Shown: in pieces, positions 1 through 64,000 of the stretch
Numbering within the stretch: the first letter of the stretch is position 1
Layout of the letters: the number at the start of each line of letters is the position of its first letter
Source: Mytilus edulis
Lineage: Eukaryota
Direction: 5' to 3'
Length of the DNA stretch: 64,000 bases
NCBI RefSeq assembly: GCF_963676685.1
Contig: NC_092348.1
Coordinates: 5,022,001-5,086,000 of the forward strand
Position numbers and translations under genes: made by a program
Notes under the pieces: generated by a model
What the model saw: only the letters and a program-made list of their open reading frames with translations
Told to the model about the DNA's origin: nothing
Database searches by the model: none

Positions 1-134
1 TATTTTATTTCTTTAGCCGTGGATTATAAAATATCATATGTTGAATATTGTTTTTATTTCGCCCCCAATTTATTATTGTGAAAAAAACTATCTCGCCCCC
101 AAATTTATTATTGTTTAAATCTAATTCTTTGTAG

Positions 135-368
135 GTTCGCTTTCTATCGGATGAAAAAATTAAAGAAATCCACCCCATGATAGTTTGGTCGTTTGCAAAC
201 CGTGAGGCACGAAAGGGGCATTGGATGACATACGCCATTGATGCCGATCGATTCAGGCGACGTATTTTTACAATGGAGAAGATATGTACCCCAATTTTAT
301 CCCAAGACCACAGACAAAGGGTGTATAAAAACTTACGATCTTCAGATATTATAACCCCCAATTCGTAG
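135..368 (+). CDS. Terminal exon of a PPP1R15/GADD34/ICP34.5/DP71L-like PP1 regulatory protein (eIF2alpha phosphatase recruiter)
   Basis: Acceptor TTCTTTGTAG at 125-134 with a CTAAT branch-like motif at 121-125. The frame then reads VRFLSDEKIKEIHPMIVWSFANREARKGHWMTYAIDADRFRRRIFTMEKICTPILSQDHRQRVYKNL. This matches the GADD34 C-terminal pattern [K]VRF...VW...AR.G.W....D..RF.RRI......P.L....R.R. Confidence 0.85.
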   Translation, partial: VRFLSDEKIKEIHPMIVWSFANREARKGHWMTYAIDADRFRRRIFTMEKICTPILSQDHRQRVYKNLRSSDIITPNS

Positions 369-466
369 ATTTTCAGCCCCCTAGCACCTGTTCTCTCAGA
401 TCATTATAAATACACGTCTGGAATTGTTCAGGGTATCAGAATAAGAAATACAATCCAATCGTCAAC

Positions 467-1282
467 ATGCAGGAAGAGCACAGACAGTCCTTAAAGAGAA
501 ATTACGTGCAATTGGTAAAAGAAACACCAACAGATCTTGTTGTTGATCATTTGTACCAGAATGGGATCCTGACAGATGAGATGAGGGAAGAAATTTTACA
601 GAATTCAAACTCTTATTCGAAAACTAGACAACTCATTACAACACTTCAGAGAAGGGGCCCAAGGGCATTTGAATGTTTTTGTACAGCACTGACTGATGAA
701 GGCAAGTCAAGTTTAGTACATCTTTTGAAAGAGTCAAAGATTAAATCAGAAGTATCAAAAGATAGAGCCATGTTACCTATAGGAGGAGATATATTTGTCG
801 TCGTCAATGAATGGCGTGACAAGGTGTTGATTCACATCCGTAAATACGAAAAGAATTCAGCAGACGTGTATGTTCCTACAAAAAAGGGAATCGCACTGGA
901 TCTGAACCAATGGCAGCTATTAGAAATGTATGTTAACGAAATCGAAGAGGCTATAAGTCAGATGATTGATGACGTTACAGGGGTTCCTGAAATGACTTTT
1001 CATCTTGGTAGAGGTGTGTACGTTTCTGTTAACAAAACGTACCCAACAGTTGATGTCAGACAACGCTGGAAGATACCTGAAACCAATCAGATAGTTTCAA
1101 CAAAGAAGGGCATTTCTCTCACATATGACAAGTGGGAAGCGTTGAAAGGGACATTTCCTGACGTCAGAGAGACTGTTCCTGAAATAGAAACTACGACCCC
1201 TTGTATTTTATCAGAAGACCATCAAAACCAAGAAGGGATGCTCATGTGTTCAAACTGTAACCCATTTGCCGAACCTTTATGA
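467..1282 (+). CDS. CARD - PC4 - PC4 fusion protein with C-terminal Cys/His cluster
   Basis: aa 1-88 is a CARD-type death fold (LKRNYVQLV...VVDHLYQNGILT...LITTLQRRGPRAFECFCTAL). Two PC4/Sub1-like repeats follow (VVVNEWRDKVLIHIRKY..PTKKGIAL..QW; VSVN..TVDVRQRW..TKKGISL..KW). The C-terminus carries C..H..CxxC. TATA-like TATAAAT at ~405. Confidence 0.85.
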   Translation: MQEEHRQSLKRNYVQLVKETPTDLVVDHLYQNGILTDEMREEILQNSNSYSKTRQLITTLQRRGPRAFECFCTALTDEGKSSLVHLLKESKIKSEVSKDRAMLPIGGDIFVVVNEWRDKVLIHIRKYEKNSADVYVPTKKGIALDLNQWQLLEMYVNEIEEAISQMIDDVTGVPEMTFHLGRGVYVSVNKTYPTVDVRQRWKIPETNQIVSTKKGISLTYDKWEALKGTFPDVRETVPEIETTTPCILSEDHQNQEGMLMCSNCNPFAEPL

Positions 1283-1352
1283 AGGACGAGGTATAAAAGC
1301 GTTAAACCTGTCTGAGTGATCCATTGCGTCTCCTGTTGGTTCAGAACACAAC

Positions 1353-1862
1353 ATGAATTCAAGAGAAATATCGTTCGAGTCTGTAGAACGAAACGAACCT
1401 TTAATGCTTAATATGGGGCGTAAAATGCCTTCTCAGTTAAGTTTGGCGTCCAACATTTCCTCCATGTATGAAAAATATGCAATGCATTTAGACGTGATTA
1501 AATGGACTGGTGTCGTTGTACTTGTTGCTCTGATGTCATCAAGTTTAGCTGTAACCAGTGAAATGTCCCGGAGAGTATCCAATAACCAGACAGACTGTAA
1601 AAGGATTTCGATAGATCATACGAACAGAAATATGATGATGATAAACAATAGGACATGTAGATATTTTGAACAGTTTGATCTCCCGGGAAACTATAAAGTC
1701 ACTGTATGTTCAATCAGAAAACAAGTCTGGGTGGATGTTAAACATTTTAAAAAGTGCGGTATACAGTTCAACCCTAAACAATGGAAATATTGGCAGAGAT
1801 TGAAACCAAATATAAACAGTGCTATGAAAAGAGCTGGTGAAGAACTAAGACAAAAGACATGA
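1353..1862 (+). CDS. Predicted single-pass membrane protein with C-terminal PC4-like domain
   Basis: Hydrophobic segment VIKWTGVVVLVALMSSSLAV, then FDLPGNYKVTVC..KQVWVDVKHF..GIQFNPKQW resembling PC4. TATAAAA at ~1292, AATAAA at ~1906. Confidence 0.6.
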   Translation: MNSREISFESVERNEPLMLNMGRKMPSQLSLASNISSMYEKYAMHLDVIKWTGVVVLVALMSSSLAVTSEMSRRVSNNQTDCKRISIDHTNRNMMMINNRTCRYFEQFDLPGNYKVTVCSIRKQVWVDVKHFKKCGIQFNPKQWKYWQRLKPNINSAMKRAGEELRQKT

Positions 1863-2090
1863 TAAATTTGATTGATTATGATTATTTATGTATTTTTTTA
1901 TATTATAATAAATAAATTTTGAAAAAAAAGATCAAATGTTTTGTATTTATTGAAACTGTTACGAAAGCTTTGTTTCATTCGGTATAAAAGACAACTGCAG
2001 TCACAAAAAAAACGGAAATCTGCAACCGGAAATTACGAAAAAAACAAAATCGTTATAAATAACAGGTTCACATAAAGTGTATTATTCGAT

Positions 2091-3225
2091 ATGAGTTCGT
2101 TAAACTACGAGGACTATTTGCAAAAAATATGGCATGACCCTAAACATGCTGCTGCCTTTACGGGTTCTGACAAATTATATAACATAGTGAAACAAGAAGG
2201 AAAAATTAAAATAGGAAGGCACAAAATAAAGCAATGGCTACAAGACCAGGACACCTATAGTCTATCACGAAATAATGTACACAAATTTAAAAAAAGTCGA
2301 TATGTTGTGGATACAATAGATAGTCTCTGGGAATGGACTTAGCCCAACTAGATAAATTCCAAACCTTCAACTCGGGAAACAAATTCTTATTATTTGTTAT
2401 TGATTGTTTTTCAAAGTTTCTATGGATACAACCAATTGTGGATAAAACCCACACCAGTGTACTAAATGCCTTGAAAACAATTATGAGTGGAAAAAGGAAG
2501 CCTACCTCCATTCGATCAGACTTAGGAAAAGAATTTAAAAACCAATACGTACGGAAGTATCTTTCGAGCCAGGGGGTAAACACGTATTATTCTCTTAACG
2601 ATACGAAATGTGCAATTGTCGAGAGAAGCATTCGAACTGTTAAGTCGATTTTATTCAGGTATTTCAGACACAACCAAACGTATAAATACGTAAATGTCCT
2701 ACAAGATATGGTCAAGGGGTATAACGCAAGACCGCATCGTACACTTGGTGGTTTCTCACCGGTTGATGTGACTAAACGCAATGCAGATGAAGTTCGTTTA
2801 AGTGCGTATCTTGCCCGAAATCCTAAGAAAAGGGAAAAGAAAGTTATTAAAAAAACAGAGATCAAAAGAAGGAAAAAAGCTTTAGGTATAAAATAAATGA
2901 TCTTGTCCGACTTACATTCAAAAGTCATCCATTTCAACGTGGCTATCTACAGAAATGGACAGAGGAGATATTCAAGATTTCTCGTCGGTATTTTCGACAA
3001 AATCTTAGTCTGTATAAGGTCGTTGACCTTCAAAATGACGAAATAGAAGGGACCTTCCAAGATAGTGAAGTTCAGAAAGTACGGAAGGATGGCGATACCA
3101 TATGGAAAATAGAAAAAGTTGTTAAAAGACGACAAAAAAATGGCGTTAAACAGGTATTGGTTCGTTGGCTTGGCTACCCTAAAAAGTTCGACTCATGGGT
3201 TCCCGCTTTGGACATCCAGAAGTAA
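2091..3225 (+). pseudogene. Polinton retroviral-like (DDE) integrase with C-terminal chromodomain-like region; two frameshifts
   Basis: LWE/MDL, VIDCFSK, IRSDLGKEF and CAIVERSIRT motifs. The third frame reads FRYKINDLVRL...WTEEIFKI...WKIEKVVKRR...LVRWLGYPKKFDSWV, with a stop at 3223-3225. Frameshifts near 2333 and ~2880, the latter in an A-rich tract. Confidence 0.9.
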
Positions 3226-3270
3226 ATAAATAACACGACTTCATTTAACACAACGTCATTTTCGTTCAAG

Positions 3271-3732
3271 ATGAGTATACGTATGGTTCTCAAGTCATCC
3301 GATGGTTCCGATTTGTTTGAAAAGAACATGGCTCACGACTTCACTGTACAATTGGATAGGCAAATAAATCTTGAAGCATACTGGGTAGTGGCATTGACAG
3401 AAATCGATCTCACTTATAAAAGCTCGTCAAAATATATAGACGATGTTTACGTCTATTCAAACATTTGTGAAGAGAGTTTTGTCGGATCTTCTGAGAAACC
3501 AATCCTTCGAAAAATTTACATCAGTAAAGACGCAACGGAGGCACATGTTATTAACAAGAAAAAACACTACAGGTCACATATCATCTTTAACACTCCTTAT
3601 TATGTTCCTGTACGTTTGGGACAATTGAACCAAGTTCACATCTATTTAAAAGACGACAAGGGACAACCGTGTTCAGTTGTCAATTTGGACGCCTGTGTAA
3701 CACTTCACTTAAAGAAGTATTCCTTTCTGTAG
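3271..3732 (+). CDS. Polinton minor capsid protein (penton, single jelly-roll)
   Basis: N-terminus MVLKSS..LF..N...DFTVQL...INL...WVVALTEI and later YVYSNICEES.VG...PILR...YYVPV..VTLHLK, typical of Polinton pentons. Confidence 0.8.
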   Translation: MSIRMVLKSSDGSDLFEKNMAHDFTVQLDRQINLEAYWVVALTEIDLTYKSSSKYIDDVYVYSNICEESFVGSSEKPILRKIYISKDATEAHVINKKKHYRSHIIFNTPYYVPVRLGQLNQVHIYLKDDKGQPCSVVNLDACVTLHLKKYSFL

Positions 3733-3734
3733 AG

Positions 3735-4217
3735 ATGTCTAAATCTCCTTACATCAGTGATGCATTGGTATGGCAAGAGACCATGAATCAAGCCAAACAT
3801 TTAAAAAAAAACCACAATAATCAATTAGGAAAGGGTTTTCCTAGACGTTACAGCAGACATCGATTTGTCATTCTGAAGAAAAACTTACCTAAAATTGAAA
3901 CCAAGGTGGAGCAAATAGCCCCAACAGTGGCAATCGAAGAACGTGCTGCTTCAGAACTGAAACAACAGAAGAACGACAAAGACCCTCACGTCCTACAGGG
4001 AAAAAAGGCTAAATCTGACGGTATAAAAGGCAGGAAATCAAAACCAAAAAACAGTAAAGTTGGAAAGCTCAAAGAGGCAACAGGTAAAAAACAGAAAGCT
4101 AAAAACAGTGCACCGAGCAAGAAAAAACGGGCTACAAGGAATAAACCTCGGAAAATAGATTTCGAAACTGAACCTTCCATTTTTAATAGAGGAGCAGCAA
4201 AGAAATGGCGTATTTAA
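3735..4217 (+). CDS. Lys/Arg-rich putative virion core / DNA-condensing protein
   Basis: ATG at 3735 just after the penton stop; strongly basic C-terminal half; QLGKG candidate protease site; located between the penton and capsid genes. Confidence 0.6.
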   Translation: MSKSPYISDALVWQETMNQAKHLKKNHNNQLGKGFPRRYSRHRFVILKKNLPKIETKVEQIAPTVAIEERAASELKQQKNDKDPHVLQGKKAKSDGIKGRKSKPKNSKVGKLKEATGKKQKAKNSAPSKKKRATRNKPRKIDFETEPSIFNRGAAKKWRI

Positions 4218-5524
4218 ACGACGAAAATAAAGACATTAGCATTCCGATGGAGTTGGATTTGTTTGAAGAACCAAAAAATCAAGTAGCTATTGATCGGATA
4301 TTTTTTTCGGAAACTAGGCCAATGTCAAACTTTACTTCGCCAGATGTATCTACAGTAGATTTTTTCGTTTCTGGACAAGGTCCCGAATACATGGATTTAA
4401 GACGGAGTAGATTATATGTTCGTGCAAAACTTGTCAAGGCCGATGGAACGGCACTTGACGATACCGATACGTCGAGTATTGTAAATTTGCCTCTTCAAGC
4501 TATGTGGACACAAATGGATGTGTATATGAACAATAAACTAGTGTCTTTAAATACGTCAAACTACCCATGGAAAGCCTATATTAACACTATTCTTACCAGT
4601 GGGACCGATGAACAGAAATCACAACTTCAGTCACAATTGTTCATGAAAGATTCCGGTGATTTAGCGAATACGGATGGAAAAAACGGAGCTAACACTGGAT
4701 TGATTCTTCGTCGAGATTTTATCAAGAACAGTAGAGAATTTGAAATGGAGGGACCGCTGTTTGAAGACATATTTTCACTGGATCGCCATTTAATACAAGG
4801 CGTCGATTTGTATATAAAACTTTACCGTAGTAGCGACCAGTTTTTTGTCATTTCGGGTGAAGACGCCCCCGCCTACAAGTTACAGTTGTTAGATTGTGTT
4901 TATAAGGCATGCAAAATTAAAGTCGATCCTGGCATTATTGTTAACCATATGAAACAGATAGAAACCAAACCAGTCCGTTACTATTTTCAAAGGACAGAAG
5001 TGAAACGAAACACTATCAATAAAGACTCAAGGGAGTTTATTTGGGACAATATGTTCAACATCCGCCCAAGTACTCTGGTCTTAGGGTTGATCTCACAAGA
5101 AAGCGGAAATGGAACGTACGATACTAACCCTTTCTGTTTCAACCATTACAATGCAACTGATGTAGGACTGTACGTAAACGGAGAGAGCGTTCCAGCGAGA
5201 CCGTTAAAACTTGACTTTGGGGATAATAGACAGTATGCAACGGCATACGCTAATCTATTTGAGGTCTGTGAAAAAATGAATAGAGACGCAGGACTCACCA
5301 TTACTAGAGAAGACTATGGAAAAGGGTACACCTTGTATGCTTTTCCATTGGACCCGAAAGGACTTGGAGATGACTATATAAACTTGGTGAAGCATGGGAA
5401 CGTGAGAGCTGAAATAAAATTCAAGACGGGACTACCCTCTGCTGTCACGTGCATAGCGTTTGGAGTATTCGATTCATTTCTAGAGATAGACCATTCCCGA
5501 AACGTTCGCTATATACAGTCATGA
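4205..5524 (+). CDS. Polinton major capsid protein (double jelly-roll)
   Basis: 439 aa with ELDLF..P..Q, YMDL..SRLYV, NYPWKAYI.T.L, NPFCFNHYN and GYTLYAF.L motifs characteristic of Polinton MCP. Confidence 0.92.
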   Translation: MAYLNDENKDISIPMELDLFEEPKNQVAIDRIFFSETRPMSNFTSPDVSTVDFFVSGQGPEYMDLRRSRLYVRAKLVKADGTALDDTDTSSIVNLPLQAMWTQMDVYMNNKLVSLNTSNYPWKAYINTILTSGTDEQKSQLQSQLFMKDSGDLANTDGKNGANTGLILRRDFIKNSREFEMEGPLFEDIFSLDRHLIQGVDLYIKLYRSSDQFFVISGEDAPAYKLQLLDCVYKACKIKVDPGIIVNHMKQIETKPVRYYFQRTEVKRNTINKDSREFIWDNMFNIRPSTLVLGLISQESGNGTYDTNPFCFNHYNATDVGLYVNGESVPARPLKLDFGDNRQYATAYANLFEVCEKMNRDAGLTITREDYGKGYTLYAFPLDPKGLGDDYINLVKHGNVRAEIKFKTGLPSAVTCIAFGVFDSFLEIDHSRNVRYIQS

Positions 5525-5991
5525 ATGGGAACGAACTAGAATGTGCTATCCGATCCAATTCGTGTATACAAATGCAGGTGAAAGGAGTATTTGCAAGGAA
5601 CAATTTACCAACAGGAAAAATACATTACCCCAGTGCCTACATCGTCAACAACCATACGAGTGATCTGCCAGGGGAACATTGGATGGCAATTGTGTTAGAA
5701 AGTAAATCACATGGGGTGTTTTTCGACAGTTTTGGAAAACCACCGGAATTCTATGGAGAAGAATTAAAACATTTTCTGAACTGTTACGTGAAACAATACG
5801 AGTGTTTTAATGTACAAGTGCAACCAAAGTCGTCTTCTCATTGTGGATTGTTTGTGTTAACTTTTCTCATGTTGAATCTATGTTTTAAATATTCATTAAA
5901 TAGTATTGTCAATATTTTCGATTCAAACGTTTATGCTAACGACCATTTTGTATTTAATTTTGTCAACACTTATTATAGTTTGTGTCAATAA
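5521..5991 (+). CDS. Adenain-like cysteine maturation protease
   Basis: PGEHW (catalytic His), FFDSFG (Asp) and QVQ..SSHCG (Gln/Cys). ATG at 5521 overlaps the capsid stop (ATGA). Confidence 0.92.
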   Translation: MNGNELECAIRSNSCIQMQVKGVFARNNLPTGKIHYPSAYIVNNHTSDLPGEHWMAIVLESKSHGVFFDSFGKPPEFYGEELKHFLNCYVKQYECFNVQVQPKSSSHCGLFVLTFLMLNLCFKYSLNSIVNIFDSNVYANDHFVFNFVNTYYSLCQ

Positions 5992-6035
5992 AATATATCA
6001 TGCGTCCATCGTGTTAAATTATCTGTCCTGTGTCA

Positions 6036-6737
6036 AATGCTCTCATACCTTATCCGGACGTCAAGATGACAACTTCTCGCGATATTTTACCTTTTCAAAG
6101 TCCTTGCACTTTCATGATATCGGGAGCGACTCAAAGTGGAAAGACTACATTTGTAATGAAATTACTAAGGCAAGCATCTGTCATGTTTAATACCCCACCG
6201 GTTCAAATAGTTTACTGTTATACGGAGTTTCAACCCATTTTTGACCAAGCTCAACAAACTATACCCAATTTGTTACTGTACGAGGGCTTCCCCACAAGAA
6301 GTGACATTATAGAATGGACCAACCCGGACAAGCACACAGTCCTTGTACTGGATGACATGATGAGATTGATCAGTAAGAGTGACGAGGCTTTACACCTGTC
6401 AACCGCGCTATCACATCACAGGAACTGTTCGGTAATTTTCATAACCCAAAATCTGTTTGAAAAAGGAACACATTTCAGATCGATAAGTTTGAATACCCAT
6501 ATTTTTGTACTTATGGCCAATAACAGAGATAAAAAACAACTTCTCGCCTTTGCAAGTCAGGCATTTCCCGGTGAGACGAAATATTTCAAAGAGGCCTATG
6601 ATAAAGCCATCAGTTATGTTTCAGTTGGGGGATATCTGGTATGCGACTTATCCCCTTATACGGATAAAAAGTACCGCTTGCGTACTTCGATATTTCCAAC
6701 TGATGACGTCACCATTGTATATGCCCCAAAGAAATAA
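6036..6737 (+). CDS. A32-like genome packaging ATPase
   Basis: Walker A GATQSGKT, Walker B LVLDD, and HHRNCSVIFITQN..RSISLNTH. The start codon is uncertain (6030-6066). Confidence 0.92.
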   Translation, partial: NALIPYPDVKMTTSRDILPFQSPCTFMISGATQSGKTTFVMKLLRQASVMFNTPPVQIVYCYTEFQPIFDQAQQTIPNLLLYEGFPTRSDIIEWTNPDKHTVLVLDDMMRLISKSDEALHLSTALSHHRNCSVIFITQNLFEKGTHFRSISLNTHIFVLMANNRDKKQLLAFASQAFPGETKYFKEAYDKAISYVSVGGYLVCDLSPYTDKKYRLRTSIFPTDDVTIVYAPKK

Positions 6738-6779
6738 AACCGGAGACAAGCACACCTACACCACCAGTTCACAAGAAAG

Positions 6780-7097
6780 ATGCCGTCAAGGATCACCTCA
6801 TACAGTACGTTTCTGAAATTCGTATATGATGCTAACCCTAGACAACAGAAAGTGTTAATTCAGGCAGCTTCGAATGATCAAATCGATATCATATCGGAAA
6901 TAGCATTAAATATATACAGAGGAAGCTTACCGGTGAACCCCTCTCATATAAGAAAGCTTAGATCTTACATCCTTCACATTCGTTCCTTGTCATCCCGATC
7001 GATCACATACACACGGAAAAGGAATATTTTAGTGAGACATCCTACTCTGACTTGCCTTTTGATTAAACCGGTTTTGTCACTTCTAAACGAACAGTAA
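6780..7097 (+). CDS. Small conserved Polinton protein of unknown function
   Basis: ASNDQIDIISEIALNIYRG.LP pattern resembles small ORFs seen in animal Polintons. Stop/start overlap TAATG with the next ORF. Confidence 0.65.
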   Translation: MPSRITSYSTFLKFVYDANPRQQKVLIQAASNDQIDIISEIALNIYRGSLPVNPSHIRKLRSYILHIRSLSSRSITYTRKRNILVRHPTLTCLLIKPVLSLLNEQ

Positions 7098-7618
7098 TGG
7101 CACAAGAGCTCATACTCGTGTCTAGGGAAAGATACGAACGTCTCATGAATCAACCAGAAACTCACCATCAAACAGACTTGGGTGAAAAGGACAGATTGAA
7201 AAACGACCACGACGAAAAACCCATAGCTAACTTTATGCCAATGATAGATCGTTCTTTACCCCAAAAAGTAAAGAAACGCGCGAACGATCTTTACAGATTC
7301 GTTTTAGCTCAAGACAACAACCTGTTGAATCATAATGAACAAGGCGAATTATTAGTAAACGGGAAAACAATGACTGGCTCGCACATTGTAGATCTTATTC
7401 ACCACGTCGTGTCAACACTCCATAGAAAAAAACCAATTGGAAGTTCGGAGTTTCAAGCCATTTTGAGAAAACTGAATGTACCAAAGAGATTATTTGCAGA
7501 ACGGAGGAAAAAACCTTTAACACAGACGGGAGGCTTATTCGTACAGGGGAAGGGAAGGAGAGACGTCATTCCTGGCATATCACATAAAAAAGAACAGATT
7601 CGTTGGATAAAATACTAA
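7097..7618 (+). CDS. Conserved Polinton protein of unknown function
   Basis: HNEQGELLVNG..MTGSHIVDLIHHV motif resembles ORFs of animal Polintons. Ends in W..Y just before the convergent polyA region. Confidence 0.65.
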   Translation: MAQELILVSRERYERLMNQPETHHQTDLGEKDRLKNDHDEKPIANFMPMIDRSLPQKVKKRANDLYRFVLAQDNNLLNHNEQGELLVNGKTMTGSHIVDLIHHVVSTLHRKKPIGSSEFQAILRKLNVPKRLFAERRKKPLTQTGGLFVQGKGRRDVIPGISHKKEQIRWIKY

Positions 7619-7688
7619 CTTTATTTTTACAACATATACGATATTTTTTATTCAATAAAATCATCGTGTAATAGTCTTTTTCTTTTTT
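7619..7688. terminator. Convergent polyadenylation region between the structural gene block and pPolB
   Basis: 70-bp AT-rich gap with AATAAA on the plus strand (~7654) and TTTATT (minus-strand AATAAA) at ~7620 and ~7647. Confidence 0.6.
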
Positions 7689-18189: not shown

Positions 18190-19563
18190 ATGCAGAAATT
18201 TGGGGCTTTTTTAATCCTTTCAAAAAAAAATTAAATTCTCAGACTTCTACAGTTGATCAAGCTTATCCTAAACTTTTTTCAGATAGATTACATATGAAAT
18301 TTTGTAAATTATTACTAGGTTTGGGGAAAAGAGCAACAAACCTTGCCACTCTTTCAGAACTTGGGAGATTTCCTTTACATTTTGATATCACCAAATCTAT
18401 GATCAGATACTGGCACCGGCTTGAGAATTTGGGTTCATCCTTTCCCTTACTAAAAGATGCATATTTAGAGTCAAAGCTATTATTTGAATCAAAAATTCCC
18501 TCTTGGTATGGATCTTTAAACTATTTGCAAAAAAAAATTAATGGGGTTGACAGTCTAACCTTTGCAAGCAACTTTAGATTCAAAATTTTAATTAAAAAGT
18601 TTTTGTATGAGCACTATGAAATACAATGGAGAAACCAAATGCACAATTGTGCTGATGGGAAGCTTTGTAGCTATAGCACTTTTAAGACTCATTTTGGTCT
18701 TGAAAGATACCTTACTATATTACAATCACCTGAGCAGAGGAGAAATTTCACTCGATTGCGTATTTCTTCTCACAGACTAAGAATTGAACAAGGTCGCTAT
18801 CAGGGTACTCTCCGACAAGACAGAATATGTCTCAGGTGCACCTCAAATGAAGTTGATGATGAAAAACATTTTTTATTCTCATGTACATCATCACAAGATA
18901 AGAGAAATTATTTGAATTCCACTATTGACTTACTATGCCCAAACTTTAAGCATTTGATTCCTAGTCAAAAACTGATATGGCTTCTTAATGTAGAGAATCT
19001 TGATATTTTGATATCTGTCTGTGAGTTAATTGATGAAGATAAAATATAACTTTAAAGATAAATATTTAATCAGGCTCTCTGCACTAGGCACAAGGTTGGC
19101 ATGGTGGGGTACAGGACACATCGTACAAGTTCTATTACCTTCTTGTTTGCGATATTATTATTTTTTTTATTAAACTGGTAATATTTTATCTTTTTTGTAA
19201 TTTGTGCACTTTGGCATGTCAATTAGCATTGTCCCTTGGTGCCTCTTGCAGTTGTGTCACTTTAAATAGTACTGACTCCTCTGCACCAGGCACGAGGATG
19301 ACATACCATTTATGTGCAACTTCTTACAATATCTTACCATATCATTAATGTCCCGAAACACATTTTAATATGCACCCACCATGCCATATAGCACCGTCCC
19401 TAGGTGCCTCTTGCAGTTCAGCTAGATATATTTAGCCTACTCACAGTATTCTTTTTTTGTTACTTTCCAGAGGTGTGCCTGAGACAAAGGTTTTATATAT
19501 ATACTAATATGTGATAACTGTTGTTTCTTATTTGTGTTTGTAACTTGTGTTGTTTATTATATT
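18190..19563 (+). mobile_element. 3' part of a non-LTR retrotransposon (ORF2 C-terminus 18294-19049 plus 3' UTR; tail probably resumes at 24263-24357)
   Basis: KFCK.LLG...TN.A...ELGRFPL, RLRISSHRLRIE.GRY and RIC..C..EVDDEKHFLFSC are typical of the post-RT region of LINE ORF2. An AATAAA plus (CTT)n tail lies right after the Gypsy insertion. Confidence 0.8.
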
Positions 19564-19614
19564 TGTTATATTTCTTATTTTGCAAATTCGGAATTTCAAA
19601 ATATATCTATAACA

Positions 19615-21836
19615 TCTAGTACGACATTTGGGTTTGTTTTAGGTCAATTAGATAGTCAAGGTCGAGAGCATGTCATAGCTTATGGAGGTAGAAGTTTGTC
19701 TAGGGCAGAACGAATCTGGTGCACCACAGAACAAGAATGTTTAGCTGTTCTAGAGGGTGTCAAACATTTTCGTGCTTATTTGACTCGTCGATTCAGAATT
19801 TTCACAGATCACAAGGCTCTTAAATATTTGATGGATCAAAAGGTTGCAGTCGGTAAATTAGGTCGTTGGGCTCTTAAATTACAAGACTTCGACTTTGATA
19901 TCGTTCACAAACCAGGTAAAAACAATGAGGTGGCAGATGCTCTCAGCAGACGCACATATACTGAAGTGGCTGATGAAAATAAAACATCGCCAGTGAAAGT
20001 GTTTGTTTCAAATGCAAATGAAAATGAGTTTCTGTCAGATACAATTGAGGTTAATGCTTGTGAGACAGATCTAGAGGTAGACAATAAAGGAGACGAGGAC
20101 TTGGAGAGTGTAGAGCTCGAATTATTTTATGGAGACTATACACTTCTTGCTCCTCTAGATCCTGAAGTCGTCAATAGTGAGTTATTGGACATTCCTGCTG
20201 TAAGTCAGTTACAACAAGTTGACCCAGATTTTCAGGATATGTTTAATTACTTGCAAAATGACGTTTTACCTCAAAGTGAAAAGGTTCGACAAAAAGTTCT
20301 AGCAGAATCTCAAGATTACTCGGTTTGTGATGGTGTTTTGTATAAATGGTTTCAAAAGAGGTTTAAAACGAGTCCAGATGAAAAGTACATTAAACAATTA
20401 TGTCTTCCATTAGCTCTCAGACGTCATGCTTTGCTAGCTTATCATGACTTGAATTATGGTGGTGCACACTTAGGATTGGACAGGGTTTTGGCTGCTTTGA
20501 GACAAAAATATTTTTGGCCAAAAATGCACCAAACAGTCAAAGACCATGTTCTTTCTTGTGACAGGTGTCAACGAATTAAGGTTGACCATACACGCAAAAA
20601 TCCACCTTTAAATCCTTTGCCAGTGGTAGGTCCATTTGATCGATGGCATATGGATTTCTTAAAGCTGAGCAAGACAAACAAAGGTGAAACATACTTGCTC
20701 GTTTTGGTTGATAGTTGTAGTAAGTGGGTTGAAGCATTTGCTATGAAAACACAAGAGGCTTCTGAAGTTGCAAAGGTCTTGTTCAAAGAGGTTTTCTCTA
20801 GATTTGGCGCAGCAAGGTTTTTGGTTAGTGATCGTGGAAAAAGCTTCATGAATAACTTAGTTCTGTCGTTATGTGAGATATTTGATGTTACAAGATATCA
20901 TACTAGCTCGTACCATCCTCAAACAAATGGGTTAGTAGAAAGGTGCAACTCAACTCTGATAAAGTCTTTCAGAGCATACTGTGATAAGGCTCAAAATAAT
21001 TGGCCCGATAAATTACCCGGAATTTTAATGGCTTTACGCAATTCTCCTTCAACTCAATCAACTGAGTTTTCTCCCTTTCATTTGCTGTTTGGTAGAGAAA
21101 TGAATCTACCTTTTGACACTTCTGTTACACCTAAACAGAATTTGTCAGCAGATGCCAAGCTTCAAATGGAAGAAGTTCTATCAAATCTAAAGATCACACA
21201 AGATCTTGCCACTAAAAATATGTTAGAAAAACAGTTAAAATCTAAAGAGCGATACGACCGAAATTCAAAAATTCCACAATTTAAAGTAAGGGATTTAGTT
21301 TTACTTCGGCAACATGTGGTTCCCGTCGGTCGCTCACCGAAATTGTAGATAAGTACAAAGGGCCTTATTACATAACTGAGTTGGGACCAAATTACACATA
21401 CAAATTGAGAATGTGCAGCACTAATAAAGAGGTAAAATCGATGATCAATGCAAAAGAAATATTCCTTTACAAGGATCCAAGAGATCATCAGCTGCAACCC
21501 AATGAGGTGGTACAAAATGTAGCTTATGATACTGATAGGGTAGATCAGCATGATCAAGGTGATGAGAATGTGCCTCAAGCACAAAATAGGGAGAATGAAA
21601 CCACTGATGGTAATGATGATCAGATAGAAGATCATCAGTTTTATAAAGCGGAAAAACTTTTGAAGTTAAAGCGCTTACAAGGTAGACGACATTTCCTTGT
21701 AAAATGGGCGGACGGCTCAAAACCCACATGGGAACCAGAGGAATATGTTTCAGAACATTTAATCAGAGTATATTTTAGCACACATACAAATACAGGGACT
21801 AAACGAAAGAGAAAAACATGCATACGGCAAAACTAG
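19615..21836 (+). pseudogene. Gypsy pol fragment: RNase H, integrase, chromodomain; frameshift at ~21345
   Basis: IAYGGRSL, FTDHKAL, WHMDF, LVSDRG and YHPQTNGLVER. After the frameshift it reads YKGPYYI and FYKAEKLL...FLVKW..PTWEPEEYV. Confidence 0.88.
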
Positions 21837-23075
21837 TCACACAAAACTATTAAAGTATTTTTCATTCCTTGAAATAAAAGAAAAAATATATAATAAAGCA
21901 CATTAGCATATACACATTTTTTTCTTTTGCACCAGTGCTGAAGTCTTTGAATTGTTTTTATAGTGTTATTCTCTAGATTATATCTTTTAGGAACTTTAGA
22001 TTGTTTTCAAAAACCATAAATTATTTATTCAAAATTGTGGTGTTTTGTTACCCTTGACAGATTTATATCTGTTGTCTAATAGTGCTAAGAGTATGCGCAT
22101 GCTCATCTAACAACTCATCACACATTTTTTTTTTCATTTTTACAAGTTAAGGTTAAATCACACTTAGAAACTTTTCATTGATGACAGTTTTTTTTTAATG
22201 GTGTTAATATTTTCTTGAATGATACAGACTGAAAGCCAAAGCATAAAGAGAAAGTACACACACATTGTGGACAGTTTTCAACGAAGAGTTACATAGAGTC
22301 ATGACTATTGTTGAAGTACGTTTTTTGTTTAATTTATTTGTATATAATATGATAATTTTCTTATATTTTTGTGGTTCAAAGCAAGAACATTTACTTCAAC
22401 ACTTGTTATTTTACAGTACAAAAGAAAGCAATATGTGCGTTTGTACCTTCTTTTATTTTTGCAAGCCGCGACGGCTTTTCCTTCCGAGCTATTGGTTCTA
22501 TAATTTTGAGCAAGTTTATGAAAACAATGCTAATATTCAACTGACTATTTTATTTTGGTTAAGTTTGGTTGATTTTTTTTTTAGCAAACCGCATGTAGAA
22601 CCAAATTCAAATTTGTTATCACAAAAATTCCGTGGATAGTACATGTGTTACAGTGCCAGTCCTTATTCTGCCTCTGTTTCCATCCTATTTTACTATAAAA
22701 CCTCAATGTATTTATAACATTGTATTGACAAAAGTAAGTAAACTGTCAAATGTCAGATTTCACGATACCCATGTCCAGCAATGCAGAGTATGAGTTTTTA
22801 AAGTATCTTATATATTGGCTTAAATTCAGCAAACTCACGATATTTTTTTCAAACATAAATGGCATTTATTCAGCACCTATTAATGTGGCTCAATGAGCAT
22901 ACTACCTTACACAACAATAGCAGAAAACAATAGAACATTATATTTGTGACAATGTATATATATTTTATGAGTGTATATAAAATTCATTAACTTGATTTTC
23001 TAATCTTATATGTCTTATATTTGTAGTTGATGTTATGTGGCTTTGGGGTCAAAGCCAATTAAGGCAGAGGGGAGA

Positions 23076-24258
23076 TGTTATAGATATATTTTGAAATTCC
23101 GAATTTGCAAAATAAGAAATATAACAGCTTTGCAAACTTTCTTTTATTAAATATTTTATTTTTTATTCTCAAAATGAATTTGTAAAATTGGACATTTTAG
23201 AAGAAAATAGATTTTACAGATATTTGACAAATATTGATAATTATTCATTCATTAATTATACATGCTATATTTTGAATAAAAGAAAGAGTGTAGGCAATTA
23301 GGCCTATTGTCAAAATTACAAAGATTGTCGCAACATAGGTATACGAAAATCAATAATTTAGATTAAAGTGTCAGCTTGGTTGACAAGACAAAATTATGAG
23401 TGACCAATTAAAATGTTGTGGTCAGCTACGAAATTATGTAACGATAATTTTCATTGGTAAAACGAAGAAAACCTGGGATCTCTAAGCACGTGAGCAACGA
23501 CCTTTTTAAGCTAGTGTTTTGGGCTATTCGTCAGTTGCCATGAGATCTCAGTTGTAATAAAATATAGTTATTTTGGAATTCTTCGTTTTTACCAGGTAAT
23601 TCATTATTAATATTTTAAAGCATTCTTTTTATGAAAATTACATTTCACATTTACTTTTAATTAAGTTTTATTTCTTTAGTTCTATTTATTTAAAATGAGC
23701 GTATTTAGTTTATTACATTACGATTAAATAGATGATTTTTTAAGTGAAATATACAGTAAACATAAATTCCGTAAATGTTATTTATTTCATTAATTTTCAT
23801 TATTACATGCAAATTTGTTTACAGGAGATTTGTGAATTTGACGCATAATTTATTTGTAGTAAAGTTAAATTCTGTTATTTGGTTATATTTAATATTCAAC
23901 GAAGTTTAAAGAAATCTTTGTTTGTCACTTTGGTTTACCTTGACAACGCAACAGAACACAAAGAAAATATTTGTTGTTTCATGTATATTGAAATCGTACC
24001 GATGCAGGATTGATCTCCAGAACAGAAATATTTGCGTATTACGTAATAGCAAGAAACATTTAATATATTACAGCTTGACATTATCTATGTATGATGAACT
24101 ATAAATATTGTGAAATATATTGTATGCATTTATATGAAATTGTATTATAGAGTTGCCATGAGATCTCAGTTGTAATAAAATATAGTTATTTTGGAATTCT
24201 TCGTTTTTACCAGGCCAGCTAAAGTCCAGATGACATAGGCTGAAAGTCAAGTACGACA
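23076..24258 (+). repeat. 3' LTR (TGT...ACA) containing an internal ~65-bp direct repeat (~23532-23596, ~24150-24214)
   Basis: Starts immediately after the PPT. The right boundary is inferred from the CA plus TATT duplication. Confidence 0.6.
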
Positions 24259-25204
24259 TATTTGTAAAAGAATATTATATTACAATGATATTATATTATG
24301 CTCCTTGTGAGCCCATTTTATGGAAATAAAGCATCTTCTTCTTCTTCTTCTTCTTCTATGTTCATTTGATGATAATCTAATGGCTGGACTTTATTTCAAT
24401 AAAATTACTTACTTACTTACTTACCACATACCTCGTTTTGATTCATCTGAGACTACTATAACATTATATATAGTCTTAGGAATCATACAGAAGAGCCTAT
24501 GCGCTTTGTTTAAAATTGTTTTACTTTTAAAATACAGGAATGCAAGGGCCAAATGAATTAAAGAGCCGCATAACTGATTCTTTCAATTTAATAATTTATA
24601 AAAAAGACAACTTCATCTATGATACTCGAACAAATGTTCTATTTCTTCTTTTCTTCAATGCAAATTGTCTTTCTTGTTAAACTATGCACTTGCTTTCAAG
24701 TGTTGTTAGTAATAAATAAAAAAAAAAAGAGGATGAATTGATATTGAGTGGTTTAGGAAATATAACACCATTTACTTCTTTATATACTCCAAGGTGACAT
24801 TCTTCAAGAGAACATGTTAAAGCAAATGTCCAACTCACAAAGTAAAAATGGAAAAATAAAAATCATTCCTACGTATGATCTTTTATGACAAAGGCAGTCG
24901 TGTTTTCTACTTAAAATCCGAAGATACTTGTTCTAAGACTGTTGCTCGATTGAGGTTTTATTTTATTTCTGCTATTTAGTAATGATTTATGTATCTATGA
25001 AATATTTCTTTTCTGTGTGATCTTGGTTAGCTTTGAAGTTCAAAAAATATTTTTTCTTAAAGGAGCTTGAGTTTTTTTTTTTTTTTTTTTTTGCAAACCT
25101 ATTTAGCATAAGCAATAGCTATCTGAAATGTTTTACATATCAAGAACAACAAGAAGCATCAATTTAAATTCTAATAGTAATTAATATAGAACAATATGTG
25201 TATA

Positions 25205-25395
25205 TGTTCCAGACCATATGAGTATTTGGACCATACGTGTATGGTCATGACCATATGCGTATACTCATATGGTCCGATCATACGCGTATGGTCCGACCGT
25301 AAGCGTATGGTCGGACCATATGAGTATAATACGCATTTGGGTATTAACGGGCCGGACCATATGAGTATTTGGACCATATGAGTATTTGGACTATA
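25205..25395. repeat. Palindrome-rich GACCATA/TATGGTC repeat cluster (MITE end)
   Basis: Multiple CCATATGAGTATTTGGA and ACCATACGCGTATGGT units; a related remnant lies at ~29387-29412, beyond the inserted element. Confidence 0.6.
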
Positions 25396-25935
25396 TAGGT
25401 ATTTTTTTCAATTTACACTATACACGTTTCAATAATACAAAAAAAAATATCTTAAACAATAGTGATGGTTACATGACAATTTATTAATTTTATAATCCAA
25501 AAACTACGTAAAAATTAAATACTGATGCCATAGTTATAGTTTCCATCGATGGTTAAAATCTTGCAGGTAGGCTTGGGGTGACATTCACTTCCACACGGTA
25601 GCATAGCTTTTTTGCATATAAGAAATTTGTGCATGATCTTTTTCATTTACACCTTTTGTGCTATGAAAAGTGAAAAGCTAGCCTTTTTGCAGCTGCGTAC
25701 AGTGATACCGAGGTCTTTGGCCATTCTGATGTCTACGTTGTTTTTAAGAAGCTCTAGATCTCAAATATCGTAAAATGACTGCAATAAATCATATTCACAG
25801 GACAACTTAAATATACAATGTTACTTTCCAGTGACTTCTTGTGTAACAGTTCATTAAGATTTTTTTAGTCGACGTATTGCCATTCACTCGTAATAACAAA
25901 TCGGTAGTGACCATCGGTATATAATAAGTGTTTAC

Positions 25936-28900
25936 TATGGAACGCCATGACTGTCTTCTGATGTTGATTGTTTAATATGTTCGGTGCTTTATGCATTATG
26001 TTCAGTAGTATGTATATTATGTTCAGTAGATATCCTATTATGTTCAGTAGTTATTACATTATGTTCAGTAGTTATTACATTATGTTTAGTAGTTTTTACA
26101 TTATATTCGGTGCTTTGGTTATTATGTTCAGTAGTTTCATTATTATATGCAGTGGTATTTAAATTATGTTCGATACTTCTGACGTTATATTCAGTACATT
26201 TTTCATTATGTTCAGTACTTTCGACATTATGTTCAGTAGATTCAATATTATTTGCAGTACATTATGTAATACGTTCAGTAGTCCCGCTTTCTTTATATTC
26301 AGTAGATTATTAATTATGTTCAGTAAAAGCATCTGTATTATATTCGGTTCGTTCAACTTTATGTTCAGTGGTTTTATCATTATGATGATGTAGTAAAAGT
26401 CGGGAAGTCAATAACGGAAATTGTCGGAAAAAAACGAAGGCGGATATTTTTGACGGACGTTTTATTCATGAACACCTGTACGTGATTGAATTAAAATGGA
26501 AGAAATGGAAGCAGTTTTAAATCGGTGTGGTTTACGTTCCCAAGTTGGCATTTTTCACAAGAAAAAAATAACTCCTGACTCAATTTGTAAGTTGTCGCTA
26601 CAAGATTTCGCATATTTAGGTATGACTGACAGGAGAAAAATAATGGAATTAAGAATAGCTTGTGTTTATTTCAGTAGCAATATTTTGACTGAGTAATAAC
26701 AAGTTTTTCATTCCCAAAGAAACACTGGAATCCCTGCTTGAAATCGATTTAACTGTTTTAAAAATATTCCCTGTGGACAACCCCCCCTTTATTTGGTGCT
26801 CTCTATTTTCAACCCTCGAATTAAGCTTTCCAATCTTATTAAAATTAAAACCTTGCTTTCTAACCAATCTGTTCATGCACCGGACCGGCAACTTTCTTTA
26901 TTTAATACGAAAATCTAAAGTGCCGTTATACACATACATGTTGTTTGCTTGGAGTATACGCCTGCAAAGAAAGAAATAGCCCAAGTCCGAAGGCACAAAT
27001 AAGAAAAAAAAGTTGTATGGCAAAGGGTGCCGGGGTAAATCTCTGTTTTCAAAATATACATGAAATATTTGCCACTGCCCCTTTTTTCTTCTATGAATTC
27101 TAATCCTGAGTTTTCTATCTGTTACATGCCAAGAAATCCGAGCAAAAAATTCCGGTCGACCTCCTACGGCACCCATTAGTATTTAAAGATTTGATTTCAT
27201 TCAACAAATTAATTTAGGACCTCCATGTACGTGTCATGTAGAACACAGCTATTTACCGAATGGTCAATATTAATCTTCCATGTAATTTGCTCTATGTGAT
27301 GTTTGCAGAATTTCAACGGAGGTAATTTCTTGGCATGATCAATTGTGTGTTTACCCTCCCCTTTTCTCCTTTGATATAAAGCGTTCCAATGAATAACAAA
27401 TCTACAGTAATCCGAAAAAATTAAAGGCGACAATAAAAATACATGTAAATCTTGTAAAATAATCAAAATGTTTCTGTGTATTTGGTTTTGGTTTGTTCTT
27501 CAAAATACCACTTAAGGCCAGTGTCTTGCCTGAATCAGAGAAGCTTGCTAGTGAAGACGTGCCCTTACTCTAAGATCGATTATGAATAATAAGAATTTAT
27601 GAACCTCAAGAAATCTGACGTACCCATAATTGACAATCCTGACACGAAATTATCACTTAACATTTATCCGTTTCAGATCCGTTCATCATCCATTTTATCC
27701 GTTATACGTCCGGTAGAAGTCCGTTTCACATTCGTTCAACATCAATTTTATCCGTTAAACCACAAGCAAATGCCCCCAAAGGACAGTGTCTGGACTGAAT
27801 AAAAGCTGCTTGATTGTGAAGACGTGACCTTACTCTAAGATCGATTATGAATAATAAGAATTCATGAATCTTAAGAAAGGCTAATTGGCATTTCAGACGC
27901 GAAATTTTCAATTGGCATTTATCCGTGTAAGATCCGTTCATCATCCGTTTAATCCGTTATACGTCCGGTAGAAGTCCGTTTCACATTCGTTCAACATCTG
28001 TTTTATCCGTTAGACGTCCGTTAGACGTCCGTTAGAAGTCCGTTGGTGAATTTATCTGCCAGACCTCAAACGGATGTATAACGGACACGTTACGAATACA
28101 AAACGGAAGTGAAACGGACAAGTTCCGTACAAAACAGACGCCTACCGGACGTTCAACAGACATTTTATCCAATGGACGTCAGTTCAACGTTTTGAACATG
28201 CTCATACGGACGTCGACGGATTAAACGTACGCTAAACTGACATGCAACGGATATGGACGGACGTCTAACAGATAAGAACGGACGTCTAGCGGACATGAAC
28301 GGATTGAAAAAAGTTATCCGTTAGGCATTTGTTCGAGCTATCTTAGTCAAAATATTGCTGCTGAAATGAACACAAGCTATTCTTAATTCCATTATTTTTC
28401 TCCTGTCGTTCATACGTGTACCTAAATATGCGAAATCATGTAGCGACAACTTACAAATAAAGTCAGGAGTTATTTTTCCTGGTGAAAAATGCCAACTTGG
28501 AAACGTAAACCACACCGATTTAAAACTGCTTCCATTTCTTTCATTTTCATTTAATCATGTAAAGGTGTTCATGAATTAAACGTCCGTCAAAAATATCCTT
28601 GTTCGTTTTTTTCCGACAATTTCCGTTATTGACTTCCCGACTTTTACTACATCATCATAATGATACAACCACTTTTACTACATCATCATAATGATAAAAC
28701 CACTGAACATAAAGTTGAACGAACCGAATATAATACAGATGCTTTTACTGAACATAATGAATAATCTACTGAATATAAAGAAAGCGGGACTGCTGAAGGT
28801 ATTACATGATGTGCTGCAAATAATATTGAATCTACTGAACATAATGTCGAAAGTACTGAACATAATGAAAAATGTACTGAATATAACGTCAGAAGTACCG

Positions 28901-29177
28901 AACATAATTAAAATAACACTGCATATAACAATGAAACTACTGAACATAATAACTAAAGCACCGAATATAATGTAAAAACTACTGAACATAATGTAATAAC
29001 TACTGAACATAATGTAATAACTACTGAACATAATGTAATAACTACTGAACATAATGTAATAACTACTGAACATAATAGGATATCTACTGAACATAATATA
29101 CATACTACTGAACATAATGCATAAAGCACCAAACATATTAAATAATCAACATCAGAAGACAGTCATGGCGTTCCATA
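25936..29177. mobile_element. Non-autonomous IS3EU-type fold-back DNA transposon
   Basis: Termini TATGGAACGCCATG / CATGGCGTTCCATA and an exact 6-bp TSD GTTTAC (25930-25935, 29178-29183). The ~750-830 bp inverted arms contain 21-bp tandem repeats (ATTATGTTCAGTAGTTATTAC). Confidence 0.85.
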
Positions 29178-30574
29178 GTTTACTATATATTTGACATTTA
29201 AGTATAATTAATTATGTGAAACTAATTACTTCTTATTTTTATTTAGCTTATCTTTTTATTATAATATAATAATAAAATTACCTACATGTATATGATAGCG
29301 GTTTTTTTTAATGAACGGTCATACATTGTACCATATGAAGCGTTTAGAAGTATGAAAAGTAAACTGTAATAGAATGTTAATTACCCCGACCATACTCGTA
29401 CGGTCAGACCATTTTGAAAAATGTTGTGTGTGCTGTTTTTAGACCCTTTTACAACGAAATTTGTTTTACATGCACACGTATAAAAATGGCGGTTTTTATC
29501 CAACGATCATAGGTTTGAACGTAGTTTTCAATTTAGACTCGTTTATATTTTTTCGTTTGGGCTTGTATCATATTTTCCCTCCGGTTTATATGATCCGTTC
29601 ATCCTATATTGACTCTTAAAATTCAAGAGTCTATCTAAAAATGAGGGTACTTTTTATATGGCCTTCTAAATACCGTTTCGATCCCTAACATCACTGTCAT
29701 CACTGAAGAGACATTTATTGTCGAAATCCGGATCTGGTGTACTAAAAAAATATTGTCACCGTATGTTTGTGGCATAACATCATGGCCACAAGTTATTTTT
29801 TTTCTGTTTAGTATTAAATTTATATTAAGATCCATTTTATTACATCTTGTGATCAATTTTATTTGGCAATCGCCAATGGCAGTCAGCAGGGTTAAAGAAC
29901 ATCAGTTGTTCGACCTGTTAGTCAAAATTAATGCGTTTTGTTTAAATATACTTTTTCACTTTTTTGGTCTTTTGGACAAATGTTGTTTGTGCTGTTTTTA
30001 GACCCTTCTACAACGAAATTTGTTTTACATGCACACGTATAAAAATTGCGGTTTGAACGTAGTTTTCAATTTAGACTCGTTTATATGTATATTTGCCCTA
30101 CCGTTGTCAAATTTGAAATATTATACAAACTTGGATCGGTTAGGACATTTTTGATTTTTGTTTGTTTGAGGACTGCCCTCAATGCAGTTATAACATCTAA
30201 ACTGTCACAACTTTTGGAAAATTAGAGTTGTGCCAGTTCACATCGGAAATAACTATTTTCATTTGGCATATCTTTGCGCCGTGTTTGGAAATTTTAAAAT
30301 TGTATCAGCGTCTGTGGTGTTCGCTTAAATTGTATAAATTTCGAGATTTAGAAAAAGTTTCTCAGTTTGAATATTTTGACATGATTCATTTGACATAGTG
30401 CTATTATTGAAGATGGATATCTGTTATCCGAAATATCTAATATTTGTTCATTTTATAGTTATTGTACCCTTTTTGACTTGTTATATATTATATTTTGTAG
30501 TGTACAGAATCATATCACATGATCCATCGCCCTGTAAGATTGATCGTTGACTATTTATTCAGTCATTTAATATA

Positions 30575-30769
30575 TATATAATATATATATAACTCGTCTA
30601 AACATCAACCCAACAATGTTAGATCTGTAAATTTGCTTTCGCAAATTTTTGGTTCTTCCCTCGCCGGGATTCGAACCCATGCTACTGTGATATCGTGACA
30701 CCAAATCGCCTGCACTGCAGCCGTCCTGCTAGAGCCGTCCTGCTAGACCACACGACCACCTGGGCTCTC
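30575..30769 (-). mobile_element. tRNA-derived SINE
   Basis: The minus strand has an A-box-like GTGGTCGTGTGGTC, a B-box GGTTCGAATCC and a (TA)n tail, plus an internal 14-bp duplication. Confidence 0.7.
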
Positions 30770-31610
30770 ATTTAAAGAGCTTTCGCTGTATATATAAAAG
30801 ATGAAAGCATCTTCTGCAAGTGTGAAAGTGCTGGATACGCGAAAACAGTGGGACAATGCTATAAGAATAATTTTTGTTTATCGTAAATAGTAAAGTGTAC
30901 TGGACGCTTAATTTGAAAACACCAACAGACCATTTCGATTCAATATACGAATCTTTTTTTTTTTTTTTTGTGAAAAGTATCAATGATATCAATGATACTT
31001 TTCACCAAAACACAAAATCTCTTCATGTTTAATTTTCTAAAGTAATTTTTAGGTAAATCCTGAAAAGCACTTCGGAAAAACAAATATTATAAAGATTTAT
31101 TTTAATTTTCCAGTGCATGTTCCATGCTGCTGCATTTGAACTGTTAGTTTCCGAGAGTATCATCAGCTCAATCAGTATAGTGTCTATAGTCACTGGCATG
31201 ATTTATATAACATTTATTTCTTAAATTCGGCTGTTGCTAATTTTGAAAACGTTGATGAAAGGCAAAGTTAAAATTTAGCTTCTATACTAGTATACTGTAT
31301 TCCTTGTATATTCCACTTTATCTTTTCGATCCTCATGTTCTCTGAATTTACGCTGAAATCGCCTGATCAAAACAGGCTTGCAAGTGCTAAAAACACATAA
31401 TGGATTATTTCCCTTTAATCGAATATACTTACTAATTTCATATATTCTAGCCCTGCTAAAGTTAAAGAGTAAATAATTATATCCTTCTAAAGAGACATTA
31501 ATCTAGTGGATACAGTGTGTTGTATATACATTTTACCTTTTTATTGGTGGAGGAGTGGACTTTAGAACAGTTATATATTTTTTTTACGTATCAGATATCC
31601 GTGTGTATAT

Positions 31611-32042
31611 AGGTGTCAGACCACCAATTAAAAATCCCTATCTGTTCAACCAAATTTTGCAATTTTCACAGCTTTCTAAATATTTTACCTTAAGTTTAAC
31701 TTCAAGGAAACCAGGTATATCCTGAATTGTACATGTATCACCTTACTACATGCCAATTTTCAACCAATGTTTAAAGTCTTGTAACAAATTTCTTATTTTG
31801 AAAAGACAGGTACTACCAAAATAACTCCCGGTTTTCTGGAAATCTTAAATTAGTGTACTATGTAGCGCATTAATCCTGAATTTTTAATGAAAACTCATAG
31901 ACAAGTGAATTTTGGCTCAAAATGGTCTAAATATATTTCCCTTTCACCAAAAGTTTCATTTCTGCAAATTTGTTGGTTAGTTTAAGTAAACAATGACATC
32001 AAAAGCACTAAATTGGAGGGAGTAATTGGTGGTCTGACACCT
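31611..32042. mobile_element. MITE
   Basis: TIR AGGTGTCAGACCACCAATTA / TAATTGGTGGTCTGACACCT flanked by TA repeats. Confidence 0.8.
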
Positions 32043-32682
32043 ATATATTCTTGTTGGAGGATAACTACAGAATGCAGATAGTAGAAAAATTAACCACGCG
32101 CATTACCATTGTAATAAACATTTTGATGGGTTGTCACCTCCCGCTATCCTAAATCAAACGTTTCAGATTTATATGAGGAATCTGATTGAAGGGGATATTA
32201 CCCCTGTATCTTATATTAAAATAAAAAGATGTGGCAATGAGACAACTATATATTTACTACAGTTTAAAATGGAGTAATTGTAGGCAATTATAGGCACCGT
32301 ATGGCCTTCAACAATGAGAAAAAAAATTCACGGTTTAGTCGGCTATAAAAAGCCCCTACATGAAAAATATGAACTAATTCAATTGAGAAAACTAACAGCC
32401 TTATTCATTACACAACACCTGAAAAACAAATATGACAGACCTGAGCCAACGACAACTACTGAACTTAAGATTTGTGACAGGCACATACAAATTGTGCATC
32501 GAAAGATACTAAAACATTGCATGTTGACTAAATATTCCGTATAAACTTCACAAATTTACATGAGGGTCTTGAAATATTGATTCTAGTTACTGGCATTGTT
32601 TATCATCTGAATTCCGTGTTATATAGTGTTCTTTAATTTGTCTTTGTATATTTTTAACCTTTAATATCTAGTCCATTTTTGG

Positions 32683-33957
32683 TAATATTATTAATTCGTA
32701 TATTTTAACAAATTTGATTCTTTTAGGGATAGTCACATGTTAAACTATATTTTCGAAGGTAGAGAGAAAACGGCGGATAGCAAAACGCATATTGACCTGC
32801 AAAAAGCATATTGCACGGTTATTTTTAGAACAGTGGCGGATCCAGGGGGGGGGGGGGGGGGGGGGGTTCCGGGGGTGCGCACCCCCCCTTTATTTTTGCC
32901 GATCAATGCATTTGTATCGGGACATATGTTTTGCACCCCCCCTTTGCCCTGGGTTAGCCTGGGTTAGCACCCCCCCTTTCGAAAATTCCTGCATCCGCCC
33001 CTGTAGAATATCTAAAAACCAATATACTTTGTGACGTCATGTAATGAATTTCAGGATATTGTTTAACGTTTTGAAACACATGATATCTGTGATCGATTAT
33101 TCTTCAAATACATAAGATGTCAAAAAAAAAAGTAAATGAAATAACAACTAATATGTTGTTATTGTCAAGGAGACAATGTAATATTTATAAAATGCCAACA
33201 AACCTAAATGACGATTTTGATACAAATATGGTCAGAAATTAATAATATAACAAATATAGCCTTTGTATGAGGTCAATACAGGATATATCGACCCAAAGAA
33301 GTATATCGACCTCGGACTTCGTCCTCAGTCAATATACTTCTTTCAGGTCAATATATCCTTGTATCGACCTCATACAAAGGCTATATTTGTATAATATTAT
33401 TAATTCGTATATTTTAACAAATTTGATTCGTTTAGGGATAGTCACATGTTAAACTATATTTTCGAAGGTAGAGAGAAAACGGCGGATAGCAAAACGCATA
33501 TTGACCTGCAAAAAGCATATTGCACGGTTATTTTTAGAATATCTAAAAACCAATATACTTTGTGACGTCATGTAATGAATTTTAGGATATTGTTTAACGT
33601 TTTGAAACACATGATATCTGTGATCGATTATTTGACGAAAAAAATATTCAAATACATATAAGATGTCAAAAAAAAAAGTAAATGAAATAAGATCTAATAT
33701 GTTGTTATTGTCAAGGAGACAATGTCATATCTTTAAAATTCCAACAAACCTAAATGACGATTTTGATACATTTTTGTACAAATATGGTCAGAAATTAATA
33801 ATATAACAAATATAGCCTTTGTATGAGGTCAATACAGGATATATCGACCCAAAGAAGTATATCGTCCGACCTCGGACTTCGTCCTCAGTCAATATACTTC
33901 TTTCAGGTCAATATATCCTTGTATCGACCTCATACAAAGGCTATATTTGTATAATAT
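32683..33957. repeat. Tandem duplication (~560-bp unit), each copy ending in a ~150-bp hairpin
   Basis: Copy 1 starts ~32683 and copy 2 ~33393; palindromes at ~33248-33397 and ~33800-33957. Confidence 0.8.
32831..33003. mobile_element. Short MITE with 5-bp TSD
   Basis: CAGTGGCGGAT...ATCCGCCCCTG flanked by TAGAA. The empty site is visible in the second copy of the duplication. Confidence 0.85.
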
Positions 33958-35489
33958 CCTTTTATAGTGATTAAGACTATAACACAATGTTGACTGCTGT
34001 ACCTTAATTTTTGACATTTTTATCTTTTTTTTTTATATAGGAAGATGTGGTATAAGTGCCAATGAACACTCTCTCATCCAAGTCATAATTTGTAAAAGTA
34101 AACCAGTATAGGTCAAAGTACTTCAACATGTATATCTGTTTGATTTGTCCACAAATTGTTGTCAATATAGCCTAATGATTTTTTTTTGCGACTGTTACGC
34201 AAGTGAGGGGTTTAGCTAGCTATAAACTGAAACAAGGTTTAATCCACCATTTTCTACATAAGGAAATGCATGTGCCAAGTCAGGAATATGACAGTTATTT
34301 TCCATTCGTTTGATGTTTTTGAGCTTTTATTTTTAGCATTTGATAAGGGTAGACTTTCCGATTGGAATATTCCTTTTTTTTTTTAGTTTGATATTTTTCT
34401 TATCATACTTAGCTTCTTGCATTCGTGCAATTTGCTTGCTTTTTTTCTTATCGGCTTGAATTGGTTGACTGTATAAGGAATTTTGATTGGCTTTTGTCGT
34501 CGCTCTAATTTTTTGCTCCGTTTTGCATTCTAAATCACGTTTGAAAGAATTTAACGATCTCCATTATAATTGAAGTATACTTATTTCTCCTTTTATTTAT
34601 CCGATTAAATAGAGCTGTCTTAATGACAGAATACAAGTTTTCAATTTAGAACGTGTATTGGTTTTTGATTGAACCACGTGCAAACACTTGATTTTTGATG
34701 TTAGAAGTCATTGATTCTCCTGTCTGAAGCAATATGTGCAATGCGAGCGCACCTGTTTAAGACAGCACGACAAAGCGATTCCTCGTATTAATTTTCATAA
34801 TCAAAAGAAAACTGAAATGAGTCTTGTTAATGGGCGCCAATAGTAAATTTCCTATAGAAAAGACGGTTGTATTCTTTATTATAAGTATTGCAATTACAAC
34901 CCGTTTGACTTTATACTACATGTACCTACTTATATCTTATTTATTGTTGTAAAAGTACAAAGGAGAGGCACACATTATAAGTCATATAGATGGGGGACGA
35001 AAGAGGGTAGTTCGTTTTCATAGATTTCGAAAACAATACATTATTATGGTGTTATTCATACAAGCATTATTATTAGATTTACGAGAAAGAAAAAAACTTG
35101 AAAATGATTTATTGGAATAGTTTCACTGGAAGAACTGGATTTTACAAAATAAAAACTGTGGGAACCTCAGATTCGTGTTATTTTCTTGGTTTTTTTTTTC
35201 TTCAGTTTTTCAAAGTGAAGATGCAAGTGAATACATCGTTTAATGAAAGTAGCTTAAATTCCATTTTATAACCTATCAACCATTACTCTACTTTGAAATA
35301 ATAGTGTTTAGAATACCTCACAAACGCAGGAATTTGAAGCAAACAGGTTCACACTTACAATATAAAATTTTATCGCACGTCAATGCTTTTTCTTCTAAGT
35401 TTTCCCCTTTGCTAAAATTCCAATCCGTTGCATACATATATTGATTATTGAAAAAAGTGGGAAAGTTCACAATTAGAAAATCATCAAAT

Positions 35490-36200
35490 TGACTTATGCA
35501 GATAATAAAGACCAACTGTCTACCAATCTAATTTACTGTCTACAAACAGCAGATACATCTAAAATCAGACTTAAATACCAGAAATACAAATCAACCGAAC
35601 AAACAACTAAGGCATATACAATCAGACTAACACAACAAAAGTTCTATTGTACAGACAAAAACAAGCATCTGAAATTTAGGCCTTAGACTCAGGCTAGCAG
35701 ACGGTAAAGACAAACTGCATGAACAGCAGATCCATATACAATCTTAGTCTAGATAATACAAATCAGCTGTATAGAAAACAGATACATCTAAAATCTTTAT
35801 TAATACAAGTCAACTGTGCAGATAACAGAGGCAATACAATCTAACTATACAGATAACAGAGGCAATACAATCTAACTGTGCAGATAACAAAGATATCTAA
35901 AATCTTATATAATAAACTGTACAGATAACAGAGGCATTCAAAAAATCTAAGATAATACAAATCATCTGTACAGATAACAGAGACATCTGAAATCTTATAT
36001 AATACAAATCAACTGTACAGATAACAGAGGCATTCAAAAAATCTAAGATAATACAAATTATCTGTACAGATAACAGACACATCTGAAATCTTAGATAATA
36101 CAAATCAACTGCACAGAAAACTGAGACATCTATAATCTTAGATAATACAAATCAACTGTATAGATAACAGAGACATTAATAAAATCTTAGATAATACAAA
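35490..36200. repeat. Degenerate minisatellite (~45-bp units)
   Basis: Recurrent CAGATAACAGAGACATCT..AATCTTAGATAATACAAATCAACTGTA. Confidence 0.7.
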
Positions 36201-37913
36201 AGAGGGACGAAAGATACCAGAGGGACAGTCAAACTCATAGATTGGAAATAAACTGACAACGCCATGGCTTAAAATAAAAAGACAAACAGACAAATAAAAG
36301 AACAGAATATACAACATAGATAACTAAAGACTAAGCAACACGAACCCCACCAAAAACTGGGGTTGATCTTTGGTGCTCCGGAAGGGTGAGTAGAGTCTGC
36401 TCCACATGTGGCACCCGTCGTGTACAAATCAACTGAACAATTAACAGAGACATCAAAAATCTTAGACATTTAGAAGATGCAGAAATACATAATATAGGTT
36501 ATAAAAGAAATATTCAAAGAAGTCTTATCCTTAGACAAAACAAATCAAATTGTACGGACACCAAAATACATGCATTTATGGAATATTATTTATCTATATT
36601 TCGGGAGTATGGTGATTTCTTGTGTTGTATGCAGTTACGTTGTGTCTTCAATAATTATGCCACCCTGTTTCTGGTTTACTGTGAATTGGTTACTATTTGG
36701 CGAGTCCTATGGTTTTGTGTTCAGACCAACGCAAAGACATAATATAGAAATCTAGATTACATTTAATCACGAACAAATTATAGAACAATTATTTCTTAAT
36801 ACACCAGAAATTATGTCGAAGACAGTTTTCATTAAGGACAAGTTTCTGTTATGTTGTAAAGTGTTCCAAGACATTAAGAAAAAATTACTAAATAATTCTT
36901 TCGGATTATAAAAACTTTTCTCATTAATGAGGGTTATTAAATATTTTACATCAGTTTGTAACAAAAAGAAATTCTCAAAAAGATGATTTCATCACTTGAA
37001 GAGAACAAAAGAAAATATCAAGACTATTTATTTACTCTCATCATTTTCTTTCAATTTATTTTTTTCTGTTTGAGTTGTTAAGATAGATGTTCACCAGCAC
37101 TAATACACGTTAATAAACAATTAGTTTCAAGTGTTCCGTTAAATATGCACACATTCTATAGTCACGTACCATTACAAAGTCTCGTAGACTACGAGAAGAT
37201 TGATGTGAACACAAGTGAAATCTACAACTGGTAACAAATGAGGCTGTCAATCAACACAGAATTAACAACTGCAGAACAAGTTTATTTGTTATGATAAACA
37301 CAGCGTATTTGTTTACCATATTCTCTTTGAGTATTTGGTTTCCATTATTCTTTCTCACTTTGCAAATTGACTTATTATTAGTCATAAATACAGGTAAAAT
37401 AGTTTTCTTTGAGGTATGTTGTCTTGCTTAATTTGCAGGTTATATCTTGGCTCACATGTGGAATTGTCCAGAATTATAAACAGACGGCTTACTCTGGCTA
37501 TTTTATAGGTCGCGATGTTTCTATGTCATTCTGAGCCAACTATGTCAACTTGTTCTCTCTGTGAGCGCACTGGTATCATTATCGATGTTAAGATACTTTT
37601 TTTTTCAATCGAACTTTTTAATAAAAAGATGGCCTTAAACCGTATTGGCATTCATTATAGCCCCGGAAAACAATAATTCTCGTAGTCTTCTTAAATGTTT
37701 TTTTGTAATTGTTGAACAGGCCAGGATTTACTTTTTACGTAATAGAGATATAATCGCATGAATCACTAAAATTGCAAACTGAAAAAAAAGTTCCAGACAT
37801 AAAATGTTAAGATGCGAAAAATTATTATCAAATAGTAAGAATTGCGATTTTTTATGAACCCAATAACTTGACTCGATCACTCCATATCGTGAAAATGTCA
37901 TTTAAAATATTAT

Positions 37914-38118
37914 TTAGTGATATACCAATTGTCCTTTTATTTCACTGTTTGGTATAGGAGTTACTGACTTGCAACGTGCAACGTTCTGTTTCTATATAAG
38001 TTGGAACAAGACGAGTTAGTGATATACCAATTGTCCTTTTATTTCACTGTTTGGTATAGGAGTTACTGACTTGCAACGTGCAACGTTCTGTTTCTATATA
38101 AGTTGGAACAAGACGAGT
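37914..38118. repeat. Perfect 102-bp tandem duplication
   Basis: TTAGTGATATACCAATTG...GACGAG is repeated at 37914 and 38016. Confidence 0.85.
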
Positions 38119-40824
38119 TTGTAAATAGATTGCGAGGAAACCTATCAGACAGCAACCAATTTATAATTATGTAGTTTACTATAATACATAATAGACTAGA
38201 GTTCAACAAACGACATCCCTTTTCGGCACCAGACGAGCTCCCAGTTATGGAAGCGCATATGGTACACCCCTTGTAAAGTTATTTTGTTGCTAATAAGTCG
38301 GAATTATTAGTCAAGTTGTGTGTTATAAGCTGGAATCTTATCATCAAGTTGAAGTCAAGTTGTCGGAATGATGTAGAAAAATTGTTTTACAATGTCGACT
38401 TGCTGATATAAATATAATGGCATAGTAATAAGAAGTCGACACGTTGAATTCAACTTATTAATTGATTAAGTCGACAACTTGTTTATTTGATATTAAATCA
38501 TCATGTTGAAGTCAACTTGTCGGAATGATGTAGATAAAGTTTTTATTACAATGTCCACTTGCTAATAATATTAATTAAGTCAACTTGCTTATTTGATGTT
38601 AACTTTATTCGTTCTCACGGTCAGATTCCCACGGTCCGTATTTTACTTCCTGTGCTGACACATTAAAGATGGAGATCGACAGCAACAACATCAGCGGGAG
38701 CAGTGGAAACGAGTCATAAGTAAGTTTATATTTGTTTTCTTTGGAGACTTAGCGTTATATTTTAATATGAAGCAATACTGAACACAAAATGAAAAAGATC
38801 ATAGGGAGAAAAAACGTTATTGTTTGAATGAAAGGGCATTGAAAAGTTACAGTTTAACGTGACCTGTGATAAGATCTAGAGTAAGACGTCTGCTATTATT
38901 AAAGATATATTCTACTTAAAGGGTTTCACCCCTCTCCCCACCATCCCATCACAAGTACACTACCCGTTCTGTACGACTGTCAATGAAAAATGGAAAAAAA
39001 CTGAATGGTCCCTCCCTTTCGCCTTTCAGAGTCCTTTGTAGATCAATCTCCATGACTCATTTAATTCATAACAGCTAAGCAAAAAAAAATTAGTAATCTA
39101 AACAAATAATTTGATTCACAACTAGCAGGGTGGATCTTGTCATTTATAAGGGTTGGGTATGGGGATCCTAGCCCACGATAAAGGGGAGTTCCAACTATAT
39201 GTCCCCATTCAATTGCATTGATCTTCCAAATAAATGTAAAAAAGGGTTCCAACCCCGGACCCCCTGGATTCGCCACTAATGCCAGTTAGAAAAGCATGAT
39301 GCGAAACGAAATATGTGTTCACTTTATTTTGATATTGACCGATTAGAAGATTTTGCTATTCATTAAACATTTCAATTGAAGAAATATCGTCTATTTCAGC
39401 TGCTTGGTCACCTGCCCGTCTAATAAATGGTCAAAGACTATGGAATCAAGCAATATTTTAAAGGTAATGTTGAAAGTAAAACAAAGAAATATGTTGCTGA
39501 CATCGAACATCAAATCAACACACTTTGGCTTAAAAACAAACAAAATTTGTCAAAACTTTCTTGTATAGTTTTTATAATGTTTTTCTTCATTTAGACTAAT
39601 CAGCTCCATCTTCGTGGAAAGTATGAAAAAGGTTTAATACTGTATTGTGATTTATTTTTTGTAAAAACTGCACCTTAAACGGCCAAAAATTACAAAAAAT
39701 AAAGGATTACCAAAATAGGAAAAATGAGCACACATTTACACGGCTCTAGCGAAAAATATAGTGAACCATGATATAAAGTTTTCTTCATATTTTGTCTAGC
39801 ATGCGCAGTAAAAGCGAGACATGTAGGTACGGTTTTACAGGCGACGGTGAATATATGGCGTTAACATTGCAACCAAGTTTGCTGTTCATGTCTTTATCTC
39901 GTGAAGCATAACGAGTAAGGTTCTTATATTTAGGATGCAGATTTCCTACATATTGTTCTTGCCAGTCAGTCATGTGCCATTTATCTTTGACCTATTTTAA
40001 ATGCTTGAATGACCCTGAAGAACTCTAATAGTCAATTTTGCAACCGAGTTTACTGCTTAAGTCCATATCTCAAGAAATAGAAGTCTAAGGTTGATAATAT
40101 TTGGCATTAACGTCTCCAACTACAAGGGGATGATAGTCTGAAGTGTAATTTTAGCTTTGACTTAGGTTGATGATATTAGACAAGGAGGTTCCCCACTACC
40201 AGGGGATGTCATTTTGATACCTGTAAATTGATCTTGGCCTTGTTTTTATGGTTGATTGACTTTGACAATATGCGACCAAATTTTATAAATTAGTCAATGA
40301 TTGATAAAGAGCTAGATATCATGTTTAAGGAGGCATGATGTTACAACAAATTTAGCAAAAATTGAAACATATTTTTTTCATAACAAATTTTATTCATTAG
40401 GTACACTATTCGTTGTTTCTTTAAGATATGGTACAAAAATCAACCAAACAAAATAAATTCGTTTAGGCATCAGATGACTTTTAAAATGTTTATTCGATTG
40501 CAATATGCTGGAAGAAGATATGTCCTCTTGTTTGAAAATGAAAACATGTTCAAATGTAAAAATATCATATGCTTATACCTGATACCTATAACGGGTAAAT
40601 TTAAAAATGAAATATGTTATAAATATCGCCATGAAGATTTATTTTGGATTGTCAAAACTTACTGTGTATTTTTCCATTTCGTATTCCATTAAATGTGAAG
40701 GCGCAGCGCATTTCCTAGTAGTTTTATAGTAAGCTGATGACGTCACAGTGAACACCCTATTTAGATATCAAGCCAATCGGATTTTTCATTTTATCATTAC
40801 ATCATACGTGTAATTTCTATCTTT

Positions 40825-41295
40825 ATGTTTCAGTTACTCTGTTGTCTCCTTTGTGTTGCTGATCATGACGTTACAGGAATACCTTACCCAGGCGATGATG
40901 CTTCTGTGCCTGAACTAGTCCAATACTATCATCAATTATGCTACACGTCCCTTCAAATATGTGGATTTCTCTTGTTTGTTCACGGAACATTCATAAGTTG
41001 TTCCATGTTAAAAAGACTTAAGAGAAGATTAAATATCAGACGGCGTAACAACCAGTCGCCATTACCTACAGTTGTAAGGACAATCCTGGCTTTACACCGT
41101 AATGGCCTGTCTAATGTTGGATACAGGTATATGTGGAGGACTCTGAACATAGGCTTTGGACTTTGCGTCACACAATCAAGAGCAAGGCTTTGCTTAAGAA
41201 CAAGAGACCAACAGGATGTACTTAACAGATCGCATCGAGTTCTTCGAAGGAGAGTGTACTACAATAGAGGACCAAACTATCTGATTCATGTCGAT
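40825..41295 (+). pseudogene. Truncated inverted copy of the transposase 5' half
   Basis: Nearly identical to the first ~157 codons of ORF 52665-51415 and breaks at the first catalytic HVD. Confidence 0.9.
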
Positions 41296-42402
41296 ATTCA
41301 TAGATCAGTAAAAAAAATATATTGTACTCTTGCATCCAATCACGGCGTTTCTAAGTTGACTTCCTTCATCTGCCTTGGGTACACAAAAGGCCAACCTAAT
41401 GTTGGGGAAATGTAATATATTGTAGTACCGGTTTCCCTTTAAATGATGTTTTTAAAAATTTTTTTTTTTACAAAACTTTGGAATTTGCCCAACAAATTTT
41501 GCATGCAGTATCACAATAATAATGATTTGTCCACTGAAACGTCAAATACTACTTTTGAATCATATATTTTCTTGTTTTCCAAAAACAAATGCGTTAAATT
41601 TCCATCTTAGAAACTGCCAACTTTAAGTTTGAGAGTTTTACTCGAGGATGGTATTAAATTTATGTCTTCATCAGTCCAATGATCCTTGATTATATGTGCA
41701 TCGAAAATTTTAATAAAAAGAGTCAATAAATAACAAAATGATTTTGGTTTTGGGATTTAAAGGTGACTACTAACACCGTAAATTGAGGTGTATACCCAAT
41801 TAAAAGTGCTAAAATACAAAAATGTGACCACAAAACTTTTTATAAACAGAAAGAAATTTAAATCTATATACTAGTCTATCATTTAAAACAATTTGCAGCC
41901 GTGTTTTATTCCGGAACTGTTATATTATAAAAAAGAAGATGTGGTATGATTGCCAATGAGGCAACTATAAATATCCACAAAAATGACCCAAACATTAACA
42001 ACTATAGGTCATCGTACGGCCTTCAACAATGAGCAAAGCCCATACCGCACAGTCAGCTATAAAAGGCCACGATAAGACCGGTAAAACAATTCAAACGAGA
42101 AAACTAACGGCCTTATTTATGTAAAAAAAAATGAACATTAAACTGTTAACTAAGCGTCTCTTTTGAGATCAGTTGCAGTACTGTAATGCCAATTATATAA
42201 AGAGGCACAGCCTGGACACTGTGTTATGTCTGGACGACCTGATCACTATAAGGCATCAGCCACATTTTGTGGCTGGGTCCTAATAAACCAATACATAACT
42301 GAACATACAAAATGCGTTTACAAAGAAAGATACAAGAATAACAGATACTAATAACATCTGTTTCATTGTTAATTTTGACTCAATCAGTGCCCAGATGAAG
42401 TA

Positions 42403-43037
42403 TAACGTGAGGGTACCCAAATTGCACCTATTTTGACAGTTTTTTAACCTACGTTTTTTTATGCTTCAGACAAAAGTTTTCATTATGAGTTTATTTTGTA
42501 GATGTATCATTATTTAATATATGATTTCACCAAATTAATTTTAAATCCATATAGAATCATAGAAAAAATGGTCTGAACTGACCTCCAAACCATCAATGAT
42601 TCTGTAATGAGGAGTACCCAAATTGCATCCATGCTTAAAATTGCATCGTCAAAAGTCGAATAACAGAGTTGTCGTTTAATTTCTTCAAATATTTTTAACA
42701 ATTGAATATTAGTCCATGCTTACTCTTAATTTTTTAACAAATAGATACTTTTAACACATTGTATTTGCTAATTTTAAAAAGATGACGTTTTGATGACGTC
42801 GCACGGTGACGTTTTCGTACATTTTGCTTTTTCAGTAAACACTTCATCTGTTGATAAATACTGTGAACATTTTGTGTATATTTAAATAGTTTTACCTATG
42901 TTGAAAGACATGCATGATATAAAATCATAAAAATTGAAATTGTTTAGTCTCTTGGAAATCTTGTAAGATATCCGCAGCTATTTTAGGTAAATAGGTGCAA
43001 TTTGGGTCCTCGGTGCAATTTGGGTACCGTTACGTTA
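42403..43037. mobile_element. MITE
   Basis: Imperfect TIR TAACGTGAGGGTACCCAAATTGCACC / GGTGCAATTTGGGTACCGTTACGTTA with internal copies of the motif. Confidence 0.7.
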
Positions 43038-46000
43038 AAGTCAAGTATATTCAACTTTTTAAAATGAATACTTGAATGTTTTGATAACCCAAGTCAAAGT
43101 GGACAGCAGTTTATTAGCATTCACAGTTCTAACTAATGACAGCAGTTCATTAGCATTCACAGTTGACAAATTCAAGGCAATGGCTAGTTTGCATAATAGG
43201 CATTTCATAGCAGTTTATTTAGCCTTCACAATTATTAGCAGGTTTTTGTGACGAAAATTTTAAATGAGATACATGTACCCAAAAAAACTGATGTCAGCAC
43301 TGAATATTCATGAGAACTGGTATACTAACAGCTATCAATAATGCATATTCATACAAAGTGCTAAGTTGATTTTCTAAGCTGTACATCAGAGAAACAGATT
43401 TCACCACTAATAACTCGTGTATTACAATATTTCTCCATTCTCCACAGTAAAATTTAAAAAAACTAAGAAAGCCTAGCACTTAAAATATTGAAAATTGACT
43501 GTCTCCAGTGGAGAAATATTGCAACACACTTGTTGCAGTGGTGAAACTATATTAATTCTCTTTCTCTTTTGGATTTAAACAAAAAAAAATAATACACGTA
43601 ATAATAATGTTATGTAATATGTAAAACATTGTATTATGTTTCCAAAATTATGTTTCCAATTTTGGAAACAAACTTCAGTAACATACATCAACTTCATTAA
43701 AAGAGGGACGAAAGATAGTTGACAGTCAAACTCATAAAATGGATTGTTTGGTCAATATTAACCATAACCAATCGGCTATTTGCAGCCTATGTTTACCTAA
43801 TACTCCCTCCCCGTTTTTCAAGTCTTGAATAATGAATATGATGTATTTTTGTTTTTTAACAAAATCATATTAAAATAGTCGTATCTTCATTTTCAAATAA
43901 CATCTTGCACTGCAAGTATATGATATTAGTTTATTACATTCCTGCCAACATCAACTATTCTATTTGAATAAACCAGTATCCCCCCTTTTTGGGCTGTCTG
44001 TGTGATTTCTGTTTTCCCCTACAAATTTATGTCAGAATATTCACATGCATTAACTGTAACTTCAACTTACTGTACTGTGAGTTTGTGAATGCATTCCATT
44101 TAGCCTAAATTATAATTTATAATTGACAAAAATAGTTTTTCACTAGCAAGAATTTACACACAGTTTGGAGCCAAAAATGCACATTTGATAATTCAAATGA
44201 AGGTTTACTTTCAAGCTGAAAACACAAGTCAGGTCCAAGCATTTTTATAACAAAGATTAAAATCCAATCAGCTACCTAACTGCTATGGAACTGCTGTCAT
44301 AACTGTTGTCCAATTGACAACACGTTAAAAGGTACCATGACTGCTAAGAAATGGTCAAATTAGACAGTTTTTTCAAACTGGTATTATATGGAATGCTAAG
44401 AACAGCTAAAATAATGCCAAAAATATGAAGAACTGGTAAATAACAGCTATTAGCTAACGATAGCAGTTCAGTTTGACTTGGTAAATTCATAGTTTGGGTG
44501 GAATTAATAAAGTGATGACTTCACCGAATATTAATCACATTTTTCTCAGCAACTACCCATCTTTGAATCCTGATGGACAATTCATTATGTATTAATGCCA
44601 TACCCTGGGTGCAATCAGAGAGCAATTAAACATTCACTTCCTCTTTATCGTGGACTTCATTTTATATGGCCTCAAACAGTTTTTGTGGTTGCATATTGGT
44701 ATGGCATGAATTGTGAGATCTGTTCCTTCCTATGCCAATTAGAACCAAACTCTATCACAAGTATTCACGGATGGCGTCCTTTAAAAATTGTGTCTGGTAG
44801 GTTCAATCTATAAGATTACTGCCAGCATGGAACATAGTTAAACATTGGACCATAAGGAAAGTCTTTGAAACTACTTGCCAAATTGTAACCAAACATGGTC
44901 AAAATGGGTAACCAGAAGGTTCGGGTCCGATCCAAGATGGTTAACAACATGCCACAGATCTTAATTGAACATTTGAACTTAAAAGGGAAACACAATCTAA
45001 GATAGCTGAAAGTATTTGGCCAATAAGGATCAAAATTGATCATGGTGGTCCTTGGAATGTAACCTTTTTATGCAGTTAAGCTGCTTTATGCAAGCACCCT
45101 GGATTTGTGTTCTACCCAATAAATGCTGAAATACTTGCCATTGTCCTTATCTAGCTGGTAACTTTGCTATTTATAACTTAAAGGATAGTTTTTTCATACT
45201 TTTCGTTCTGGATTACAAAAGATATGACCAGAAAAACCTTAAATGATCGATTTTCCCAAAAGTTTTGAAGTTGCACATAGGAAGTAGAGCACATTAGGAT
45301 TCCTTATGTTGTTTATAATCCCCCGAGTCGAAACAGTCGAGATCCCCACCTTTAAATTAAACCATATATATTCATGATTGAGAACTAATCAAATGAAATA
45401 TAGGGAGAGTCCTTAGGGTCACCCTACAAACTCCTGTTTGATAACTTAGAAACAGAAATTTATATCCAAAATTTTCCACTTTATTTCATCTGGATTATAA
45501 GTCTGCTAGTCACTGATGTTTCAAATAATGCTTCCTCAACCATATATATCCATGTATTGGACAACATAACAAATCAAATGAAATATACTAGGATCATCCC
45601 ACCCCTCCTGTTTGAAAACTTGATAACGATTGAGATCCCCACCCCAAACCATATATATGCATGTATGGGACAAGATACAAAAACATTAAATGAAATATTA
45701 GGGCAGTCCCTAGGGTCACCCCATCCCCTCTTGTGTGTGTTTTGAGAACTTGTAAAAGATTGAAAAACCAACTCCTAAACTAAATCATATTCATTCCTGT
45801 TTGTCATTTCAAAAAGATTGAATGACATACAATGTCAATCTCATAGGCGTCACATATGCATGTCTTTCTATGTTGTGATGTTATGCTATTGTTTCTGTAA
45901 AAGGGAGAAGGTTTGGATCCATTAAAACGTTTAATCCCGCTGCAAATGTTTGCACCTGTCCTAAGTCAGGAATCTGATGTACAGTAGTTGCCGTTTGTTT

Positions 46001-48288
46001 ATGTAATTTATACGTGTTTCTCGTTTCTCGTTTTTTTTATAGGTTATACTGTTGGTTTTCCCGTTTGAATGGTTTAACACTAGTAATTTTGGGGCCCTTT
46101 ATAGCTTGTTGTTTGGTGTGAGCCAAGGATCCGTGTTGAAGGCCGTACATTGACCTATACTGATTTACTTTTTTGAAATTGTTATTTGGATGGAGCGTTG
46201 TCTCATTAGCAGTCACACCATATCGTCCTATATCTATGTCACTTTGATAGACCTAACCAACGTGTACTAGATCTTGCCCAATTTTCGGTGACCATAGGAA
46301 TGAATAATTATTGAAGTTTTGTTTGAAAGACTTCATAACAGCATTATGTAACAATATTTTTTTTTGATAATTGTAAAATTTTATTGATGGAAAATAATTA
46401 GTAGGTTTAAAGAATTTCCCTTAATTATAATTTGAATTATTACTGGTCCTATAAAAATTTGCATTTTCATATGGCTCATTATAAAGAAAACATATCTTTC
46501 AAGCCCAAGAATGTTTGACCAACTGTTTTTATAATTACCTGCCATTTTATTCCAAACTCAGACATCATAAACTTGGGGTGAAGGTGGGGGACATTAACAT
46601 TTACTATGGACAGGTTAGTCAGACCTCACCTTTGATCCTTGTAGTAGTAAACATTTGTCTGATTTGTGTCTCATAACTTTTGTACTGTTGAACACAAACT
46701 CAGTTTTCTTTCCAGGGAAGCAAGTCCATTCATACTTTTACGAGCTCTTACTAAAGGCAACTTGAACTACTAACAGTCAACTTATACCAACGTTAACTAT
46801 CAACTAGAAGAACTACAATCATTGCAAACTTGTACCACTGCAGACTCATTACCATGAAAAAAATATACTGGATATATGCGATGCTTTTAAAACTTTGACA
46901 AAATATGAATTATTTGCCTTAATGATTAATTCATTAAATGAACATAAATGTACAATATATGACTGTCTAATGTTTGTTCATTTTAAAAAAATCTTTAAAA
47001 AAATTGAAGCAACATTGCCACAGTTTTTATAATTATGTTTGGCTTGGTTTTTGGTTAACTGCCTACAGCGCTTACGGTGCTTTGATTAAATTATGTCAGC
47101 AGTTTATGGTACCATCCAAGATTACCCCAAGAGGGAAACATTAAAACATTCGACCCTATAGGAAACATTCAAAGATATTTTCCAAGATGACCAACAGCTG
47201 TTAACAGAGTTTAACATTTAAACCTATGGTAAAACTTTCACAATTGTTTTCCTCTGGAACTAAATGGTCAATTAGAACCATACTTGGTCTCAACGACTCT
47301 TAAATGGTACCCTTTGAAAATTGTGTTCGACAGGTCAAGGTCCGTTCCAGTACATATCATACATCATGGAACTTAGTTTAACAATGGACCTTTAATAAGG
47401 AAAAATACTTCAAAGATCTTTTCTGAAACTTAGTCACAATGGTCCTTGGATCACTTGCTTTAAAATGTTAGTCCAGTAAGTTCGTTTCTAAACAAAAATT
47501 GTTGACAACATACATGTAACATATCAAAACATAACAGGACCTTAACATTGAAGAATCTTTTCCTCTGAAATTACTTGGCCAATGGGGTTATTGAGTGCAA
47601 ACAATACATTTTCTTTTAAGATAGGGTTGTTGTATATCAAATGAAAGGTCATGATATGAACATATGAAATATCAAATTCCCGACCTCCAAAAATAAGTTC
47701 AATAGGGTTATTAAGTGCAAAAATCAAACTTTCTAGAACATGGAGTTGTCGCATATAAAATGAAAGCTCATATACTCTATGTTACATATATCATACTTCC
47801 GATCTAAAAAAAAATTAGGCGGATGAGACCATTAAGTGTTATAAGCGAAAAGTTTTAGAAGGTATGCTTGTCGTATATCAAACGAAAGGTCGTACAAAGT
47901 ACATTACGAAAACATCACTTTAACAGGAAAGACCTTTCAATTGTTTTACAAACAATTGATATACTAGTTCTAGTTTGTAAACTGATGTAATAGAAATGAC
48001 TGATGCCAAATGTGATGCGCTAAAATATATCTAAGTGAATGAAAACCAAAAACTGAAAACAATATATAATTTAATTAACAAAGTACAACTTTTATTATCA
48101 CATGCCAAAGGTAATCAGAAATGGAGCATTCAATATCTTCAAACTCGTACTTAGAAAGCATGTAGCAAATGCACTAATGTACTATGGAGGCATATAGCAA
48201 ATGCACTAACCTAAATTCTGTTTTGAGAGCTTGGCTTTCCTTGGTTGGACTGAATATCAATCCTTAGAGAATTCAAGATAATAATCTA

Positions 48289-49038
48289 AAACAAGAGGCT
48301 GGCTGTCACAATGACAGCAAACCGGATTTATTATCATTTATTTTTGTCCTGCCAATATCACAAGAACCATAACTGATGGACGGTGAAAGTGAAAATTGTC
48401 AGTATCAAATTTGACCTCCACTTTGTCATCAGTATCAACATATTAAAATTTGAAAAGCTTAGATGGAATGGTTCATGAGTAAATGCAACCACTTGAATGG
48501 AAATGCCATTTCACATTCTTTCAAGAACCATAACTCCTAAACGGTAAAAGTCAAAATCGTCATTATTGAACTTGACCTTCATTTCGTCATCAATAATAAC
48601 ATATTAAAATTTGGGAAGATTTGGTAGAACAGTTCATGTGTAAATGCATGGACACGACTGGAAACTTCAATATTCTATCTTTCAAGAACCATAACTCCTG
48701 AACAGTAAAAGTCAAAATCGCCATTATTGAACTTGACCTTCATTTAGTTGTCAGTAACAACATATTAAAATTTTAAAAGCTTTGGTTGAACTGTTCATGA
48801 GTTAATGCACGGACACGACTGGAAACTCCATTTTTCCATCATTTAAGAACCATAACTCCTGAACGGTAAAAGTCAAATTCGCCATTATTGAACTTGACCT
48901 TCATTTAGTTATTAGTATTTTAAAAGCTTTGGTTGAACGGTTCATGAGTTAATGCACGGACAACATTTGATTGCCGCCCGCCCGGTCGCCGTACATCCCA
49001 ATCAATAACCGACATTTTTGTCCCTAAAATCCGGTTAA
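48289..49038 (-). mobile_element. Helentron-associated non-autonomous element (HINE-like) with 161-bp internal tandem repeats
   Basis: AACAAGAG end, short hairpin, subterminal IR AACCGGATT/AATCCGGTT and (CCGC)n microsatellite. CAAGAACCATAAC-like motifs recur at ~48361, 48522, 48683 and 48844. Confidence 0.7.
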
Positions 49039-49253
49039 CGAGTTCTATAAAATATATAAGTTTCTCAAAGGTTTTGCGACGGTGCAAATATTAAACTTTA
49101 CAATATAAATAGATATCCTTTACCAATGAATTCAAATAGCAAAAGCTATGCTATTTAACAAATATATAGCGAATAAGCTTCATCTAAATCATCAAATAAA
49201 GAAATATGAAATTTATAGTTTTAAACAAGGGAAATAATGATGACATAATAAAT

Positions 49254-49459
49254 TTTGTTTATATAGATTAGACCGTTGGTTTTCCCGTTTGAATGGTTTT
49301 ACACTAGTAATTTTGGGGCCCTTTATAGCTTGTTGTTCGGTGTGAGCCAAGGCTCCGTGTTGAAGGCCGTACTTTAACCTATAATGGTTTAATTTTTAAA
49401 TTGTTATTTGGATGGAGAGTTGTCTCATTGGCACTCACACCACATCTTCCTATATCTAT
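49254..49459 (-). repeat. Abundant SINE/MITE-like interspersed repeat (GAAGATGTGGTATGATTGCCAATGAGACAAC family)
   Basis: Related copies at ~32225, 34040, 41931, 46030-46235, 49520 and 61045. Confidence 0.7.
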
Positions 49460-51414
49460 CTACTAACTGCCACACTTGTATGAAATGCATTCAAATATCT
49501 TCTCTGAACTTACTTATAAAAAAGAAGATGTGGTATGATTGCCAATGAGACAACTATCCACAAAAGACCAAAATGACACAAACATTAACAATTATAGGTC
49601 AATTGGAACCAAACTTGTTTACATTGGTTCTTGTATTGATTCTTTTTAAACGATCTGGCATAGCGGGAACATAGTTAAACAGTTGCTCAAAACAACCAAT
49701 TGGAACAAAACCTAGTTCCCTTTGCAAATTGTTTTCGGCCGGTTTTGGTTTGATCCAAGGCCTCCGAGGGGAACAACGATTTCACATTGGACCCTGTAGG
49801 AGATAGTTTTAAATATTTGATGTTGAATTTACCGTTTTTGAGAAACACAGGCCAAAAGGGGTGAACCAAGAACAAATTGGAAATCAATTTTTTTTTGTCC
49901 GATTTTGATGAAGATGTTTGGAACAGAAATCATATGAAGGTATTTTAATGGATTATGTAATTTGTTGGCGGTTTTGAAAAAGAAGAGTACCAAAAAGGAT
50001 CTAGACTGAAAATGCTTCAACTTGATGAAACGAAAAATGTTGTTCGACATGTGTATACTTTATAGATTTATATTTTTATTTTGTAGATTTCATACATTGT
50101 GTTTTACTTAATTTTTTAAGTTTTTAGTTTATCGTTTCCAACAAACAAGAGGCCCAAATCGGGTCTAGAGATGTGATTGGCCCTTTCGGGGCGATTGAAT
50201 TGGATGGAGTCTAGCAATTTAATATGTCTACATTTACTTTGTGTCAACACTTACCCGAATGTACCCTTTATACGGTCGTTACTTGCTACGCTCTACGGAG
50301 CACATTTTTACACAGAATTTATAGAACTAATTGCAAACAAACTACTAGTAAATCCTTACAATAAATATATCTGTCAGGTATGTCTCCAATCGTAGATGGC
50401 CGCCCGCGGAAAACGTAGTGTAAGTGCATCTTATTTGGAAATGCATAGAAAGATCTTCTACTTACAAACTACTAAGCAAATTGAAGCAAAACTTATCATT
50501 GGATGGCCTTCTATCAAAATTGTGTTCGGCAGGACAGGGTACAATCCAACTTGATTGCCAGTGACGAACGTAGTTGAGATTATATATACCATATGGCGAA
50601 ATTTATTGAAAGATATTTTCTAAAAGTACAGTGCAAATTACAATGAAACTTGGTCACAATGATCTTTTAAAATGCACAGGCAAACTATGTCTGGTAGGTT
50701 CAAGACTATAACCCAAGATTGCAGGAATTACTAACAACATAGTTTAACATTGGACCCTGAGCTGAGGGCCAGGGGGATCAAAGATCTTAAACAAAACTAC
50801 TGAGACCAAACTTGATAACATTTGTTTTTGTATGAACACTTTTCAAGCAGTGCTATATCCATCCTTGATGGGCAATAACGAGGAACATACCTATTATATC
50901 GGGGTCTAAATTGGGCTGGCTTATGTAGCCACGGTTGATGTGAGCGATACAGTCTCTTAATAGTCTTTTGTTTCATATCCTAAAGTATTGGCGCAAAAAG
51001 TTTGTCATTAAACTAGATCCTTGAGTACAAGAAAGTAGAAACAAAACCATTCAAACGAATGCGATCAACATAGGAATATCATATCCCATTGGCAAACTTT
51101 TTTGTGCCGAGACCAGGCGTTACAAATCAGGCATGAGCTTTGTGTCAACACTTGCCCTACTGTTTGTTCCCTTGATAAATGTGATCGTATCATGCTGCAC
51201 TAGGCGTAGAGAGTATTTTCTTTTATATTTACCATAATCAACAACAAAAAATCTAGACCAAGAAACAGTATATAGTAACTCCTAGTAATTTTGTTTGATT
51301 TAATTCTTGTATGGTAAAACTAAATATCAAACCTACTTATATTATATATATAATTAACTTCTAAAAAAATGTTTATGCAAAATCATTATTGTATAAAAAA
51401 TGTATAGCAAATGT

Positions 51415-52665
51415 TCAATTCGGTAAGGCAGCAATCAATGTCCGAAACAATAGCTCTGCGTCATCGTATGATGTGATGATGGGAAACTGATCTCGTCTGT
51501 TTCCAGTAAGCAACTCGACAATGTTAATAAATTCATTGCTACAGCCATGCTCTGGAAAGTTCTCTGTATATTCCTCTATGAGATTGTCAATTGTTTGTAA
51601 GTTACATGGTAAAGGAAATGAACAGTCTCTTCCACCAAAGATCTCTGGCTGATAGTATAACATATTTGGAATACCACTTGGTGTTACAACTTCAGCACGT
51701 TGTCTTCTTATTCTATGTGAGTTCCAGTTCTCAGCAAACATGTCCAATTGATGTTGGATAACGGAGAGGAAACAAAATCGAACACATTCTTTATGTACTG
51801 GACACGATACATTAAGAAGTCCAGTGTCTTGGAAATCCTGGAAACGGTTTCTCCAAAACTGGGTGAAACTCGTTTTTAGTGTACCCCAAAGCCTTTCTAT
51901 TCTTTGATTTGCAACAGATCTGCCGACGAGAAAAGAATTTTGTCCCGACATTTCATCGTTTTGATTATGTCGCAACGATCTTTGTAAATCCCTCATTATG
52001 ACGTTTTCTGTTCCTGCATCCGATCGAACAACCCTTGGAAGCATCTTTCTTTGTTTGATCCAATTAAGATACCAGTAACCGACATATCTGGGGTTATTGT
52101 TGGAGGGACTTGCTATCAACCATAAAAGTTTACGAGAGTATCCATCGATTGCCCCATGTATAGCTATGCCGTAGGGTTTTAATTTATCGTAACCATCGAC
52201 ATGAATCAGATAGTTTGGTCCTCTATTGTAGTACACTCTCCTTCGAAGAACTCGATGCGATCTGTTAAGTACACCCTGTTGGTCTATTGTTCTTAAGCAA
52301 AGCCTTGCTCTTGATTGTGTGACGCAAAGTCCAAAGCCTATGTTCAGAGTCCTCCACATATACCTGTATCCAACATTAGACAGGCCATTACGGTGTAAAG
52401 CCAGGATTGTCCTTACAACTGTAGGTAATGGCGACTGGTTGTTACGCCGTCTGATATTTAATCTTCTCTTAAGTCTTTTTAACATGGAACAACTTATGAA
52501 TGTTCCGTGAACAAACAAGAGAAATCCACATATTTGAAGGGACGTGTAGCATAATTGATGATAGTATTGGACTAGTTCAGGCACAGAAGCATCATCGCCT
52601 GGGTAAGGTATTCCTGTAACGTCATGATCAGCAACACAAAGGAGACAACAGAGTAACTGAAACAT
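51415..52665 (-). CDS. IS3EU/IS481-like integrase-core transposase (intact frame)
   Basis: HVDGYDKLKPYG..IHGAIDGYSR, VRSDAGTEN, SVANQRIERLW and WNSHRIR. The 5' end may be spliced (TTTCAG acceptor just after the annotated ATG). Confidence 0.9.
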   Translation of the reverse strand: MFQLLCCLLCVADHDVTGIPYPGDDASVPELVQYYHQLCYTSLQICGFLLFVHGTFISCSMLKRLKRRLNIRRRNNQSPLPTVVRTILALHRNGLSNVGYRYMWRTLNIGFGLCVTQSRARLCLRTIDQQGVLNRSHRVLRRRVYYNRGPNYLIHVDGYDKLKPYGIAIHGAIDGYSRKLLWLIASPSNNNPRYVGYWYLNWIKQRKMLPRVVRSDAGTENVIMRDLQRSLRHNQNDEMSGQNSFLVGRSVANQRIERLWGTLKTSFTQFWRNRFQDFQDTGLLNVSCPVHKECVRFCFLSVIQHQLDMFAENWNSHRIRRQRAEVVTPSGIPNMLYYQPEIFGGRDCSFPLPCNLQTIDNLIEEYTENFPEHGCSNEFINIVELLTGNRRDQFPIITSYDDAELLFRTLIAALPN

Positions 52666-53832
52666 AAAGATAGAAATTACACGTATGATGTAATGATAAA
52701 ATGAAAAATCCGATTGGCTTGATATCTAAATAGGGTGTTCACTGTGACGTCATCAGCTTACTATAAAACTACTAGGAAATGCGCTGCGCCTTCACATTTA
52801 ATGGAATACGAAATGGAAAAATACACAGTAAGTTTTGACAATCCAAAATAAATCTTCATGGCGATATTTATAACATATTTCATTTTTACCCGTTATAGGT
52901 ATCAGGTATAAGCATATGATATTTTTACATTTGAACATGTTTTCATTTTCAAACAAGAGGACATATCTTCTTCCAGCATATTGCAATCGAATAAACATTT
53001 TAAAAGTCATCTGATGCCTAAACGAATTTATTTTGTTTGGTTGATTTTTGTACCATATCTTAAAGAAACAACGAATAGTGTACCTAATGAATAAAATTTG
53101 TTATGAAAAAAATATGTTTCAATTTTTGCTAAATTTGTTGTAACATCATGCCTCCTTAAACATGATATCTAGTTCTTTATCAATCATTGACTAATTTATA
53201 AAATTTGGTCGCATATTGTCAAAGTCAATCAACCATAAAAACAAGGCCAAGATCAAATTACAGGTATCAAAATGACATCCCCTGGTAGTGGGGAACCTCC
53301 TTGTCTAATATCATCAACCTAAGTCAAAGCTAAAATTACACTTCAGACTATCATCCCCTTGTAGTTGGAGACGTTAATGCCAAATATTATCAACCTTAGA
53401 CTTCTATTTCTTGAGATATGGACTTAAGCAGTAAACTCGGTTGCAAAATTGACTATTAGAGTTCTTCAGGGTCATTCAAGCATTTAAAATAGGTCAAAGA
53501 TAAATGGCACATGACTGACTGGCAAGAACAATATGTAGGAAATCTGCATCCTAAATATAAGAACCTTACTCGTTATGCTTCACGAGATAAAGACATGAAC
53601 AGCAAACTTGGTTGCAATGTTAACGCCATATATTCACCGTCGCCTGTAAAACCGTACCTACATGTCTCGCTTTTACTGCGCATGCTAGACAAAATATGAA
53701 GAAAACTTTATATCATGGTTCACTATATTTTTCGCTAGAGCCGTGTAAATGTGTGCTCATTTTTCCTATTTTGGTAATCCTTTATTTTTTGTAATTTTTG
53801 GCCGTTTAAGGTGCAGTTTTTACAAAAAATAA

Positions 53833-54335
53833 TATTAGTTACATAGTGTGTTAGTGACCTAATATGATATATACAGGGTCAGTAAATTCCATATGGGGTG
53901 AGAGCGAAGCTCGAATCCCATATGGAATTTACTGACCCTGTATATATCATATTAGGTCACTAGCACACTATGTAACGAATTTATCTTACCGACTATCTTT
54001 ATGTGTTGAATTTAGACTAAAGTTGTCTTATTTGCTTTCATAACACATCTCCTTATTTCTGTATTAAAGTGTTCAGGTGTTCAATTTTAAGAACCTACTT
54101 CAATTGATATGCACTAAAAAAACTAAAGTAAACGATAGATATTTATAATAAACAACCTTGATATAACAATATTAAAATTTGAAATAATCAAACAGTGCCT
54201 AAGTCGCAAATTCACTACTAACCTAATATTGAAATAAGCCCCGCCTCCCTACTAACCTAATATTGAATATACACGGTCTCCACGAGGTCGCTTTTAACCA
54301 ATAATATTCCTAAAAATGTATAGGAGGTAAGATAA
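53833..54335. mobile_element. Hairpin-headed non-autonomous element, no TSD (copy 1)
   Basis: Absent from the left arm at ~39652. Starts TATTAGTTACATAGTGTG, has a ~140-bp palindrome centred on GCGAAGC, and ends GGTAAGATAA. Confidence 0.85.
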
Positions 54336-55217
54336 ATCACAATACAGTATTAAACCTTTTTCATACTTTCCACGAAGATGGAGCTGATTAGTCTAAATGA
54401 AGAAAAACATTATAAAAACTATACAAGAAAGTTTTGACAAATTTTGTTTGTTTTTAAGCCAAAGTGTGTTGATTTGATGTTCGATGTCAGCAACATATTT
54501 CTTTGTTTTACTTTCAACATTACCTTTAAAATATTGCTTGATTCCATAGTCTTTGACCATTTATTAGACGGGCAGGTGACCAAGCAGCTGAAATAGACGA
54601 TATTTCTTCAATTGAAATGTTTAATGAATAGCAAAATCTTCTAATCGGTCAATATCAAAATAAAGTGAACACATATTTCGTTTCGCATCATGCTTTTCTA
54701 CCTGGCATTAGTGGCGAATCCAGGGGGTCCGGGGTTTGGAACCCTTTTTTACATTTATTTGGAAGATCAATGCAATTGAATGGGGACATATAGTTGGAAC
54801 TCCCCTTTATCGTGGGCTAGGATCCCCATACCCGACCCTTATAAATGACAAGATCCACCCTGCTAGTTGTGAATCAAATTATTTGTTTAGATTACTAATT
54901 TTTTTTTTTTTGCTCAGCTGTTATGAATTAAATGAGTCATGGAGATTGATCTACAAAGGACTCTGAAAGGCGAAAGGGAGGGACCATTCAGTTTTTTTCC
55001 ATTTTTCATTGACAGTCGTACAGAACGGGTAGTGTACTTGTGATGGGATGGTGGGGAGAGGGGTGAAACCCTTTAAGTAGAATATATCTTTAATAATAGC
55101 AGACGTCTTACTCTAGATCTTATCACAGGTCACGTTAAACTGTAACTTTTCAATGCCCTTTCATTCAAACAATAACGTTTTTTCTCCCTATGATCTTTTT
55201 CATTTTGTGTTCAGTAT

Positions 55218-55810
55218 TATTAGTTACATAGTGTGCTAGTGACCTAATACGGTATATATGGGGTCAGTAAATTTTATATGGGGTGAAAGCGAAGCTCGAA
55301 TGCCCATATGGAATTTACTGACCCCATATATACCGTATTACGTCACTAGCACACTATGTAACGAATTTATCTTACCGACTATCTTAACGTGTGAAATTAA
55401 GACTAGTAATTCTCAAAACGAGCAAGTCTTCAATACTGTTAGCACTAAGAAAATACTTCCATTTATCCTACAAAAACAGATGCCAACAATAATGACTTGT
55501 AAGGTTTAAATGTGTTTTATGAATTTGTTTCAATCTTAATCATCAATTTCTTCGTCTGTTGGAACTTTGAAGATTTTTTCTCAGTATCGTTTTGTTTTTT
55601 ATAAAGGGACATAACACCATTACTAACCGTGTATGAAATAAGCCCCGCCCCCTTCTTACCTAATAAGGAATATAAAGGGACGTAACTCCACTACTAACCG
55701 TGTATGAGATAAGCCCCGCCTCCCTACTAACCTAATATCAAATATACACGGTTTGCACGCGGACGCTTTTAACCAATCATATTCCTGGAAATGTATAGGA
55801 GGTAAGATAA
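55218..55810. mobile_element. Hairpin-headed non-autonomous element, no TSD (copy 2)
   Basis: Absent from the left arm at ~38774. Same ends and hairpin as copy 1, with a different middle. Confidence 0.85.
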
Positions 55811-58800
55811 TGCTTCATATTAAAATATAACGCTAAGTCTCCAAAGAAAACAAATATAAACTTACTTATGACTCGTTTCCACTGATCCCGCTGATGTTGT
55901 TGCTGTCGATCTCCATCTTTAATGTGTCAGCACAGGAAGTAAAATACGGACCGTGGGAATCTGACCGTGAGAACGAATAAAGTTAACATCAAATAAGCAA
56001 GTTGACTTAATTAATAAACAAGTCGACTTCTTATTTTATGTCATTTACATCTATATTAGCAAGTGGACATTGTAATAAAAACTTTATCTACATCATTCCG
56101 ACAAGTTGACTTCAACATGATGATTTAATATCAAATAAACAAGTTGTCGACTTAATCAATTAATAAGTTGAATTCAACGTGTCGACTTCTTATTACTATG
56201 CCATTATATTTATATCAGCAAGTCGACATTGTAAAACAATTTTTCTACATCATTCCGACAACTTGACTTCAACTTGATGATAAGATTCCAGCTTATAACA
56301 CACAACTTGACTAATAATTCCGACTTATTAGCAACAAAATAACTTTACAAGGGGTGTACCATATGCGCTTCCATACCCAGTCGTTTAAGTTTTCGGATAA
56401 AGTAAACAGATACTACCAAAAAGTCTGAAACTATCAAATTTTATAAATACAAACTACGAAACAACAGCTACAGCCAGTGTAGAGGTCGTCGGGCAATAGG
56501 TATCAACGTCCTGTCACTGACATCTTTCAAGCTGGGCAATTGTATTTTTTTAAATCTTTTTCTATGCATGCAATTTGACGATTTGACAAACACAATTTAA
56601 ATAAAAGATATTGCAGTGAACACACAAATTAAGAAAGAAAGAAGTCGGTGAATTTGTAGTATTGTGCTGTGCTGGGGAATTTGATTTGTTTTAAACGTTG
56701 AGCGCAATCATTGCATTGCTCAAAGTTACGTATGTAATTGTAATATACGTATAGTATATCATTCGGCTGAACAGGTTATAGGGATTCACTAATTGTTATT
56801 GCTGAAATAAAGGAATATTTATAGATGTTCAGCAGTTCGTAATACATCATTGATGACAAACGAATCTTGACTTTTTGCTCTTCAGCATTTCAAGAAAGTG
56901 CCTAAATGTTCCTTGAGAAAACCATTGAAAACGTTTGATGTTACCATTAGAAAAAGAAATCTTAAAAATTATATGACCGGAAAGTGCTTGAACATATGTT
57001 TTGTTCTGTTTTTCGTTATTCATTTCCTCTCATTTTGCACTGTGTAAATTAGAAGTACAAGTGTAACTGTCAAACGCGCCATTTCTTTTCTAGTGTTGAT
57101 GAAATTAGCGAGCTATTAACCCGAAACTTCCGAACTTTCATTTCAGCTATCGTCTGTTGTTGCCGCACGCGCTCAGATTATTAATTTTAAAACAATTAAG
57201 AGAAAGTGATTATGTTTCGCTACAAGTTGATGATAATGATCTCTTTTACCGGATGCAGATTTGAATTTCTGAATTACTGAGATTTAGCTGTCAACGCGTG
57301 TGAGGTGTTAACAGATGTCTAAATAAAAGATGGATAGAATTATTTGTTGATACTTTGTTCTACAAAGAATCCTTTTTTGTTACGTAATTGCGAAATTAAG
57401 AGAATTTGTATGACGTGTGCATTTTGGTAATATTTGAAGTATATGCATATTATGGCCTCCCTCAATTTCGTTTTTTTCCCCTCAAATTTAATTTCTGTGA
57501 CTCGTTTTTTTAACTGATAAATTGGGTGTTGATAGCAGTTCTCTGAAGGTTCCATTTAAAAATATATTTTTTTCTACAGTCGGGGCGAAATAGAACTTGA
57601 CATTTTGTATAGATACCTAACATATCTGTTTTATTTTGACGAGGACTATAGATGATAACCTGTAGATGTCTATTGGATTTCGTGTCGTTAGGTTGTTGTT
57701 TCTGTTGGATTTTGAAATAGCCGATAATAATTGATCCAGATCTTCAATGAAATGTGCAAATTTTGAAAGTTTTATTTGATTCGTGTGTAAGGCTTTTCAT
57801 GTGAATATAGAAAATGTGTTTGTTTTATCTAATTACGGCTGTATTTTCTAAATAGCACAATATATTTGGTCGATTCCTTGTTTTATAAACTTTGCCTCAT
57901 AAGGGGAAATAACTCAGAATAAAGTATCAATTTATTATAATAGAAATTTTAATACGTAGCAAGAAAACGAGTCCGGTGACCCTATTTGCAGTCTTTTTCT
58001 AATCTGAAAGCATGTTATTAGAACATTTTCTCACATTTTATCATGAAATTTTATGGTGTAGTTTTCTTTTTATCACACAAAATTAGATTTTCCATATTAA
58101 ATAAATCTTTACAAAATCTGACAATTTTGCACAACCGGTGACTTTTTATTATATTTTGGAAAAAACATGATTAAAACTACGCTTTGACAAATTATTAAAA
58201 ATTTCTATGGATTTCCCCACATCCACCTTAACACGCCGCTTCCTATAAATACAACCTAACTTTATACTCGGGTTGACAGCTTCTTTAAAATACCGCTTAG
58301 TTAAACATTTCATGCTATACCGTTTAGTTTAATAATATGAATTGATAAAGACAAATTTTAATATCACAAAAATCCTCTTTACCATCATTAAACTGATAAT
58401 AATAATGGTGACCTAATCATGGAAAGTTGATATTTTTTATACTAAATATTTAATATTTTTTGTAAAACAATTTATAAAATGATAAATGCATGTGGCTATG
58501 AACTCAAAGTGTATTTTTAATGAACATAAATGTCAGTCAAAATATGTAATCTTTACTATGAATTGAAATATATAAAATACTTCCACGATTATCACTACGG
58601 TATTTCTGGTGAAGACATGGATTTTTGTTCTGTGAAATATTTTTATCATTACAATTCTATCCATGTCCTTTGTTTTCAATTTTGTTGTTGTCATTGTATC
58701 ATGCAAACACAACACTTTGATTTTAATTATAAAGTTCAGTACACTGTGTGAGTTTAAATTACAAGATGTAAACATTTTATCGGTATCGAAAAAACTTATT

Positions 58801-64000: not shown

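Follow-up and report, generated by a model that had tools for sequence, protein, structure and literature searches.

A two-exon gene with a PPP1R15 core inside the left terminal repeat of a mussel Polinton clade

The Polinton and the predicted gene at its left end

The stretch of DNA analysed, called the window throughout, comprises 64,000 nucleotides of the Mytilus edulis genome (G000:C5:5022001-5086000). Its left part is occupied by a Polinton, in which Pfam searches recognized the core set of these elements, namely protein-primed DNA polymerase B (pPolB), rve integrase, adenoviral protease, and A32-like ATPase (Table 1). The capsid candidate is mostly 83-100% conserved inside the clade to which this copy belongs. 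The intron-like segments of the polymerase gene are located at window positions 9649-9423 and 9167-9027 on the minus strand. One pPolB intron is common to the four subfamilies examined, one was detected only in the window's copy and subfamily C10, and another only in the C12 family; the element therefore appears to depend on splicing and to use the spliceosome. Vertebrate Maverick genes, including core genes, were reported as intronless (PMC8097293).

Table 1. Features of the window's Polinton and the host PPP1R15 gene; positions without a contig label refer to the window
Feature	Position	Strand	Remarks
Left TIR	C5:5021491-5021581 (L001:857-947)		91 bp; start 510 bp before the window
TATA-like box	L001:1099		between left TIR and exon 1
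Predicted exon 1	C5:5021788-5021820 (L001:1154-1186)		upstream of the window; ATG and 10 codons, the last two K-R
Predicted phase-0 GT-AG intron, 3' part	1..134	+	whole intron 314 nt, G000:C5:5021821-5022134
Exon 2	135..368	+	77 codons; PPP1R15 core: V-x-F, Phi-Phi, R-x-G-x-W, D-x-x-R-F-x-x-R-I, C-terminal helix
CARD and two PC4 domains	467..1282	+	own TATA-like box at 405
Conserved ORF	1353..1862	+	no Pfam family
rve integrase and chromodomain	2091..3225	+	broken up over three frames in the window's copy
Probable major capsid protein	4190..5524	+	weak double-jelly-roll match PF21738, E 0.029, below cut-off
Adenovirus-type cysteine protease	5413..5991	+	PF00770
A32-like packaging ATPase	6018..6737	+	PF04665, weak; >100 relatives in the genome
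Protein-primed DNA polymerase B	7689..12760	-	PF03175; interrupted by two GT-AG intron-like segments
Right TIR	15908..15998	-
Host PPP1R15 (GADD34/CReP-like)	G000:C7:23562490-23565063	minus	631 aa

The terminal motif of the element occurs once in the window (15973-15993, minus strand; no match in any of 100 shuffles). Extension of the contig to the left, as proposed in an earlier note on this DNA, uncovered the matching end, and both ends form a perfect 91-bp inverted repeat with AGT-type termini. Since the left TIR lies upstream of the window and pairs with the right TIR, exon 2 is located inside the virus-like element, as that note had supposed from the missing terminal sequence between exon and CARD gene. 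The 6-bp flanks of this copy are mismatched, a 100-N scaffold gap (L020:8018-8117) is situated 974 bp to the left of its left end, and the same 974 bp recur without a difference beside a Polinton copy on contig C7. The left end may be an assembly mis-join, and the conclusions drawn here therefore rest on sister copies with matching target-site duplications, in which the gene occupies the corresponding position. About 1.75 kb near position 13490 are missing from the window's copy.

To the right of the Polinton (15999-21836), ORFs were noted in which about 890 bp are duplicated internally. They gave no Pfam match; by a motif they resemble a Penelope-type reverse transcriptase. A Gypsy-type RNase H-integrase-chromodomain fragment is present at 19483-21836. 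The remainder of the window contains a fold-back element with 21-bp sub-repeats (25934-26693 versus 28342-29179), a large interrupted inverted duplication of 97-100% identity (38246-41295 versus 52195-56375), and a satellite of 30-bp units at the window end (61423-64000).

The first gene inside the left TIR was predicted to consist of two exons. Exon 1 is followed by the donor GTGAGT, and a pyrimidine-rich tract precedes the acceptor AG, whose last base is position 134, exactly where the earlier note had placed it; from there the frame is open for 77 codons and starts with V-R-F. The first ATG of exon 2 is located at 177, and an ORF beginning there misses VRF, as had been pointed out. Translation mainly from this ATG was rejected because the product would be devoid of RVxF and exon 1 is conserved. 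The basic residue, K or R, that was expected from an exon further upstream is supplied by the 11-codon exon 1, which ends in K-R at phase 0. Only if spliced, exons 1 and 2 are predicted to specify a protein of 88 aa, in which K-R followed by V-R-F constitutes a complete RVxF. The proposed membership in the PPP1R15 family was borne out by the profile PF10488 (PP1c_bdg), which matched exon 2 with 27.0 bits (E 4.4e-6; cut-off 26.1) and the corresponding exons of subfamilies C10 and C11 with 28.0 and 28.7 bits. The best three PDB matches of exon 2 were 7nzm_C (PPP1R15A, E 5.9e-5), 4v0u_E (PPP1R15B, 8.1e-5), and 9nb9_B (DP71L, 7.2e-4). A chance ORF was rejected as an explanation for exon 2.

The start codon of the CARD gene (467) is found 98 bp past the exon 2 stop. 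Each of the three left-end genes has a TATA-like box ahead of it, and the nearest AATAAA downstream of the group is located at 1907, an arrangement which suggests nested transcripts with a common 3' end. Conservation of the CARD-PC4 gene amounts to 73-100% in the clade and to about 32% when a sister Polinton family is compared; the gene product could possibly be an apoptosis or innate-signalling decoy joined to a ssDNA-binding protein.

Distribution in the genome and selection

Repeated whole-genome searches, one of which recovered 12 places, revealed the PPP1R15-core exon at 16 genomic places, 15 in 13 Polinton copies and one in the host PPP1R15 gene. An exon of the host gene merely adjoining the virus was rejected, the host gene being located on contig C7; the assumption of the earlier note that the exon is cargo of the element agrees with its presence in sister copies, apart from the single host gene. 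In the Polinton places, the ATG is situated 290-470 bp inside the element end, and several different terminal sequences and several subfamilies are represented. All 15 have an exon 1 of 11 codons followed by a GT donor, with introns of 90-353 nt. Both exons are open in ten of these places and broken in five, the latter belonging to elements with core genes likewise broken or missing. In the ten intact places exon 1 ends in K-R, K-T, or R-T, and the position of the basic residue before V-x-F stays compatible with RVxF. Target-site duplications of 6 bp match at both ends in 8 of 13 elements; the other five are the window's copy, one partial tandem duplicate, and three whose second end was not found within the sequence retrieved.

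The exon lies directly upstream of CARD-PC4 at each of the 14 places where the clade has this gene in full length. Two more clade members have truncated left ends and for that reason lack the PPP1R15-core gene. In one mussel Polinton clade, a two-exon miniature of PPP1R15 is the first gene inside the left TIR. Eight other Polinton families (ATPase 40-47% identical) gave no profile match below E 0.6 in a sample covering 10 kb on either side of the ATPase at 8 loci of 150 scored ATPase matches, with ends located for some; one of these families is the sister family carrying CARD-PC4.

Two elements, G000:C2080:13087-30056 and C7:19276577-19293982, are giant palindromes of the left half with inverted arms of 8-8.5 kb. 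In both, the gene is present at each end, target-site duplications match, and the polymerase is almost absent. Palindromic arms together with matching duplications indicate that they integrated as head-to-head forms, and they are possibly products of a template switch during replication.

Comparisons between subfamilies revealed dN/dS values for exon 2 of 0.23 (window versus C10; 66 codons, Fisher p 0.0004) and 0.20 (C10 versus C11), while synonymous sites were saturated between window and C11. For exon 1, values of 0.11-0.25 were obtained from 11 codons only. CARD-PC4 showed 0.21 (window versus C10); the comparison with C11 was left out, the frames being unaligned across an indel. With dN/dS of about 0.2 between subfamilies, the gene was therefore kept as coding sequence during divergence of the elements.

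Proposed function of the predicted protein

In the alignments, I-H of the Polinton exon corresponds to V-H of GADD34 and R-K-G-H-W to R-Q-G-P-W, with H13, R26, and W30 invariant in seven of seven rows. On the substrate side, W, A, D, R, F, R, and I of the helix align with PPP1R15A/B and DP71L, and W, A, D, R-F, and R-I are invariant or nearly so over subfamilies and host. The consensus facing eIF2alpha is W-x3-A-x-D-x-x-R-F-x-x-R-I. The residue following D in the Polinton helix is A, not R/G. Also retained are the second LSAVL leucine and H-R. Using DP71L residue numbers taken from the PDB chain alignment, the equivalent of L61 is retained (L55, invariant), that of L57 is C in window and C10, I in C11, and L in the host, and that of D27 is apparently lost. 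GADD34 docks PP1 via KVRF, the Phi-Phi pair (V564-H565), and a downstream Arg-rich segment (PMC10743859). In vitro, eIF2alpha is dephosphorylated by a 70-residue core together with PP1 and G-actin; in cells, this core is weaker than the full protein (PMC10998612). DP71L consists of the core only and suppresses all four kinases (10.1101/2025.02.28.640897), the motif of its short form is KHVRF (PMC10807198), and it depends on V16, F18, and the LSAVL leucines, L57 being the more important (PMC5346070).

From these similarities we infer that the Polinton product would bind PP1, act on eIF2alpha, and play a role in antiviral counter-defence. With a probability of roughly 0.7, the gene specifies a spliced PP1-recruiting eIF2alpha phosphatase subunit serving the element's own gene expression. 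Host Pol II and spliceosome would make the mRNA, and the basic residue from exon 1 would complete RVxF. The protein could then hold PP1 by RVxF, by Phi-Phi, and by the arginine behind them, and could present phospho-eIF2alpha together with G-actin, as DP71L does. In this way, mRNAs for polymerase, integrase, and capsid would still be translated once PERK- or PKR-like kinases become active in the course of element replication. PP1-family exons were found in the mussel genome, PERK is described in oysters (PMC9680061), and an oyster PKR-like kinase is tied to antiviral responses (PMC4883820). Since PPP1R15 proteins reduced to the core work at a point below all four kinases, several stresses and kinases are compatible with the sequence. 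No exon junction appeared in four sequencing runs. In two contig sets, whose nature is uncertain and for which RNA is a guess, contigs cross TIR, intron, and acceptor unspliced; two raw RNA runs under another label yielded 4 and 0 reads, too few to inform splicing.

The same biochemistry could also be used differently, as an aid to mobilization coupled to stress (heat, hypoxia, ER stress) in germ line or embryo, or as an offset of the ER load caused by the element's own proteins. This possibility, regarded as rather unlikely, overlaps in mechanism with the phosphatase-subunit reading. It fits the action of core-only proteins below all four kinases (10.1101/2025.02.28.640897) and the fact that every copy seen is integrated, but the named viral counterparts serve translation in infection (PMC10807198), and the adjoining CARD gene may mark the left end as a cluster for interaction with the host.

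An improbable alternative is a protein binding PP1 and being a poor eIF2alpha phosphatase subunit, which would redirect or sequester PP1 or act as a decoy. DP71L LSAVL mutants lose activity, keep PP1 binding, and may sequester PP1 (PMC5346070), the L57 equivalent is C in two subfamilies, and C-terminal fragments of mammalian R15, which lack other regions, bound PP1 non-selectively in one system (PMC8633803). Against a pure sponge stand the near-invariant W, A, D, R-F, and R-I, which it would not need.

Origin of the gene and comparison with known systems

In the host gene, an acidic, Ser-rich exon of 561 codons, whose final residues are lysines, is separated by a phase-0 intron of 680 nt from a last exon starting with V-H-F; a public 631-aa Mytilus edulis protein corresponds exactly to this exon join. 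Its last exon is about 47% identical to Polinton exon 2, and codon boundary and phase of its last intron inside RVxF are the same as in the Polinton gene. The statement in the earlier note of a host intron at the equivalent position thus proved correct.

In trees, the Polinton rows grouped with P0002 (and P0048) at a support of 100/98, and this group joined Mytilus and Mytilus-like host genes with 97/96 and, in a 48-row quick tree including 33 of 142 new matches, with 89. Genes from ark shell, beetle, and fish fell apart from this grouping. Among alternative trees, based on about 74 columns, placement with insect-like genes was rejected (p-AU 0.049) and a grouping of the hosts without the Polinton rows was retained (p-AU 0.081); the placement of the donor appears borderline resolved. 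One tree was calculated without P0030, the AU-tested tree without the long rows P0027, P0029, P0031, and P0032 and without L061. Among the insect-like rows, P0022, P0023, and P0025 are named beetles, and for P0018 and P0003 'insect' is a guess from similarity. An acceptor-like Q before V-x-F is present in 11 of 39 short database proteins, P0048 included. Since these look like read-through last exons, they suggest that the intron at V-x-F is old and widespread in animals.

The clade ancestor would have acquired the 3' portion of the host gene, namely the end of the large exon, the last intron, and the last exon, losing about 550 N-terminal residues and obtaining an ATG 11 codons upstream of the donor. 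Capture at the DNA level from a mytilid host is the simplest reading, and a likely one. It had been put forward in the earlier note, and the common boundary and phase of the intron speak for it; what weakens it is the gain of pPolB introns by the same lineage, which leaves independent intron gain as a small rival. Retained and lost introns both occur in viral captures: ovine herpesvirus 2 vIL-10 keeps host introns, and the poxvirus captures of one study were all intronless and LINE-1 mediated (10.1101/2020.10.26.355610).

That small rival, an intronless capture via RNA followed by chance gain of an intron at the host position, is slightly less probable still than the PP1 sponge. Besides the gain and loss of pPolB introns, it could draw on exon 1, which is unlike the end of the large host exon beyond the basic residues, and on P0002 from the same tree clade, which reads K-T-I-H-F unbroken, such that intronless forms may exist. 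Boundary and phase, however, match exactly among about 260 possible positions, and the acceptor-like Q in clade member P0048 and ten more short proteins fits an old intron. Passive, unexpressed cargo, a hitch-hiking host fragment devoid of function, is very improbable: five of 15 places are broken and no spliced transcript appeared in the four runs, but dN/dS of about 0.2 at near-saturated synonymous sites, as in CARD-PC4 (0.21), and start exon, donor, and acceptor retained despite a more than threefold change in intron length have largely refuted it.

Relatives were also sought outside this genome. In Mytilus galloprovincialis, a gene model with the name PPP1R15B/DP71L joins an exon 2 of C11 type to upstream sequence unrelated to it, and two short ENA proteins without context fall into the Polinton tree group. 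A protein database queried with the single exon returned no candidate; queried with alignments it gave three near-length and 19 longer matches. A representative search yielded 1822 clusters at E <=0.001, and among the 142 new clusters listed, 39 are <=115 aa. About 18 of the listed short proteins have a basic residue before V-x-F in an unbroken frame and correspond to DP71L-like stand-alone cores, some of which may be Polinton-borne. In JGI metagenomes, one relative, L061 (2362 bp), was found among 480 candidates. It contains an intronless diverged PPP1R15-like ORF beside a PC4-like ORF (822-1130 and 1741-2061), both with Pfam matches below cut-off, and AGT-type repeats at the contig ends; core Polinton genes were not detected in these 2.4 kb. 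Scans of IMG/VR mostly gave no match, apart from one match without a locus and one 190-kb viral contig, which was rejected as a Polinton because of its size. In P0032 (Logan, 230 aa), a C-terminus like that of PPP1R15 is joined to an N-terminal domain that is unrelated and of no Pfam family; the protein presumably resembles uncharacterised insect Polinton proteins. Tentatively, and with more doubt than confidence, these relatives could be seen as parts of one picture, in which an active viral phase of animal Polintons trips eIF2alpha kinases and the PPP1R15 core was captured more than once, L061 and part of the many stand-alone cores of 69-115 aa from unannotated assemblies included, the mussel gene being a DNA-level capture with its intron still in place. 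If true, this would be a widespread, overlooked immune-evasion module of Polintons.

The gene bears on the question whether animal Polintons are genuine viruses that encounter host defence or transposons in which capsid genes are mere leftovers: a DP71L/ICP34.5-type gene under purifying selection pays only if element proteins are needed during translation shut-down. It also offers direct assays, phospho-eIF2alpha and PP1 pull-down. It is likely a clear case of a host gene captured as DNA and trimmed to the same minimal core at which herpes- and asfarviruses arrived on their own. The number of such cargo genes is probably underestimated because ORF callers miss the gene and a public model mis-splices the exon. 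Herpes-, asfar-, and other viruses are known to carry PPP1R15 mimics, and ICP34.5 of HSV-2 is also spliced. A PPP1R15/DP71L/GADD34 gene in a Polinton was not encountered among the literature matches listed, although Rojas 2015 and the 391-protein Table II of 10.1101/2025.02.28.640897 could include mussel or Polinton-borne entries not recognized as such; the earlier note, whose author knew of no such cargo in Polintons, agrees with this. Look-up of terms in four Polinton papers (PMC8502044, PMC8097293, PMC11131425, 10.64898/2026.10.13.758929) gave no phosphatase cargo. Viral PPP1R15 mimics and intron-bearing Maverick cargo are each known; their combination was not met with in these literature searches.

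The closest counterparts are the short form of ASFV DP71L (70-72 aa) and the C-terminal domain of HSV-1 ICP34.5, which, like the Polinton gene, represent the minimal core (RVxF, linker, W..D..RF..RI helix) in a viral context; 9nb9_B of DP71L matches the Polinton exon over residues 15-58. Whereas these reside in large DNA viruses, the carrier of the mussel gene is an integrating element of 15-19 kb. Unlike DP71L, the Polinton gene has two exons with RVxF split by the intron, the L57 equivalent is C in the window's subfamily, and the sequence is more similar to PPP1R15 of the mussel host (about 47%) than to the viral protein. With the host gene it shares the intron boundary and phase and a basic residue before V-x-F, K in the host, provided by the upstream exon; it differs in the missing 561-codon exon, in its own start exon, and in being multi-copy and mobile. 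Ovine herpesvirus 2 vIL-10 is likewise an intron-retaining host capture read as DNA-level, of another gene in another class of virus. Nematode Mavericks carry intron-bearing host cargo (wasp proteases, krma kinases) between left TIR and integrase (10.1101/2022.07.12.499685). The mussel gene is host-derived cargo in the same sense, but while the cargo region of nematode Mavericks is described as of low conservation and exchanged, the mussel gene is fixed, trimmed, and under purifying selection across subfamilies, with a recognizable, presumed anti-shut-off function.

Follow-up and report, generated by a model that had tools for sequence, protein, structure and literature searches.

Three accessory genes beside the integrase of a mussel Polinton: a PPP1R15-like exon, a CARD-PC4-PC4 fusion and a putative membrane protein

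Whether animal Polintons are working viruses is a largely open question. Herpesviruses and asfarviruses recruit PP1 against the eIF2-alpha shut-off, and poxviruses do so as well. Among the closest described systems, adintoviruses carry Bcl2 and IAP homologues (PMC8502044, Section 3.2), and a Bcl2 label stands next to the integrase in the Beta adintovirus maps, as judged from the label order in the available text of that paper. Ranaviruses, for which vCARD and vIF2-alpha knockouts are described, provide a precedent for both antiviral arms being addressed by one virus; viral CARD proteins for which data exist are mostly anti-apoptotic (both from the accessible part of PMC4974522). The PPP1R15 core of about 70 residues is described as necessary and sufficient in vitro (PMC10998612, partial text); without the middle region, the C-terminal core alone is reported as weakly or marginally active in cells (PMC8633803, partial text). 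A role in replication was proposed for the PC4-like single-strand-binding protein of phage T5 (PMC8545432, accessible part). For bivalves, the available text of one study reports abundant Polinton-type regions and contains no CARD, PC4 or GADD34-type terms (10.1101/2025.04.19.649669). The accessible part of another describes a PC4 'expansion' with up to 18 members in M. galloprovincialis (PMC9223095), and oyster PERK is reportedly induced by poly(I:C) (PMC9680061).

We analysed a stretch of 64,000 nucleotides of Mytilus edulis DNA, referred to as the window. Positions 1-15998 represent the right part of a Polinton, the left end of which lies beyond the window edge. The three coding stretches of interest, genes 1 to 3 (Table 1), are located inside this Mytilus-type element, which shows the gene order of Beta adintoviruses; the assignment to that group was made by gene order alone, against the label text of Supplementary Figure S2 of PMC8502044. 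Domains of the integrase (rve, E 1.3e-7; Chromo, E 5.2e-8), the protease (Peptidase_C5, E 1.4e-4), the packaging ATPase (Pox_A32/FtsK, E 0.002-0.003) and the protein-primed family B polymerase (DNA_pol_B_2, E 6.8e-22 and 1.7e-9) were recognised with Pfam, and the double jelly-roll capsid protein gave a match under the cut-off (DJR-like, E 0.029). Since the integrase is split over three frames, it is broken in this copy. The motif at the right end is presumably the terminus of the element, as we take Polinton termini to have this form; no matching left terminus occurs in the window or in 1-15800. An LxCxE 'oncoid' motif was not found in element frames of at least 50 aa.

Table 1. Features of the Polinton and of its three accessory genes (positions within the window).
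Feature	Position	Strand	Basis or remark
Splice acceptor ending the intron before gene 1	110..134	+	Branch-point-like CTAAT, pyrimidines, TAG
Gene 1: last exon of a PPP1R15/GADD34/DP71L-like PP1-targeting subunit, 77 aa	135..368	+	First residue is the V of V-x-F
TATA box candidate, gene 2	405..411	+	ATG 62 nt downstream
Gene 2: CARD-PC4-PC4-Cys/His tail protein, 271 aa, intact	467..1282	+	Pfam and structure model; CARD aa 1-90, PC4 pair aa 98-239, tail C-x5-H-x8-C-x2-C
TATA box candidate, gene 3	1292..1298	+	ATG 61 nt downstream
Gene 3: 169-aa protein, hydrophobic aa 49-67, degenerate single PC4-like domain aa ~104-168	1353..1862	+	
Two overlapping AATAAA polyadenylation signals	1907..1916	+	Would be shared by genes 1 to 3
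rve integrase with C-terminal chromodomain	2091..3225	+	Pfam; three reading frames
Virion module in Beta-adintovirus order, every ORF open	3271..7618	+	Starts: penton-like 3271, basic 160 aa 3735, DJR capsid 4205, protease 5521, ATPase 6066, then two small ORFs; penton and small-ORF names from position alone
Protein-primed polymerase (polB) with intron-like donors and acceptors	7689..12682	-	Pfam
Right terminus-like motif, inward reading AGTAGAGTAGT	15988..15998	-	

The layout described by an earlier, sequence-only reading could be reproduced: the genes are consecutive, lie on the + strand and are separated by gaps of 98 and 70 bp, with a further 228 bp between the third coding stretch and the integrase. 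TATAAA was confirmed at both places named before (about 405 and 1292). In the region 1-2200, which was picked after the fact, TATAAA[AT] is about sixfold enriched (6 observed vs 1.03 expected; 1 of 2000 shuffles reached 6), and 7% of 76-nt windows of the element hold such a box. The signal noted near 1906 was found as AATAAA at 1907 and 1911, the sole AATAAA in 1-2200, so that transcripts of all three genes would be 3'-coterminal. Acceptor-like AGs are present at 399 and 431 before gene 2 and as CAG at 1344 before gene 3, and the site at 431 is the entry point of gene model P0002; splicing from a shared leader is thus an alternative to separate promoters.

Together with the start context CAACATG common to genes 2 and 3 and the similar TATA-to-ATG spacing, the tight co-oriented layout and the single poly(A) signal speak for the interpretation given in that reading, namely that the genes are inherited together and expressed early as a cassette against host defence (translation shut-off plus CARD signalling) and so are the mark of a true infectious cycle. 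The Bcl2 label beside the Beta adintovirus integrase (PMC8502044, label order), the ranaviruses, in which a vCARD accompanies an antagonist of the eIF2-alpha pathway (PMC4974522, accessible part), and the open capsid module point in the same direction. We nevertheless regard the cassette as unlikely: gene 3 lacks any defence-related feature, 6 of 22 gene 2 relatives and another adintovirus have the tandem PC4 but no CARD, the integrase is broken, and the numbers of close relatives are unequal, with 16 of 22 for gene 2 (Mytilus-type or CARD-bearing), 2 for gene 3 and none for gene 1, with the reservation that the databases used cover short or spliced genes poorly.

For gene 1, the relation to PPP1R15/GADD34/DP71L was borne out for the core, while the description as a whole gene was not, as the stretch is a last exon without a start codon. 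Pfam PP1c_bdg matches with E 4.4e-6 (27 bits vs a cut-off of 26.1), and matches in the PDB are PPP1R15A, PPP1R15B and DP71L (7nzm_C, 4v0u_E, 9nb9_B). An in-frame TAG at 132-134, directly before the exon, is the AG of the acceptor, which is the sole one in 1-300 with at least 12 pyrimidines and also has a branch-point match. The first exon is presumed to lie upstream of the window; inspection of 1-134 gave no start with an in-phase donor. The first in-frame ATG (177) would yield a 63-aa product and was judged unlikely as the true start because the PP1-docking V-x-F is omitted. Several database matches start at the same conserved Met, probably as artefacts of ORF callers.

The position of the intron is informative. 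V-x-F stands at the start of the exon, and the residues of the RVxF motif before it would lie in the presumed upstream exon. P0037, a genomic-type ORF, equals P0045 (248 aa) over 33 residues from V-x-F onward; just before this point Q is found in P0037 vs KK in P0045. This split suggests an intron at that point of RVxF in cellular PPP1R15 genes. Q precedes V-x-F in 7 of the 150 listed matches, some of which are probably not intron read-through. With its acceptor at the cellular intron point, gene 1 would be a last exon captured along with its intron, and the kept intron indicates capture from genomic DNA.

A profile search gave 771 relatives at E<=0.001, the best being 45-58% identical; none of the best 150 reaches 60% identity, and a tree of 150 PPP1R15 cores gave no resolution. 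No close relative was found among proteins of 42-135 aa, longer forms being covered by the 50%-cluster search alone. The frame is open from end to end of the core, and all columns that are invariant among 12 aligned sequences are conserved in it, which at only 45-58% identity suggests selection. Of the ten positions that PMC5346070 quotes for the eIF2-alpha-binding motif, nine are retained. The mismatch is an Ala at the [Rg] position, where 88 of 106 matching hits have Arg and 18 lack it; 44 of the 150 listed relatives do not match even the relaxed motif. That gene 1 belongs to the Polinton is indicated indirectly: there is no terminus or poly(A) signal before gene 2 (37 bp separate the gene 1 stop from the gene 2 TATA, with no poly(A) signal between), and its CpG o/e of 1.19 resembles that of the core genes of the element (0.82-1.13).

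In principle, gene 1 could be a dead passenger that is never spliced to a working start, either an exon left behind from the host or the last part of the host's own PPP1R15 gene beside a rearranged element, with genes 2 and 3 as ordinary replication and membrane accessories. The window holds no start or first exon, the intron sits at a host-type position, close relatives are missing among the 42-135 aa proteins and the copy is decaying, as seen for the integrase. The open core with its invariant columns at this divergence suggests selection, however, and between genes 1 and 2 there is neither an element terminus nor a separate 3' UTR or poly(A) signal for gene 1. We consider this explanation quite unlikely. 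Gene 1 rather looks like a real counter-defence gene, probably encoding an eIF2-alpha phosphatase adaptor.

The domain composition CARD-PC4-PC4 stated before for gene 2 was verified by Pfam, with E 9.6e-18 for the CARD and E 2.1e-18 for the two PC4 stretches. The structure model has a pLDDT of 87.7, falling below 50 in the linker (aa 91-96). The tandem PC4 nucleic-acid-binding module accounts for two thirds of the protein, and its repeats are modelled as an intramolecular pair of beta4-alpha units (beta-beta-beta-beta-alpha). In the model, aa 96-239 superimpose on PURA repeats I-II with Z 12.3 and rmsd 3.5 over 135 residues, and the CARD on that of Apaf-1 with Z 17.4 and rmsd 1.1 over 90 residues. 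Each repeat keeps one of the two aromatic residues of PC4 that we take to be DNA contacts (repeat 2 assigned by eye). The sequence-only reading had overlooked the C...H...CxxC tail, which is kept in 17 of 22 relatives and is a putative zinc site.

These 22 relatives were matches among 234 candidates, the named ones from Mytilus species. Ten comprise a full CARD and two PC4 stretches, 4 are truncated or frameshifted Mytilus models, 2 begin at the PC4 part, and 6 are distant proteins without CARD, including those of scallops. Database names of the relatives include CASP2 and LZTFL1; downstream LZTFL1 exons were not found by a composition ranking of 807 frames, an insensitive approach. When the PC4-tail parts of 18 sequences (P0001, P0002, P0012, P0014 and P0015 omitted) were placed in a tree, one branch (98/91) separated CARD-bearing from CARD-less sequences, as would fit the CARD having been gained or lost once. 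As CARD and PC4 parts diverge alike, down to 39% and 33-43% identity, respectively, the fusion is old and maintained. The CARD-coding DNA contains 2 CpG vs 9.8 expected, the PC4 part 17 vs 21.5, a contrast of small counts found after the fact that hints at a methylated host gene as the source of the CARD. In the M. trossulus model P0012, a CARD-PC4 part of 69% identity is joined to antisense polB (window 7804-7959; 58% identical) in the same relative orientation as in this element, so that a second species also shows a link between CARD-PC4 and a Polinton.

The best viral structural match of gene 2 in BFVD was MOSUB of a Branchiostoma lancelet adintovirus (E 3.6e-8). With the MOSUB label in adintovirus maps, this identifies the PC4 pair as a known Polinton gene, and the occurrence of tandem PC4 without CARD in the lancelet adintovirus and in six of the relatives indicates a role in replication or transcription. 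The CARD sequence is closest to RAIDD, caspase-9 and Apaf-1, so that death is a likelier target than RIG-I/MAVS signalling. From domains and model we assign gene 2 as a putative ssDNA-binding replication or transcription factor with a probable CARD decoy.

The same architecture would also fit an opposite function, a DNA-templated death switch of AIM2-like logic: the PC4 pair would array CARDs on ssDNA and activate an initiator caspase, so that host and resident element alike would be defended when another DNA virus superinfects the cell. A death fold linked flexibly (aa 91-96) to a tandem nucleic-acid-binding fold, the affinity of the CARD to RAIDD, caspase-9 and Apaf-1 and a fusion kept over long divergence are all in line with such a switch. 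It would, however, adjoin a probable stress-response antagonist, and the viral CARD proteins with data mostly act against apoptosis (PMC4974522, accessible part), so that we rate it as very unlikely and retain the decoy.

Gene 3 had been described as a TM-PC4 protein. The hydrophobic segment is present (mean hydropathy 1.8), whereas the PC4 call is weak and has no Pfam match; the relative P0024 gave E 0.19. Several comparisons still lean towards a PC4-like domain. The C-terminal part was assigned to PC4 by hhalign at 51%, and a custom PC4 HMM scored 10.1 bits, above all 3000 shuffles (maximum 7.1) and above all 353 unrelated window frames. Atlas features gave PC4 with 0.88, and 10 of the 10 top family matches were PC4, which serves as a lead only. 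The domain lacks a loop of about 10 residues. PDB profile and whole-protein Atlas searches returned nothing usable, and the fold model (pLDDT 38) is unusable. Only 2 of 18 candidates were relatives (99% and 74% identity); two N-glycosylation sequons and four Cys after the hydrophobic segment are shared with the 74% relative. By its sequence, gene 3 appears to encode a membrane-anchored, degenerate PC4 protein, probably a glycoprotein of type II membrane topology, and nothing in it hints at a function in immunity.

With these assignments, the proposal of two antiviral arms is upheld in part. Counteraction of translation shut-off is well supported at the sequence level by the core and the 9/10 motif, and a CARD arm directed at death is plausible; signalling of the RIG-I/MAVS type is less likely. 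None of the features of gene 3 points to a part in defence. The step from the three genes to a real infectious cycle is the weak one, because suppressing stress shut-off and apoptosis would likewise benefit an element that moves purely within a genome, and the integrase of this copy is broken. What evidence there is for an infectious cycle comes from the capsid module, and the three genes strengthen it little. The region thus holds one probable and one possible counter-defence function; a three-gene anti-defence unit is not shown.

The explanation that we favour, with somewhat better than even confidence, is that the left arm of the integrated mussel Polinton contains three accessory genes of mixed function, which were acquired separately and have a poly(A) site in common. 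Gene 1 would be a host PPP1R15 gene taken as genomic DNA, intron included. Its product, if spliced and active as we suppose, would dock PP1 via RVxF and bring it to phosphorylated eIF2-alpha, so that translation continues, as with the homologues ASFV DP71L and HSV ICP34.5. Gene 2 would be the tandem-PC4 (MOSUB-type) protein of Polintons, the repeats of which are modelled as one unit resembling Pur-alpha or a PC4 dimer and most likely bind the strand displaced in protein-primed replication, or melted promoters. One lineage would have gained a host apoptotic CARD on the tandem PC4, most likely as a decoy for initiator-caspase or apoptosome assembly. Gene 3 may be derived from PC4 by loss of the loop that contacts DNA and acquisition of a membrane anchor. 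A bolder version, in which CARD-tipped, zinc-stabilised tandem-PC4 proteins coat the displaced strand, the DNA of the element serves as scaffold for a CARD array, and this array soaks up initiator caspases at the onset of replication or senses DNA and kills cells superinfected by other viruses, beside the first Polinton stress-response antagonist of the ICP34.5/DP71L type, taken over with its intron, seems unlikely to us.

With a PPP1R15 mimic, if true, Polintons would join the herpes- and asfarviruses that turn PP1 against the eIF2-alpha shut-off, and the mimic would be a small, directly assayable gene reporting on stress-based antiviral defence in bivalves. The tandem-PC4 family would be a candidate for the single-strand-binding protein needed by protein-primed replication. 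Proteins named CASP2 or LZTFL1, and part of the PC4 'expansion' in bivalves (PMC9223095, accessible part), may be Polinton genes.

A PPP1R15/GADD34 or CARD gene was not found in the main text or readable supplement text of PMC8502044 (Figure S1 and Table S1 excluded). The available main text of PMC11071296 contains no CARD, PC4 or GADD34, and that of PMC11131425 no CARD or PC4. Polintons were not mentioned jointly with PPP1R15/GADD34 or CARD-PC4 among the best-ranked literature matches, a search with most subscription papers outside its scope. In a prokaryotic genome collection, two scans gave 35 and 547 pattern matches, with 0 confirmed relatives.

Compared with known systems, the element resembles Beta adintoviruses and animal Polintons (PMC8502044) in the core gene set and order and in accessory genes beside the integrase, with anti-apoptotic Bcl2/IAP homologues and a MOSUB (PC4-like) gene as counterparts there; it differs in having the PC4 pair fused to a CARD and in intron-bearing genes. 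The lancelet adintovirus MOSUB (A0A5H3CIS2, 203 aa) shares 196 aligned columns with gene 2 at 17% identity and, being shorter, apparently lacks a CARD. Gene 1 has the V-x-F docking motif and the W...D..RF..RI core in common with ASFV DP71L, HSV ICP34.5 and PPP1R15A/B, and is distinguished from them by its location on a Polinton, the intron inside RVxF and the Ala at a motif position usually occupied by Arg. The CARD fold of gene 2 is shared with viral CARD proteins (ranavirus vCARD, iridovirus CARDs, equine herpesvirus E10), with BFVD structural matches of E 1.6e-3 to 6e-2, but the iridovirus matches are CARD-only proteins of 93-95 aa, whereas gene 2 combines its CARD with a tandem PC4 unit in one protein. 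Paired beta-beta-beta-beta-alpha units as in gene 2 are found in Pur-alpha repeats I-II, the human PC4 dimer and the PC4-like SSB of phage T5, to which gene 2 adds the CARD and the Cys/His tail. The adintovirus accessory region itself is known; the new parts appear to be the capture of an intron-bearing PPP1R15 gene and the CARD-PC4-PC4 fusion.

The polymerase gene of the Polinton, a minus-strand gene for a protein-primed family B enzyme, appears to be spliced, judging by the donor-like and acceptor-like sites listed in the table below. Introns in a Polinton polymerase gene are a point deserving attention. A C2H2-finger-like motif is found at the start of the same gene.

Features of the element and of the remaining window (window positions)
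Feature	Position	Strand	Details
Polymerase gene with splice-like sites	7689-12682	-	donor-like 9649, 9167; acceptor-like 9423, 9027, 12683
Small ORFs, right arm of the element	13343-13908; 15124-15390	-; +	70-aa ORF, 117-aa ORF, one coiled-coil-like exon
Gypsy-like integrase and chromodomain remnants	19831-21836		within 19483-23126
Foldback-like element	25926-29179		long inverted arms made of 21-nt tandem units
ORF in two copies	40765-41412; 51418-52725	+; -	N-terminus common to both
Tandem array	61600-64000		GC-richer, strong AT skew, open repetitive frames

In the right arm, the 70-aa ORF exhibits a hydrophobic C-terminus and a weak match to baculovirus Orf78 (E 0.02); the 117-aa ORF gave no match in the Pfam search. 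In the stretch 15982-17846, the right terminus directly adjoins a further ORF, which by eye, through one motif, resembles a reverse transcriptase fragment. This ORF is without Pfam match and partially duplicated with a spacing of about 890 bp. Elsewhere in the window, perfect inverted repeats of 54 nt were found in the Gypsy-like region (19564-19617 and 23073-23126), and the longer copy of the two-copy ORF contains the integrase core domain PF24764 (E 3.2e-35).

Relatives of the CARD-PC4 gene carry the database name CASP2 in M. coruscus, and the M. edulis model named LZTFL1 (P0002) consists of LZTFL1-like exons fused to the CARD-PC4 gene at acceptor 431 (431-1282). Both names look like mis-annotations of CARD-PC4 proteins. 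One copy of the gene may lie within or close to LZTFL1.

The intron preceding the PPP1R15-like gene contains two occurrences of a motif of about 22 nt with a C5 run (59-115), of which a fainter echo is seen at 355, close to the stop of this gene. An out-of-frame ORF of 9 codons (151-180) ends in a stop that overlaps ATG 177 of the gene (ATGA). This ORF may be due to chance; control by uORFs is known for host PPP1R15A.

Follow-up and report, generated by a model that had tools for sequence, protein, structure and literature searches.

Polintons, also called Mavericks, share with the mussel element described here an integrase, a protein-primed PolB, an ATPase, a protease and, with weak or no clear Pfam matches in the mussel element, capsid-like genes, as well as terminal inverted repeats and 6-bp target duplications. 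The cell-death cargo reported from Polintons so far consists of Bcl2, IAP and gasdermin-like genes (adintoviruses encode Bcl2 and IAP homologs, PMC8502044), whereas the mussel element carries a CARD. The label MOSUB comes from Supplementary Fig. S2 of Starrett et al. 2021 (PMC8502044), where it is drawn beside a terminal repeat; the main text of that paper does not mention MOSUB, and no function is tested there. The deposited adintovirus MOSUB proteins (UniProt A0A5H3CIS2 from Branchiostoma, and A0A5H3CT48) are about 200 amino acids long, with no CARD match reported. The mussel protein, like them encoded in a Polinton, matches them by the structure of its PC4 pair, at 15–17% identity.

Viral CARDs without a catalytic domain are likewise known, namely vCARD of ranaviruses and iridoviruses (GIV-CARD) and E10 of equine herpesvirus 2. 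They are encoded by large vertebrate DNA viruses, have no nucleic-acid-binding domain attached, and are 17–31% identical to the Polinton CARD. GIV-CARD, from grouper iridovirus, is an inhibitor of apoptosis that moves into the nucleus (PMC4457926). The vCARD decoys consist of a CARD only, whereas the mussel CARD is fused to MOSUB. In the model, the PC4 repeats of the mussel protein have the fold of human PC4, fungal Sub1 and the phage T5 PC4 homolog, but PC4 forms its homodimer from two single-repeat chains, whereas the mussel protein is asymmetric and carries a CARD as well as a Cys/His tail. Two repeats in a single chain, as in the mussel model, are found in Pur-alpha repeats I–II (10–12% identity).

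Both halves of the mussel protein have viral precedents, and the new part, within the literature searched, is the CARD fusion together with the Polinton CARDs: neither was described there, and a term look-up in Polinton papers turned up neither a PC4 gene nor a CARD gene. The reading in an earlier note on this DNA was overstated in part, as the PC4 half was already labelled MOSUB and viral CARD decoys were known (PMC4457926).

The CARD-MOSUB gene

The window is a stretch of 64,000 nucleotides of Mytilus edulis DNA (NC_092348.1, positions 5,022,001 to 5,086,000). Its Polinton begins with the CARD-MOSUB gene, which is laid out as follows in window positions.

405..411, + strand: TATA-type box, 62 bases 5′ of the ATG; offset kept in diverged copies, putative function
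467..1282, + strand: CARD-MOSUB ORF, 271 amino acids, one open frame, first gene of the element
467..736, + strand: CARD, residues 1–90 (Pfam, Apaf-1 CARD match, RAIDD and caspase-9 sequence matches, dN/dS 0.19)
755..967, + strand: PC4 repeat 1, about residues 97–167 (TM 0.95 to 1pcf chain, kept contact residues)
989..1186, + strand: PC4 repeat 2, about residues 175–240 (Pfam, alignment, PC4-pair model; mapped onto repeat 1 by eye)
1187..1279, + strand: Cys/His tail (C246, H252, C261, C264), near-invariant; predicted zinc site with putative metal binding

The earlier note had seen an intact 271-residue ORF made of a CARD, two PC4 domains and a Cys/His tail, and this composition is confirmed by the single open frame, Pfam, the model and the alignment. 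Pfam places the CARD at residues 7–88 (E 9.6e-18) and PC4 over two stretches (E 2.1e-18), and the best PDB sequence matches are RAIDD, PC4 and caspase-9. An AlphaFold2 model of the whole protein (17 sequences; mean pLDDT 88, pTM 0.61) displays six helices in residues 3–88, a low-confidence linker at 90–95 and then two beta-sheet-plus-helix repeats. The CARD is predicted to hang on a flexible linker, separate from the unit formed by the PC4 pair.

The motif TATAAAT sits 62 bases ahead of the ATG, and a TATA-type box is found at −63 in the copies of 89%, 82% and 73% identity. The motif occurs 27 times in 16 kb of the plus strand; its conservation at this offset exceeds what chance would give, and the box is a putative promoter element. 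TATA-type boxes precede all three left-end genes of the element. The claim that the gene has its own TATA box holds for the motif and its position in three diverged copies, while its role as a promoter is putative.

The host element is a Polinton

The element that hosts CARD-MOSUB is a Polinton/Maverick, named adintovirus in animals. In the window copy it is 16.5 kb long and its 91-bp terminal inverted repeats are identical to each other. Its other features are the following.

L031:9491-9581: left terminal inverted repeat, 510 bases before the window start
1353..1862, + strand: 169-residue ORF with a hydrophobic stretch and its own TATA-type box, without a Pfam match
2091..2896, + strand: retroviral-type integrase (rve, E 1.3e-7)
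3271..3732, + strand: probable minor capsid (penton) gene, without a clear Pfam match
4205..5524, + strand: probable major capsid protein (weak double-jelly-roll-like match, E 0.029)
5521..5991, + strand: adenain-type protease (Peptidase_C5, E 1.4e-4)
6066..6737, + strand: packaging-type ATPase (Pox_A32, E 0.0024; FtsK, E 0.003)
7689..12682, − strand: protein-primed PolB (DNA_pol_B_2, E 6.8e-22 and 1.7e-9)
15908..15998: right-hand terminal inverted repeat of 91 bp

The virus-like setting described in the earlier note is therefore borne out by the integrase, protease, ATPase, PolB and terminal inverted repeats, the double-jelly-roll match being weak. From its position, we take the ORF at 3271..3732 to be the probable minor capsid (penton) gene. 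The integrase of the window copy is split over two frames near 2330–2340 and ends early. Besides CARD-MOSUB, Pfam revealed no further SSB candidate among 14 ORFs. By eye, the C-terminal part of the 169-residue ORF at 1353–1862, which was seen only in family A (the family of the window copy), resembles half a PC4 repeat.

Just right of the element, a near-perfect direct repeat of about 870–890 bases occupies window positions 16426–18177. Further outside it, positions 18294–21836 hold what look by eye like retroelement remains, with an ORF at 18294–19049 and an integrase-like ORF at 19831–21348.

The PC4 pair and the Cys/His tail

When modelled alone (66 sequences), the PC4 pair and the tail form one compact unit (pLDDT 95.9, pTM 0.89). 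The best match of this model among 48,161 chains is Pur-alpha, which spans both repeats (Z 11.6, rmsd 4.0, 131 aligned residues), whereas the T5 PC4 homolog, MoSub1 and PC4 each align with a single repeat; no fold match in this comparison covers the Cys/His tail. The best viral structure match of the PC4 pair is the Branchiostoma adintovirus MOSUB (E 1.8e-7, TM 0.70 by query). Since the compact unit most resembles Pur-alpha repeats I–II, the models support the proposal, already made in the earlier note, that the tandem PC4 is a single-chain pseudo-dimer. In the models, the repeats and the tail pack as one unit.

Repeat 1 superimposes on the 1pcf chain with a TM of 0.95 and is 33–35% identical to PC4, whose ssDNA contacts are F77, W89, R70, R86, R100 and K101 (PMC4350104). 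We counted the equivalent residues among filled rows of a 143-row alignment, obtained from 163 proteins by removing 20 near-duplicates or fragments. The R86 arginine is kept in both repeats (R125 in 135/140 rows, R198 in 142/143). Repeat 1 has equivalents of F77, R86 and K101, with an aromatic residue at 116, the F77 equivalent, in 126/138 rows, and its W89 position is mostly Glu or Asp. Repeat 2, mapped by eye against repeat 1, has equivalents of D84, R86, W89 and R100/K101; the aromatic residue at 201, equivalent to W89, is present in 138/143 rows, and a Tyr or Phe lies near the F77 position, in a shortened hairpin, in 114/141. The two predicted DNA sites are unequal, and that of repeat 1 may be weak because it has no W89 aromatic. 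Considering these kept contact residues and the PC4, Pur-alpha and phage T5 relatives, MOSUB is likely to bind ssDNA. The four tail residues are kept in nearly all filled rows (C246 in 136/139, H252 in 137/140, C261 in 137/138 and C264 in 138/139), which makes the tail a likely zinc site.

The CARD: fold, surface and origin

The N-terminus has both a CARD profile match in Pfam and a six-helix bundle in the model, and it superimposes on the Apaf-1 CARD with a VIA-align Z of 17.8 (rmsd 1.0 over 90 residues); the CARD claimed in the earlier note thus folds as a death-domain bundle in the model. Its best PDB sequence matches are RAIDD and caspase-9, and GIV-CARD-type vCARDs and E10 take ranks 2, 5 and 8 among the structure matches. 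Basic residues occupy only 2/5 positions of the caspase-9 arginine patch (patch from PMC13626777), the equivalents being K10 for R10, Y13 for R13, Q15 for R15, Y50 for R52 and R54 for R56; R54 is retained in 19/26 viral CARDs. As the patch is only partly kept, the surface of the Polinton CARD is not a plain mimic of an initiator caspase.

CARD trees were built with 69 and 90 rows of about 90 columns, including 64 host CARDs. In these trees, the CARD of CARD-MOSUB groups with stand-alone Polinton CARDs (SH-aLRT 80–87). In the 69-row tree a branch (81) separates the viral CARDs from the other rows, a split absent from the 90-row tree, and the CARDs of two relatives, P0038 and P0055, move away to lie beside a host CARD when further host rows are added. 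The phylogeny proposed in the earlier note therefore places the CARD among Polinton CARDs but does not identify a host donor among the 64 host CARDs, the best identity being about 34%. When the CARD alone was the query of a “longer” search, only the element's own proteins were recovered.

The host CARD nearest to the viral one lies in four identical exons with 5015-base spacing (L068–L071, G000:C1:59307058-59322351), the best PDB match of which is the caspase-9 CARD (E 2e-9). A caspase-2 identity for this exon was dropped, as no caspase exon lies nearby among the 142 matches listed.

Purifying selection on the fusion

Rates were computed domain by domain and gene by gene against the copy of 89% identity. 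dN/dS is 0.19 for the CARD (Fisher p 5e-6); the two PC4 repeats give 0.18 and 0.17 and the Cys/His tail 0.04, and the CARD–PC4 linker is near neutral on 10 codons. The same comparison gives 0.16 for the protease, 0.15 for the ATPase, 0.17 for the polymerase and 0.03 for the probable major capsid protein. Every domain of CARD-MOSUB is thus under purifying selection, with the CARD on a par with the protease and the polymerase. Against the 73% copy, the pN/pS of the CARD is 0.21. Stand-alone Polinton CARDs are also under selection (pN/pS 0.46, p 2e-7).

Spread of the fusion and of its CARD

A second mussel Polinton family (family B) has the fusion at 31–33% identity, also placed before the integrase, with CARDs only 17–20% identical to the family-A CARD. 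The family-B fusions (L034:256-1293, L036:118-1188) start with an extra Cys/His segment, followed by the strongly diverged CARD, and have an acidic tail.

Among 1.84 billion representatives, a profile search returned 148 proteins at E up to 1e-30. Both CARD and PC4 (Pfam, E up to 5e-4) were found in 14 of 68 scanned proteins, chiefly the longer of 142 new ones; the named carriers are Magallana angulata, Pinctada imbricata, Saccostrea echinata and Haliotis asinina. The architecture thus recurs in mussels, oysters, a pearl oyster and an abalone, outside the mussel probably also in Polintons; together with the dN/dS of the CARD, this answers the concern that the fusion might be unique to this copy and free of selection. 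In the ESM Atlas, a mollusc cluster of 61 members shows PC4 in all of them (100%) and CARD in 95% (score 0.87), which we take as a lead only. A metagenome scan was positive for 1 of 54, and on one metagenome contig the fusion is followed by ORFs that look integrase-like and penton-like by eye. An IMG/VR scan gave 25 pattern matches and 0 relatives.

A near-complete PC4 pair is present in 163 of 186 proteins examined. Although this sample is biased toward CARD, as the query itself held one, CARD was found by our own profile in 36, while 29 have a long CARD-less N-terminus (among them P0055, with a sub-threshold Pfam CARD) and 98 a short or cut one. A third mussel family, family C, has a 169-residue CARD-less MOSUB and a distant stand-alone CARD gene, which encodes a CARD only and is 44–45% identical to the CARD of CARD-MOSUB. 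Since most relatives have no CARD and family C encodes one apart from its MOSUB, the domain is an accessory module.

In a 28-row PC4-pair tree, nine CARD-bearing proteins fall in one group (92/88), and P0038 and P0055 stand apart. A single clade of CARD-bearing proteins is rejected (AU p 0.006; LG+G4, rows picked after viewing a larger FastTree tree). Among mollusc Polintons, CARDs have thus undergone fusion, splitting or exchange, and they were perhaps captured twice.

Family C has a different polymerase, and its CARD-less MOSUB lies at the opposite end from the CARD and TBP-like genes. The TBP-like proteins (Pfam TBP, E about 3e-22) come right after the stand-alone CARD (L045:4592-5098, L048:7642-8163, L085, L099).

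Proposed function and alternatives

The interpretation that we favour, at about an even chance, is that CARD-MOSUB is a replication protein that binds ssDNA and carries a tethered CARD as a decoy against host CARD signalling. MOSUB would fold as a single-chain dimer and bind the strands displaced in protein-primed replication, like the SSBs of other systems that replicate in this way (PMC8276246). A CARD without an effector domain, as in viral decoys such as GIV-CARD, would compete for host CARDs and block their signalling, and the fusion would place this decoy on viral DNA during its replication, the site at which damage or immune signals would arise. The likeliest apoptotic target in molluscs would be the CRADD–caspase-2 pair, since APAF-1 is reported lost in molluscs and caspase-9 is deuterostome-specific, CRADD with caspase-2 being the proposed route (PMC11463336); RLR/MAVS-type or NLR-type CARDs are equally candidates. 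Points against this reading are that neither a donor nor a partner was identified among the 64 host CARDs, that the CARDs of families A and B have drifted further apart than one conserved host target would suggest, that the CARD surface only partly keeps the caspase-9 arginine patch, and that repeat 1 has no W89 aromatic.

CARD-MOSUB offers a concrete candidate for the ssDNA-binding replication protein of animal Polintons, joined to a death-domain and kept under selection in mussels, oysters, pearl oysters and abalone. From this selection it can be argued that mollusc Polintons, like viruses, come up against the death or immune signalling of their hosts. Since molluscs are without an apoptosome, the viral CARD is a natural bait for the pathway that switches on their CARD caspases.

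The divergence between the family-A and family-B CARDs would suit self-recognition, and the CARD might instead be a self-assembly module that mediates cooperative polymerisation on DNA or scaffolds a replication compartment, with no host target. In the model, the single-chain PC4 dimer has already spent its own dimer surface; filaments are common among CARDs of solved structure, and the GA-1 and T4 SSBs gain cooperativity from N-terminal domains (PMC8276246). Most MOSUB proteins, however, have no CARD, and stand-alone Polinton CARDs, being under selection, need a role outside the fusion, so we regard self-assembly as unlikely. The TBP-like genes of family C, which lie beside its stand-alone CARD, hint at transcription as another role: MOSUB would be mainly a PC4-like cofactor at the TATA promoters of the element, and the CARD would recruit or block a nuclear signalling factor. 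PC4/Sub1 acts as a transcription cofactor (PMC4350104), TATA-type boxes stand before all three left-end genes, and viral gene expression fell on GIV-CARD knockdown (PMC4457926). Nevertheless, the protein has nothing of PC4 beyond the domain that binds ssDNA, replication of the element runs by strand displacement with no other SSB candidate seen among 14 ORFs, and TBP was not matched in the family-A stretches searched; a transcriptional role seems quite improbable.

Host sensors combine a nucleic-acid-binding domain with a death-fold, a layout that the fusion shares. CARDs clustered on accumulated ssDNA could activate a host caspase or immune adaptor, the outcome being death timed for release or the killing of cells co-infected by a larger virus. 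Bivalves and a gastropod have retained the fusion, which may have two origins, but the characterised viral CARD-only proteins inhibit (PMC4457926), a gene at the element end with its own putative promoter would be early-gene-like, and a stand-alone CARD is unable to sense DNA. We therefore consider activation by such a sensor very doubtful. The timing of cell death, which the earlier note had put forward beside a decoy, found no support and is weakened by the related stand-alone CARD of family C, where MOSUB is CARD-less. A specific form akin to AIM2 or RIG-I, in which MOSUB on displaced ssDNA nucleates CARD filaments, replication triggers the capture or activation of CRADD–caspase-2, and the arrangement arose more than once, likewise has a low probability in our estimate. 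That a host CARD exon landed by chance in one copy, as an artefact or neutral passenger, might be suspected from relatives mislabelled CASP2 or LZTFL1 in public annotations; 8/12 full-length family-A copies with one open frame, relatives with the same domain order down to 31% identity and strong purifying selection rule this out for practical purposes.

Copies in the Mytilus genome and recent movement

A genome search with CARD-MOSUB gave 59 matches (142 of 187 candidates scored), 12 of which span nearly the whole protein at 73–100% identity and are the full-length family-A copies; the eight intact copies among them encode 270–272 residues in a single frame. Three sister copies are near-identical yet lie at different sites, each flanked by a perfect 6-bp target duplication (both ends were read in all three), which shows that family A moved recently. 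The window copy has no perfect duplication (4/6 bases agree). About 1 kb of its left flank is identical to that of two copies on contig C7, and its right flank differs from theirs (window ends, L031:8517-10000, L049, L092). With a shared left flank, another right flank and no perfect duplication, the window copy is a recombinant or an assembly join.

Named relatives with identities that reach 100% are Mytilus proteins. Public Mytilus annotations (P0003, P0004, P0015) call the Polinton gene CASP2 or merge it with LZTFL1, and caution is warranted, as some mussel “CASP2” annotations are Polinton genes. The three sister copies are about 18.5 kb long, and the window copy is without about 1.75 kb (at 13492) and about 0.25 kb (at about 14510) of them.
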